Part shown: positions 1 to 64,000 of the stretch, one piece after another
Position numbering within the stretch: the first letter of the stretch is position 1
Layout: each line of letters starts with the position of its first letter
NCBI RefSeq assembly: GCF_023055435.1
Contig: NW_025964001.1
Coordinates: 20,956,001-21,020,000, forward strand
Direction: 5' to 3'
DNA: 64,000 nucleotides
Origin: Haliotis rufescens
Taxonomy: Eukaryota
Notes under the pieces: model-generated
What the model saw: only the letters and a program-made list of their open reading frames with translations
What the model was told of the DNA's origin: nothing
The model's database searches: none
Program-made: the position numbers and the translations under genes

Positions 1-999
1 GTGAAAAGAAACCTATCTGCACTAGCTGTTCTGGGGAACAGCCTGACTAGTTATATTACAGGATCAAGGAATTGTAACAATTGAATTTAGTCTTGAATCT
101 GTAATAGATCTAATGATCTTTTCTTATAACAACACATATACATGTACTGTCAAGCAGTTGTGTTGACAAACATGAATTCATGTTTGTCTTGGAAGATAAT
201 GTCAGGTCACCTACGATTGCATCTTAAACCATCAGCATCTTCTCCCATGCTAATCTATTTGAATGTGTGACAATTCAGTTGGTTCAGGTCTCAAATGAAG
301 ATTTCAAACAACATCCTGCTAGGTCCAGCTTGGCATAAAACCAAAGTTTCAATGCTTTGACACTGACTGGCTATAAAATGACTATCATTATGTTATCAGC
401 TTCCTACAATTCCAACCCTGCTTCTTTTAAGGTAGATCAACCTGTGAACCGTGGTTGCATCCAACAACTTCTCTGTTCCCATTCATTTTGAACTGATACT
501 TGTGCCTAAATGAAGTTTGCTGACAGGCTGGTCAGCAGCCATGTGAGCAACAGGTGCTTGTTAGTGGTCAGCTACATGGCGCAACAGTTGGTGCTGTGAC
601 CATAATATACTACTAAAAAAAAGATTTGTTAAAAAAGTGATTGTGATTTTGATTGTTTTGCCTTCCTACCTTCAGGTCATTTCTGGCAAAAGAGCTGTGA
701 AACAAATAATTGAAATGATCTGGTCTAAGATCGTAAAGACTAACTAATAAAATTCACTCACATCAGCATGTTAAGGATTTCTTTAACCTAGAATAACACA
801 GAACTACACAGCAGAATACAAATATCAAATACACAAACATAACAAAAGTTTGTTTCAGATACTTTTTAATTCCTCATTCACACATAATAATGACAATGAC
901 CAACATTTCCTGCTCTTAAACATGTTGATATCCTTTGAGATGCACATAGTATTCACAAAGGTATCAGTGCTAACAAATAGTTCCTACAGTCCTATATAT

Positions 1000-3608
1000 T
1001 CAATCCTTCTTGGTAGGAAATGACATTTTATAAAAGAGGAGGTAGCCTGTTGGTATAAGGCCGATCAGAGTCATTCCCATGGTAACTTGATAGCCGAAAG
1101 TGTCACGGAATCCACGCTTCTGCCAGACAAGGAGGCCATCATCTCTCTACAAACAGAGGTGTTGGACGTGAAACAGACAAGACGAAATGATCATCAGAAT
1201 CACTTAACAGCTACAAAGATGATTTATGGCAGAACAATAATTCTTATTAAAAAAACAGTAGGCTTTATGCATGCTATGTTTTATTAATCCATTTCCAAGC
1301 AAAATATTTATACCCAGAAGGAAATTAAGGAAGAACATCTACTAGCCTGAATAGTGACAACATACAGAAAAGGCCTTCAAAATGTTTGGAATTCTACAAG
1401 CTCTAACATGCTCTTAGACTACCTTTAACATCAACAAAACTGGTCAAGGCTAGGACGCTAGCACTAATTTCCATCTCTTCCATATGTGTCGCTATACCTA
1501 AAACATGGTGCTCACATGTTTAATTTCAAGGCAGAAACAGAAAACGACTGTATTTAAGTTCAGGCATTAACTACAACATTTTTGGGGAGGAGTAGTTTGT
1601 TGTTTTACACCGCATTCAGCAATACTCCAGAAATATTACGGTGGCCTTAGTGAGGATATTGTGAACAACGATCAATGCCATTGGCACTGATAGAACTTGG
1701 CACTAACCAACTTGTGTGAAATGTATCTTAAAGGCTAATATAATTTCAATTTTTGGGGGTATTGCTATATGTTATCACTATTTGGGCTAGTAGTCTTTCT
1801 TGGCTCATTTCCATCCCTCCATATGGTGAGTGAGTGAGTGAGTTGGGTTTAACGCCGCTTTTAACAGTATTCCAGTAATATCACAGCGTGTCAGCTTAAT
1901 GTGGGAGGAAAGCCTGAAGTGATGCAGGTCTCAGACGTTTACCACTTCGGTGAAACCCACGAGCACGGGTATGGTGCTGACAAACCTAGAAACACAATCG
2001 GGGTGAACCGGGATGACATTAATACTATCAAAAACTAATTATGGTATATTTCAACTCATGTTTTGGGTTTCCACAAAATGGACAAAATGTCACAATCATT
2101 TCCCCTTTATTTTCGGTGAAAAATGCAAACTATTAACGTTCATTTGAAAATACAGAAATCATCGCCATACATGTTACCACACCACTGCCTCAAGCTTACC
2201 TGAATCATGTACAATTTTTTTTTAAAAGCATCTGAATCATGATGTACAGCATGCTCAGTCTGGGAGCTCTGTGTGGACAAGAGTGAGAAACAACAGGTTC
2301 ATCATGTTCAAGATGAATGTTGTCATTTACTACTTACACACATCATGTTCTGGAACTCCTGGACCTTCTGGTACTGGGAGGAGCCAGGGGTGGTACCTCG
2401 GCATCGGGCTGCAGAGGTGGTCAACCCACGTGCAAATACACGCACTGCCTGTAAAACATTCATTGAAACAATGCAGAACAAACAGGTCTTTTGATCCATA
2501 GTGAGTGAGTGAGTGAGTTGGGTTTAACGCCGCTTTTAACAGTATTCCAGTTATATCGTAGCGTGTCAGCTTAATGTGGGAGGAAAGCCCGAAGTGACGC
2601 AGGTCTCAGACGTTTACCACTTCGGTGAAACTCACGAGCACGGGTATGGTGTTGACAAACCTAGAAATTAAATCGGGGCGAACCGGGATTCGAACCCACA
2701 ATCATAGGTTTCTGGCGTGCCCAAGGGACGCAACTCTGCACAGCGAATCGCGGCGCCTTAAGACGACTGGGCCACCCGTGCCCCCCTTTTGATCCATAAG
2801 TTGAGGAGCATTTTTCTGGCCTCACAGGAAGAACATAACATGAGTAGAGATGACACTTTTACACAATGACAAAACACACTCTTCTTGCACTTATAAGAGT
2901 ATTAATCTGTATTGAGCACATGCCATTAACATTTGTGACTCCAATAAAGCCCATAAACATGTAAAATCATCCTATTACAAAATTCAGACATCATAGAATA
3001 AAGTGGGGCAACAAATTAAAAGTTTGATTGAGTAATATACTGCCATGGTGTATACAATAGTACCGGTCAAAGTCCCATCATTACACATTTTAATTTCATA
3101 ATCATGGTTCTTTAACAACACCTCTGGCATATCACATTTCTCTCAAAGAAACAAATGACCAAGTCACACGAGTGTGAACTAAAAGAATATTCCTCCCCCT
3201 TTCATCATGTTTAATCATATTAATTTCAATGGTTGGATGTAAACTTCGGTCATAATAATCACCGTGGAACCCACAAAGTACACTTATTATCACAAAACAC
3301 AACTTAGGAAACCAACACACTGGCGGTGTTTGAGTAACGTGTAAGCAATCAGTGAATTAGAGTGGTCTACTGAACTGAAATCGTAAGTAAAATCGTATTC
3401 CTAATAGTTATCATCGAATGTTTGTAACAAGTCCTGACACCATATCACAACTTGTAACCGTCACGACTCAAGGTCATTCATTAACTGAACAATTAGACTA
3501 CGTATATCCTCAAGTATTCATTTATAAATGATGACACTGAACCACTGTTTTTTTTCTGACATATTTAAAAAAGAGCACAGTTCAAGAACGTACATTTGTG
3601 GCACTCAT
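1000..3608 (-). CDS. COX7A: Cytochrome c oxidase subunit 7A-like (COX7A1/2-type), 3 coding exons, 90 aa
   Basis: Exons 3594-3608 (MSATN), 2338-2448 (AVRVFARGLTTSAARCRGTTPGSSQYQKVQEFQNMMC) and 1000-1146 (RDDGLLVWQKRGFRDTFGYQVTMGMTLIGLIPTGYLLFYKMSFPTKKD*). All introns GT-AG, phase 0. Arg-rich mitochondrial presequence, KVxExQ..DDG motif, one C-terminal TM helix and SFPxK end, as in the COX7A family. ATTAAA on the minus strand at 865-870. Confidence 0.9.
1827..2012 (-). mobile_element. SINE family B, 5'-truncated
   Basis: Near-identical to 2501-2690. Confidence 0.85.
2501..2786 (-). mobile_element. tRNA-headed SINE family B, full length, in COX7A intron 1
   Basis: A-box GGTGGCCCAGTCGTCTTAAGGCG, B-box GGTTCGAATCCC, (ACTC)n tail, TSD cttttgatccata on both sides. 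Confidence 0.9.
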
Positions 3609-3644
3609 GTTGGGGGTCGAGGAAACTTGCCGAAGGTGATGTGA

Positions 3645-3690
3645 AACACAACGGAAGTAACTGAAGTACGAGAGACAGCGCATGGGCGAG
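3645..3690 (-). promoter_or_regulatory. COX7A proximal promoter with ETS/GABP (CGGAAGT) and NRF1-like (GCGCATG) motifs
   Basis: acggaagtaa at 3651-3660 and cagcgcatgggcg at about 3677-3689, 45-80 bp upstream of the ATG. These motifs are typical of nuclear respiratory-chain genes. Confidence 0.45.
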
Positions 3691-4933
3691 GGAGAAATAG
3701 TTTACTTACAAATTTCATATAATGATACAATAATACTGTCGTCTCCTAGGGTGTGTCCGTAGTTACAAATATGAAAAAATAGGTAGTGTATGAAGACTCC
3801 ACTTTGGAAAAACACAATCAAGTTGTAAATAATGGTATACGGGAGACGTTCAATTGAACAATAAATGATGTCTCCCTTAGAAATCTAAACTGTGCCTTGA
3901 TGAAAGTCGTATTTTGTTATTTCAATGTGATAAGTAAATCTTTTTAGGATATCAGTCATTTTTGACACCATTATGCTACACTTTCAAAATGTTAGTCAAT
4001 ATTTACAATATGATGTAGATCTAGTTATGATCAATATTATTTACATAATAAAATAATTTGACACGAAAATAGAGATGCCGCTTTTAGGCATTAGATCTAT
4101 TATTATTTTAATGTTGGGAACACAGTAAAAATATAATCGAAACAGTCCCTTTATTTTTAAATAACTCTACTCTTCACTACATTCGTATAATAGCTTATAT
4201 AATCGATGGGAAGTGAAGGTGAAGTGAATTATAATTGGTTAAAATTATTCAAACGATTACAAGGCATCTTACCAGTTTGAGGTAGGCCTATATATGTGAA
4301 AGGCACTTTAGCTTCATATTTGTGCAAATACTTTTTGTGTAATAAAGAAGATTTTACGAGCAACAACTGGAAACAAAACCTGCTCATGTTTGAACATAAA
4401 CCCAGTTGCCACTCAATGTGAAAGTATAACATAATTAAACACATTTCTTAGAGACCTACTAAACAGTTTCAAAGTTTGTCATTGGATACAACTCGTGGTC
4501 CATTTCTGCAGAGACCATAAAATAGATTATTATTTTTCTATTTTACGGTCTCCGATTTCTGCCAGGGAAGTGACAAAAATGAAAATCACAGAAGGCTTAC
4601 TGCCTGAGGTGTATTTCTTTAACATATTTTGTATACACGGACCACACACACGCAGACCGAACTCCATACATGATCAACCAGATCTTGATTTAACCCTGTA
4701 TAGTTTCAAGCCGTGACAGAGCCGTATGTTGACTCAAAGACGTATAGACGTCTATGGTTGACTTAACACATATAAAACATTTTGCAAATCATTTATTTTA
4801 AGTATGTGTCTATGACAATCGGCCACTAGTGATATATGTCTTTCCAAACTGTCTTGAAACAAAGAACATGGATGGTGATTATTGAAGAAACGTTGTATAC
4901 AGATGACTGTCAGATCACTAATAACCTTGCTTT

Positions 4934-5197
4934 GAGTGAGTGAGTGAGTGAGTGAGTGAGTTGGGTTTAACGCCGCTTTTAACAGTATTCCAGTTATATC
5001 GCGGCGTGTCAGCTTAATGTGGTCTCAGACGTTTACCACTTCGGTGAAACCCACGAGCACGGGTATGGTGCTGACAAACCTAGAAACATAATCGGGGCGA
5101 ACCGGGATTCGAACCCACAATCATTGGTTTCTGGCGTGCCCAAAGTGAAGCAACTCTGCACAGCGAATAGCGTCGCCTTAGATGACTGGGCCACCAC
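4934..5197 (-). mobile_element. SINE family B with internal deletion
   Basis: Matches 2501-2786; TSD accttgcttt. Confidence 0.88.
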
Positions 5198-6232
5198 CTT
5201 GCTTTTAAGACTAAAATGTATCCATAACATGACTGAAGTAGAATTCCACTTACACTGATGTCGAATATGTGAGTGAACGTAACTGAGGGAACCAATTAAA
5301 ATATATAATAAATATTATTTATAATAGTATAATAATATAAATACAAATCAGCTCTGAAGAGCAACAATATTAGTTACAACACGAACTGGGAAGTCTATAA
5401 TTCTAATTTGGAAATTTTTACTTACATTTGCTGCAGGTTTAGGGGCGCATATCGGCCTTTGAGCAGGTCTAGATAAATTCCTGTGACAGCCATTCGGATT
5501 TAGAAAGAACAAAAAAGTTACAGGCGATTTTACTCTAATAAGAATATCTTTCTTAAAATAGCTATTTTCCTTCTAAAGGTGTTTGTGTATAAACAGATTC
5601 ACGGCGCTCTGTTAAATATGTATGAATTCTGCTGTGCGCCTAAAGACCTTTCTACGTATAAATGTCTGTTAAATATATTAATTACCTGAAACTATACCGG
5701 TATGTACACAGAAAGAACAGAATAGTTGAATAAGATGAGAGGACCGATTCATTCATGCTCCCAGTATAGGACAATACCCGCAGGACCCTATTATTCCATA
5801 GTCTTGCAACAATGTACTTAATTAATATTTTGGTAGATAGTAACTCTGAGTGCGTGCCTGAAAGGTATTGATATATCCTTCCTGGGTGTAGTATAGTACA
5901 TGGCAACCCGGCCATAAGTAAACTTTAGCAAAAGTCATTGTGTGTGTGTGCCTGTGCGCTCGTGCGTTTGTGTGTTAATGGCCATGCATATTTTTTCATC
6001 AGACAAAATCAACTTACCTGATTTCTCAATGTTTTAAACAGTAACTGAATTAAACCAATCCTTTTTAAATTCATATGTTGTTAGGATTGTCATTAAATAC
6101 ATCCAGTCTTTGCACAAGCTAGGGTTTTATCATAGTCCATCTAGTGCTGTGCGTTACATAGGAAGATCCGGGGTATATTCATCTTCCCCAGGCAAGTGAG
6201 TTAACTGACTATAAAAGTTAACTCTCTTGCCT

Positions 6233-6486
6233 CCGGAAGATGGGGTATAATAGGTCTTCAGCAACCCACGCTTGCTGTAAAAAGCGACTCTGGTTGTCGT
6301 AAGAGGCGACTAACGAATCGGGTGGTCTGGCTCGCTGATTTCGTTGATGCATGTCATTGATACCAGTTGCGTGGATCGATGCTCATGATATCAATCACTG
6401 GATTGTCTGGTCCAGACTCGATTATTTACAGACCGCCGTCATGTAGCTGGAATATTGCTGGGTGCGGAGTTAAACAACAAACAAAC
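6233..6486 (+). mobile_element. SINE-like family C
   Basis: High similarity to the reverse complement of 7395-7658. Confidence 0.85.
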
Positions 6487-6928
6487 GTTAAAACTAAACG
6501 TAACATATGACAGATTTAACTTATACAAACCCTACAAATAATCATTGTAAACACCAATTAAATAAACTTCATCCGATAATCAAGACAAAACACAAGAATA
6601 TGTGACAAAAAAGGCCACTAAGAAATTCAACATTTTTAGAAATATTTTGTGTGGGTGGGTAGGGGGCTATGTCTTAAAACTTAAGGAATTATGTGTTTTT
6701 ATCCCACATCGAACTTTTGAACTGGTCCCTAAAAAAACCTATAGTTGATTAGTGTTAAAAAGCCATAAGCCAGAGTTCGTAGCCAAAATGGACACAAAGT
6801 TAAGTTGGAAGCCCATTATCAGGACCTTGCACAAGGGTGAACTATAGGTAGCGTAAAACTAGACTCAACTACTCATTCTAATACAATAAATATGTGATGG
6901 CACCTCAGTGTAGAAAGTAATAAACCAC

Positions 6929-6962
6929 AGTGTGTGTGTGTGTGTGAGTGTGTGTGAGTGTG

Positions 6963-7006
<44 letters not shown>

Positions 7007-7014
7007 TGAGTGAG
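6929..7014. repeat. (GT)n/(GAGT)n microsatellite
   Basis: Read directly. Other microsatellites at 33575-33633, 37841-37880 and 61550-61573. Confidence 0.95.
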
Positions 7015-7394
7015 TTGCATCTCTTTGGGATGCCAGGAACAATGGTTGTGGTTGAGAATCCCAGCTTTGCCCACATTATGTTTCTGCGTTTGTCAGCACC
7101 ATTCTGACTCCAAGCTGGTTCAACTGAAGAAAAATAAGGTGAAAAACACTGCTATGATATATTATTTATTAATTAAGATTTGTACAAGGCTGCATTCCCT
7201 GGTAGTTCCAGCATGGATGTGTGCCCATGTAGAGTCAGGCCCAGCATCATCAGCAACTATCTTTTATACATACATTCTGAAACAAAAAAAAACAATTTTT
7301 GACAACAAATACATGGATAAGGATAGATGTTATACTTTGTTCATAATACAACACTGTATCTTTCACAAAACACTTTGCAGTGCGTGCATGGAGT

Positions 7395-7658
7395 AGAGTT
7401 CGTTTGTTGTTTAATGCGACACTCAGCAATATTCCAGCTATATGACGGCGATCTGAAAATAATCGAGTCTAGACCAGACAATCCAGTGATTGATATCATG
7501 GGCATCGATCCTCGCAATTGGGATCGATGACATGCTTTAATCAAGTCAGCGAGTCTGACCAACTGATCCTGTTAGTCGCCTCTTACGACAAGCATATTCG
7601 CCTTTTACGGCAAGCATGGGTTGTTGAAGACCTATTCTACCCCGGATCTTCACGGGTC
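7395..7658 (-). mobile_element. SINE-like family C (non-tRNA structured head), full length
   Basis: 5' GACCCGTGAAGATCCGGGGTAGAATAGGTCTTCA, 3' GCTGGAATATTGCTGAGTG..TTAAAC(AAAC)n, TSD gcatggagt. Other copies at 6233-6486, 7829-8027, 13826-14027, 20255-20450, 29803-30053, 35549-35812, 41905-42162, 46070-46215, 49557-49812, 55714-55950 and 57265-57530. Confidence 0.9.
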
Positions 7659-9047
7659 GCATGGAGTTAAAATGTGTTCATACATTATAATTTTGACAAA
7701 TTGGTAAGAAGTTTCTATGACACATACACCCTTCAATGACACATCCTTGATACCCAGTGTATCACATCTCACATTCTATATGGACATTTACCCTGGAATC
7801 ATTCAACACCATAGATTCGTTTCGGAAATGTTTGTTTGTTTGTTTGTTGTTTTACGCCGTACTCAACAATATTCCATCTTTATGATGCCAGTCTGTAAAT
7901 AATCAAGTCTGGACCAGACAATCCAGTGATTGACATCATGAGCATTGATCCACACATTTGGGATATGATGACATGCATCAACCATGTCAGCGAACCCGAC
8001 CACCGAATCCCGCCTCTTATGGCAAGCATACATTTCACAAGTGACATCACATTCCTTATCTCTCTTTATCAATAACTTGGCACAAAATTTCTCTCGCTCA
8101 TGAGCTTGAAATCAACAACCAAACAAACTCCCCTCTGAACACGAATTTCAGCAAACATCTACATTTACAATTGTGACCTGGTATAACAAGCACCAGATAT
8201 ATTTGACTCTGTTATCTGTGCACTTTCAGCTGTACTTGATGGTTCCCTGAGCATTAATACATGGAGAGGGAAGTCCTAAGGCTGCATTCAGAAAACGACA
8301 ATATGCTGCTTACTCGTCATTTTCCAAATGCTCTGTCGACTTGATTGAAACCCAGCGAATTGTTCAAAATGCAAAATCTTCTCATACTTATGCTAGTTGA
8401 TATTTTAGTATGCAAAATAGACAAATAACATACATATATCTATGTTTTTGAGCAGAAAGGTAGTTTTTTCTTTGATAGGCCAGTACAAGACACCCCCCCC
8501 CCCCCCAAAAAAAAGCAAGTCAAGTACTGTGATATCGCTGCTTGTTTCAATTATGAAAATTTAGCAGACATCTATTTTTAACATCATGTCATCAAAACCA
8601 GTCTCAAAACGAGGCCATGATTGCAAATGGACCAAGGTATATATCGTAAGGGAGATATAATACTCTGGAAAGCTCTTACAAGGAAATATGGATGAAACAA
8701 ACAAATGTCATTGTCTCTCAGACCCTCCCACATCAGTAAATCATGCGAACAGGAAAGGATTTTATATCTGCTCTACACTTCGAAATGACTCATACAAGGC
8801 TGCAACTTCAGCCACTAGCCAGACGTGTGTGTGTGTTGTAAATTCTGTTTGGTATAGTAAGCTCAGCTTTTAATAGTCCACTTGATAACACCAAATACTA
8901 ATTCAAATAACGCTTAGAGCCATGTCCGGGCTAATAGAATCAAAAGTTTTTAGGACAGACTACACATACATGCACTTATCATTGTTTCCAAAACTAAATA
9001 TGGCCCGCAAAACATTCAACTGTGTACCTGAACTACTCGGACCATCA

Positions 9048-11177
9048 TCAATCCTTTGGCTTCTGTGGGAAGGAGAGTTTGTAGAGCAGAACACCAGTCA
9101 TGATGGTACCGATAGCGGAGAGCCCTAGAGTAAATATGTACATCCCACGATCACGACCAAACATCTGCCACACCAGCTTCCCGTCATTTTTCTAGCAGTG
9201 GAACAGAAACAAAGCATCCATAAAATTGTGTCTATCTAGAAACAAAGTACATCATCAGCATAGTCTCACACAATAAAGAAGTGTTTATCTAGATAGTACA
9301 TGTATTATTATGTACATATTATGATATATAAATTTACACAAAAACATCCCTTTTTTTCCCTATAAACATGATAACATAATGAATTTCATGTCAGCTCAAA
9401 CTAATCACTCCTGAGATAATCTTTAAGGAATGGTATTACTTCTGGTGATGTAGCAAAACAGGTCTCATTTTCTGTTGACCTTTATCTTGAATATGTTAAT
9501 TCAGGAGTCATTCAAGAAACTTCTGACTTTCAGAAATGTTGTGGGTCCAAAGACCTCGCCCCAAATAGTGTGGTTCCTCCTTTCAAAGAAGTCATTCAGT
9601 GTAACAAAACTCCCCGAGCCCTCTCCCTGAATATTAAATGATCAATCCTGAAGTGTCCTTTGGTTGAACTTTAAATTCCCAAGGTTTCACTCACATAATT
9701 TATTTGAATATTAAAGTTTGATGGCAAGTCATCTCCCTATTCATTACCGTCATGAGGTTCTGCAATGCAACTATCTTGCTGTAAGCTTGAGTGGCAGGTA
9801 CAATTCCTCTGTTGCCGGAGCCAGTTGTTGGGATACTGACTGACTGTGGTGGAGGGGGAGCTGCACCTCTCGCTGGGGCCGAGCCACGGAAAGCTACTTC
9901 AGGCTCACCCACAGTCTTTGTTTTTGCCGAATCAAACAGAATCTGTGAGACTCTCCCACTGTATGGTGTCAAACCCTGGAAGAATCATGGGAAGGATATA
10001 ATGATAAAAATTGTTATAATAAAATTATTAATGCTTCCCTTAGGATTCTTAGAACAGGATTGGTCATGTTGAGAACTAGTAGGCTCAAATATATTTGAAG
10101 ATACAACATTACAATTTGGAGGAATCCGAACATTATAGATCCTTCCCTTTCATTTTATGCCTGAATATTTGGTCAAGACTGATCAGTCTGAAACATGATA
10201 CAACTTACAAGACTGAACATTTATTTGAGAGAAGACTATGGTTTTACAGGACACAACATATTATGATATTGCCTCCTATGCCACTTATTTATCCGATGGT
10301 ATTGCCTTTTCGATTGTAAACCTAAAACTGTGTGTTTCAATATAATTTATTGATTATTCCTTGACCTTCTGTGGTCATTTCACAATTTAGTTCCATACAA
10401 AATGAATTCAGGATTAACCTTTGAATTTCAGTTTGGAAATCACCTCAGAACACTTCATACAGGTAGATGTATAAGCACTGTATGTCATGTGTCACCTCAA
10501 AACGGTAGACTGATATTAGTTGTTGTGCCCCAAGGCTAAGGGTGTGAATTCAATCTCTTTATCATTGGATCAAGACAAGGCTAAAGTCACCTGACAAGGA
10601 TTAAATCATCCATGAACACAATAGTAATAATGAGGGATAATAGTTGCACAGTTTGTTCAAGGTGGCTGACAGTAAATATACAATACAGGTGGTGAGGATT
10701 AACAATTAGCATGCTCACCTTCAAATAGTAATTAGCATTAGCTTTACAATTAAATGTTATTCCAACCAAATATTTAAATGGATGCCACTTAAACTTATTT
10801 TTGTTAGGTAAAAAAGAGCAAGCATGAACTAATAAGAAACTTGTAGTTCTTCAAAGACTTGATAATGATTTCACAGTTAGCATTGTAGATTGTAGCTTAC
10901 TGGTCTCAAATCTTGAGTTGTATTTTTTAATAGTCTCACTGTGCAAAATCAAATCCATGGACTCTTACAATTTTCAATATCACGATCAAGATGAGTTAAT
11001 TTAATTTGTTCGTCAGATCTATAGCTAGGCAATATCATGCCTGTTCAACACGCAAAGTGGTGATCGAAAATCGGACAATGTGTTAATTGACAGTAATCAG
11101 CTTACTTGTGGCTGATATGCTGCTAGCTGTGTTGATGGGACAAGAGCCCCGGTCATTCCACAGTACTTGTAGAACAT
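9048..11177 (-). CDS. COX7A2L: Cytochrome c oxidase subunit 7A-related protein (SCAF1/COX7RP-like), 3 coding exons, 147 aa
   Basis: Exons 11106-11177 (MFYKYCGMTGALVPSTQLAAYQPQ), 9748-9975 (GLTPYSGRVSQILF...YSKIVALQNLMT) and 9048-9191 (KNDGKLVWQMFGRDRGMYIFTLGLSAIGTIMTGVLLYKLSFPQKPKD*). GT-AG, phase 0. The N-terminus matches the vertebrate COX7A2L signature MYYKFSG...AYSPQGL; the C-terminus is a COX7A TM domain. Confidence 0.88.
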
Positions 11178-11499
11178 TTTGTCCCTTGGTCCTTGATTTC
11201 TTTTCGAAATAACACAACTACAACCGATCGGTTTTCACCGACTAAATCCACCTTGACCTTCAAGAACGACCGAGCGCAGTCCGTACTTCGGCTTTCTCCG
11301 TCGTTTCCGAAGCTGCCCGGAAAGGGGCGAAGCTATGGGGCAGGTGCTTGGTTGTTATGTAGTGTTGTCCCAGTTGCTATGTCACATTTCGTGAGGGAGT
11401 TTCGCCTGTGTGTATGACTTGTATCTCTCATCAGCATTGCTCTCATCACGGAATTTAGGAAACGCGTCAATTTAACAACTGGAAACATATTGGTCAGCA
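11178..11499. promoter_or_regulatory. Bidirectional promoter and 5' UTRs of COX7A2L and CCDC170
   Basis: Divergent ATGs at 11177 (-) and 11500 (+). Locally CpG-richer. X-box-like GTTGCTATGTCAC at 11373-11385 and ETS-like CCGGAA at about 11317. Confidence 0.7.
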
Positions 11500-14400
11500 A
11501 TGGCTAACTATATCAGGGACCTGGACAGAGAAAATCTGCCGTATATTGGTCAGCTCAACAGAAACAGGGTTTTGGATGGCACTTCCCCTTCAGCCAGACG
11601 GATACGTGAATTAGAAGAAGAGCTTGGCATCAGATATCAACCAACATCTCCATCAGCTAGCCAGTACTTGGGCAGATACAACCAGGGAGATGTCGGCCGA
11701 AGAGCAGTTACCGAGGTGAGGGAACGATCAGTATATTTTCGTTAAGTGACCCTCATAATAAGACCATTATAATCATTGTCATAGGGCTACACTCCGAGGC
11801 CATGCAATTCCTCTTGTGACATTGTTACAGTCGGATTGACAGAAGAACATGCCCGTAAAATAAAAACATTGTGTCTTTAAAAGTATTTGCTACTATGCTT
11901 GTTGTAGAAATATTATATACAACATATAAAAATAACATTAAAGCCACATGCCATCTTTCCTCCTTATTGGAGACATGTTGAATCTTGAACTAGATGAGAT
12001 TTTTTACTTATAATGCTGAATAATATGTGAAATGTCATGATTTAAATACCTGCAGTTCACAAATATCATTGGAACTCTGATTTTGATTTTCCTCTGTAGG
12101 TAAAAGTGTTTATGGATTAGTGGCAATAGATCAATTATGTTGGTGGTGGTATTTAATTATGTATCATTCATAAGTAAATGTAAATATTTAACTGGATGTT
12201 TCAAATTCATGCCTAATGACAGGTTATAGAAATGAAACTATTGTCATTAGTTCATATTTTACAAAAAAGTATTATCTGTCATTCATATATTTCACTGCAC
12301 GACAACCAAGAGTTACCTCCCTTGGAGTGTTATTTACATGCTACCTAGCAGCACAACATAGGTTTGTTTTAAGTCAAATATGAACTGTGAGGATTTAAGA
12401 AATTGGAAAAACTTAATTACTATTGAATAATCATTTAGACAGGAAAACTTATTTTGATGAGGGGTTGTTTTGCTTTGTTTATCCAAGTGATGGACAAACA
12501 ATAGATGTTTATTTATAGTGAATGTACATGATGTAGTCAAGATTAATCATGATGCCAAATATTAGTAACAATTATGTCTACCATCCTGTTTTCATTGAAC
12601 ATGTTATTTTATTCATCTGATCTTTGAAAATAACATTTTGTTTTATTATAAACTTTAGTAATAATCAAATGGTTAATTCAAATGAAGAATAAACAAAAGT
12701 ATTACCCTTTGAAAACAGGTTTGTAACTATGGTATTAAGCATTGTTGATATGATAATTAACAGACATACTTTTTTAAGTAAGTAAACCAGTCTTTATAAG
12801 TCATGTTTACGGTATTTGGGCCTGACTAAAAACATATGATAGATACTTGATTGTAGAAATATTATATATAAAACCATAACCTGCTATTTTGTGTACATTA
12901 ACAGAAAACTGTTAAAACATTTTTTTAAAATACTGGTACATATGTTATTATTTTTATATAGCCTCAATGTATTACTTGGACACCTCAATTTCAGATGTCA
13001 GATCAGCTTAAGTCTGCCCGAGAAGAGCTCAGAAAGAAGGATGCCCTTATACAACAACTGTCAAGGTAAATAAAACTACAGTCAGTGTGAAAAATGTTTT
13101 ATTTAACTTTGCCATTGGTTTGCCTTAATTCTGGTTTATTTACCATGTTTACACAAATCAATTTCTTTGTAATAGGCACTGTTATTAACAGATACTCTTG
13201 AAACTGACTTTGTAGTCCAAATAATTTTCTAAAACCTGTTAAATGTAAATTGTGATATGATTGTTACTTGATTATGGTTATACATATTGAACTGTGAGAC
13301 CTCCTGTATCTAGTTCATTATAAATGTTTTTTTCAATTACATGTCATCATTGTAACTGGACATCTAGAAATTCAAATAGAATGATTACGTTTTTCTTTCC
13401 TTCAGTTTGGACTCCGCACCAAGAATTCACAGATCACCTGATCCTTTACGGGTAAATTATGTTCATCGTCTACAGCAGTGTTGACAGTAATATTTTTACA
13501 AGGACTGATAATCTTAGTAATATTTTTTAACTTATTTCACTTAGATCATTACTAAATTCCTTTTAGGTATATTGTCACAGTGATTTTTCCAAACTTAAAA
13601 AAGATACATTTTACACAACTTAAGGGGAACAATTCAATTTTAGGTAATATTGAAATGATCTATTTGGTGAGGCCATTCTATATACTTCCACTCACTGCTG
13701 AAGCTACTCAATGTAACCATTTCTTGAAAAGAGGTCTTTGTGGCCGTAACATATTCTAGATGTATAAAACTGATGTACGCGGATAATGCATAGATTCGTA
13801 TGTTTATACTCACTAGTTAGTTCCCCTGTGGGGGTTCTGGGTTAGAATAGGTACCAAGACTTGGTGACTTGGTTGATTGCATTTCATCATACTGCTATGG
13901 CATAGATCATTGCTTACAATGTCAAACACTTGATTGTCAGGTCTAGAAACAGTTATTTACCATGTTTACAGCCCACTGTCATATGGCTGGAATATTGGTG
14001 AGTGCGGGATTATACAACAAACAAACACTAGTTTGGTGTTCCCTAAGTGGAGTCATAGACCATGTATTGGGGTACTCTGTGATTCCATTGTCGAAATGAA
14101 AGTGTATTAATTGATAAACCTGTCCTCTTCAACAAACTTTATACTACGCCATTTCATTGATTTCGTTTCTGTTTTCGTTTTGTCACAGATCGCCTTTTTG
14201 AAAAAAACCCTTCCTTCCGGTTCGGGTATTGTAGTTGGTTGTGCGTTAAACTTGTGTCACAAGAGACTGGATTTGTCCACATTGGCATGGTGGCAGCACT
14301 TTGAACCTATGCTAATACCGATTTCAGCACACAGAAACCGTAATACGAATCCAGTTACCCTCAGACGTTCAACATAAGTGTGTAAACTATGAGCTGAAAC

Positions 14401-17400
14401 TTCCAAAACACACGTCGGACATTTGCATGGGGGTCGTGTAAATTAGGAAGCGGACGTAAAATATGGCCAACACAAAAGCTCCGAAGCAGTCGCAGTTGAC
14501 GATGAATGAGACAATTAATTCTTTCGAAAATTGGAGGCAGAAATTAGTATACATTCTTTGCCTAGACAATAATTTCGCCCCGCCTCACTTGATCACTTGA
14601 TCACTCAATCACTCATCTGACATGACCTTCTTTTCACACAGAGAGGCATCGTGATGGAGTAAAAATTTGATTTTAATGAGACTGATACCTAATCCAGCAT
14701 ACTGAATGTTCAAAATATTTGCTACCCAGTGTTGTCCACATTACATTGAATGACACAAGTTTATTTACAAGGAGAATTAAGTGTAGAGTAGAGGAAGCCC
14801 CTCTATAAGCATGACCAGGTGAACAAGTTTGTGTATATTATAACCTGTAATCTGCTTGCAGGTGGACACTCTGTACCTGGGAGACAGGACAGCAGTGGAA
14901 CAGTCCCGCAGTGAACTGGCAACATCGCAGGTCAAGTTAGAGAAAATACAGATACAGGTAGAATAATTAGATTTACATCCTTCTATCTAAATGCTTTTGG
15001 ATGTTAGTGTTTGTTTACAACTTGACAGGTAAAATATTCAAAAGTTATGTTATGTCAAAAAGCTGCTTGAATATCGAACTTCCTCCTTTAAAAAAAACTA
15101 TCCTTGTACATGACTGTTAATGTTTGATAGAAATAGAATAAGACCACACTGGAGATTAGAGTGCGTGTGTTTGTCAAAGGTAAAAACATATTCGTCTTAA
15201 ATTTAAAAAAAACAACTTAAGTCAGTCACTTACTTTGGAATTATGTATATTGATTTTAAGACTTTTTTTAAGAAATCAAAATATATGTTAGATTGGTGAT
15301 ATGTTTGAATTATTTCCTTACAAGTATTTTTGTTGCAACTATTGATTCAAGATTCATGAAGAAATTAGATTGACGACATGATCTGTCAGTTTTCGGTGTT
15401 CATGAATCAATTAATATAGTACAAGTACATGTATCAATTTCGTAATGGAATTTTTCTGTGGGGAGTATTAGGGTAAATTGTTTCAATATTATTTCAGCTG
15501 AGGGAGGCAGACAATGAAATAGAAATAAAGTCTATAAAAGTGAAAGAGCTTCAACATTTGCTGGAGACAAATCGTGAAAATGAAGCCAAGTTGACAGCTC
15601 TGGTGCAGTCGCTCCGAGACAGAGTGCGTGAGCTGGAGGACAAGGCAGGGTGTATCGAGACAGTGGCTGGACGTAGCGAGTACGCCATTGGATCACTGCA
15701 GAGAGACAACCGTGAGAGCCATGACCGCATCCTGGAGCTAGAGGGGAGGCTGAGGAAACAGTTGGAGGAGCGCGAGGCGTCCGAGGCCCGAGCTGATGAG
15801 TGCCAGAAGAGGCTGACTGAACTCCAAGCCCAGCTGAGTGGGCTCCTCCGAGCTGATGACCTGTATGAGTCCACCCCCGCATCTGTAGAAACCATTGTCA
15901 GGAAGGTAAGGGTCAAACTTAGATTTTGATAATCTTTAATGACAAAAAGTAATCATATCACATTTAAAATTCCTTTGGCCAAAATTTGAATGCTTATATT
16001 GTTTGTTTTTAAGTGAGACTGATTAATTATGTTGTGGACCTTTTTGTTGTTTTTGCCGTTCGTACATCAACAGAATTACAATCACTTTAAAAAAATAAAT
16101 GTTTATGAACAGAATTGTGTTATTATGCAGTGTTTTCTTTCATATCTTGTAGTTTGTCTTCTTGTATAGTTTATGATCTTTGATGATGTTTGTTTGACAA
16201 TGATTATTAGATTAGTGAGTGGACAGTGTTAATTATTGATGTCTGAAGGTGATGTGGTAAAAGAACTGCCAATTTTCATCTTCCAGATGACAGATCTGAT
16301 GCAGGAAAACGCTATGTTGAAAGGCAAACTTCTGTCCCTGAACGAGGCCTTGAACAACACAGAACTGGAGACCAAGGCCAGTCGGGAAACCATAATGAGG
16401 CTGGTGTCAGAGGTCGGGCGTGAGCAGAAGGTGGCCACGAGATACACAAGTGAAATTGACTCTCTCCGAATGGTAAGACAGGACACATGTAGAATTTGGA
16501 AATGAAATGATTAAATACAGTTTTAGCTTGTTAACCTTAGTTCCATCTGTTTTAGCTTGTTCACCTTAGTTCCAACTAAATGGTGGAGGCCGATACGTTT
16601 TCTGAAGCTGAGGTTGTGTAGCCACCTTGCTGGGCTCTGAAATACTCTTCACCTCTGAAACACATTTTCGTGCACTCTGAGATTAAATCTTCGCTTCCAT
16701 TTGCCTCAATCCATGTTGATTTCTGAGCAAATACAGATGCTGTTGTACACAACATTACAAAATGGTGGCTGGTTGTCATTCTACTGAGATGATGGATATA
16801 TTTCTTTGAGTTCACAATTCACACGACCTCATCCCCACAAATTATTTTCTCATCGAAATTACATGATTCACGAGTAGTGTCCAATTAAAAAAATGAAACT
16901 TAGATGGAGAAGGGGTGAATTTTGACAAGACTGATGGGCCATCTACGTAACGTTTCAGCAAGCCGTTTGTAATTTTAATGGGCCAGGAGTTTAACTGACC
17001 CTTGTAACATTTCCTACTCTTTATCCCAGGAAAGAGACAACGCATTGGCAGCCAGACGAGAGGTGGAGAGGGAGATTGAATTAATGAAGGAGAGGCTAGA
17101 TGCCAACCAGAGGTCGCTGGATGCCACTAGGGGTGAACTGGAGCTGAGACAGGGACGTCTGTCGTCTCTGGACCGGGAGGTTCGTGAGACTTCGCACAAT
17201 GTCCGCAGTTGGGAGAACCAGTACCATCTGTTCCGGGAGCAGATCGCGGGTCTCCTGAGCAACGCCTTTACCATGGTGGAGCCCAGTGAAGACATGATCA
17301 AGGACACGATCAGGAGGATGGCACAGACCAACAAGGAGTATGAAATCGTGAGTAAAGCAGGGATGATTATTCTTCATTTAAGTCTTTTTAATCAAGAGTT

Positions 17401-20400
17401 GAATTTGAATTTCTGAAAATTGAATGGACCTCCCTCCATCTGCAATAGAGACAGAGGCACCTGATAGGCCTACTTTATAATAATAGATATTATCATTATA
17501 AAACAGACATTCTATGATTACATAGAGCATCTCTCCCGATTGTCTTTTGATATCAAATATATCTACTCTCGTCAATAAAAGTTTAAAACTCTGATGCTTA
17601 TCATGTTGATATATTTCCTTTTTTTTTATCATCATACATCATTCTTCCAACTTTTCAGTGTGTAAACAGTGAGTGAGTGAGAATGGTTTTAAGCCGCGTT
17701 TAGCAATATTCCAGCAATATCACGGCGGGGGACACAAGAAATGGGCTTCACACATTGTACCCATGTTGGGAATCAAACCTAGGTCTTCGGCGTGACGAGC
17801 GAACGCTTTAACCACTAGGCTACCCGACCACCCCAGTTTGTAAACAGTCATAAGCAGTGTCTTGTGTATGAAAAGTACTGGTAACCAGCTTTTGTAGCAG
17901 AGAGATTAGTGATGTCATTTAACAGTGACGTCATGGTAAGCAATGACGCCACGATGGTCTGCAAAGCATTGAGAGATGTCCCCCAGGAGAGATTGCAGCA
18001 TCTCACCCATACAATCCCTACTGTGGAGCCCCGTTTTGGGTTATAGATGTTAATTTTCCCTTTGCAGCAATTGGGGAGCCTGGAATCCCGAGTGAAAGAC
18101 CTAACGGAGCAGCTAGAAAATCAGTATGATCTTAATCGGTCAAGCAACCAGAGGTACAAGCAAAATGAGACCAGCTTGTATGATCTGGAACAAAGACTGA
18201 GATGTACGGAAGGCGAGCTTGCAGCAGGGGATCTACTTCGTGATGGGCTCAAGTCAGAGAAAGAGAAGGTGAAAAAATATAAAAGGATGGTACCCATTTG
18301 AATGTTTAATGGATTAACTGGACTGAATGAATGATATAATGTTACTTTCATAGCTGAACACAAATCATTGTCCCTTAATGAATGTCAAAGGCCAAGGATG
18401 CATGGCATTCATTTTGCTCTCGTCTTACCTCATCAAACTGTTAGGGATTGATTTTGAGTGTGAAATAATTTTGAAAATAAAGAAATATAAACTTTAAAAT
18501 ATTTTTATTAAGAAATAAAGTGTCAACCTTATGAACTAATATATCATCTCCATGTCTTATAGTACAGCTTTTTAACATGTACATGCTCTCAATTTTCAGT
18601 ACATGCGTCTGCTGCAACGGTTGGGCGAGAAGATGAAGATGGACCACATTGCCCTTGACCTTGGCTTTGACATGACAATAGACGCCATCATGGCGCGAGC
18701 CGGGCAACTGGTGAAGCTTGAAGCTGATGCTCTGGCAGACCGCAGCACCCACATATACAACCTGCAGCGCAAGGTGAAGAGTCTCAAGGAGCAGCTGGAG
18801 AGCAAGGACCTCCATATTGACCTGCTCAGGAAGAAGATGACAGGTCTGGAGGAACGAGTGCATAGCCGCGGTGACGTGGAGAAGGAGCGTGACGGGGAGT
18901 CGATGCGGGTGCGGAAGCTGGAGAGGCTGGTGGACAAATACAAGCTGCAGCTGACAGACGCCAGACAGGAAGTCCAGAACCTAAAGGCTCATCTGCTCGG
19001 CTCCAGTGAAATGAAGGTGAGACCAAGTGACCAGAGGCACTACTTAAGCATTTGGAACTCATTTCTTTATTCATGCTTAATGAGATGGACTTAATGGCCC
19101 TTTGAACAGTACTTGTGTTAAGTAAGGCTTCGTCTTTATGTTGGAGCTACACCCAATATCAGGCAGGTCCTAGGTGTTTACCACCTTCTCAAGTCCAATG
19201 TGCACCGGCGTGTGCTGACAACCCAGGGATCATAACTGAAGTTAATCTGAGATCATGGGATCCAGCATTTCATGTTTAGAACTCACTTGACATAATTATA
19301 CTTTCCTTTAACAAATATTTTAAAATAAATGTTAATAAAGTTCTTTTGAGCACAGTTATCAATCACGAAATGAAGTTTAGATTCTGTGTGCACTTGTGTA
19401 CAAGTGTAAGCAGTGCATAGTGTTCCACTAGAGCCAGTCTGCAATTATGATCTTATCCCATCTTTTGATAAATGACAGTTTCAGTCCAAGTATATATGGC
19501 TGAATGTATGTGACATCCAATACCATCTTACTGAGGCAAGGGGAGTAATTGACTATAAGAGTCCAGTTTCTATCCCTGCCAAAGTAGGCTGCAATTTCTT
19601 ACTTGATCGTAGCGCCACGAGTGACTATTACAAGTTATGGCCCTTCTATGTCCCTTTTACTAATAAGGCCTAAGGTGAAGAAATAAAATTGGTTCTCATG
19701 CAGTAGCTTTTTTGCAGGCAGCCTTTTTTGTTGTTGTTTGGTTGCGTACAGACTAGTAAGAATCCAAATTCGTATATCGCTGTGTATAAAGCGAGTTTTT
19801 CATAACTTAAAGAAGGCCTTCAAGAGGGGGGCAAGGGGAATCGTATGTGAAGTGATCGGAAGATCGCACAACTCACCGTTATTTACAGCAACCACGGTCA
19901 TATCGTTATTGACACCTTGAAACGAACTCCAGTGGAAAGAGAATGGATATATATATCATAAGTGCCATACACTGAATCGCTGAAAGTCATATTTGCTGTA
20001 GTTCAACAATGAGATGTCAACATAAAGTTTTCGCAATCGCGGCCGCGGGAGCATCGGAGTTGATTGGTCAAATTCTTTCATACGAAAACATATCCGGCAT
20101 TAGCAATCAGCTGAACCAAAGTGCAACGCTTATGTTTATTAATTTATTTCACATGTACCATATTCGACGTAATAAGCACCCGGGGCACTCTAAACAATCT
20201 CAAAAAGGGGGCTCTTATTAGAATATAATTTTGGTGAGGGAAAAAACAGACTGTGCTGGTCGTAAAAGGCGGCTTAATGGATTGGGTGGTCAGACTCAGC
20301 AACTTGGTTGATGGGGTGTCATTGTACACCGACAGCCTGGATAATTAGCTCACAATATCAATCACTGGATTGCCTGGCCCATACTTCTTTATTTACAGCC

Positions 20401-22033
20401 CGCTCTCATATAGCTGCAATATTGCTGAGTTGGGCGTGAAACTACGAACACACATTAACTGACCTTCCTGTGTCAGGTACGCACCATGGAGCAGCGCAAG
20501 GACATTGATGAACTGGCCCAGCAGGTGGAAGAACTCGAGGACCTACGCAGGAAGCAGAGCCGGAAGATCGCCAACCTGAAGTCGGAGGTGCAGTACCACG
20601 AGAACGAGAACCAGGAAAAGAGGGTGGTGTCTGACAACGCTGTGCACGCTCTGTCTGGAGAACTCAAGACCACCAAGACAGCGCTACAGAACATCCAGCA
20701 TAGAGAGAAACAGGTACAGACAGTGCCGACATGTCGCAAAACATCTCTGTATAGGCGAAAGTATTGTGTGGTTGTTAAGGTAGCTGATCTTATGGTTGTA
20801 ACATGAGTACCCCTTATGGTTTAAAACTCAGAAGTTGTGTTGGTAGACTGAGTGAGTGACTTGGGTTTTATGTTGCTTTTAGCAATATTCAGGCATTATA
20901 ATTGCGGGGACACCAGAATTGACTTCACACATTGTACCCATGTGGGGAATCGAACCTGGGCCTTTGATGTGACGAGTGGACACTTTAACCACTAGGCTAC
21001 CCCACCCCCCAAGGTCACCATGACTAAGAGACATGAGACTGTATATCACCAAACCCACTCACAAAACTTTTCTCGCATGCAGTACAATCTGCAGCTGTTC
21101 AAATAGAGTGATGAATGTATAGTAAAAGTTGTAGCATTAATATTGCTTGTTAAACATTTTCTTCATATCCAATCTCATTAAAATCAGATCTTAGTTCTTG
21201 CTGCTGCTAAACAAAGATCTGTGGACATCCAATTACGGGTCATGTCAGACTGACCTTGCCCAAACTTTGACCAATGGAATGGCTGACAAGAAGTCGACAT
21301 TAGCCAATCAGAAGGCAGCTTACTCGTGCTTTACGGCACTCATTTCAAATTACACCTCAAAACATATTTTGACAAATTCTCGATTAAAAATTTGAAACCT
21401 AAACAAAAGAACATTCTGCAATGGCTAATAGATGGTCCAGATTGTATGGATTCAGTCGTTAACCCCATAACTATCGTTCAGAATACCCAGTGTAAAAAGT
21501 TTTCGAGGTTGCATGATTAGAAATCACATTCCGACTGTCACTTTCATGATCTGGTAAGCGACGCTCTGATTGGTCGGATGAAAGGCCGTTCTGACATGAC
21601 CCCTAATGGCATGTCTTCAGATCTTTGTTTAGCGGGAGCGGAAACTAAGATCTGATTTTAATGAGATTGCTTCATATCACACAATTTGTCATCATTATTT
21701 TAACAGCTGTTGGACTTCCGTAATGTGGTGGCCCGTATGCTGGGCCTTGAGATCAACTCCCTGGCTGTCCCCGACTACGAGATCATCTCCCGCCTGGAGA
21801 AGCTCATCCACACCCACCATCAACAGACTCACACCAGCATGAACCTGGAGGAGGCCCTCGCTGACATGGAGGACGGTTTCACCAGCGACTACAGCACCAC
21901 GCGGCGAGCTCTGACGACCGCTGACCCCATCATGCGCAGGTCACGTGACAAGTCTCGCAGGAGGGCAGCTCGGGCTCAAGTCAGGGCAAGATCGCTTTCG
22001 CCAACGAGACGCATTGACCCAAGATCTTATTAA
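11500..22033 (+). CDS. CCDC170: Coiled-coil domain-containing protein 170-like, 11 exons, about 840 aa
   Basis: Exons 11500-11715, 12995-13065, 13406-13451, 14862-14957, 15498-15905, 16287-16472, 17030-17347, 18068-18268, 18600-19016, 20477-20713 and 21707-22033. All GT-AG, phases consistent, total 2523 nt with no internal stop. Heptad-rich, with CCDC170 motifs [31 protein letters not shown] and [28 protein letters not shown]. Confidence 0.9.
14100..14582 (+). mobile_element. Truncated 5' end of an LTR retrotransposon (LTR end, PBS, gag start) in CCDC170 intron 3
   Basis: ...CA followed by PBS-like TGGTGGCAGC at 14288-14297. ORF from 14463, [40 protein letters not shown], resembles Gypsy gag N-termini of marine invertebrates. 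Confidence 0.6.
17668..17834 (-). mobile_element. SINE family A (tRNA-Asp-like head), CCDC170 intron
   Basis: GGTAGCCTAGTGGTTAAAG...GTCACGCCGAAGACC..GGTTxGATTCCC head resembles tRNA-Asp(GTC); shared 3' tail plus (ACTC)n. Other copies at 20848-21010 (-), 23538-23665 (-), 24316-24459, 36885-37013, 39071-39219, 40998-41132, 47417-47571 (+) and 55450-55570 (-). Confidence 0.85.
20848..21010 (-). mobile_element. SINE family A
   Basis: Similar to 17668-17834. Confidence 0.8.
21170..21669. mobile_element. Non-autonomous DNA transposon with long TIRs and a 9-bp TSD (AcademH- or MULE-like)
   Basis: TIR CAATCTCATTAAAATCAGATCTTAGTT... at both ends (about 100 bp); TSD cttcatatc at 21161-21169 and 21670-21678. 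Confidence 0.85.
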
Positions 22034-24225
22034 ATCAAAACTCTCCACACTAGAAGTTGCCTTATTGTATATTAAACAAGTCTCCATAGTCAAGGAAGGG
22101 TGTGGGTAAAGGAGGAGAATATGAACTGATATTTTGTCAATGGTGGTTAAACATGCATCCGTGCTAAGGCACCCTGTCAGATCTTGGCTCTTACATGTCT
22201 AAGGTAAAGGGCTGTCTTTTACACTTTCATTTCGTGGATAAGCGTTTAGTTCCACTTAAACATTCCGACAAGAAAACTTGTAATTCTACATTTGTATAAT
22301 AATTGTACAGTAAAGTATTGACATTTTCGAAATAAATGAATAATTTTGTCAGTTTAATTAGGCAATAGTTTGTTATTCTCTATTACTGATACTGACGTTT
22401 TTCGCAAATATATATTGATTTGACTCTGAAAACATATTGCAAACAGCTTTTTCCCCCATTTTCTGACTTGGAGACCCTGGATGTTTAGAGTAGTACATCA
22501 TCTGTGATACGTCCTGTTGCCTTGTGTTGGAAGCATATCTTTATTGTTATTGATTATTGTTACTGGATGACACTATGTACAGCATTCTTCATCTACATTG
22601 TTGTCATAGCAACACATCCTAACATGTTTTTATCAAATTGTTGACAAGATTTTTAGCCTGACTCAAGTAGCTGTAGATATATTTATCCTTGAAACTCTAG
22701 ATCTAGGTCACTAAGGTCACTTTATACTATATGAATGCTAAATTAATTCACAATTATTTATTATCACCATTATTAAAGAAAATCTTTTATCAAATATTAT
22801 ATCCTATTTATGTTCGCAGGTCTGTTTCTTTAGTGTTGGGTTTTGTTTAGTCCACTGCCAAGGTGCTCGGTGATCGTAATGTTCCTAGGGGTGATTTAAT
22901 GTGGTGAAAAAACAACAATTTCACATAAATTGGCAAAAGTGTATTCATTAGATCTGAACACATATCCTAGATCCTACACGCAAACATTATGCACACCAAA
23001 TGTTGTTATTATTTTAAGTAATATGCTTGTTGAATGGTTCTTCATCATACTCATTTACCCCCTCCATCTATAGAACTAGGCAGTGAAGAAAAGGTGGTCA
23101 CTAGTTGACCCTGACTTTAGGATTTAAGATTCATAGTCAACAAATTTTTAGCTAAGGATGCAACCATTTAATATTCTGAGTGAGTGATGGAATACCGTAT
23201 TCAACGTAATAAGCGCCCCGCTCTAATAAGCGCCGATGGCGATATTTGCTAATATATTGTCCAGTAAACAATCCTAATTAGCACCCCTTCCGATTGATCA
23301 ATGTACACAAGACTTATTTATTTATGTTTAATACGCACTCATGTGTTATATGCACACTTAATTATGGGCAATTAAATTCTGGAAAAATATATCTGTCGTA
23401 CATAAACATTTCAGGATGTCAGCATAAACCACGAAATTTATCTTTTAACTCTGTTTTTTTACTAAAATAATATTCTAATAAGAGCCCCCCATTTCTAATT
23501 TTGAGAGCGCCCTGGGCGCTTATTACGTCAAATACAGTATATGGTTTTACACCGATTTTTGCAATATTCCAGCAATATCATAGCGGGTACACCAAAAATA
23601 GGCTCACACATTGTACACAAACCCAGGTGTCCGGAAAACACTTAACCGCTAAGCGACCCCAATGCCCCATTTGATATTCTGAAGGGTGAGGGGGAAGGCT
23701 GAGATTTGTTTCAAATTTTTTTCCAGAATTGTCCTCTGGCTTTACCCACACAAATAAATTGTTAACTATACATGTTGGCTGTACTGAAAGAAATTGTGAA
23801 TTTTTTTTTGTTCGGATACCCCTTTGACAGGAAACAGATTGTGTGTTTTGAACAATCACTGAAAACAATATCCGGTCTCCAACAAAAAGGAATGCACTGG
23901 AATAAGAAGCACATGTTTGCAAGAACATTTCCTCCACCAAGGATAGATGGAGAGGGTTAATGCAGGTGTGGTATTCAGGGATATCAGTATATATGTTTTC
24001 ATTCTGCATTAAGTCAAGCACATTTTTTTGGAATATTGATGTCAAGAATTTTGTATTTTATTGATTCTGTGGTACAGAAACTTCTTCCAGATCTCTGTTA
24101 TGTGATGTGCATCATTCCGCCTGTCTACTTTTTATGTCCATAACTTTGTATATTTTCTGTAGTTTCATTTTCATCATTTTTGTACATATAATCTATGGAA
24201 TAAAATATTACTAGTTTCTATACAA
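22034..24225 (+). other. Probable CCDC170 3' UTR with alternative polyadenylation signals
   Basis: AATAAA at 22331-22336 and 24199-24204; U-rich tracts around the distal site. Confidence 0.45.
23193..23538. mobile_element. Tc1/pogo-type MITE inserted in a family A SINE tail
   Basis: TIRs taccgtattcaacgtaataagcgccc / gggcgcttattacgtcaaatacagta with TA ends; splits gagtgagtga from the rest of the SINE. Confidence 0.75.
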
Positions 24226-24315
24226 CCAGTATTTGGTGTATCTGTAATACGAGAATAATATTTTTAGGGAATCGGTTGCGAGTTACACGCATTTGCTGTG
24301 TCAAGAATTTCAAGA

Positions 24316-24459
24316 GGGGCGGTCGGGTAGCCTAGTGGTTAAAGCGACCCGGGTTTGATTCCCGACATGGGTACAATGTGTGAAGCCCATTTCTGGTGTC
24401 CCCTGCCGTGATATTGCTGGAATATTGCTAAAAGCGGTGTAAACCCATACTCACTCAAC
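24316..24459 (+). mobile_element. SINE family A
   Basis: Same head and tail with an internal deletion. Confidence 0.8.
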
Positions 24460-25594
24460 ATTTAAGTTACTATCAACATTAGTTCACAGGAAATAGATCC
24501 TCACAGTTCTGATTACGGAGTGGGTTATTCTTGATACACTCATGTGTCATATTAAAGTTCACAAAATGGCCACTGTAGTTCATATGGAGAGTTACTTATG
24601 TCCTCTGACTGCATGTTGTTGGTCCCAGAAGTAGTGAGGCAGATACAATTTTAGGGGGTGCAAATTTGCTGTATCACCTGTTGACCTTTTTTTCCAAGCG
24701 CTACACTCGGTAGTACAGAGACTCCAATCAGAGAGCAGAACTACTAAACTTATAAGGGCTGTATACCGTCATTAAGAAAATTCAAGATGGTTGTTACTGA
24801 CCTAATATTGAGACCATGTGCCGTTATTAACAGCCATCTTGGATTTTAAATATTTCACATGAAAATTCTGGTACAGAAATTCGTTATTCAACTCTGGATT
24901 GTGTTTTGTGTTTCTGGATGATTAATTATGATGTACAAGACTATAGTTTTAAAAAAAAAACACGTTCGTGATTTATTGATAACGATTATTAGTTTAAAAT
25001 TTCAACAAAGTTTCGCCTCTCTAATGTTTGAAGAGTAGTCTCCCTTTGATCCTTAACGTCAAGGGTTGTCAGTGTGATATCATGGTATGCACTGTCATAT
25101 TAGGCTTTTTTATTTCATATTTAATAGTACAAAGACACCGGTAGTGAGACTATTGACCACAACCAATTAAAAATTACATGCAAGAAAGCACATACTATAC
25201 ATCATTTTATGTAATAATAGCTCAACTACCTACATGCGGAAAAGGTGAAATGAAGTGCTATACTGGTACTCTCCCTTTGACTGAGCAGAGATAATGAATA
25301 TCACCATACCATGGTTAACATCGAATGTGAATATATATTTTTTTAAAACTTATACATCTTAAGAAGAAATTCTCTTTCTTTACGTCAATGAGGTCCACTG
25401 AGTAACGTTTCCACCAATATAGATGGGAAACAAAGCTAAACAATAAATGAAAAAAGCCCTTCTTTGTTGTAACTGTACTTGCTCCTATATTCCCAAAATG
25501 TTTATTTAAATGAGTGAATAAGATGTGAGAAAGGATTTTCTATGTGTGCACCAAACAATACTTTATGAACTGATTCGCAAGACGGTTACTTACT

Positions 25595-25804
25595 TACCGT
25601 ATTTCCACTACTAGACGGTCGGGCGACTATTAATTTCGCGCTAGCGGTAGACCCGTCGTCTATAGAGGCAGGAAACTGTCATTATTAATCACCAAAATAT
25701 TACACTATTTGAGACCTGGCGTCTAATAGAGACCCGTATGGCCAGGCGTCAATTGGAGGCCGGCGTCTCTTGGATATCAGGCGTCTTATAGAGGAAATAC
25801 GGTA
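25595..25804. mobile_element. pogo/Tigger-like MITE
   Basis: Ends TACCGTATTTCC / GGAAATACGGTA. Confidence 0.7.
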
Positions 25805-26978
25805 ATTGTAAAAACATGTTCCTAATTGACTTTGTAACATAATATATCAGAGGCTGCAACACACAGAGGTGACAGTACCCCGCTACGGGGCAATGACCGC
25901 CACAAACCAGCTCACCACACAAATTGCTATACATTTGGGGGATAACAAGGGGTGACAATTTGGTAAACAAAAGGGGGAATAACTCAGTTACCAGTTATGT
26001 AATGCATGAAAAGTAGGAAAGAAATTACATAGCAAAGTGCCCTCTTCCCTGCCGCAGATTGGAACAAGCCCAGCACACAAATTGCTATACATTTTAGGGA
26101 TAACTAAAGCATTAAAAGTAGGAAAGAAATATCCCCTAAAGCACTGTTTTACTATTTCTCCCTATGCATACACGTCCATAAAAAAAGTTTAAACCAATTT
26201 TGAGTTAAACAGGATAAACTGTAAGACAATTACACAAGCTCAACACGGCAACATAGTGACATGCATTTTTTTAAAGAACCCGAGATACCTTATATATTTC
26301 CTTCCCGCAAAGGTTTCACAAAGAGATCAATAAACGTAAAAATAGTATAACTCGTGCTTCAAAACAAAAGCACGTCATGTTGAATTAATATGACTTTTTA
26401 GAGATGCTTAAACTTTTATTCATCCACAGGAGACATTGTTTGAAGGACTGAAATATATATCTACATATTGAGTGTCCACATGTTGATACGTATAAACGAC
26501 TTAAAGGAAACAATATTTTTTAATCTGTGTAAAATTAGAATAATTCCTGACAGACACTGCTATTTAAATGACATCCCTGTCTCCTTAACTCCGACTCCCT
26601 CTAATCAGAGAGGTAATATATGTCCAGGCAGACAATGTGTGAAGGTGTACCGAGACATGGTTCTATAAACTGGCGTCCTTCCTGTCACCATGAAGCCCGG
26701 CAGGTGTTTATTTAACAGAGAGATCAATTGGTCCAAAATGAAAGAGTTCATCGCTCGGAATTGTTACATATTCAGTCCATGGTTATAAACAGTCTTCAAT
26801 TTAAATATTAAACAACTGTATAGGTAATACACCTTTTATTATAAACAACAGAAAAGGTCTACGTTTTCATGTTTTATAGCACATATTTCATTAGTATATA
26901 CATGATAAAATATACAATTTATGTACAATTGCATCAACATCATCACAAAATTAACTCTTCTGAATTCTCCTTCAAAAA

Positions 26979-29900
26979 TCATCTTGAACATCTGAAATAA
27001 AATATGAAATATCGTAAAATAATATTGTCAAAGTTTAATTTAATTTCTATATTAAATGATACGTATTTCAAAATGTTTCAGCATTCCTTCTGTACAATCA
27101 TTTTCTTGAAATATTGTCATATCAAGAATGACATGTTAGGGAGCTACAATTTGATAACTCTAACTACTTGCATTACATGTGACTGAAAGAGTGAGAGAAG
27201 GTTGTTTATGGCTGCAGGATTATACCAGCTATACTATGGCGGCCTCCAGACTGGCAAACCAGTGGATGATAGCATGAGCAACACGTCATGGGGAATGTTG
27301 ATACAACTGACCTATTAGTGTGTAGAGTGGTTGACCTGATCCATGGCATCACAAAACCGACAGGTCTGGGACTGGAGGATGTTCCACTGGTGCTAGGCCT
27401 AGAGGAATAACTCTTGGACTCTGAAAAAATAACGGCACATGTCTAAAACAAACATGTCAGCTTTCATGATAACGAGATAACATTTTAAACAACACATTTA
27501 AATGTTACAATGGACAAATCCAAAATCCAATTACAGTAAATTCGACCTTACTAAAAATACATGAACAGGAAAACCAAAAACTCCTACCGAACAAATGAAG
27601 AGCTTTCTATGACCCTCGATTCATTACAAATGTGGATGACTTTGGATTGAAACAAAATCCCGGCAACTTCTTCACTGAATGTGAAAGTAAATGCAATTCA
27701 ACAAGGCGGAGAGGGCTGTGGGGACCTATTCTAACACAGGCCCTCCAGGGTTCAAACACCAATGAAGCCCTGTGTCCTATAAAATGAGTGAGTGTGTAGG
27801 GTTTTGTGTTGCAATTAGCACAATTCCGGCCACATCACAAAAAAACATTAACCCCATCGCCCATGCCTTTTTTTAATCCACCATATCTGTTGTACTCTAG
27901 AACGAGATGTAGCATGTGGACTTCCATATGTAAATGTAAAGATCGGAAACTCAAACACTGACAGAACTTTTTTTCCTTTTTTTGTGCGAAATATAGGAAA
28001 CTGATGTTTGACTACTGACCATCTAGTTGCCCGAGTCTCCTCCTCCTGACGCCATTGATTGTAAGGCGGTTGTGGTGTCTGGCGAGAGGCCTCGCCTCTG
28101 TGTCGGGGCTGCCTAGAGCAGCTGTTCCCCCTGGTGCTAGGGACATGGGGCAGTGTCTCTTGGCTGATGTAGGCAGAGCTGGTGGCTGGTGGACCCTCCT
28201 GGTCGGTATCACAATCTGCACCGGTCTCTTCCGTGAGATGGGGGACAGCGTGGTGGATGACCTTCCAGAGAGAGGTTGGCGAGAAGAGACCTGACCGGAA
28301 GTCCCCGGTTTTTGGGTAGATGTGTTTTTGGATGGCGTTGTCTGGACGGAAGTCCAACTCGCTTTTGTTTTCTGAGAGATTTGAGAGGGAACCTGTACTT
28401 TAGATCTAGCAGATGTGTTTCCGTGGCTATTCTTGCATTTGTTGCTTGTTCTTAAATTATCTGCCTTCTTAAACTGTCAAAACAATAAAAAATGAAGACA
28501 ATCACGAAACACGTTTCATACATAAAGATAAACATCTATACTACTAACTTCTTTAAGTGGCATTTGGAAGTTGGTGTGATGAACATGGGAGATAGTTCTA
28601 TAGATATACAACTTCTTTATTACAATGAATGCGACGTTTCGGTATAGAAGCTTTGCGGCGCGTCTGTCAACTGGGCTAAAAAGGGGGGCAAATTTGTTAT
28701 TATAAGTAATTTTGAAAAAACATATGAATAAGCTGTCGGAAGTTGATGGGTGTGTCGGGCATTGACATACATGTAATAAAAAGAAAGAATATTAATCACC
28801 GAACTTGACTTGTGCAAGTCATTCATCAAGATAAATCCTTGTTTGCCATTTACAAGTGGTATACCTAAACAGTTTGTCTTTATCAACTTTAAATATGTAA
28901 ATAACCTTATTCTCCTTTGATTTCTTTGCACAGCATACCGCCAGACTGTCTCTGTCATTACTGCGTCGCTTCAGTACCCGTGATTTGGTGGTCTTCGAGG
29001 CAGTCTTCTTTTGCTGCCCGAGGCAAGTGCAGCCAGATGCTGTTGACACTTTTGTGATTTTTGATCCGTTAATCTTCCTCCGGTGAGATCTCACAGGACG
29101 AAAGGACGACGTGTCACTCTGTGCAGAGTAAGGGCCGTCTGTAGAGGGTGACTCCGTCTTATCCCAGGATGAATGGGTTTCTGCGTCTGTCGACAGTTAT
29201 ATTTAGATTCATTGATAACTTTATGTGCAGTTAAAAATTTATGTTCTTAAACTACTGCGTCTTGCAACAAACCAGCTTTGTTCGTACTTTTATTTCTGTT
29301 TCAGAAATATCTTTTTGAATATCAGTAGATGCCTGATGTCTTTGTGCGATGAATAGAAGATAGATGGTTTAACATGTTTAGATCATCGAGTTACGCGGCC
29401 AGTAGTGACAATGTCAACCTTTTCAGGTTATGGTCTTTCATCACTTTCATCACTAAATGAAATAATTAACAGGTATTTTGTAAATATTGGCGTGCACTGA
29501 TTGACGACTTTTTTTGTTTCAACTATCATTGTTTATCTGTACCATATATATTAACACTTGTTATTTAAACAATCAAGCATTATTGACTAAATTAGCACTT
29601 GTTACCCACACTACTTTTATATGAACTTTTCAACACGAAAAAAAAGAAAATAACTATGTAATGTTATTTACCTTTACTTTCTACCAACATTACTTCTGCA
29701 ATGTAGGTAGAAAGTGAAAAAAAAACACAATAAAAAGTTCATTTGTTTTTCGTGTAGGAAAGTTCATATAAAGTTTTCTTTTTAGCTACATTACTTCTGC
29801 AAGACCCATGAAAATCGGGGTGAGAATAGGTCTTAAGTAACCCATGCTTGTCGTGAAAGGCGACTAACGGGATCGGGTGGTCAGGCTCGCTGATTTGGTT

Positions 29901-32900
29901 GATTCATGTCATTGTATCCCAATTGCGTGGATCGATGCTCAGATATCAATCACTGGATTGTCTGATCCAGACTCGATTATTTACAGACCGCCGTCATACA
30001 GCTGGAATATTGCTGAGTGCGGCGTTAAACAACAAACAAACAAAACAAAAACCTCTGCAAACCACACGTGTACAATGCGTGAAGCCCACTTCTGCAAACA
30101 TTTAATGGGAACTTCAACATAAAAGTAAGGGACATTATCAACCACTCGCCCAAAGCCTTCTGCCTAAATGTTTTAGGTATCTTTCGGCCAGTGAACATAT
30201 CTCATTTCTAAAAGCTTGCAAATATGCTATAAATATTTGGTGTTTGAAAAACGTCCCCAGTTGCACTGGAAGACTGACTCGGGTGTTCACCTCTTTCACT
30301 GTTGGCAATCTCCCTCTCTAGCCACAAGATTGCTGCGTCCACTGGGTCTGCCGGCTCCCAATGTGAGGCGCCAGTGCTCGAACTATGCTCTGAAAATAGG
30401 TATAGTTGGCGACACTGATACTTTAAATAACGGCATGCTCATGTCAAATCATAATCTATACACCCAGGACTTCCATATCAGTAAACCTACACTAACACAA
30501 ATGCGAGTTCGGGAGTAGACTAATATCTAGTCTCTGAAATGAACATATCTTACAGAAAAAAAGTTATTAAAATATCTTAATAAAATATAATAAAAAGGAG
30601 CCAAGAGACTCTCTTCATTGATACTGCAGTAATATAGACTTGCCAAACATTATAGACTTGCTAGGGCTATATTATAGACTGTAAGACAGAATGGAGCATG
30701 ATGTCAAATATTCCCCACAAAACGCAGTTGATTGTGCATTTCAGTATGAATATGTGACATGAACCAGAAACCCCGTGAATCATATTTGCAATGAAAGCTT
30801 TCTGATGATCTATGTCTATACATTCAGGCGAAAAGGGGAGATGTCTCCTTACCATAGATGTTTGGTGTTAATGGATGAGCGTATGTGTGATCGTTCGTGG
30901 CATATCTGGTATGCGTCTCTGAAAAAGAAAGAGTTCTCCTTAAAATAAGAAGTATCACAAAATGCCACGTTGCATAGTAAGAGTTCCGTTACTGTGAGAG
31001 GTAAGCAGGCCGTATGTGTTTTCGACTTTGGATAACCCGCTATAACACAAATATGGTGCAGACAAACCAAGGATGACATTATGGCAAACGTTAGAATCGA
31101 ACCCACGATCAGAGGACCTTGTACGAAAACGGACCCGACTCTGCAGCGTCTCAGATCACTTGTTCACCCGAATCCCCAAGAAATATATCAAGAGAGTCAC
31201 ACAGATCAAGACAATGTGTGATGTCTTCTACATACCAGCATAAAGAATATCGTTCCCACTGTTTAAGAATGATTAATAAACTTGAAAATAATATTTACCC
31301 CGGACTATACTTGCTATGTGGTTCTCCAGCCATGTAATCGCAGTGTCCACAGGGTTGAGAGCATCAACAGATGCTGAGGAAGCGGCATCACTCTGGGCGA
31401 GGGACCTGGCAGGTGTCTGGGAACTGGAGGTGTGTCTGCTGGACGTACACGATTCTATCTGCTCAGAAGCTTCAAGCAGAAGATTTATTCCAGACGTGGG
31501 TTTGTCAAAGACCGGCGTTGACTCGGACTCTATAACTTCTGCAGCTTGTAGAAGAAGGTCCACTCCGGATAGTGGGTCGGACTGTGGCTCGTTCACAGTC
31601 CCCGAAGGATTAAGGAGACCAATACCTGACACTGGCCAACTGGGAGATGGGTATAGGAATGGTCGATTCCTGTCGGCAGGTGGCGTGTCTATCAATAAAT
31701 AAAATCACTCTTCGTGAATGTAAACATAGAATGCATGACCATGTGTGCTTATAAGCATAGGGCTAAATATTTGTTTGATTTGTCACTTTTTGCTATAACA
31801 AAGGTCGAAACAAATATTTCAACATTGAAATATTAACATCCGCGTAGCAAATAAGCGTTCTGCACTGTGGCACCCGGAATACCAGGGAACGGCATCCGGC
31901 CTACCAGAAGGTGGTTCGCACCCTCTCGAAATGGTGATTCAATGGTACCAGAGCCAGGCGCATTGTCCTCTTTAAAACCATTAAAAAAAAAGAAGATATG
32001 ATTACAATATTGCAAGTCAAGGATACTTTTTCTGCTGTCTATAGATCGGTAAGCGATACCCAATCCGTTAATCTTTTCTTAATTTGTTGAACAAGTAGGA
32101 CGCCACTGCTTTTATCACATGTGTTGAACACTGATGTACACGTTGATGTACGAATTCACTGAAATCGCTATCATGTTCTTTATGTTCATTTGTATAATAG
32201 GTAACAATACTAGTCTTGTACCTCAACCTTAACCCGAAGTAACATGATGTTCGTGAAAAATAATCATCTTCACACCGATTCGGTACCCGTAAACCAATAC
32301 AAAAGGAAATTTACGCCCGCTATACGCTGTGATATGCAGTTCCAGCCACACGTTTTCGATTTGCCTGGATAGGGGAGGTTACTCTAATCATTAATCAAAA
32401 TCAAGGGAAAACTACTCTCATATCAAACTCCAGTAACATTCTCTAAGTACGTACGCTAATCCTTCGTGAGATGAATGTGACACGTTAGGAAACGTACTTT
32501 GAATATGAATTAGACTAATTATTCTCCACGCTTGCCTGCAAGACCTGCGCTTTCTTGTTCTGTTGTCCCACTGTCAAATGTTCGTAATTAAACACAATTC
32601 CCTAAAGACTAAAGCGCGCTATCGGGAAAGTAATTCCTATGGATGTATGTGACGTCATAAACAACAATCGAAGGGCGTCACATTATTGCTAACCTTTTCC
32701 ACTGTGATGGGGAAAATAATCGACAGCTATTGTAGGCAGAAGGTTTATCGAGAAAGAAAAAATATGTTAATATTTACAAACCGAAACGACTTGTAACTTC
32801 CATATAGTTGCCAAAACAATACAAGCGCATTTCATCGACACCATTAATGAATGTACAAAATATATTTAAAATACAGATACATTTGCAAACACGATATTTC

Positions 32901-32962
32901 TATTCTTGTTTTGTATTTCTGGAAATGCTAAAGTTCTTACCTGAACTTTCCACAGAATACAT
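26979..32962 (-). CDS. Orphan multi-exon gene, about 500-aa S/T/P/K-rich disordered protein with two SID-like helices and an HCF-1-binding motif
   Basis: Exons 32941-32962, 31883-31969, 31299-31688, 30853-30918, 30291-30389, 28906(or 28939)-29186, 28020-28473, 27312-27420 and 26979-26991. Each is flanked by polypyrimidine-AG and GT, phases match (1,1,1,1,1,0,1,2) and the frame is open for about 506 codons. AATAAA on the minus strand at about 26835-26840. The exon-2 donor and the last exon are least certain. Confidence 0.65.
29803..30053 (+). mobile_element. SINE-like family C in orphan-gene intron
   Basis: Full length, single-hairpin variant, TSD tctgcaa. Confidence 0.88.
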
Positions 32963-33125
32963 TCTATATTTTATAGCCTTTCTTTTTTATTCTTCAAGTA
33001 AGCAGCGGCTTGTTACGTCCGCACTCGCAGGATGCAAGAGTTAGTCTGTGACGTCACAGATAACAATTGAATGACGTCACATCCAATCTTTGCAATGCTT
33101 ACTGTAAACATGGACAAATAAAGAG
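32640..33125 (-). promoter_or_regulatory. CRE-rich promoter of the orphan gene
   Basis: Perfect TGACGTCA at 33049-33056 (inside the 16-bp palindrome TCTGTGACGTCACAGA), at 33072-33079 and in intron 1 at 32650-32657. CCAAT at about 33083 and FOX-type TGTAAACA at 33103-33110. Confidence 0.55.
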
Positions 33126-33575
33126 TGCAGGGAATCGCATTGCTTCCAACGTCGCGATATTTGATTATAATATTATCTAGCATAGAATTTGGCATTTGCG
33201 TGGTTTGACAAAAATAAACACAAGGCAACAGAGAAACAGACCATTCAACTCTTAATTATGATGTTAGAATGTTTGTGTGATTGATATTACAAGCAACGAT
33301 CCACGTCGTCGGCGTACGGTACCACTCTTGTCAACCAAGTCACTGAGCCTGATTTCATCGCCTTCTACCACAAGCATATGTTGCCAATGACTAATTAACT
33401 GGGGTGGGGTTGGTGGGGCTACCTATGCAATGAATACCACTAAATGGCTAAAAAGGACATGTGTAAGTGACTACTTATCATAACGACGTATTTGACAAAT
33501 CCACACGTTATAACTGAGCCACTTGGACACGCCTGGGATAACTTTGATGAAACTTATAACTGACTGCCATATGAT

Positions 33576-33624
<49 letters not shown>

Positions 33625-33834
33625 CACAGACACAGAGGCGCGCTGGCACGCACATGCACGCACACGAACGCACGCACGAACTGGAGTGATGAAGACATCA
33701 GTCGCATGCGCGTCGCGTGCCATGGAGAAGATCAAAGAATGTATGTGTCAATTTTAGATGCTGGACATGAGCTCTATGGGTGTTTTGCATTCCTTTTATT
33801 CATATCATCTAAAAAAATTCCACATAAAAAAAGC

Positions 33835-34078
33835 TATCACGCCCAACTAGAGGCAACATGGACAGTTACGGGTTTACCGAAATATGGGCTTACATCAATC
33901 AGATATCTTCGCTACAAAACGGTTTAGGAAACATAACACGAACGCCGCATACAACAAAAATTATAAAATTCAAAACGAAATGGCCCCTCAATTTCTAAAA
34001 GAACTTATTCCACACAACGTTGGTGCAAAAATTCATTATAATTTGAAAAATTCTGAAAACATATCAATTCCTCGTTGT
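33835..34078 (+). mobile_element. Degenerate non-LTR (LINE) ORF2 C-terminal fragment
   Basis: QLEATWTVTGLP...YKIQNEMAPQFLKELIP..HYNLKNSENISIPR, typical of LINE RT C-terminal regions; frameshifted. Confidence 0.6.
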
Positions 34079-34580
34079 TTATATACACAAGACGGCATTC
34101 ACTATGGTGTTTTTGAACGGAATCGCCTCCCTTTCGGCCTCAAAAATGCTCCTCAGGCATTTCAACAAGCCATTTCAGGCACTAAAAGAAACGAACTGGC
34201 CTTATATATTAATATAATATTTTCTAAAACGTTTTCATAACATTTGCATCACCTCAAGGCGGTCAAAGAAGCAGGACTCACGCTTAAACCAAGCAAATGT
34301 AAATTCGTAACAAAACAAGCAAACTACTGAGGGCATATCTTCAGCCAAGATGGCATCCATGTCAATCCTTCAACAATAGATTCAGTCACACAGATCCCAC
34401 CCTTAAAAATGTCCTTGACATGCGCCATTTCTTAGGTTTTGCCTCGTATTATAGCAAATTTTTAGCAATCTTTTCTGGCATCGCCTCTCCTCTTCACAAC
34501 TTTCGGAAAAACGACGCGTCTTTCGAATGATCCAGCAATCGAATAGCTAGAGCAGGCCCTTACAACAGCCCTGTATTGAT
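34079..34580 (+). mobile_element. Degenerate Ty3/Gypsy reverse transcriptase fragment
   Basis: NRLPFGLKNAPQAFQ, AGLTLKPSKCKF, GHIFSQDGI and RHFLGFASYYSKF..FSGIASPLH motifs, with stops and frameshifts and no intact YxDD. Confidence 0.85.
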
Positions 34581-34700
34581 GAGGATGGCCATATTGCTGT
34601 CGAGTCTTTTTATTGAGGCGGAGTTTTATATCTTTTCATGCAGATGGAGGCTGAGTTTATTTTATTTACACAACATTATGAGCTGTGTGTGTGTTTTGGT

Positions 34701-34853
34701 NNNNNNNNNNNNNNNNNNNNNNNNNNNNNNNNNNNNNNNNNNNNNNNNNNNNNNNNNNNNNNNNNNNNNNNNNNNNNNNNNNNNNNNNNNNNNNNNNNNN
34801 NNNNNNNNNNNNNNNNNNNNNNNNNNNNNNNNNNNNNNNNNNNNNNNNNNNNN
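34701..34853. other. Assembly gap (N run)
   Basis: Run of n. Confidence 1.
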
Positions 34854-35548
34854 TCTGGATTATGAAGATACCGGTCGCATGCGTGTCGCGTGGAGAGACC
34901 CTCACACTGAATACACTTACTGTATTAATTTTCCTGCACTCAACAGTCACACTTTTTAAATGACCCAAAGGACCATACGAGCTTCATGGAATAACGTCTG
35001 ACTTTCGTACACATTACGCAATTTCAGAGACATACCTCGGGTTTGATTAACTCATTCCCATCCAAGGTTTAGTCACGTTGTCGTGGTGATGGCGGTTTTG
35101 TTCATTTGTCCTTAGTTGTCCTTAATAATAGAACTGATGAACAGTTGTAGTTATTTTATCCGGCTCAAACATGTGTTGAGGTTGTATTTTAGACTTTTTT
35201 TGATGATGATGATCATGTCTGATTCATCTTCTTCTTTCGTTTCGCCTAGTTCCGTACTATATATGAATAAAAAAATCGGCACTGTATGTGTTTTGGAAAA
35301 CAAGATGGCGGCCACCACGAAATCACTGCCGGTTTTTGTTTTCGATCTGGGATCCTTATTCAAAGTTCACTTTCAATTAAATAAAGTATAACTACGTATT
35401 TGGAGGTGAGTGAATAAGAAAGACGTTATGTGGATTAAATTTTTTTTTTTTTTAGGACTAAGAGTCATTTGGCGCTGTAGAAGTGAGCTGTAATTCCCAC
35501 AGAGCACAGTAACAGAGTTTTCTAACGGGACGATCCGCAGTACCTTGT

Positions 35549-35812
35549 AGTGTTTGTCCGTTTGTTTGTTGTTTAACGCCGCACTCACCAATATTCCGGC
35601 TACATGACGGCGGTCTGTAAATAATCGAGTCTGGACCAGTGACTGATATCATGAGCATCGATCCACGCAATTGGGATACGATGACATGCATCAACCAAGT
35701 CAGCGAGCCTGACCACCCGATCCCGTAAGTCGCCGCTCACAACAAGCCTAGTCGCCTTTTACTGCAAAGATTTGTTGCTGAAGACCTATTCTAACCCGGA
35801 TCTTCACGGGTC
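35549..35812 (-). mobile_element. SINE-like family C
   Basis: Full length, TSD accttg. Confidence 0.88.
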
Positions 35813-37377
35813 ACCTTGCATACTGAGACCTCTGATCAAGGATGTGATGGGTGTATGTGTCAAATACATGTGTTTAATTAACGCCTAACATCACAACAGT
35901 CATTAATATTCAAATAGATATATATTAAGGCGGCCTGTAAATAGTCCACACGGGGTCAGACCCCCAAATCACTGCACATCGCATACCTCCAATGGTCATG
36001 GATGGCAATTTACATGTAAGTGTAACGTTCTGTGACAAAGTTATCTGTTCTCGCGTCCTCCCGTTCCTTCAGACCCATGGACTTCACATGGCTTTACAGA
36101 CTTTACAGACTTTACGTTGCTCGTGTGTATGGGCGGCCATTCGGTCAAAAAATACAAAGTTAAAAAAAAAGGACAAAAGTACGTAATTAAGGCCAAATAT
36201 TACGAATAAGGAACTTAATGTTACTACTAAAGATCAAAATACAATATTAGTAGTCAAATGTTACGAAAAGACGTCATAAGAAAAGAAAGAACAACTTGTA
36301 CGAAAGTGAGCACGAAAGGACGTTTTCAATAAAGAACGTCAGTGAGCACGAAAGGACGTTGACAATAAAGAACGCCAGATGGCGCTGCAATTTGTAAAAC
36401 ATTCGGAGTTTAATCGGCTTGTTCCGCCGTGTATAGTATATGATAACTGCATGCCGAGGTGCACAATGTATTACGTCATTCCTCGTGCACTCACCGTCTG
36501 ACGTCACACATGTAAATGTGGATGTAAACAAGCGAAATAAATATGGTTTCTGAGACTTCACGCCACATGCCACCTGAGATGACGTTTACAGAGGACCTGT
36601 GTTGACACTGTCGTGATTCATGCTTCTTGCACCTCAAAATAATGCTCTTCCAAAACCATTCTATGTTTTCATTTATTTATTAATTCCCATGATAGTCATT
36701 GATGCACAGAACTATTTTCCCTCAACTATATTGACAGCTTTCCATGCATCTATAGATATATGATATGCGGCGGATACTGGTCGTTGGTATTACAGCCACC
36801 CCGCGTGTGTGCAAGCAGTAACATATGATGTCTGATATTCAGGATTTGGTTCCCTGACCTGATCACTGCACGTTCCTCAAGTCTGGGGCGGCTGGGTAGC
36901 TTTGTGATAAAAGCGTTCGCTCGTTCGATTCCCCATATGCGTACAATCTATGAGGCCCCTTTATGGTGTTGCTAGAGTATTTCAAAAAGTGTAAAACCAT
37001 ATTCACTCACTCATTTCCCAAGTCACCAAAGCTTGCATATCTTACTGACTTACCACAGCGAAGACATTTGCTCAACTGACTGAATCTTTTTGTGGATGCC
37101 ATCATGTATTGTCCACAGTGTTCACTATCACGCAATTCCATCTATGTGAGGCTTAGAAATTATCAATCAACCCTCGAATGTTATTTCTAAAGGAAGCTGA
37201 TGACATAGTTGTTTACACATTCTTGTAGCTGTTACTAGAACAAGATAATTATATGTGTTGATGTACCAAAGGTACCCTTGTGACGATCCGTGAAATAAGG
37301 TGAACTTATCTATCATTTATGTAACTCACATTCACATTCAGTGCACAGAGCGTAGAAGCTTCCGCCACAATACACGA

Positions 37378-37657
37378 TCGACCGACCATTTGATATTATT
37401 GGTGGGATGGGGCCCTGTCATTTTGTATGGAGACGAGATCTTTTTTCAGCTATAGCTGCAAAACCAGATATTTAAAAAAATAAATTAAACTATGAGCCTA
37501 AATATTTTTTTAAAGGAAACAAATTACATGAATATTTTTCGTGGCAGACAATTTCTGTTATTTTCAACAGTCTGAGGCATAATTATGTTTTTAAGAACTT
37601 TCTACCACAATTTATATTTTTCGATAAAACTCCATCAAATCAAATGGTCGGTTCCTT
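37378..37657. mobile_element. MITE with short TIRs
   Basis: ACCGACCATTTGAT at the left end and ATCAAATGGTCGGT at the right end. Confidence 0.6.
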
Positions 37658-37839
37658 ATGCGAATGCGTGACTGAATTGAACAGTATGTGAACCTTGAGT
37701 GCTTAACCTGCTAGGTGGATATCTTCGAAAACAGACCGTCTCCGTGGATAACGCGTCTGCCCGGAGAGCGGAAGGTCTGTGTTTCGATACCCGGCCGCGT
37801 CATACCAAACGACGTTAAAAGAGGGTTGTTGTCACCCTT

Positions 37840-37884
<45 letters not shown>

Positions 37885-39070
37885 TGAATGCAACCACGAA
37901 TATTCTTCGAAAAGAAATAGGTTTTGTATGCTGCAGTATGAGGCTTACCTATTTATTATTATTTTTCCAGAATGATAATATGAATATGCAAAAAGTTCCC
38001 ATTTTGATAAACGGTGAATCTATTCCATGATAAGTATGGGGGAAATGTCTAATGGTCAAACAAATAAGAATGTGCAGTCGTGACAAACGAGCGTCTTTCA
38101 TGAAAGACGGGAACCCTTTTCACAAAGCGATCTTGGCGGTATCCTCTTTATGAGAATCTTACAAGTTTGAAAAATCATATTCATTCACGGCGCTTGACAA
38201 TTGGATTATGTACGTTGACAGCGTGAACTATAACGACGACTATATGAAAAGGAATAGTAGGAAATAAAAGTATAAAGCAAGCATTTAGTAGGTTTTTATT
38301 AAAATAATTCTCTATTGTTTGTGCCCTCTCAACCGCTACCTGACAAGCGCCATGCTAAAGCGTGGCACATACACGCACATTTAAAGGCGATTAATATATA
38401 CTGGAGGTGTTTCGTGTGATGTATAGGTGCCGAGACATCACTGAGGCATAAACACGGTCGGGCCACCGAGGTTTAGTTCAACAACAATGGGACAAACATG
38501 ATTTATTCCCGCACAACAGACAATGGTTATTTATAACTGATTATCTTTTTTAACTGTGAATGTTGGAATACAGGTGTTATATCTCCATTAAACCGCTGCG
38601 TCTAAATTTAGGAGGGAGGAAAACAAGCGGCATATTAAGAATGCAACGGTAACGTGCATTGATATGTGTAGTGTGTTGGTGGAATATTAAAAGGGGCAAG
38701 ACCTGGGCAAACTGGCCCATAGTGTACGGTATTTATTTACTGAGCAACATCAAACAATCTGTACATTTTCACTATTAACACAAAAAGTAGATTATAAAAT
38801 ACAATTACTAAAAGCCAGTTAAGGCGCTTACACATAGTCGCTAAAATGAGATATAGTAAAGAGGTGCAGAATGCGTTAGCACAGTACTGTGAAGCAGACA
38901 TTTGTACTTTTTTTTTATAAAACTGTGAGGAAACAAAAACATTAAAATCAATCAGTAACTAAGGTTAGTTATCGTGATCAAACAGTATCATCTACTTCTG
39001 GCATATGCAGACTATGGGGAGACTCCTACACTGAACCATCTCAGCCTTACTACTCCACTTACTAGTTTTA

Positions 39071-39219
39071 AGGGGCGGTCGGGTAGCCTTGTGGTTAAGG
39101 CGTTCGCTCGTCACGCCGAAGACCCGGGTTCGATTCCTGACATGGGTACAATGTGTGAAGCCTATTTCTGGTGTCTCCCGCCATGAAAAGCGGCGTAAAA
39201 CAATATTCACTCACTCACT
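39071..39219 (+). mobile_element. SINE family A
   Basis: A and B boxes intact; TSD-like tagtttta flanks. Confidence 0.85.
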
Positions 39220-39439
39220 GATAGTTTTTACGATAATTTTAAACGTTACATATGCGACAGGCTTCAAGGAATCAAGGACAATCAGGAGGAGGATGAAAAT
39301 GATATAGATGAAGAACTATACAAAAACATATATCCTAGAAAAGTGTTTTTACAAATACACAGTTTGAGTTAGTGTGGTACAGGTCCAGATACATGTGCAG
39401 TGAAATATGTTGTTTGGAAGCAGTAATCTTCTCGCGAAG

Positions 39440-39928
39440 TTTATTTACTATTTATAAAGGTGAAAATGATAAGTCAGATCCTTAGAATTACAGGGTCATT
39501 ACTTTAACATCATGTCTGGGAACAAGTTAATTCTACAACGATTGGAAGAATGGTGTACGATACATTGTCCAACCTTTCCAGACCCTTTACAATTTGGGAT
39601 TTCGAAAAGACCGTGGTGCTGTAATGTCTGTTTTTACATTACATACTCACATAACTTTCATTATTTATCTAGGAAATCACCTGTCAATGCAGCCTTTATT
39701 GACAATGAAAAGGCCTTTAATCGTATTTGTCATGCTGGCCTATTTGTAAAACTGTATGACTTGGGCATTAGAGGAAGATGTGGCATCTTCACTCTCAGAG
39801 TTACAGCAATAGTTGTGCACATGTCACCTACAGAGGTGAAATCTCACATACCTTTCCTGAGCAGGGTGTTGGGCAAGGACAGGTGCTTTCATCCTGTCTC
39901 TTTCTTGTTTATATCGGTGATCTGATCT
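39440..39928 (+). mobile_element. Degenerate non-LTR retrotransposon RT fragment
   Basis: PDPLQFG, AAFIDNEKAFNRICHAGLFVKLYDLGIRG and QGVGQGQVLSSCLFLVYIGDL, spread across frameshifted frames. Confidence 0.85.
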
Positions 39929-40858
39929 GTGAAGAGATCACCCGTTTAATAAACATACAGCGGTATTACACGTTGTGTAATACCAAAACGCGTGCTTATG
40001 TACTCTCGGAACACGTTTCACGAACAAATATTGAAAGCTCTCAACATCCCTTGGCTTATTCAACAACAGTGCATGTGGAGATGATAGATCACTGAGAGGA
40101 GCTTATGCACACTCGATGACCCCAGCAACCTTGTTGCTAGGCTGACGTCACATGACACTGTTTCGCCGATGGATCTTGCAACAAATTCCACAAATTACGT
40201 CATCGGGTATTGTGACGTGATTGTAAACTTTGAGGCGCAAGGCCCCGTTCCACAAAGCGATCGTACGGTAGCGCGACGACAGTCGTTGGTCTAAGTTAAA
40301 GTATATGAGTTGCGATAAACTTAACGCTACGATAATTTTGTGGAACGGACGCCTGAATTCTAAAGGTGGACCGTTGGATGGTATTAAATTCATACGTTTC
40401 AACTTTTGACGTATTTGAAGTATTACTGTGTTAAACTCAGTTGGAATATGCCATGGATCGTGAAGGTGTCAGCCTATTCACACTCAACAGTATAATTCTA
40501 AAAACGTTATAAATGGCCTTTCGCTCGTCAGATACCAGAACTATTCACTCGTTTCATAAAATTGGTATTACACGGGAGCTCGTTTAGTATTCTATATGAA
40601 TTTTGTTGCAAGATCCATCGGCGAAACAATGCCATGTGACGTCAGCCTAGCAACAAGGTTGCTGGGGTCATCGAGTGTGCATAAGCTCCTCCCAGTGATC
40701 TATCATCTCCACACACAATGTCGTTGAATACGCCAAGGGATGTTGAGAGCTTTCAATATTTGTTCGTGAAACGTGTTCCGAGAGTACATAAGCACGCGTT
40801 TTGGTATTACACAATGTGTAATAAAGCTGTATGTTTATTAAACGGATGATGTCTTCAC
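39929..40858. repeat. About 260-bp inverted repeat pair around a 410-bp spacer
   Basis: 39929-40187 is the reverse complement of about 40598-40858 at high identity. The ORF track shows the same peptide on opposite strands. Confidence 0.9.
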
Positions 40859-41214
40859 GGGCAAGTAATAAAATGAGATATATGATATGTGGATACTGGT
40901 CGTTGGTATTACATCCACTTCTGTGTGTGTAAGGCATTGTGTGTCTGATATTCAGGATTTCATTCGCGGACATGACAACTGCACTTTCCTCATGTCTGGG
41001 GGCCTTGGGGTAGCCTAGTGGTTAATTCGTTCGCTCGTCACGCCGTAGGCCCTGGTTCGATTCCCCATATGTGTGAAGCCCGTTTCTGGTTTCCTCGCCG
41101 TGATATTGCGAGGTAAAACCATACCTACACACTCTTTTCTCAAGTCTGCCCAGTTTCCAAAGGTCACAAATCCAACACATTTACAGATATTAGCATAGCT
41201 CCATTTTATTATGA

Positions 41215-41522
41215 TATTTATGTATCTTAATCGAACTGATATTTAGTACCCTGGAAAGTCGAATGTGGGGGAGCATATATATTTGTCATAATAGAACTGA
41301 TATTAAAACCCTGAAAAATCAAGTATAGGGGAGCATATATATGTATCATAATATAATTGGATTAAACTCCCTGGAAAATCGATCATGGAGAGCATATACG
41401 TGTATCATAATAGAACTGCGATTAATACCCTGGGAAATCGAGTATTGGGGAGAATATGTAGGTATCATGATATAATTGATATTTAGTACCTGGGAAAAAT
41501 CAAGTATGGGGAGCATACATAT
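41215..41522. repeat. Diverged tandem repeat, about 59-bp unit, about 5 copies
   Basis: Recurring tatcataatagaactgatatt..ccctggaaaatc..gggagca. Confidence 0.8.
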
Positions 41523-41904
41523 ATTTATGATAATAGTTGCATATATGTATACTTATGAAGCGAAGACAAATGAATTTAATGCAGCAGGAGGTGTGCACGT
41601 GACTGGGTTCAGATACTTAGATAGGGAAGGCACGTGTTGAGTTCAAGGATTCAGATATCATCCTGACTGCACGTTTCAGTGTGTGTTGCCAGTCTGCATC
41701 ATGTCATTGTAATCTTGTGAAATCACGTTTGACATTCATCGCGTACGAGTATATGTTACAGTCAATGTGTAATATGAATGAAATTTTCACTTGGGCAATT
41801 TACAACATGCGAAAATATTTCATTCACCAACCCATGCTTGTTATAAGAAGAGACTAAGCTTGTCGTAAGAGGCCATCCTCTAGTATTCGGTGTATTCTTC
41901 GAAA

Positions 41905-42162
41905 CGTAAGATCCGGGGTAGAATAGGTCTTCAGCAACCCATGCTTGCCGTAAAAGGCGACTATTCTTGTCGCAGGAGGCGACCAATGGAATCGGGTGGT
42001 CAGGCTCGCTGACTTGGTTGATGCATGTCATCGTATCCTAATTGCGTGGATCGATGCTCATGATGTCAATCACTGGATTGTCTGGTCCAGACTCGATTAT
42101 TTACAGACTTCCGTCATGTAGCTGGAATATTGCTGAGTGCGGCGTTAAACAACAAACAACCA
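41905..42162 (+). mobile_element. SINE-like family C
   Basis: Family consensus match. Confidence 0.85.
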
Positions 42163-45042
42163 AGGACCATTATGCACGTGGATAATTCTGGTATTCGAAC
42201 TGTATGCGCCAGTTATACCAGGTTATATGAGGGATCTTAGTGTTAGGAATACCGTACTTAAGGGGACGGGTTCACAAAACGATCGTAGCGCTACGACTGT
42301 CGTAAGTCGTATTATTAAAGTATAGGAGTTGGCGCTACGGTCGCTTTGTGAGACGGGCTAGGGAACCACGTAACCACACTTTCCAGACGCAGGCGACAGG
42401 ACACCAGGTGACGTGGGGTTAGTTTGAAAGGTGTTTAAGATGGAAACATTAACATATGTAGGTACATGAAAGGTCTTGACCAGACACACTGTCTCCCCGT
42501 CTCCACCCGGCTGCGAGAGCCATACATCACCCATCTGCCTGTCACAGACATCAGTCCGCGGTGTTAACGCGCACTCTCTGATTCTAATTGATGGCTCCGG
42601 GGAAGAGTTTTCAAGTAATATAATATGTTGCTTAGAGATTCATATGCCAAATTTCAGCAAGTGTCATTGTCATTTAAATACGATTCCTAGGCGCGTGACA
42701 GCTTTACTGCGTGGTTCGGCGTTAGAACTACGGTGGACAAGAACACTGAAATCCCCTCACGTTTCGCTTAGGTGTTGTTGTACCGGAAATATGAAAACTA
42801 GTGAGACAAAGCTATATCCAGGCATACACAAACACGTTTTTTTCATGATTATAACTTTGATTTTTTTTTAAGTACTGTTATATATGTTGGCTGTTGACGA
42901 CGTCATTTTGGATGCGAACGTCACACCCTTTCAAAAACTGAATGCATGTTTAATTCAAGTTTTATTTGAAATATTTTATTTTTAAACGTATTGTAAAAAT
43001 GCAATTAAGTGGTACGGTAACTCGGAAAGAATCAATGAGAAAGATTGTTAAACAAGGATGGGCTCTTACAAATTTCACTTAGGTTTCCAGTGGGTTAAAT
43101 GTCGCCATATTTCGTTTACCGCCAGAAATTCCAATTACTGACTCCGAGTGTGTGTGTGTACGTGCGTGCGTGCGCGCGCGTGCCCTTCTTACAAAATGGC
43201 AGACAGACAATCTCCATGGATAAAGACAGTTAACGGATCAGATCGTCTTCGATATTTTAAAGTGTTAATATTTATCAGCTTTGAACAAACTGTACCTGTT
43301 GAAATGTGCCTGACACACTAACTCTAATTATAACTCTTTGTCTGCTGTGATATTGTGAATTGGATATAAAGCTATTTGTATTTTCAGATGAAGGTTTGTT
43401 ATTTCATTTGATTCAGTTATGCTGAAAGAGGTCAAAACAACATTTTTACATTATTTCAAAAATCAAAAAGAATGATTTACGACAACTGATTTGAACCTGC
43501 ACTACTACTTTGAAGTAAGAACTTGAACAGCATCTGCGCAAACCTTGTTTCAGAGTTACCTCCCCTGAGCTAAAACTGGAGCATCTCGTGGGTAAAGGAA
43601 TTTTCTCAGCGCACATATACCTTCTTAAGTGATGATTGTTCAGACAACAATTGATTACGAAACAATGGTAACCACGATGTTTCATGAACTTTGTAAGTTT
43701 TGTTAAATGGTCAGTCTTTTAAATATATGAAACGCCGGGACATAAAGCCAAAGGGTCGTGCCTAAGAGAGTGTGAGTGGGGTTGGGGATACCTATAAAAT
43801 AATTTCTAATAGTGTAGAAAATGTAGTCACTCATTAATACTGACGTAGTATTAAAGTGTAGGGTGCATGGATGTGGCGTTGCATCATATTCCAGTTGATT
43901 TGTTATGCGCGGCATTATTTTTTTAATGTTTAGGAGCTCAATTATGTCAATTATTCATAAACAGGTACTCAATTATTTTTTAAGCAAATAGATTTAAAGA
44001 ACTGTATTCTTAGGGCGTGTGTCTGCAAGAAATGAAATATTTTCAGTAAAACAGGGGCCTGATTCGGGTTTTTAAGAACTCCCAGACCTTGAAAATCAAA
44101 TGGTTGCCCCCAAAGGTGTTTTGCCGTTGTTTTCAGTACTATTCATGGTTGGCGTTGTGATGTGAAATCCGCGACATGATTTATGTCATCCTCTATAATC
44201 CAGGTTATTACATGACCATTAAGGTATGATAATTACCCTGGATCTGTGCACAACCATAGCCCTGAAGTGAATTCGCCGTCGCCATCCATCACCAACGAAA
44301 CACATGATTTTTGCCACGCATAAGCTTGAAATCAATAGCCAATCAAAATGCCTCTTCTGAACGGGTTCGGCATATATCTACCGTGCCCTCGATAATGTAA
44401 CCATATAAGGACAACATTGTAATCCTGAGTATGAGGTCCTTAAGCTATCAGAAGTTCTCCATTAGTCTTGGGATGGTACCAACAATGCCAGTCTAGTACT
44501 ATTAGTATCTACGCTTGTTTCAACCTCTCCTTACAGTGTAAGGTGATTGGACAGCAAAGGTCGTGTCATTTTAACTGGAATCAAAACGAGGTTGTAGTAG
44601 TGCTTGGGGTAAGAGCATTTTTCGCAATAGAATGGATATATAATACACTGACTTATCGAGGATGCGTCTGTGTTTAAGAATATAAATTGTTAAATTGACA
44701 TACAAAAGGAGATCTTAGTTAGAAGACAATCAAATTACTATTATCTTGAAGAAAGTAACTTGAATAAAACTTGTTATAACCGCTAATTTGACGGAACCTA
44801 ATCTCTCTTCGCGCTTCAGGAACATTCTATAATAAACGGGTTTGTTTTTGGATGATCCTCCCAAATTTACCTTACTTAGGTAACAATATGTGTAATAAAT
44901 GTTGACACAGAACATTGCACACAGTATCACTTTATATAATGTACCGCGGCAACCAATAGCCAACACTGGGCAGGTCAAGCGCCGGGTTCCAAACAATTAT
45001 CAAACATATGAAAAGGAATTATGTGGGATTAATACGAATGTG

Positions 45043-45188
45043 ATGTTCTGTTGAGTATATGTATGTTCTGTTGAATATACACATGTTCTGTTGAATATAC
45101 ACATGTCCTGTAGAGTATGCGTAATTCTGTTGAATATACACATGTTCTGTTGAATATACACATGTTCTGTTGAATATACACATGTTCG
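45043..45188. repeat. 20-bp minisatellite, about 7 copies
   Basis: Unit atgttctgttgaatatacac. Confidence 0.9.
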
Positions 45189-45191
45189 TTT

Positions 45192-46068
45192 TGACGTAAT
45201 ACAGACGCCATTGTAGATGAGATACAGACATCGTGCTGATGTAATACAGACGCCATTGTGAATGAGATACAGACATCGTGCTGACGTAATACAGACGCCA
45301 TTGTGGATGAGATACAGACATCGTGCTGACGTAATACAGACGCCATTGTGGATGAGATACAGACATCGTGCTGACGTAATACAGACGTCATTGTGGATGA
45401 GATACAGACATCGTGCTGACGTAATACAGACGCCATTGTGGATGAGATACAGACATCGTGCTGACGTAATACAGACGCCATTGTGGATGAGATACAGACA
45501 TCGTGCTGACGTAATACAGACGTCATTGTGGATGAGATACAGACATCGTGCTGACGTAATACAGACGTCATTGTGGATGAGACACAGACACCGTACTGAC
45601 GTAATACAGACGCCATTGTGGATGAGATACAGACACCGTACTGACGTAATACAGACGTCATTGTGGATGAGATACAGACATCGTGCTGACGTAATACAGA
45701 CGCCATTGTGGATGAGATACAGACATCGTGCTGACGTAATACAGACGTCATTGTGGATGAGATACAGACATCGTGCTGACGTAATACAGACGTCAATGTG
45801 GATGAGATACAGACACCGTACTGACGTAATACAGACGCCATTGTGGATGAGATACAGACACCGTACTGACGTAATACAGACGTCATTGTGGATGAGATAC
45901 AGACATCGTGCTGACGTAATACAGACGACATTGTGGATGAGATACAGACATCGTGCTGACGTAATACAGACGCCATTGTGGATGAGATACAGACATCGTG
46001 CTGACGTAATACAGACGCCATTGTGAATGAGATATAGACATCGTGCTGACGTAATACAGACGCCATTG
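45192..46068. repeat. 45-bp minisatellite, about 19 copies
   Basis: Unit tgacgtaatacagacgccattgtggatgagatacagacatcgtgc, highly homogeneous. Confidence 0.95.
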
Positions 46069-46429
46069 TTACAGACATCAGGAGCATTGATCTACGCATT
46101 TGGGATACGATGACATGTATCAACCAAGTCAGCGAATTTGACCACCCGATCCCGTCAGTCCCTTACGACAAGCATGGGTTGTAGAAGACCAATTCTAACC
46201 CGGATCTTTAGGGTTCAGGTCATAGTGAAGACATTCACGGACATGCAGTCAAAGACACTGACTTATTTACCAAAACATGGAAACAAAGAAATCTAAGTGT
46301 CCAGGTGATCGTCAACAATGACTGCGTGTACTGACACCGTCTACATCTTGTCTCAGCGATTCGGGCGCCGCAATTCCTTGCCGTTGCGTTCCTTTGGAGG
46401 ACCAGAAAACTATGTCGTAAACTCGAATA

Positions 46430-46600
46430 ACAGAGTCACCCTGATTATGTTCCTAGGTTTGTCAACACCATACCGTGCTCATTGATTTCACCAAAGTGGT
46501 AAACGTCCGAGACCTGCTTCACTTCGGGCTTTCCTCCCAAGTTAAGCTGAAATGTGGGGGCATAACTGAAATATTGTTCAAAGCGGTGTTATACCAAACT
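46430..46600 (+). mobile_element. SINE family B, degenerate 3' part
   Basis: Reverse-complement similarity to 2520-2680. Confidence 0.7.
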
Positions 46601-47416
46601 GACAATTACCATTTTGGTGAAGTGTGACTAAGGACTATTCTTCGCAATGTGGCCTTTCATTCGGGTAACAGGTGCTTAGCATATTTCACGTGTATACGTT
46701 TCTAAAGGCATCTCCCAACTGGCCGCAGATCTCTTCGGCCATATCCGCTAGTAGAGGTTTGGCCTTTACCGCGACATCGGTTGTGTACAACGTCTTTGTG
46801 ACAGAGGTTTCTTAATGTCTTACTGTGACGAGTTTCTATCTATTCTGCACCCGGAAAGGACGGTATTCATGTGGCATCTCTGATTTGTTGTGATGTGTTC
46901 AAAGCACAAACAAACAAACGAACGAAGGGGCACATGGCTGATTTTTAAGTGTCTTGTCCCTTACAAAACGGAAATAATTTATTAACTCAATGTATGATTA
47001 CATAAGTTGGCATTATGTTCAATATCAAAACAAACTAATTCAAAGTAGTAAACAAAACATTAGATACGCCGTGATATAACTGGAATACTGTCCCAAAGAG
47101 GCGTTAAACCCTACTCACTCACTCATTTTGTGTTCCGTGAATCTAAGGGCATACGTGAGCTGAAACCCACCTCAATGTTATTCAACTGCCTAGAATGAAA
47201 TGAATTTCAATGCACTTGCTAATCGGACACGTTGATATTGGTCGTGCTAGAAATATGCTATTTTTCATGAATCCCCCATACTAATACAGATACATTAACC
47301 TTCATACTACCTTATAGTAAAAATGACACAGTGTTCCTCATTCACTTACGTAATGTTATATAATGCTTTCATTTCGTCGTGGTCCTTTATGTGCTGACAC
47401 CATCCTATTTAGGGAT

Positions 47417-47571
47417 GGGGGCGGTTTGGGAGCCTACTGGTTAACGCGTTTGCCTGTCACGCCGAAGACCTGGGTTCGATTCCCTGCATGGGTACAATGT
47501 GTGAGGCCCATGTCTGGTGTACCCCGCCGTAATATTGCTGGAATATTGTAAAACCATACTCACTCACTCAT
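47417..47571 (+). mobile_element. SINE family A
   Basis: A and B boxes; TSD tatttagggatg. Confidence 0.85.
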
Positions 47572-47632
47572 TATTTAGGGATGCTAACAATACCTATAAG
47601 AACCACAAAGCTCCGGCGAGGCAAAACTTCCT

Positions 47633-48772
47633 TCACGAGGGTATAATACTACGTAAATTTCAACTAGGTTATTATGCGAATATGACTTTATGCCAAAATA
47701 CATTTAACCGGGGCCGAACGGAGAGTTAGTTATAACCGAAACTTGTATGTTCAAATATTGGAAAGCTATTACACTCGATTAACCTTTCAGTAAGTGAGTG
47801 AGTGTTTGAGTGTGTGAGTGAGTACGGTAAATGTCACTGTTTAGAGGTGGGCAGCGGAGTTATAGGTGAAAAGAGAACCACAAAGGCGATCCAAAACCAG
47901 GTAGCACTGCCACCACTTAAGGGTAATGTTGATAAAATGCAAGATATGATTATGAATGTTTCGACGACTCATAGCCGATACTATAAGCATCTCTCATGAG
48001 ATCGCTGAGAACATTCTGAGAAATGATCTGGACTTGATAAAGGTTTCAGAACGTTGGGCCCCAAGACTTCTTACTCCTGATCAAAAATGCTCCAGGTTCA
48101 CCTTCTCGTGAGAATTTACGTCATTTTGAAGCAGACACAGCGTATTTTGTTGAATTGTAACCTTGGATGAATCTTGGGTTCACCACTATCACCCAGAGAC
48201 TAAACAACAGCAGCTAACTAAGGCAGTGGAAGCATCGAACATATCCGGAGAAGAAGGCAAAGTCTGTTCCATCAGCTGGCAAAGTGATGGCTTCGTTGTT
48301 TCTGGGACGCCAAAGGAATCCTTCTGTGGACTAACTCCCGAAAGGTCACACTTTTAATGGCCAATATTAAGCTAATCTGCTTAGGCAGGTGCGTGTAAAT
48401 ATTAATGTTAAACGTCGTGGAAAACCCACAGAAGGTTTGTTATTCCACCAGGACAATGCTCCTGTGCATAAGTCTTTGAACTCGTTGAACTTCATGCGTA
48501 TCTGATTTGGCTCCGTCAAATTTCAACCTCTTTCCAAACTTGAAGAAGGAAAGTGTCTTGCAACCATTATGCAAATAATGATGACGTCATTTTTATTGTG
48601 GATGACCTTTACACCCCAGTAGGAAGCCTTCTACACTAGTGGCTCCTGGCACACAGCATCGTTGGTAGAACTGTGTGGATCTCGGAAGGGATAATGTTGA
48701 CAAATAATTAGCATCTCACTCATCCCACGCAGTTTCCCACGCAGTTTCAGAACCTTTCGGCCACCCTCGTAT
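47633..48772 (+). mobile_element. Decayed mariner (Tc1/mariner) transposon, transposase pseudogene
   Basis: RWAPRLLT, DESWVHHY.PETKQQ, SAGKVMA, DAKGILL, FHQDNAPVH and DLAPSNF motifs with stops and frameshifts. Right end CACCCTCGTA; possible left end (c)ACGAGGGT. Confidence 0.88.
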
Positions 48773-49556
48773 AAAACAATTACTTCCTGGACTTAACAGG
48801 GACGTTCAGCATCCCCTTGAACCACCAAGAAAAGACATCAATGAAGGCAATAACAATTATTTTACTGGAAGAGGAACTGTTTATAAGCAAGATAGTGTCG
48901 TCCATTTTGAAATGTGTGCACAGACAGGTTTACCTTGGTATCTAAGGCATAACACAATTTCCATTTCTGGCTAAGTCATAGATATGTATTGTGCTTTACT
49001 ACCATTGGTCAGACATGCAAATTCTCAGACAGTGAGTTCGGGGAGAATAAGGCCAACACTTCCATCTAAACTATACATATATCTTATGTAACAGCTTTGG
49101 TATCCATTTCTTCCCATGTTATTTTTAGGTGAACAATTGACTTGCCTTTGCATGTGTTTGTAACGGATACCACCGGTGGGACAGGATACGCTCCACTTTT
49201 CGCGAAAACCTAGTATTAACAATAACCTGTTTTTATAGTGACCCATAAACACACGCTTTTGATATAGTCGGACTGGAATAGACTCTGGTTTTAACAGAGT
49301 TTTTTACGATTATGGAGAATTGTGGCTTTTATTTAAATACATTACATTGGTGAATCAGGAACTCAGTTCCCTTAATTCTAATCCTTCTACTCAATTATGC
49401 ACACAAGCAGAAAGAGAATTATTTCCCCAAGCTAAAGTCAAGGGCTGTTTTTTCAAGGATTGACAAGCACAAGACCTTGGACTTTCTGTGTATGGAGAGT
49501 CTACAATTGCAGCAATTGATCCGACGAGCAGCAGCACTAGCCCGTCTTCCCCAAGT

Positions 49557-49812
49557 CTGTTGCTTAACGCCGCACTCACCAATATTCCAGCTATATGACG
49601 GCGGTCTGTAAATAATCGAGTCTGGACCAGACATTCCAGTGATCGACATCATGAGCATCGATCCACGTAATTAGAATACGATGACATGCATCAACCAAGT
49701 CAGGTAACCTGACCACCCGATCCCGTTAGTAGCCTCTTACGACAAGCATAGTCGCCTTTTACGGTAAGAATTGGTTGCTGAAAACCTATTCTCCCCCGGA
49801 TCTTGACGGCTC
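49557..49812 (-). mobile_element. SINE-like family C
   Basis: Family consensus match. Confidence 0.85.
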
Positions 49813-50084
49813 CCCGCCACGGATCAGACTTGAACGACCGAAGAACCAACCTCCACAAGGACGGAAATCCCCAAGCCAGTACCTTGATTCTGTTGGATAT
49901 GTGCTTTCGTCTTATGAAGACCCAGCCGCGTATAAAGGCGAATGTCAATTAGGTTCTGTAACTGTTATATCAATTGATAAACAGGCTAGTAATGTCACCT
50001 AGTACTTGTATATAGCATTGGTCAGAATGAAATAACACTGTGGGGATTCCGGATCCGAATAGGTCCCTAGCAACCTATGGATGT

Positions 50085-51475
50085 CACAGTCTGTGGACGA
50101 ATTGTTCTGTGTGAATGTCTTAGTCTGTGGACCAACCACCTGTGTATGAATGTCTCAGTCTGTGGACCAACCATCTTTGTATGAATGTCTTAGTCTGTGG
50201 ACCAACCACCAGTGTATGAATGTCTCAGTCTGTGGACCAACCACCTGTGTATGAATGTCTCAGTCTGTGGACCAACCATCTTTGTATGAATGTCTTAGTC
50301 TGTGGACCAACCACCTGTGTATGAATGTCTTAGTCTGTGGACCAACCACCTGTGTATGAATGTCTCAGTCTGTGGACCAACCACCTGTGTATGAATGTCT
50401 CAGTCTGTGGACCAACCACCAGTGTATGAATGTCTTAGTCTGTGGACCAACCACCAGTGTATGAATGTCTTAGTCTGTGGACCAACCACCAGTGTGTGAA
50501 TGTCTCAGTCTGTGGACCAACCACCTGTGTATGAATGTCTTAGTCTGTGGACCAACCACCTGTGTATGAATGTCTCAGTCTGTGGACCATCCACCTGTGT
50601 ATGAATGTCTCAGTCTGTGGACCAACCACCTGTGTATGAATGTCTCAGTCTGTGGACCAACCACCTGTGTATGAATGTCTCAGTCTGTGGACCAACCACC
50701 AGTGTATGAATGTCTTAGCCTGTGGACCAACCACCAGTGTATGAATGTCTTAGTCTGTGGACCAACCACCTGTGTGTGAATGTCTCAGTCTGTGGACCAA
50801 CCACCTGTGTATGAATGTCTCAGTCTGTGGACCAACCACCTGTGTATGAATGTCTCAGTCTGTGGACCAACCACCTGTGTATGAATGTCTTAGTCTGTGG
50901 ACCAACCACCTGTGTGTGAATGTCTTAGTCTGTGGACCAACCATCTGTGTATGAATGTCTTTGTCTGTGGACCAACCACCTGTGTATGAATGTCTTAGTC
51001 TGTGGACCAACCATCTGTGTATGAATGTCTTAGTCTGTGGACCAACCACCTGTGTATGAATGTCTTAGTCTTTGGACCAACCACCTGTGTATGAATGTCT
51101 CAGTCTGTGGACCAACCACCTGTGTATGAATGTCTTAGTCTGTGGACCAACCACCTGTGTGTGAATGTCTTAGTCTGTGGACCAACCATCTTTGTATGAA
51201 TGTCTCAGTCTGTGGACCAACCATATTTGTATGAATGTCTCAGTCTGTGGACCAACCATCTTTGTATGAATATCTAAGTCTGTGGACCAACCACCTGTGT
51301 ATGGATGTCTCAGTCTGTGGACGAATTGTTGTGTGTGAATCTCCCTATCTGCTAGCGAATTGTTACGCGTGAATGTCTCTGTCTATGAATGATGAAGATG
51401 TGTGTGAATGTCTCTGTCTCTGAACGAATTGTTACCTGCGAATGTATCTGTCTGTGGACGAATTGCTGTGTGTGA
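50085..51475 (+). repeat. 35-bp minisatellite array, about 35 core copies plus a degenerate edge
   Basis: Unit agtctgtggaccaaccacctgtgtatgaatgtct(c/t). Confidence 0.95.
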
Positions 51476-51914
51476 ACTTTCTCCAGGGTGACATAGCATT
51501 ACCTTGCATTGTTACAATAAAACAAGTGAGTCATCATGTTTTATGTAACTGTCCGTAATCTCAGAAACAACTGATGGTTCCATTAGCATACAGGCAGCTG
51601 GAAAGGCTTGTAGGACTTAACATTTGACATGCTTATGATTGCCCCTAATATACAAGACACCTTTGACATTGTTAAACATGTTAAACATTCATACCTTGTC
51701 ATTTAAATGTAACAAAAACAAATACCCATTTACATGAAGACTTCGTGACATGAATTTGTGAAGCAAACACGAGAATGTCTTGAATGTGAATAACCTGGTC
51801 TGACTTACAGTAGTAAAGCATTATCTCTCTTGACATTATTAGAGATGTGAATTAAATCTTCAAGGGTTTAGTTCGCCCACTAACATTCACATACAGCTGG
51901 TTCGTCCTCGCAAC

Positions 51915-53150
51915 AATTCGTCCATAGATTGAGACATTCAAACACAACAAATCGTCCACGGAGACATTCACATTACAAAATCGTCCACAGACTGAGACAT
52001 ACATACACAACAATCGTCCACAGACTGAGACATTCACACACAACAATCGTCCACAGACTGAGACATACATACACAACAATCGTCCACAGACTGAGACATT
52101 CACACACAACAAATCGTCCACAGAGACATTCACATTACAAAATCGTCCACGGACTGAGACATACATACACAACAATCGTCCACCGAGAGAGATATTCACA
52201 CACAACAATCGTCCACAGACAGACATTCACACACAACAATCGTCCACAGACAGAGACATTAACACACAACAATCGTCCACAGACAGAGACATTCACACAC
52301 AACAATCGTCCACAGACAGAGACATTCACACACAACAATCGTCCACAGACAGAGACATTCACACACAACAATCGTCCACAGACAGAGACATTCATACTGC
52401 AACATTTTTCCACAGACAGAGACATTCACAAACAACAATCGTCCACAGACAGAGACATTCACACACAACAATCGTCCACAGACAGAGACATTCACACACA
52501 ACAATCGTCCACAGACAGAGACATTCATACTGCAACATTTTTCCACAGACAGAGACATTCAAATACAACATTCGTCCACAGACAGACATTCACCTACAAC
52601 AATTCGTCCACAGACAGAGACATTCACACACAACAATTCGTCCACAGACAGAGACATTCACACACAACAATTCGTCCACAGACAGAGACATTAACACACA
52701 ACAATCGTCCACAGACAGAGACATTAACACACAACAATCGTCCACAGACACAGACATTCACACACAACAATTCGTCCACAGACAGAGACATTCACACACA
52801 ACAATCGTCGACAGACAGAGACATTCATACTGCAACATTTTTTCCACAGACAGAGACATTCACAAACAACAATCGTCCACAGACAGAGACATTAACACAC
52901 AACAATCGTCCACAGACAGAGACATTAACACACAACAATCGTCCACAGACAGAGACATTCACACACAACAATCGTCCACAGACACAGACATTCACACACA
53001 ACAATTCGTCCACAGACAGAGACATTCACACACAACAATCGTCCACAGACAGAGACATTCACACACAACAATCGTCCACAGACAGAGACATTCACACACA
53101 ACAATCGTCCACAGACAGAGACATTCACACTGCAAAATTTTCCACAGACC
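51915..53150 (-). repeat. 33-34-bp minisatellite array, inverted relative of the 50085 array
   Basis: Unit acaatcgtccacagacagagacattcacacaca; its reverse complement is tgtgtgtgaatgtctctgtctgtggacgattgt. Confidence 0.95.
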
Positions 53151-53368
53151 GAGGCAGTCGCATTACCTTGTGCCAACATGATTTAAAACACATTTGCGTA
53201 GATTGGTTGTTTTTAGAGATTCGAGTCTGGCGGTCAAGATATGAAATAATTTTGGCATTGCAATGTATTTTAATAACAATTTGTAAGAAAAACTGTTTTG
53301 TAATTTTGGGAAATACCGTTTCTTTCGTATTATACTCAAAGAGAGTGTGTGTATAGAAATAATATTAT

Positions 53369-53546
53369 TACAGTAAACCACGGTTATAACGAACTCAAAG
53401 GGACCACTAATTTTAGTTCGTAATAACCGTAGTTCGTTATAAGCATATCTACAACATAATTACAACAAATGCCGGGACTAAAAGATATGTTCGTTATATA
53501 GGTCAGCTCGTTATAAGCGTGTTCGTAATAAACGTAGTTTACTGTA
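53369..53546. mobile_element. Tigger-like MITE
   Basis: Ends TACAGTAAACCACGGTTATAACGAAC / GTTCGTAATAAACGTAGTTTACTGTA; internal GTTCGTTATA repeats. Confidence 0.75.
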
Positions 53547-53744
53547 CATCTAAACGTAAGGTCCGAACGCCTAATCCCAAGCTCCCATCATAATATCAGA
53601 TGGTCAGTCATTATCGTTACCAGTTCACACTGTTATTTCTGCAATGATAGACCATTTCTAGGCAAAGTGTTTGCAAAAGGATTGTGCATATTGTCCATTT
53701 CTTTTCCCCATATTTGTTCATATACGACCGTCGGTAGTTGGTAG

Positions 53745-54215
53745 ATACTATAGGTATGTATACATAAGGCCCGTAATAGACCTCAACAACTAGATTACAT
53801 CCAGATCACGAGAACACATATCTTTGGTGTCTACATTGCACAACTTTTGAGGTACAGTCGAGCATGCTATGAAGGTTTCAAAGAGCGTTACACAACTCTT
53901 GTTCAAAAGTTGTTTGAGCAGGGTTATAAAATGCAAGGCGTCCGTCAAGCTTTCTAAGGGTTTTGTGGTGGACATGTGGAGGACATTTCCGAATTTGACT
54001 CATCAGTGACGAAAAAGATGTCCGATTCAATTTCCTTTTTTGACTTGTACCAAATATCCCCTTGTTTTTGTTTTTTCTTAATTAACTTACCTTTGCATGC
54101 CACCGATGGGGCAATATACGCTCACCTTTTCGCGAAAACCTGTCATCATCACTATTTGATAGTGATTCATAAACACATTTTCATGATAAAGTCGGATTTG
54201 TACAATCGATAATTG
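53745..54215 (+). mobile_element. Penelope-like element fragment (RT C-terminus plus conserved downstream motif)
   Basis: FGVYIAQLLRYSRAC..F..R..TLVQKLFEQGY matches PLE RT C-termini. Related copies at 56770-57245, 49020-49290 and 58090-58200. Confidence 0.7.
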
Positions 54216-54247
54216 TACACTTAACAGAGATTTCTTATGTTAATGGA

Positions 54248-54530
54248 GTGATTGAGTGAGGGAGTTGGGTTCAACGCCATTTTTAACAATATTCCAGCTA
54301 TATCGCGGCTTGTCAGCTTAATGTGGGAGGAAAGCCCGAAGTGATGCAGGTCACAGACGTTTACCGCTTCTGGGAAACCAACGAGCACGGGTGTGGTGCT
54401 GACAAACCTAGAAACATAATCGAGGCGAACCGGGATTCGAACCCACAATCATAGGTTTCTGGCGCGCCCAAGGGACGCAACTCTGCACAGCTAATCGCGG
54501 CGCCTTAGACGACTGGGCCACCCGTGCCCC
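54248..54530 (-). mobile_element. SINE family B, full length
   Basis: Matches 2501-2786; TSD tatgttaatgga. Confidence 0.9.
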
Positions 54531-55713
54531 CTATGTTAATGGAAAGGGTTGTGTCGATTTTATTATTATTGTGATTATTGAAATGGTTCTGTTTATTGTT
54601 GTGATTATGGAAATGATTTTGTCTCTTTTATTTATATCACGTATATGTTGTTGAAAGCTTGAAAGTTTCATATATATTTTTCTTTTGACATATGTTAACA
54701 AAGCACACATCATTACAACATGTTAATATCATAATGTCATGACTCATTTCAATTCCTCTTGGTTGGCGGTCAGGGTCCGCGCATGTTCAATTTTCGGAAT
54801 GCAATGTTTCATTGGTCCATTGTCACAAGTGAGAAGATTGTGTCGGGTGCATGAACGCACATGTACATGCGCGTCATCATCGTCGTGTCGTGATATAAAG
54901 GCAATATTGAATTGATTTTGTATTGAGACCTGATATTTTTTAAATTAAAACTAGGAGCCAAAATATTTGTTGCTGAAAAAAACAAAGCAAAAATGTAACT
55001 TTCCTTGAAGACAACTTATTTTTTTCCAACAATAAGAAGTATATATTTTTTTCAAGAAGTTTCGAGAACGATTTATTTTGTTCGATAACGCCCCCTCCCC
55101 CGGATAACCAATTGTCTCCCACTCCCACCGTTGAATTTCCTTCCAGTTCATTACCTCTCCTGATGCTGGTATTATCGGTCTGTCTTTCCGGTTCTACACA
55201 CCTAAGTTTAATACAACGAAATACATCTGTTGCCCGCGTTTGGTTCACTTTCTTTATCATATTCTTCCCATATCTGAGTTCAATATGAACTATGAAAACT
55301 CATTGTTCCCTCAAAATTATCCATCTGCCCATCCATGCATATATTCTGTAGATATTCATGCGATTGGAGCGATACTGACGAAGTAGAATATCTCTTGTCC
55401 ATATCGAAAAAGACTAACGATCGAGATCGTGATACAACTGAAGTACAGTTGAATTTATTGTTGAGTAATTGTCCAGGCATATCACGGAAGAGGCACTCCA
55501 GAAATGGCCTTTACCCTTTGTGGCCCAAGTTGGGAATTGAGCCCGGACCTACTGTGTGACGAGCAAAAGCTTTAACTACTAGGCTTTCCAACTGAATCTC
55601 GAAGCAACTGCGTTAAACCAACACCCAGTTTCATAAAACAGAGAGGAGCTAGTTTACAATGCACAACAGGGTCTATCTGATAACATCCTCTATTATTCGG
55701 TGTATTATTCGAA

Positions 55714-55950
55714 CGTAAGATCCGGGGTAGAATAGGTCTTCAGCAACCCGTTCTTGTCGTAAAAGGCGACTATTCTTGTCGCAGGAGGCGACCAATGGGA
55801 TCGGGTGGTCAGGCTCGCTGACTTGGTTGATGCATGTCATCCTATCCCAATTGCGTAGATCGATGCTCATGATGTTAATCGCTGGATTGTCTGGTACAGA
55901 CCACCTTCATATAGCTGGAATAGAGCTGAGTGCAGCGTTAAACAACAAAG
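55714..55950 (+). mobile_element. SINE-like family C
   Basis: Family consensus match; shares 5' flank and diagnostic bases with the 41905 copy. Confidence 0.85.
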
Positions 55951-56403
55951 AAAGAAAGAACAAACAAACAGTATGTTATTCTATTTTGATAAATACCCTG
56001 GATCCATTCGCTTCCTTAACTTCGTTTCATTTTGGACAGTTATAGTTGCAAACGAGTCCAGTGTTATTTCATGCTTCATACAGAGTGGAGCTATACACCA
56101 CCGAATGGAGGGGTCCGTTCAGTGTGTCTCCTGGGATCATGAGAGAGTGAGTTAGGAAGTGCGTGAATTGTGGTTTCCTCCGCAGTCCCTTCATGGTTGC
56201 ATGTAGTCGAGTCTAGATCAGACAAACCCTTATCCGGGTGTTTTAGCACCGATCCGCGCACACAGTCGGACACATCATGGTTGAGAGTGAGTCTTTCCTG
56301 GTTGTGGCCATCATGGCTCAACATATTGCACACCATATTGCAATTGCAATGCATTGCAATGTTGGCATGTGTACAACACTCCACACTTGTTCTTATTCAC
56401 ATC

Positions 56404-56757
56404 GACCGCCTCCGTGGTCCAGTGGTAGAGCGTCCGCCCGGAGAGCGGAAGGCCCGGGGTTCGATCCCCGGCCGCGTCATACCAAAAGACGTTAAAAGAT
56501 GGTACTTGTTGTTACCCTGTCTGGCGCTCGGCATTAAGGGGATAAAACAAGGACTGGTCGGCTCGGAGTCAGTATACTGTGTCTGAGTGGGGTATTAATG
56601 TTAAACTGCGGCATGGTATCTCAGTGTGCTAGCACTAGAAATCGGCTTCAGTCCGGACTAGTACAAGCAGCCACACAAACACACACACGTACATGCGCGT
56701 CGCTATATAAGTGCAATAATCTTGGACGCGACGTTAAACCCCATTTCACCTCACCTC
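56404..56757 (+). mobile_element. tRNA-headed SINE family D (central domain resembles the MetaSINE core)
   Basis: A-box GTGGTCCAGTGGTAGAGCG, B-box GGTTCGATCCCC, core GTCATACCAAAAGACGTTAAAAGATGGTAC, CGTTAAAC tail, TSD ttcacatc. Truncated copy at 37733-37840. Confidence 0.8.
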
Positions 56758-56769
56758 TTCTTCACATCC

Positions 56770-57245
56770 ATTGAGAACATCATCCTGAACATCTTGCAAC
56801 ATGGAAATCGGCGCTTACATACCATATACCACTGGATACAAGACGCAACGTAATTGTTGTAGTCCACGCTGTAGGTTTACAGCGGTCGTCGTTTATTCGA
56901 TGCTCTTGAATCTGGAGTGCCGATTCTATGGATGTTGCCATATTTCTATGGACATACGACTCTTGCTCAAAAGTTGTTTTATCAGGGTTACAACATTCAA
57001 GGTCTCAGTAAAGGTACCAAAAGAGCGCCCGATGCAATCCTTGACTTGTACCATACGTTCCCGTGTTATTTTTAGGTGAACAGTTGACTTGATTTTGCAT
57101 GACTTTTGTTTTGTGTTTGTGGCGGGTGCCACCGATGGGCAGGCTACGCTGACCTTTTCGCGAACACCTGGTGTCATCACTATTTGATAGGGATGCATGG
57201 ACACGTGTTCATGACATGGTCGGAATTGTACAATCGACCCTGCTT
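56770..57245 (+). mobile_element. Penelope-like element fragment
   Basis: LAQKLFYQGY peptide and the shared motif gccaccgatggg...cttttcgcgaacacctgg. Confidence 0.65.
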
Positions 57246-57264
57246 TTGGCAGAAACATCTTATG

Positions 57265-57530
57265 ATTTGTTTGTTTGATGTTTAACGCCACACTCAGCAA
57301 TATTCCTGCTATGTGACGGCGGTTTGTAAATAATCGAGTTTGGAACAGACAATTCTCTGATTGATATCATAAGCATCGATCCACGCAATTGGGTACGATG
57401 ACATGCGTCAACCAAGTCAGCGAGCCTGACCATCCGATCCCGTTAGTCGCCTCTCGCGACAAGCACAGTCGCCTTCTAGGGCAAGCATGGGTTGCTGAAG
57501 ACCTATTCTAACCTCGGATCTTCACGGGTT
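57265..57530 (-). mobile_element. SINE-like family C
   Basis: Family consensus match. Confidence 0.85.
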
Positions 57531-59069
57531 GAATTCTAATGGATATGGAAGAGCCTGTTATTTCTATGGAGTTAGCCAATACGTATAACTGAGGGAGAGA
57601 CCGTAAACTCACTGCAACATTACAAACAATGCATGTACGTTTGTATTAATATACACGTGGGGGTGTAGCGTATGTCTTTATTTTATCCTAAATATCGATG
57701 TCATTGCCAGAGATGTTAGATTCTCGCACATCATATGGCATAACACATTACCAAAACCAATAGAAACGCGTAATTGAAAACTGAAGTGGCATATTAAGAC
57801 ATAATCCATTTGAAATCACGTTACATAATATGAATGACAGAAGGCGTCCCTGCGTTCTGGTGCAAAGCATTGTTGTCCTCTTCAAATGTAAAAAGAAAAT
57901 TATGAATTTTTCAAAATATATTGCAATCTTGGATTATAAAACTAGCTGTTCTTAATGATTCCTCCCATCTTAATGCTGACTGCATTGGTTGAACAAAGTA
58001 AATGTTCTTGTACCATGGTTCGTGGGTCAATTAGAAAAGATTAATCTGATCCAATCCGCAGGTTTTGGCTATGGTATTGCAATACGTTTAGACGTCACAA
58101 TGGCAGTAGAACGGGACCTATCTTTGAACATTTCTTTGGGGCCAGCGGTGGAACAGGATACGCTCGCCATTTCGCGAACACCTGGTATCATCATAGAAAG
58201 TGATTCATGGTCATATGCTCTGCTTTTAGCAGAGATTTCTTGTGAATATGGAAAGGGTTTTGTCGTTTCTATTTAAACCTATATTCTCTACTGAAAACTT
58301 ACAGAAATGAGTAACTTTGGGAATATTTAGCTATGACATTGATCCCCGTTTTAAAAATGTCTAAGATACTACCCATACCTCTTGGGAAGTTGAGTCATAC
58401 CATATGATGCTAAGAAGCAATGGGGAGAGGGTTCAAACAACTATTGCCGTGAAACAGCTACAAAACATGTCATTAGATTATCGATTTCGGGTTTTTTATT
58501 TCAATAGAGGTATGTCATTTTGTAAACAACATTAAATGTGTCATAAACATTCAGAACTGATACGATTTAGAAAATGACTATTTTATATGGAAATATATGA
58601 TAAACGATGCTTAGGTTTTCGTCAGGTGTATACATGGTTAACGCCAATCACACACTTATATATTATTATTAATATTATCGATCAACCTTACAGGTGTCAG
58701 TACCAACGCAACGTCGTTTATCTTTATTCAACAAAATAGAGTAGACAACGTTCGGTGAATGTATTTTATCTCTAATATTTAGCTGAAATACAACACTGTT
58801 ATACCTATAAACAAAACTTGCCATTGCAACAGTACCAAGATAGTTGCAGATGAAACAGTTTCTTAACACTTTAATAATCAACTCACCTTGCAGCAAGTTC
58901 GGTTGGGATTTATGAACAATATTATGAGGTTCACAAAGACGACAATTCCACTACTGTCATGGAGTGAGATACACATGTTTAATGCGTCTTTAACATGTTA
59001 AACAGTTACTACCGAAAGGCAGCTGTCAGTTGGCAGACGAGGGTAAAATCTAATTTCCAGCATCGCGAT

Positions 59070-59553
59070 ACAACGCCCAACAGCCAATGAAAAATATATT
59101 CCTTGAGGGAGGCGGGCACACCGCTCAAGTGGGTTGAGTACAATTGCCGATAGGTGTCGCTGGCAACAGTAGCAGACGGCTCTCTCTGACAGCGATACAA
59201 TGTGTTGTGTTCTGAGCTCTACCAATGGAGGGACCGTGTCAACTACGGGATAACGCTTTTAATAGGTGTTTGTGAAATAATTAGTGACGATTGTATCGAT
59301 CATGGGGTCATGATTCGTTTAATCGCACTTGTTTCAGTCGCTGCCGAAGCGAGCAGTGTGTGATATACCCGCGTGGTAGCAGACAGTCGCAGTTTGTTTA
59401 CACTTTCCAACTTTTAAAACTTTTACCTCGCTGTTTAGAATCCAACTTGACCATGAATGAACAGTCATATTTCCACTGGGAGTTGCTACGTCAGCCTATC
59501 CAGGCACCTGGTTTCGGGATGGGCTCTGGCTTTTTCGACGTTGGGAGGTAAGT
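59070..59553 (+). promoter_or_regulatory. Possible promoter and first exon
   Basis: AGCCAATGA (CCAAT box) at about 59082, GGGAGGCGGGC (GC box) at about 59107, a CpG-richer stretch, and a strong donor GAG|GTAAGT at about 59547. Confidence 0.4.
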
Positions 59554-62439
59554 TAGTTTAGCATTTGTCAAAATTCACCTCGAGGAACATGTCAACTGCT
59601 GTCTGTTCACAGATGTTATAAGCATAATAATGCCATGCAACACGTTAAAACACTAGTTTTACTGAATACAATCTATGGATAAAACAAATATGTTTATATA
59701 AATATTTTGGATACCTTATTATGATAAAAGTTAAGTATACATTATCCTTGTATTCAACTATCAAATAATTAGTGGGTATTCATTTTTGTGTGAAAGAGGA
59801 CATGTTAAAAATATGACTCCCCAAAATAACAACTCGACTCGGTCTGTTAGCTGGATATAATAACTCATATATTGTTCACCTCCTTATACAATGTACGTAA
59901 TGGTAAGTAGTTTCATAAGGGGCGTTTTTCTTACTGATTACGACACTAATCGACACCATCGATTACTTCAAGAAATCGCATGTATTTCGTTCTGTCATAA
60001 CTGTCTTCTATGAAGTGAACGCGAGTACAGTATGTCAGAATTAATAACTGATTTATATTCTTTTAAGTATCAGTTTTTAAGTAAAGGGGATATTTAATTC
60101 TTTAGTAACTTTTCAAATACGTGTGTATTTGTTATATTTTACATATTAATTAAGCATATATACAAAAGTTAAAACATCTGTAATATTTAATCATGAACCA
60201 TTTAACAACGCCGCTCAATACAATCGCCTGTGGGCAGAAGTCATATATTATCTTGAATAATGAGGATTCTTTTGATGTAGCAAGTGCCAGCTTCCGAGAA
60301 TGTCATCACATGTATGTTACTTATAAAAATGTAGGACAGCCTAGGGCTAATTTTGCTGACGTTTTAATATCTTAACATCCAGGGAAATATCTGTATGAAA
60401 TTCTATGTAAGTTAAACATTGTTGTTGGACAACCCTTTAAAGATATCACGCCTATGTGTTCTGATAATGGCATTTTCGGTGAAACCTGTCCACAGACGAA
60501 ATAGCAACAGTGACTCAAGAACAAGATCTAATAAAATTATCAAGAGAAAACCAACGTATCACCAAACTCCACTTGGCGTTACAATATTTTGTTCTTTCAT
60601 TTCTCTATTAGAATTAACACAGAAACGTATTGCTAATGAAGGCGTTTAAGGTACAAATTCAACAGGGCTGTTAAGAATTGATATATAAAAAAAGGTGCAA
60701 TGAAAATAAAAATGACAACGTGTTATTTGAACACATTTAAGAATGTTATATTTCGGGTAACACCTTCTTAGTTAAGTACGGATGCTCGTACTTTTTTTGG
60801 TTGAGTCCCCTCGGGGGTTCGACGTGTTATTTCTGATGTAAATTTCCTTGCTGCCCAGGGTAAAAAAAGTAAATTAATATCCTTTTAATGCATTTTTCAC
60901 TTAAAGCAATGATGATGTGTCAGCACACCTGTGAGATGGAGGTTCTCTGCTGTGATAAATGTAAACACAATGTGAGTTATTACTACATGCACGTGATGGG
61001 TTCGTTATGAATCACATGCAAGATAGGACACATGTGTGTGACTTTCACACTTTCTTTGTCACTTCTGCAGTAGAACCCATGGACATCTATCGCCATAACG
61101 CTGTGCAATGCAACAAAATTATGCATTTTACGAACAAACTGACATATATCCTCATAATATGTCACATTTCAACAAAATTATGCATTTGCATTGAAATGTG
61201 AAGTATTATGGAGATGGATATCAGTAGTTTTCTCCACAGGGGCGACAAAGGCGGTGTGAAAGTCACATCGCAGGACAAGATATAGCGGGGACAAGGGGAG
61301 GAGGTGACACAGGGGAGACTCCGAGAAACATCTCAAGTCACCTTACATATATTCTCATACATGCGACACATTGTTACTGTATTGCCGAGACGCCGGTAAC
61401 TGTTAAACCTGTAAGAAGCAAACACACTAGCAACGTTTGTCAGTTATAAAATCAACCACGGAGAAATAATAGTACTTTTACAATTACTCTGGTTTCTGAA
61501 AATAAGATAGGTGAATTAATAGGGTAAACCTATAACACATCATTTTCAAAATATATATATATATATATATATAAGTAAACAGTAACAAAAATGTATACAC
61601 GTCAGTATATTACACACATTAAATTTTAGATTTATTTCAGGAACATATTGAGGAAAAACCGTTTGCATTCAAATTTATTAATGACATTCTACAGAATATA
61701 TATGCAGGTAAAAAGCTGCTTCCGCCGGGTTATGAGCAAAACTGTCAGTGTCAGGTTATATGTAAATCAATAAACAATTTCCCGATTGTTTCTAAATCCC
61801 GCCTTTAGTTACTTAACAAGTATTGTTTCGTATGAGAAAAATGTAACATGTATTGCGGAAACTAAAAATTATTAAAGTCATATGTCATCCTCACACGGTC
61901 CTCAAAAACAAATGATTCCATATGAACAGCACACTTGTTGTTTACTGTAATTATACAAGGGGTGCCCGGAGGGGCTAAACGTTAAGGTATAAAACGAGAG
62001 CTCCAAGAAAATTTATCACCTGTTTCACTAGCATATCTTAACATGTTAAATGGTTTCGTTTTGAAAAGAAATGAATCATATGGTTTAAAATGTAGTATTA
62101 GGAACTGACGCCAGCAACACGGGAGCAGTTGTTTTGTGTAAACTCTTAGGTTAATTAATTCAAATTGTCTCAGATCTCAACGGGATAATTATACCTGTGT
62201 TTGATCATTAAATTTAATAATCCCTCCACGTGCATTAATCACAGCGTTACCGCGATAATTGGACGACGTGCAATGCTCAGTATAAGATGTCAGCACTTTA
62301 TATACAACTATAGATATCTGCATTTATTAATTTTCCTGACTATCTTAAAAGGTTTGATTTAAAAAATAAACTGTTTGCAAGTTTTAATTTATGATTTTCT
62401 GCTAGTTAAGAAAGATAATATGTTATTGCAGTGACTGAC

Positions 62440-62607
62440 AAAAAGAGGATATATACATACTATTTAGTATGTATATAGTTATGGAATAAAAGAGGATATA
62501 TACTAGTAGGTATATAGTTATGGAATAACAGAGGATATATACTATAATGTATATAGTTATGGAATAAAAGAGAATATATACTAGTATGTATATAATTATG
62601 GGATAAA
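62440..62607. repeat. About 39-bp tandem repeat, about 4 copies
   Basis: Unit agaggatatatactagtatgtatatagttatggaataaa. Confidence 0.8.
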
Positions 62608-63264
62608 ACGTATCTATAGGAAGCAATAACCAAGAACCGCTAACATAGTGAAAGCATTAACATGACAATATATAATTTATTCTATGATGCCTTTTTTGTG
62701 AATGTATATGAATAGATTTGACAGTGTTATATTTATTTGATTGATCATCCATCAATAAGGCTTTAGCAGCATGTTACATCTCATCACGTGTATCACTGCT
62801 TATATGATCCAATAGATTTGAAACAAATCTGCCGTGTCTCTCTTACCATGTAACCGTACGAAACTCGTACCCAAAGTTTTATTTAATAGAAAGTGGTATA
62901 TTTATATATCATGTACCAACATCATATATTGAGAAGTTATTAACACCAAATAAAACAAGCATGCAGAAACAAAGTAAGGCCCGACTGCCAGGAGTATTGC
63001 TCAGGGCATGGTTTATGATAAATCACTTGCATTCTCACACACGTTTCTGAAGGTAATATAATGAAACCTTGTATTTAAAAAGAAAGAACGGTTATGAGAA
63101 CTTATTGCTGATTGATTGCAATTGACTCGATGGTAAGTAATGCTGTTCCGTTAAATATATGATAATGTATAACCTATAATTTGTCACATTTCATCGGAAA
63201 CAAAACGCGTCAAACACTATGAGTAACTATGCAAAAACTCAGGCGCTTGGGAGTTTCCAAATTG

Positions 63265-63478
63265 TCAACCTATTCCGATGTGGAGTTTGGAGTATAAAAT
63301 GCGAAACTTTGTGTTTACTGAGCGCGGGTTTGCAAATAGTGTCGTGATTCCGTGAGCGGTTGACATGTCGGCGTTGAGCTCCCTCTCAGCGAGGCTCCGT
63401 CCCCGCTCTCCGTGGAGGGACGACGAGGGCTTCAGTCGCCTTTGGTTGTAAGACACTTGGTCGTCCACCGTCCGCTCT
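63265..63478 (-). CDS. Possible terminal coding exon of a gene entering from the right, unidentified
   Basis: GC-rich open frame ERTVDDQVSYNQRRLK...LHIGIG* abutting the gap, followed on the minus strand by long AT-rich UTR-like sequence. The frame is uncertain. Confidence 0.3.
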
Positions 63479-63625
63479 NNNNNNNNNNNNNNNNNNNNNN
63501 NNNNNNNNNNNNNNNNNNNNNNNNNNNNNNNNNNNNNNNNNNNNNNNNNNNNNNNNNNNNNNNNNNNNNNNNNNNNNNNNNNNNNNNNNNNNNNNNNNNN
63601 NNNNNNNNNNNNNNNNNNNNNNNNN
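63479..63625. other. Assembly gap (N run)
   Basis: Run of n. Confidence 1.
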
Positions 63626-64000
63626 GGAGGCCTCATTACCTTACAGGCATCATAGCTTGTCGAAGAAATAATACAATTAGGGAAAGAAATTCGGAAAAGT
63701 GAGGCGGCGTATTTGTTTGAAGGAAGAAAATTGTAATTTAAATTTGCATTTTTATCAGATAAAGTTAATGTCAGGCTGTTATTTCAGATAAAAAGTATTA
63801 TTGTATTTAAAAATGTAAAAAAGGGAGCAAAACATCTCCACATTTATTAGGTGTAATTTCACATCAACAAAAATACACACATTTACATACATTACCTAAA
63901 ACGGTGTAAATATTTTCGTGACGCACAATGAAAGTGCATATGCGTAAAAATGAAACAAGCTGTAAAAACGAGACATTTTTCATATTATTATCTAGCGTTT

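What the first reader, a model, noticed from the sequence alone, without database searches (positions are those of the whole stretch)
1000..11177. Tandem COX7A and COX7A2L/SCAF1-like pair with shared lineage-specific C-termini
Seen: two same-strand paralogues 5.4 kb apart with identical three-exon, phase-0 coding structure. Their last exons align at roughly half identity (DGxLVWQ, RD, TG.LL.YK.SFP.K..D*) and their exon-2 ends match (RG..P....Y.K....QN.M). The first exons differ completely (MSATN versus the SCAF1-type MFYK...AYQPQGL). Established: in vertebrates SCAF1 replaces COX7A in complex IV to build the III2+IV supercomplex. Inference: the subunit-swap pair here arose or was homogenised locally, so it may be an independent origin of the COX7A/SCAF1 switch in an invertebrate.
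Basis: partly seen in the sequence, partly recalled or inferred. Interest (0 to 1): 0.7.

Follow-up and report, generated by a model that had tools for sequence, protein, structure and literature searches.

The report
Abalone SCAF1–COX7A tandem gene pair
Abalone has two neighbouring, spliced genes for alternative versions of one respiratory complex IV subunit, one carrying the SCAF1-type hook predicted to tether complex III; that hook also occurs in worms, an insect, sea stars and vertebrates, so it is likely ancient rather than a new invention, while the two genes' shared core has likely been swapped between them more than once in evolution.

Summary
In detail: two minus-strand, three-coding-exon, phase-0 COX7A-family genes 5,439 nt apart, both spliced in transcript-like contigs, and the only two copies found in the genome. 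Gene B (147 aa) is SCAF1/COX7A2L-type; gene A (90 aa) is presequence-type COX7A. 'Independent origin' is not supported: the SCAF1 N-terminus occurs in molluscs, an annelid, a nemertean, a priapulid, a dragonfly and echinoderms, and scores 41 bits on a profile built only from non-spiralian-type rows. The shared C-terminal motifs are not abalone-specific: every named spiralian row of either type has them, including Trp where mammalian SCAF1 has the His reported critical for complex IV binding. Core trees reject a SCAF1-type clade (AU p≤2e-4) and join both types within heterobranch gastropods (100/95-98), so cores were likely reset repeatedly between paralogues. Whether this also happened in abalone is unresolved: 3 of 4 trees separate the pair, 1 joins it, AU rejects neither, silent sites are saturated. 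Two papers read here call SCAF1 vertebrate-only or absent from flies, but NCBI names and a 2025 preprint already hint otherwise. Function in complex III2+IV is predicted, untested.

The parts
11106..11177 (-). Gene B coding exon 1 (24 aa): SCAF1-type N-terminal segment, predicted complex III core-protein hook
   Evidence: joint 9974/11105 in 4 of 4 runs; aligns to mouse Cox7a2l 7o37_I residues 1-43; 41 bits; predicted beta-hairpin 2-15
9748..9975 (-). Gene B coding exon 2: end of SCAF1 motif, Pro/Ala-rich low-confidence linker, start of COX7A core (amphipathic helix)
9048..9191 (-). Gene B coding exon 3: COX7A core with Trp motif and transmembrane helix; exon continues 20 nt past the stop to 9028
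   Evidence: PF02238 E 0.0058; full protein 22.8 bits, cut-off 22.1
7168..7276 (-). Gene B non-coding 3'-UTR exon 4 (low end as far as one contig reaches; polyA-type signal at about 7170)
   Evidence: joint 7276/9028 in 4 of 4 runs
3594..3608 (-). Gene A coding exon 1 (5 codons); contigs extend the exon up to about 3674; NCBI model uses an upstream in-frame ATG at 3683
   Evidence: A at -3 for ATG 3608, C at -3 for ATG 3683; a 2-nt insertion behind 3611 in 2 runs of one related organism would shift the upstream frame
2338..2448 (-). Gene A coding exon 2: Arg-rich, acid-free presequence-like segment plus start of COX7A core
   Evidence: 19.7 bits on a profile of other short-type N-termini; 4 K/R, 0 D/E in first 25 aa
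1000..1146 (-). Gene A coding exon 3: COX7A core with Trp motif, transmembrane helix with a Pro shared with other gastropod short-type proteins
   Evidence: (64 bits on non-spiralian core profile)
854..999 (-). Gene A 3'-UTR (as far as contigs reach; polyA-type signal at about 870)

Best explanation
The locus holds two spliced COX7A-family genes in tandem, and they likely encode interchangeable occupants of the COX7A slot of complex IV: gene A a plain subunit predicted to be imported by a cleavable presequence, gene B a SCAF1-type subunit whose N-terminal hook is predicted to insert into the complex III core-protein cavity and so build III2+IV. The SCAF1-type N-terminus is shown here in eight or more animal groups and is therefore inferred to be inherited from the bilaterian ancestor, not reinvented. 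The two N-termini have stayed distinct, but the complex-IV-binding core (3' end of exon 2 plus exon 3) has likely been reset between the paralogues several times by non-allelic exchange (gene conversion or Lepore-type unequal crossing-over, which tandem same-strand genes with matching phase-0 introns permit): once before the spiralian radiation (Trp motif and P-x4/5-Y motif in both types), again in heterobranch gastropods, and in at least one unnamed lineage. In abalone the last exchange, if any, is old. Shown: gene structure, splicing, family membership by sequence, distribution of motifs, tree conflicts. Inferred: ancestry, exchange mechanism. Untested: incorporation into complex IV, complex III binding, supercomplex formation.
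For: B hits only mouse Cox7a2l in PDB by sequence (7o37_I E 8e-5, N-terminal and core stretches) and its model's best fold match is 7o37_I (E 7.5e-3, prob 0.97). N-terminal profile from 14 non-Trp SCAF1-type rows: abalone B 41 bits, 0 of 2000 shuffles reach it, 17 of 18 Trp-type B rows score above 10 bits, 0 of 27 short-type rows score above 0. Named carriers: Batillaria, Littorina, Octopus, Liolophura, Dimorphilus, Lineus, Acanthaster, Lytechinus, Priapulus, Ladona, Arion, Bradybaena, Elysia chlorotica. Trp-type vs other rows are split by a starred branch in the three treekit trees (98/90, 99/95, 97/92). P-x4/5-Y before the first helix: 19 of 19 Trp-type B, 25 of 27 Trp-type A (1 miss unparsed), 2 of 14 other B, 0 of 10 other A; YxVP in 6 of 6 heterobranch-clade rows and 0 of the other 64. 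Heterobranch A+B clade 100/95, 100/98, 100/98; pair P0032/P0063 100/98, 99/93, 100/94 with 85% exon-3 identity. All Trp-type B as one clade rejected p 9e-4; mollusc-A vs mollusc-B including heterobranchs rejected p 0.009. One unnamed row (P0010) combines the one-residue deletion of gastropod B-types with the Pro of gastropod A-types. Reviews place SCAF1's N-terminus in a core-protein cavity of complex III and its C-terminus in complex IV (PMC12731061).
Against: Core alignment is only 67 columns; many forks are open and bootstraps had not settled in two runs. The homologue set came from a profile built on abalone sequences, so Trp-type rows are enriched for abalone motifs. No vertebrate COX7A1/COX7A2 row was in any tree. 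Many rows are unnamed, so species-level A/B pairs exist only for H. rufescens and O. vulgaris. Tandem linkage was shown only in abalone; the O. vulgaris pair lies on contigs of equal length but 459 accession numbers apart. No DNA trace of conversion remains in abalone. The His reported critical for complex IV binding (PMC7246575) is Trp in B. A one-gene, two-promoter state reported in Drosophila offers another route to shared cores. Heterobranch SCAF1-type N-termini are degenerate (11-25 bits), so function may vary.
Confidence: 0.55

Rival explanations
1. The ancestor had one gene with two promoters (SCAF1-type and presequence-type first exons on one core), as reported for Drosophila COX7A; lineages split it independently by partial tandem duplication and reciprocal exon loss, giving B upstream of A.
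For: Preprint 10.1101/2025.09.29.678879 (passages): fly isoforms A and B share the COX domain and differ at the start, B related to COX7A2L. Both abalone first introns are phase 0 and the order B then A is what a partial duplication predicts. Explains the spiralian-wide Trp change with a single event.
Against: In abalone the type-specific parts extend into exon 2, the same exon as the start of the core, so a simple swap of first exons does not produce both. No remnant alternative first exon in 84 kb scanned. Pro shared by 6 short-type/fragment rows incl. Patella and abalone A and by 0 of 39 B-labelled rows dates a split early in gastropods, so heterobranchs still need a second event.
Confidence: 0.25
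2. A and B are old separate genes that never exchanged sequence; their cores converge within each lineage because both must fit the same lineage-specific surface of complex IV.
For: Silent sites saturated and flanks unrelated in abalone; both proteins share one binding site by homology; alignments are short.
Against: Heterobranch A and B share several features at once, including a one-residue deletion, YxVP and the C-terminal tail; P0032/P0063 are 85% identical in exon 3. The deletion is, however, homoplastic (also in echinoid and several unnamed rows).
Confidence: 0.12
3. One reading: the COX7A/SCAF1 switch arose independently in abalone or molluscs.
For: Abalone A+B joined at 96/84 in 1 of 4 trees; highest raw core identity of A is to H. 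rubra B (53%); abalone B with deuterostome SCAF1 rejected in the 34-row test (p 1e-4), not in the 70-row test (p 0.094).
Against: SCAF1-type N-terminus of the same length and register in protostomes and deuterostomes; convergence of a 28-residue motif is implausible. The local pairing concerns the core only.
Confidence: 0.04

Closest known systems
Mammalian SCAF1 / COX7A2L / COX7RP (PDB 7o37_I, 7o3c, 7o3e, 8pw5_I)
   Same: N-terminal motif in register from residue 1, linker, COX7A core with one transmembrane helix.
   Different: 147 vs 113 aa (longer Pro/Ala linker); Leu-Val-Trp in place of the Pro-Ile-His motif; one-residue deletion after it; tandem with its COX7A paralogue; no functional data.
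Mammalian COX7A1 / COX7A2 (PDB 1occ_J, 8pw5_w, 9i6f_J; Pfam PF02238)
   Same: Short presequence-like N-terminus plus core; spiralian profile hits these chains at E 1.5e-10 to 5e-8; Atlas nearest clusters COX7a.
   Different: Gene A itself misses Pfam PF02238 at E 0.1; Trp motif instead of His motif; Pro in the helix.
Drosophila COX7A isoforms A and B (bioRxiv 10.1101/2025.09.29.678879)
   Same: One presequence-type and one COX7A2L-like N-terminus on a COX7A core (passages).
   Different: One gene with two starts there, two genes here; the preprint reports GFP-tagged isoform B as nuclear and does not test supercomplexes; its sequences are in a supplement I could not open.
[quoted passage not shown]
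   Same: Same N-terminus and Trp-type core.
   Different: Automatic names only; the Haliotis pair is annotated 'uncharacterized'.

Membership tests
COX7A family (PF02238) | Core domain: amphipathic helix plus single transmembrane helix, recognisable by profile | tested here: met
   B 22.8 bits vs cut-off 22.1; A not hit by Pfam but 64 bits on a profile of 24 non-spiralian rows; helices 87-100 and 114-140 in model
COX7A family (PF02238) | Physical subunit of cytochrome c oxidase | not testable with these tools
   needs complexome profiling or structure
SCAF1/COX7A2L | N-terminal segment homologous to the complex III-binding N-terminus | tested here: met
   41 bits, 0 of 2000 shuffles; aligns to 7o37_I 1-43
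SCAF1/COX7A2L | Pro-Ile-His motif (His73 reported critical for complex IV binding, PMC7246575) | tested here: not met
   Leu-Val-Trp at 106-108 in B and the same Trp in A and all named spiralian rows; matched by motif, as chain numbering in 7o37_I differs by two
SCAF1/COX7A2L | Core orthologous to vertebrate SCAF1 core | tested here: not met
   all-B clade rejected; B with deuterostome B rejected in one test (p 1e-4), not in another (p 0.094)
SCAF1/COX7A2L | Required for III2+IV supercomplex; N-terminus in core-protein cavity | not testable with these tools
   no full-length abalone core proteins or code-11 complex IV partners were available for a complex prediction; no job was sent
COX7A1/2-type (short) subunit | Cleavable mitochondrial presequence, no SCAF1 N-terminus | tested here: inconclusive
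   no SCAF1 motif (-4 bits); 4 K/R and no D/E in first 25 aa; no targeting predictor or cleavage data
COX7A1/2-type (short) subunit | Orthology to vertebrate COX7A1/COX7A2 | not tested
   no vertebrate short-type sequence was returned as a usable protein id, so none is in the trees

The most novel reading that the evidence does not exclude
The SCAF1/COX7A subunit swap is a pan-bilaterian device, not a vertebrate novelty, kept working for over 500 million years by concerted evolution: the two N-termini never mix, while the complex-IV-binding core is repeatedly copied between paralogues (stem Spiralia, heterobranchs, and abalone itself), which let both fix Trp at the His thought essential in mammals.
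Probability: 0.3. Interest if true: 0.65.

Novelty: new variant of a known kind. Interest (0 to 1): 0.45.

Why it matters
A review states COX7RP is conserved only in vertebrates (PMC7246575) and an eLife paper states it has no fly homologue although flies have a digitonin-stable III2IV (PMC10569793). A functional SCAF1 in molluscs would move the origin of regulated III2+IV assembly back to the bilaterian ancestor, give hypoxia-tolerant invertebrates a testable supercomplex switch, and offer a natural His-to-Trp variant to probe how the COX7A slot is recognised. The repeated resetting of the core is a clear case of domain-level concerted evolution in a respiratory subunit. The genes themselves are ordinary family members, already modelled by NCBI.

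Tried and rejected
Recent gene conversion in abalone: rejected (2 of 14 four-fold sites identical; best local DNA scores of 3'-UTR and introns 21-31, no extended homology). Third copy or pseudogene: none in two genome searches with proteins (2 matches each); the Pfam-family search of the genome found 0, so it was insensitive. Remnant alternative exons: none above noise in window plus 20 kb. Chimeric B-to-A transcript: none among the joints shown, but 1384 joints were not shown, so not excluded. Contig depth was not used to rank expression; runs are only guessed to be RNA and no RNA holder is on record. PDB searches with single exons gave nothing relevant. Word-index protein searches were shallow (2, 4 and 11 hits). 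Metagenome scan gave 1 locus of 104 pattern matches, a transcript-like contig encoding P0015, no synteny. Last-15-residue comparison: A's best match is abalone B (38.5) but B's best non-orthologue is Patella A (44), so uninformative. Site-wise likelihoods show no contiguous tract favouring the pair. No complex prediction was run. Earlier findings of the scan: none. Rows left out of trees: 28 of 98 proteins (fragments, intron-led models, near-duplicates, one 2505-aa repeat protein) for the 70-row set; the 34-row set is a hand-picked subset of it. Literature searches (0 papers; nothing relevant) found no study of SCAF1 in molluscs.
Full report
1. Observation. Six-frame motif search and translation place both genes on the minus strand. 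Gene B has coding exons 11177-11106, 9975-9748 and 9191-9048 (147 aa); gene A has 3608-3594, 2448-2338 and 1146-1000 (90 aa). All four introns are GT-AG and phase 0, the second intron sits at the same place in the core of both, and the B stop lies 5,439 nt from the A start. B is letter-for-letter the NCBI model LOC124137080 of Haliotis rufescens, whose contig length equals that of the window's contig (67,865,795); A is the C-terminal 90 aa of LOC124137078. Contigs of runs guessed to be RNA join B introns 1 and 2 and A intron 2 in 4 of 4 runs and A intron 1 in 1 of 4 and 3 of 4 more runs. They also show a non-coding fourth exon of B. Two protein searches of the genome give only these two matches.

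2. Identity. P0001 hits only mouse Cox7a2l among PDB sequences, with an N-terminal and a core stretch; Pfam COX7a 22.8 bits; Atlas nearest clusters are COX7a, including a 114-aa cluster commonest in arthropods. Its model (30-row alignment, pLDDT 71, pTM 0.31) has an N-terminal hairpin, a low-confidence linker, a helix at 87-100 and a transmembrane-length helix at 114-140; the best fold match is 7o37_I, weak (E 7.5e-3, TM 0.30). Gene A is missed by Pfam but scores 64 bits on a core profile made from 24 non-spiralian-type rows, and has a basic, acid-free start.

3. The SCAF1 N-terminus is not a local invention. A profile search of 1.84 billion representatives gave 84 hits at E 0.001. Look-ups of 30 proteins and named SCAF1-type rows in Batillaria, Littorina, three Octopus species, Liolophura, Arion, Bradybaena, Elysia chlorotica, Dimorphilus, Lineus, Priapulus, Ladona, Acanthaster and Lytechinus; P0049's species was cut off in the output (I recall the accession series as amphioxus; not from a call). 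Four unnamed rows are taken as vertebrate SCAF1 by likeness to the mouse chain (inference). A profile from 14 non-Trp rows scores abalone B at 41 bits (0 of 2000 shuffles reach it; best 9.2), 17 of 18 Trp-type B rows above 10 bits and 0 of 27 short-type rows above 0.

4. The shared core motifs are spiralian-wide. All named mollusc, annelid and nemertean rows of either type have Trp in the motif where mouse SCAF1 has Pro-Ile-His and bovine/mouse COX7A1/2 also have His; named priapulid, insect and echinoderm rows have His (the regular expression mis-parsed P0019/P0090 and missed 4 rows, read by eye). The exon-2 motif P-x4/5-Y follows the same split: 44 of 46 Trp-type rows vs 2 of 24 others. Caveat: the search profile was abalone-based. 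A review says His73 is critical for complex IV binding (PMC7246575, passages), so both abalone paralogues carry a change at that site.

5. Trees of the core (67 columns). The Trp-type rows are split from the rest by starred branches. A clade of all SCAF1-type rows is rejected (p 5e-17; 1.7e-4), as is a clade of Trp-type SCAF1 rows (p 9e-4) and a mollusc-A versus mollusc-B split that includes heterobranchs (p 0.009). Starred branches force at least 5 changes of N-terminal type. Three A and three B rows of the heterobranch clade (five named) group at 100/95-98 and share YxVP (6 of 6 vs 0 of 64); P0032 (B) and P0063 (A), from one run, are 85% identical in exon 3, though they may be two species. 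For abalone the result depends on model and sampling: A groups with Patella or other gastropod A rows in the 70-row LG+G4 tree (71/91), the 34-row LG+G4 tree and the 70-row mixture tree (99/85), but with abalone B in the 34-row mixture tree (96/84). AU tests reject neither (pair p 0.36, 0.53, 0.35, 0.42). Characters for an old split: a helix Pro in abalone A, Patella A and four unnamed short-type or fragment rows, in 0 of 39 B-labelled rows; BLOSUM exon-3 scores of A are higher to P0004 (152) and Patella A (141) than to abalone B (103-116). For local pairing: A's highest raw core identity is to H. rubra B. DNA shows no recent exchange (2 of 14 four-fold sites, no flank homology).

6. Mechanism. 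By homology to the mammalian system (PMC12731061, PMC10626428; passages only; the primary structure paper was not held), B would take the COX7A slot of complex IV with its core and reach into the complex III core-protein cavity with its N-terminus, giving III2+IV, while A would give free or respirasome complex IV. This is predicted, not shown. For the history I favour an old tandem pair whose cores are episodically exchanged (0.55), over repeated splitting of a two-promoter gene (0.25), parallel co-evolution without exchange (0.12) and independent origin (0.04). The shared features cover both the end of exon 2 and exon 3, and type-specific sequence reaches into exon 2, which fits exchange better than simple first-exon swapping; no remnant first exons were found in 84 kb. 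O. vulgaris has both types on contigs of equal length, 459 accession numbers apart, so tandem order is shown for abalone only.

7. Literature. Passages read: PMC10569793 (SCAF1 has no fly homologue; III2IV seen in digitonin), PMC9346487 (fly IV+III2), PMC7246575 (COX7RP only in vertebrates), bioRxiv 10.1101/2025.09.29.678879 (fly COX7A isoform B related to COX7A2L, common COX domain; supplement closed, so its sequences were not checked), PMC7332985 (zebrafish Scaf1); PMC5921304, PMC8786287 and PMC12896496 added nothing. Ten searches found no study of SCAF1 in molluscs or of core homogenisation; subscription journals are not covered, and NCBI already names several invertebrate proteins '7A-related'.

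8. Verdict. New variant of a known kind; interest 0.45.

Noticed in passing
window 11500-22033 (+): A multi-exon long coiled-coil gene starts head-to-head 323 nt from gene B's ATG (likely shared promoter region); Pfam gives only generic coiled-coil hits. I recall the sequence type as CCDC170-like; not tested.
   Followed up: partly
window 9027-7277 (-): Intron in the 3'-UTR of gene B, starting 20 nt after the stop codon, joined in 4 of 4 runs.
   Followed up: partly
window about 1826-2010, 2503-2790, 4935-5200 and 6218-6486, 7403-7658, 7846-8030: Two very high-copy short interspersed repeat families (one beside GAGT microsatellites) that swamp transcript contigs.
   Followed up: no
window 3609-3683 (-): NCBI's 115-aa model of gene A uses an upstream ATG; weak context and a 2-nt insertion in a related organism suggest the 90-aa form is the real one.
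   Followed up: partly
P0027 vs P0005: P0027 is P0005 (Batillaria) without the exon-2-equivalent: a possible exon-skipped SCAF1-type isoform or a gene-model artefact.
   Followed up: no
P0040, P0044, P0091, P0035: Heterobranch SCAF1-type N-termini have a 4-residue insertion and lose the PQG motif; P0035 is more degenerate still. Complex III binding may be altered.
   Followed up: partly
L003:4534-4809 (-) and L003:7966-8390: An ankyrin-repeat exon downstream of gene A (Pfam Ank 24.4 bits) and short frames that look like transposase remains (by eye only).
   Followed up: no
window about 45000-46160 and 51850-53460: Two long tandem-repeat arrays giving repetitive open frames on both strands.
   Followed up: no

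What the first reader, a model, noticed from the sequence alone, without database searches (positions are those of the whole stretch)
26979..32962. Hidden 9-exon orphan gene encoding a disordered corepressor-adaptor-like protein (two Sin3-interaction-like helices plus an HCF-1 motif)
Seen: the ORF track shows only fragments, but nine minus-strand exons splice in phase into about 500 open codons. The product is S/T/P-rich with no recognisable folded domain. It contains SGVDLLLQAAEVIES (about 31525-31569), SGINLLLEASEQIES (about 31451-31495), NDHTYA (30881-30892) and K/R-rich NLS-like stretches (RSHRRK, KRRS, RRRR). Established: Mad1/Mxi1 SIDs (NIQMLLEAADYLE) bind Sin3 PAH2, and [DE]HxY is the HCF-1 Kelch-binding motif. 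Inference: a lineage-specific linear-motif scaffold or decoy that bridges or titrates Sin3-HDAC and HCF-1 complexes without its own DNA-binding domain.
Basis: partly seen in the sequence, partly recalled or inferred. Interest (0 to 1): 0.85.

Follow-up and report, generated by a model that had tools for sequence, protein, structure and literature searches.

The report
Annotated abalone-only disordered nuclear-type protein gene
The interval holds a real multi-exon gene, already listed in RefSeq as an uncharacterized red-abalone protein, whose disordered product carries a conserved HCF-1-type docking motif, while its Sin3-type helices are only loosely conserved and its function is untested.

Summary
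The gene is real but not hidden. The exons translate at 100% identity to RefSeq XP_046359203.2 (LOC124137093, Haliotis rufescens, "uncharacterized protein", 477 aa). It has eight coding exons, not nine, all with GT-AG introns, spanning exactly 26979-32962 on the minus strand.

- **Relatives:** the only ones found are H. cracherodii (94% identity) and H. asinina (58-60%).
- **No family placement:** there is no Pfam, PDB or Atlas match, and the gene is single copy in its own genome.
- **Structure:** AlphaFold gives mean pLDDT 38. Only two VDxAIxWLExxIA helices reach moderate confidence.
- **Charge:** the N-terminal half is acidic and the C-terminal half strongly basic.
- **HCF-1 motif:** DHTY lies in an invariant DHTYAHP block in all three species.
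- **Sin3-like helices:** they resemble the Mad1 SID in H. rufescens and H. cracherodii. At the same positions in H. asinina they fail the pattern, and a different repeat fits instead.

My verdict is an abalone-restricted, fast-diverging disordered protein, probably a nuclear linear-motif adaptor. HCF-1 docking is plausible. Sin3 bridging is speculative. The same first-stage scan also noted the repeated WLE helix separately (s1-816602).

The parts
32941..32962 (-). Coding exon 1 (ATG at 32962; 22 nt; MYSVESS plus the first base of codon 8)
   Evidence: the N-terminus has the same form in H. asinina (M.S.E.S); donor gtaaga
31299..31688 (-). Coding exon 2 (390 nt, phase 1 to 1). Holds the NRPFLYPSPSWP block, three SG[IV]x[LI]L repeat units (including the two SID-like helices) and the first VDxAIxWLExxIA helix.
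   Evidence: (100% to P0002; 66% to H. asinina, E 9e-43)
31525..31569 (-). SID-like helix 1, SGVDLLLQAAEVIES (residues 48-62)
   Evidence: AF2 predicts a helix at 49-61 but with pLDDT about 40. 11/15 residues identical in H. asinina, with I to T at the last hydrophobic position.
31450..31494 (-). SID-like helix 2, SGINLLLEASEQIES (residues 73-87)
   Evidence: AF2 does not predict it as helical. H. asinina has SGINLLTEVSEPTES, which contains a proline.
31306..31353 (-). First PVDxAIxWLExxIA helix (residues 120-135)
   Evidence: (helix 120-148, pLDDT 64-76); 14/16 residues identical in H. asinina
30853..30918 (-). Coding exon 3 (66 nt, phase 1 to 1), carrying DHTYAHP
30881..30892 (-). DHTY, which matches the HCF-1-binding motif [DE]HxY (residues 147-150)
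   Evidence: the DHTYAHP block is invariant in the three species
30291..30389 (-). Coding exon 4 (99 nt, phase 1 to 1), with the second PVDxAIxWLExxIA helix (30298-30345)
   Evidence: (helix 175-200, pLDDT 67-78)
28906..29186 (-). Coding exon 5 (281 nt). Start of the basic half. Holds SHRRKINGSKITKV and ASGCTCLGQQKKT (29002-29088) and a bipartite-NLS-like stretch running from KRRS to AKKSK (28915-28971).
   Evidence: (27/27 residues identical to H. asinina across the two blocks)
28020..28473 (-). Coding exon 6 (454 nt). S/T-rich and basic, with SRKRPVQIV, AKRHCP and VRRRRL.
   Evidence: (47% identity to H. asinina, E 2e-28, in this frame and not that of the 169-aa ORF)
27312..27420 (-). Coding exon 7 (109 nt), with PWIR and HTNR
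26979..26991 (-). Coding exon 8 (13 nt, encoding CSR and the stop). This is the least certain exon.
   Evidence: the tails differ among the three species
33044..33082 (.). 39-nt module with two perfect TGACGTCA sites, 82-120 nt upstream of the ATG. Candidate promoter element.
32645..32683 (.). Second copy of the 39-nt module (82% identical), inside intron 1
   Evidence: these are the only two copies in the 1.33-Gb genome

Best explanation
The interval is a real, single-copy protein-coding gene with eight coding exons. It is the RefSeq model LOC124137093 of the red abalone Haliotis rufescens.

Its 477-residue product is almost entirely disordered. Detectable relatives exist only in other abalones.

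**Shown**
- The N-terminal half (residues 1-190) is acidic. It carries three roughly 25-residue repeat units with an invariant SG[IV]x[LI]L core. It also carries two VDxAIxWLExxIA helices on either side of an invariant DHTYAHP.
- The C-terminal half (residues 191-477) is strongly basic and S/T-rich. It holds a conserved bipartite-NLS-like stretch and several K/R clusters.

**Inferred**
- The basic half takes the protein into the nucleus and perhaps onto chromatin or nucleic acid.
- The acidic helical half docks partner proteins through short linear motifs. This would make the protein a transcription-cofactor-like adaptor with no DNA-binding domain of its own.
- The best-supported single contact is DHTY with the Kelch domain of HCF-1.
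- Docking of the LLxAA-type helices on a Sin3 PAH domain is possible but weakly supported.
- Whether the net effect is activation or repression is open.
For: **Gene reality**
- All exons match P0002 at 100%.
- All seven introns are GT-AG with pyrimidine tracts, and no exon has an in-frame stop.
- The reading frame is kept in three species despite 40% amino-acid divergence.
- The gene is single copy, so it is not a transposon.

**Restricted distribution**
- phmmer of exon 2 against 1.84 billion representatives found only the Haliotis cluster.
- Full-length and profile searches found only Haliotis proteins.

**Disorder and helices**
- AF2 gives mean pLDDT 38, with helices at 49-61, 120-148 and 175-200.
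- There is no Pfam or PDB match.

**Charge split**
- Residues 1-190 have K+R 8 against D+E 25.
- Residues 191-477 have K+R 55 against D+E 15.

**Motifs**
- DHTY is kept in all three species inside the invariant DHTYAHP block.
- VD.AI.WLE..IA occurs twice in every species and in 0 of 100,000 shuffles.
- SG[IV].[LI]L occurs three times in every species.
- The stretch from KRRS to AKKSK keeps the same spacing in H. asinina.

**Partner and literature**
- A Sin3-like gene with PAH repeats exists in the same genome.
- HBM and SID-like (AAxxL) motifs are recognised cofactor-docking motifs (10.1101/2022.08.26.505062).
- The Mad1 SID sequence is given in PMC5687616.
Against: - There is no expression evidence.
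- No binding, localisation or structural test was possible.
- [DE]HxY has only four residues and appears in 1.9% of shuffles.
- The SID-like pattern is not kept at orthologous positions in H. asinina.
- The most strongly conserved blocks match no known motif. These are SHRRKINGSKITKV, ASGCTCLGQQKKT, NRPFLYPSPSWP and the WLE helices. The real function may therefore rest on contacts that nobody has described.
- With only three closely related species, conservation has limited power.
Confidence: 0.45

Rival explanations
1. The protein is a scaffold or decoy that binds Sin3 PAH domains through two Mad-type SID helices and binds HCF-1 through DHTY. It thereby bridges or titrates the two complexes.
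For: - VDLLLQAAEVIE and INLLLEASEQIE follow the hydrophobic, Ala-Ala and acidic layout of the Mad1 SID, NIQMLLEAADYLE (PMC5687616).
- That pattern occurs in only 102 of 200,000 shuffles.
- A relaxed form is present in each species.
- DHTY is invariant.
- Sin3 PAH repeats exist in this genome.
Against: - In H. asinina both orthologous helices lose the last hydrophobic residue, and one gains a proline. The strict pattern has zero matches there.
- Their conservation, 11/15 residues, is no higher than the exon average of 67%.
- AF2 gives helix 1 low confidence and predicts no helix for the second.
- The consensus as quoted in PMC10163088 is not met literally.
- HMMER finds no link to any SID chain in the PDB.
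- There are no binding data.
Confidence: 0.12
2. The N-terminal half is an HCF-1-dependent activation module of the LZIP/Luman or VP16 type. It would combine two hydrophobic-x-x-LL boxes, an HBM and acidic Trp/Leu helices, carried on a protein that has no bZIP domain. The protein would then be a co-activator rather than a corepressor adaptor.
For: - The LZIP activation domain is documented as two LxxLL motifs plus the HCF-1-binding motif (Luciano and Wilson 2000, cited in PMC6179040).
- Here VDLLL and INLLL precede DHTY.
- The half is net acidic.
- The two best-predicted helices are acidic, with a conserved Trp and Leu.
Against: - The boxes start with V or I, not L, so strict LxxLL is not met.
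- Which two of the three boxes fit differs between species.
- There is no bZIP or other DNA-binding domain.
- No activity test was possible.
Confidence: 0.18
3. The motif matches are fortuitous. The protein is a fast-evolving, lineage-specific basic disordered protein with some other role, for example a germ-line chromatin, nucleolar or RNA-binding protein. In that case the uninterpreted conserved blocks are the functional ones.
For: - Identity is only 94% to H. cracherodii, and the differences are concentrated in the basic half. There are about 4 differences in residues 1-190 and about 25 in residues 191-477.
- The strongest conservation lies in blocks with no known motif.
- Two perfect CRE sites lie just upstream of the ATG. 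This is compatible with cAMP-regulated or germ-line promoters, which is my own inference.
- The C-terminal tail is variable.
Against: - DHTYAHP is invariant, in its own small symmetric exon.
- The SID-like pattern and the HBM together occur in 1 of 200,000 shuffles.
- There are no tissue expression data either way.
Confidence: 0.2
4. The three repeat cores are SUMO-interaction motifs, IGLL, VD[LI]L and INLL, followed by Ser/Glu-rich tails. The protein would then be a reader of poly-SUMO chains.
For: The [VI]x[VIL][VIL] core is the only part of the three repeats that is invariant in all units and all species, and it is followed by E/S-rich residues.
Against: - The pattern carries very little information. 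At least three matches occur in 6% (H. rufescens) to 25% (H. asinina) of shuffles.
- The invariant SG in front of each core is not part of known SIMs. This rests on my own knowledge.
Confidence: 0.04
5. The gene model is a prediction artefact, meaning a non-coding or untranslated transcript.
For: All three proteins are computational predictions.
Against: - The frame stays open over about 480 codons in three species at 58-94% identity, with in-frame indels only.
- Exon phases are consistent and all splice sites are canonical.
- Conservation follows the model frame in exon 6, not the alternative 169-aa ORF.
Confidence: 0.03

Closest known systems
RefSeq LOC124137093 (XP_046359203.2, H. rufescens), with XP_071080742.1 (H. 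cracherodii) and XP_067682564.1 (H. asinina), all named 'uncharacterized protein'
   Same: This is the same gene. Every window exon is 100% identical to XP_046359203.2. The two orthologues are 94% and 58-60% identical.
   Different: Nothing differs in sequence. These records carry no functional annotation, and their C-terminal tails disagree with one another.
Mad/Mxd/Mnt N-terminal Sin3-interaction domain (Mad1 SID, VRMNIQMLLEAADYLERRER; PMC5687616)
   Same: A short amphipathic helix with hydrophobic-x-x-LL, then x, then AA (AS in the second helix), then x-x-hydrophobic-E, close to the N-terminus.
   Different: - There is no bHLH-Zip domain, so this is not a family member.
- The aromatic position (Mad1 Y18) is Val or Gln here.
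- The motif is present in tandem copies.
- It is not conserved at orthologous positions in H. asinina.
LZIP/Luman (CREB3) N-terminal activation domain: two LxxLL motifs plus an HBM (Luciano and Wilson 2000, via PMC6179040)
   Same: The order of elements is the same: two x-x-LL boxes followed by an HCF-1-binding tetrapeptide, in an acidic N-terminal region. That LZIP's tetrapeptide is also DHTY is from my memory and was not checked here.
   Different: - There is no bZIP domain and no transmembrane segment.
- The boxes begin with V or I rather than L.
- There is no detectable sequence homology.
Small HBM-bearing HCF-1 regulators and THAP-family HBM proteins
   Same: A [DE]HxY tetrapeptide in a disordered stretch next to helices.
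   Different: There is no THAP zinc finger or other Pfam domain, and no homology.

Membership tests
Mad/Mxd/Mnt repressors | bHLH-leucine-zipper domain that dimerises with Max | tested here: not met
   No Pfam family at E up to 10 for P0002, and none relevant for P0001. The C-terminal half is predicted disordered.
Mad/Mxd/Mnt repressors | N-terminal SID helix of the Mad1 type | tested here: inconclusive
   The pattern is matched twice in H. rufescens and H. cracherodii and not at all in H. asinina. A relaxed pattern is matched by a different repeat unit in H. asinina.
Sin3 PAH-binding linear motif (functional class) | Physical binding to a PAH domain | not testable with these tools
   No complex prediction or assay is available. 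The partner gene exists in the genome.
HCF-1-binding-motif proteins (functional class) | [DE]HxY tetrapeptide in an accessible region, conserved in orthologues | tested here: met
   DHTY lies at residues 147-150, and DHTYAHP is invariant in three species. The flanks are predicted disordered or at a helix end.
HCF-1-binding-motif proteins (functional class) | Binding to the HCF-1 Kelch domain | not testable with these tools
   No assay or complex prediction is available.
CREB3/LZIP family | bZIP domain and transmembrane segment | tested here: not met
   No Pfam bZIP hit.
CREB3/LZIP family | Strict LxxLL boxes | tested here: not met
   The boxes are VDLLL, INLLL and IGLLL, with V or I at the first position.
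THAP proteins | N-terminal THAP zinc finger | tested here: not met
   No Pfam hit. The N-terminus is fixed by the conserved start M.S.E.S.
Transposon or repeat-derived ORF | Multiple copies in the genome, or transposase / reverse-transcriptase domains | tested here: not met
   Only the locus itself matches in the 1.33-Gb genome, and there are no Pfam domains.

The most novel reading that the evidence does not exclude
A genus-restricted, fast-diverging protein made only of linear motifs physically couples or titrates the Sin3/HDAC and HCF-1 complexes in abalone. Its Sin3-docking helices would turn over among three tandem repeat units between species, while the HCF-1 motif stays fixed.
Probability: 0.08. 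Interest if true: 0.6.

Novelty: new member of a known kind. Interest (0 to 1): 0.28.

Why it matters
If the motif reading holds, this would be a lineage-specific cofactor assembled from short docking motifs rather than from folded domains. It would also show motif turnover between tandem repeats in closely related species. That would make it a tidy natural case for studying how regulatory adaptors arise and evolve.

As things stand, it is an already predicted, uncharacterized abalone gene. The practical value here is a verified exon map, a motif and conservation map, and a short list of cheap experiments.

Tried and rejected
**Searches that led nowhere**
- Pfam on five ORF pieces and on both full proteins found nothing.
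- The word-indexed homology search on the 140-aa ORF found nothing, because its length window excludes the full protein.
- PDB sequence searches with exon 2, with a 25-residue SID piece and with the three-species profile gave nothing but a chance ribosomal hit at E 4.3.
- The ESM Atlas gave no usable neighbour for the whole protein or for residues 1-200.
- A literature search for the LOC number found no papers.

I therefore had no orthologue DNA and could not compute dN/dS.

**Ideas considered and rejected**
- Transposon ORF: the gene is single copy and multi-exon.
- Mad/Mnt, CREB3 or THAP membership: the defining domains are absent.
- A Cys-based zinc site in ASGCTCLGQQKKT: H. cracherodii lacks two of those residues.
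- A UBA-like reading of the WLE helices: there is no Pfam support, and the upstream helices a UBA domain needs are missing.

- I did not build or search the joined spliced model. I used the identical database protein P0002 by its id instead.
- I did not run a fold search, because a model at pLDDT 38 would give meaningless matches.


Full report
**What is in the sequence**

The window is a eukaryotic stretch, G000:C223:20956001-21020000, from a 1.33-Gb genome. On the minus strand between 32962 and 26979 I located eight segments that are open in consecutive phases and bounded by canonical splice signals:

| Exon | Coordinates |
|---|---|
| 1 | 32962-32941 |
| 2 | 31688-31299 |
| 3 | 30918-30853 |
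| 4 | 30389-30291 |
| 5 | 29186-28906 |
| 6 | 28473-28020 |
| 7 | 27420-27312 |
| 8 | 26991-26979 |

- All seven introns begin with GT and end with AG behind a pyrimidine tract.
- The exons sum to 1434 nt, which is 477 codons plus the stop.
- The count is eight coding exons and 477 codons, not nine exons and about 500 codons.

**Identity of the gene**

- A phmmer search of exon 2 (131 aa) against 1.84 billion representative proteins returned a single hit, P0001, at E 1.4e-40. This is XP_067682564.1, "uncharacterized protein" of Haliotis asinina.
- Searching with P0001 returned P0002, XP_046359203.2, "uncharacterized protein LOC124137093 [Haliotis rufescens]", 477 aa.
- tblastn of P0002 on the window gives 100% identity in every exon, apart from boundary codons. 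The window is therefore red abalone, and the "hidden" gene is an existing RefSeq model.
- Its 90% cluster also holds XP_071080742.1 of H. cracherodii, 479 aa.
- I did not search the joined spliced model. I used P0002 by its id, which is the same sequence.

**Distribution**

- Nothing outside Haliotis was found with exon 2 by exhaustive HMMER, with the full H. asinina protein, or with a two-species profile.
- In the last two searches only the 8000 candidates sharing the most words were scored. That is a caveat for an S/T-rich query.
- The Atlas gave no neighbour.
- Pfam and PDB gave nothing.
- In its own genome the gene is single copy with no paralogue. This excludes a transposon ORF.
- No paper mentions the LOC number.

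**Anatomy of the product**

- S+T+P make up 34% of residues.
- Residues 1-190 are acidic (K+R 8, D+E 25). Residues 191-477 are strongly basic (K+R 55, D+E 15).
- AlphaFold2 on the three-species alignment gives mean pLDDT 38 and pTM 0.17.
- It predicts helices only at three places: 49-61 (pLDDT about 40), 120-148 (64-76) and 175-200 (67-78).
- The N-terminal half is built from internal repeats.
  - Three units of about 25 residues have an invariant SG[IV]x[LI]L core.
  - Two copies of VDxAIxWLExxIA are present. Each closes an exon in phase 1. The pattern is found twice in every species and in none of 100,000 shuffles.
  - The scan's separate note s1-816602 describes this second repeat, and I confirm it.
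- Between the two WLE helices, a 66-nt symmetric exon carries DHTYAHP.

**Conservation**

| Comparison with H. rufescens | Identity |
|---|---|
| H. cracherodii | 94% |
| H. asinina | 58-60% |

Identity to H. asinina by feature:

| Feature | Identical residues |
|---|---|
| Exon 2 | 85/127 |
| Exon 3 | 14/22 |
| Exon 4 | 22/33 |
| Exon 5 | 63/94 |
| Exon 6 | 69/146 |
| Exon 7 | 21/36 |
| SID-like helix 1 | 11/15 |
| SID-like helix 2 | 11/15 |
| WLE helix 1 | 14/16 |
| WLE helix 2 | 14/16 |
| HBM region | 9/11 (DHTYAHP invariant) |
| SHRRKINGSKITKV plus ASGCTCLGQQKKT | 27/27 |

- NRPFLYPSPSWP is also invariant.
- H. cracherodii lacks two residues (CT) inside the Cys block, so a fixed metal site there is unlikely.
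- The stretch from KRRS to AKKSK keeps its spacing and fits a bipartite NLS layout. That fit rests on my own knowledge of the consensus.

**Test of the Sin3 claim**

- The Mad1 SID is VRMNIQMLLEAADYLERRER (PMC5687616).
- VDLLLQAAEVIE and INLLLEASEQIE share its layout: hydrophobic-x-x-LL, then x, A, A or S, then x-x-hydrophobic-E.
- A regular expression for that layout matches twice in H. rufescens and H. cracherodii, and in only 102 of 200,000 shuffles. The resemblance is therefore not trivial.
- In H. asinina the orthologous segments read VDILLQAADLTE and INLLTEVSEPTE.
  - Both lose the last hydrophobic residue, and the second gains a proline.
  - The pattern has no match there.
- A relaxed pattern is met in H. 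asinina only by the first repeat unit, IGLLLRASEIV. That unit is degenerate in H. rufescens.
- This can be read as motif turnover among redundant repeats, or as absence of constraint on the SID-like half. What is invariant is only the SG[IV]x[LI]L core.
- The simplified consensus printed in PMC10163088 is not met literally. It does not fit the published Mad1 peptide either, so I give it little weight.
- The fuller consensus I recall from Brubaker et al. 2000 is from memory.
- A Sin3-like gene with three PAH hits exists in the genome, so the partner is available. Binding could not be tested.

**Test of the HCF-1 claim**

- [DE]HxY occurs once, at residues 147-150, in all three species.
- It arises in 1.9% of shuffles, so presence alone is weak evidence.
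- Its invariance within a seven-residue block, in a protein that is otherwise 58-60% identical, is the best motif-level support available.
- HBM and SID-like AAxxL motifs are recognised cofactor-docking motifs.

**An equally good known analogue**

The LZIP/Luman activation domain is documented as two LxxLL motifs plus the HBM (Luciano and Wilson 2000, cited in PMC6179040). The same order of elements is seen here: x-x-LL, x-x-LL, then DHTY, in an acidic N-terminus. The motif set therefore does not discriminate between a corepressor adaptor and an HCF-1-dependent activation module.

**Regulatory region**

- TGACGTCA occurs 8 times in the window against 1.0 expected.
- Three of these lie at the 5' end of this gene.
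- They belong to a 39-nt two-site module present twice: at 33044-33082, just upstream of the ATG, and at 32645-32683, in intron 1.
- These are the only two copies in the genome.
- This suggests CREB/ATF-type control, which is my inference.

**What could not be done**

- No complex prediction is available.

**Verdict**

The protein is an abalone-restricted, fast-diverging, disordered protein with an acidic helical half and a basic half.

Its most likely role is a nuclear linear-motif adaptor. HCF-1 docking is a reasonable hypothesis. Sin3 docking is weaker, and the bridging or decoy idea is untested. I score interest as modest.

Noticed in passing
window 32645-32683 and 33044-33082: A 39-nt module carrying two CRE(-like) TGACGTCA sites is duplicated at 82% identity. 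One copy lies in intron 1 and the other 82-120 nt upstream of the ATG. These are the only two copies in the 1.33-Gb genome.
   Followed up: partly
window 26979-27352 (3' end of the gene): After HT[NT]R the three species' models have three unrelated C-terminal tails.
- H. rufescens splices to a 13-nt exon (CSR, then stop).
- H. cracherodii reads through (SVVWQRP).
- H. asinina reads on and uses the last exon in another frame.

The true 3' end needs RNA data.
   Followed up: partly
window 27848-28357 (-): Exon 6 contains a second long open frame (169 aa) that overlaps the coding frame. Conservation with H. asinina follows the model frame, not this ORF.
   Followed up: yes
window 29002-29088 (-); P0003: H. 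cracherodii lacks the two residues CT inside the ASGCTCLGQQKKT block, which is identical between H. rufescens and H. asinina.
   Followed up: no
window 45192-46069, 50076-51322, 51911-53153: Three large minisatellites: 45 nt x 19.5 copies, 35 nt x 35.7 copies and 33 nt x 37.7 copies. They produce the long repetitive pseudo-ORFs in the ORF list.
   Followed up: no
window about 29860-30060 (intron 4) and near 46123: A SINE-like element, whose ORF begins MIHVIVSQ, occurs in intron 4 and again in inverted orientation next to the 45-nt minisatellite.
   Followed up: no
window 15540-19094 (+): Several coiled-coil-type exons of a neighbouring plus-strand gene. They gave only sub-threshold Pfam hits (CCDC22_CC, MAD, Filament).
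   Followed up: no
window 33884-34240 (+): A weak reverse-transcriptase fragment (RVT_1, below the cut-off) lies just upstream of the gene's promoter region. An N stretch lies within 34576-34959.
   Followed up: no
G000:C257:3259733-3269841 (-): Three PAH-repeat matches on one strand within 10 kb. This is the genome's Sin3-like gene and the candidate partner for binding tests.
   Followed up: no
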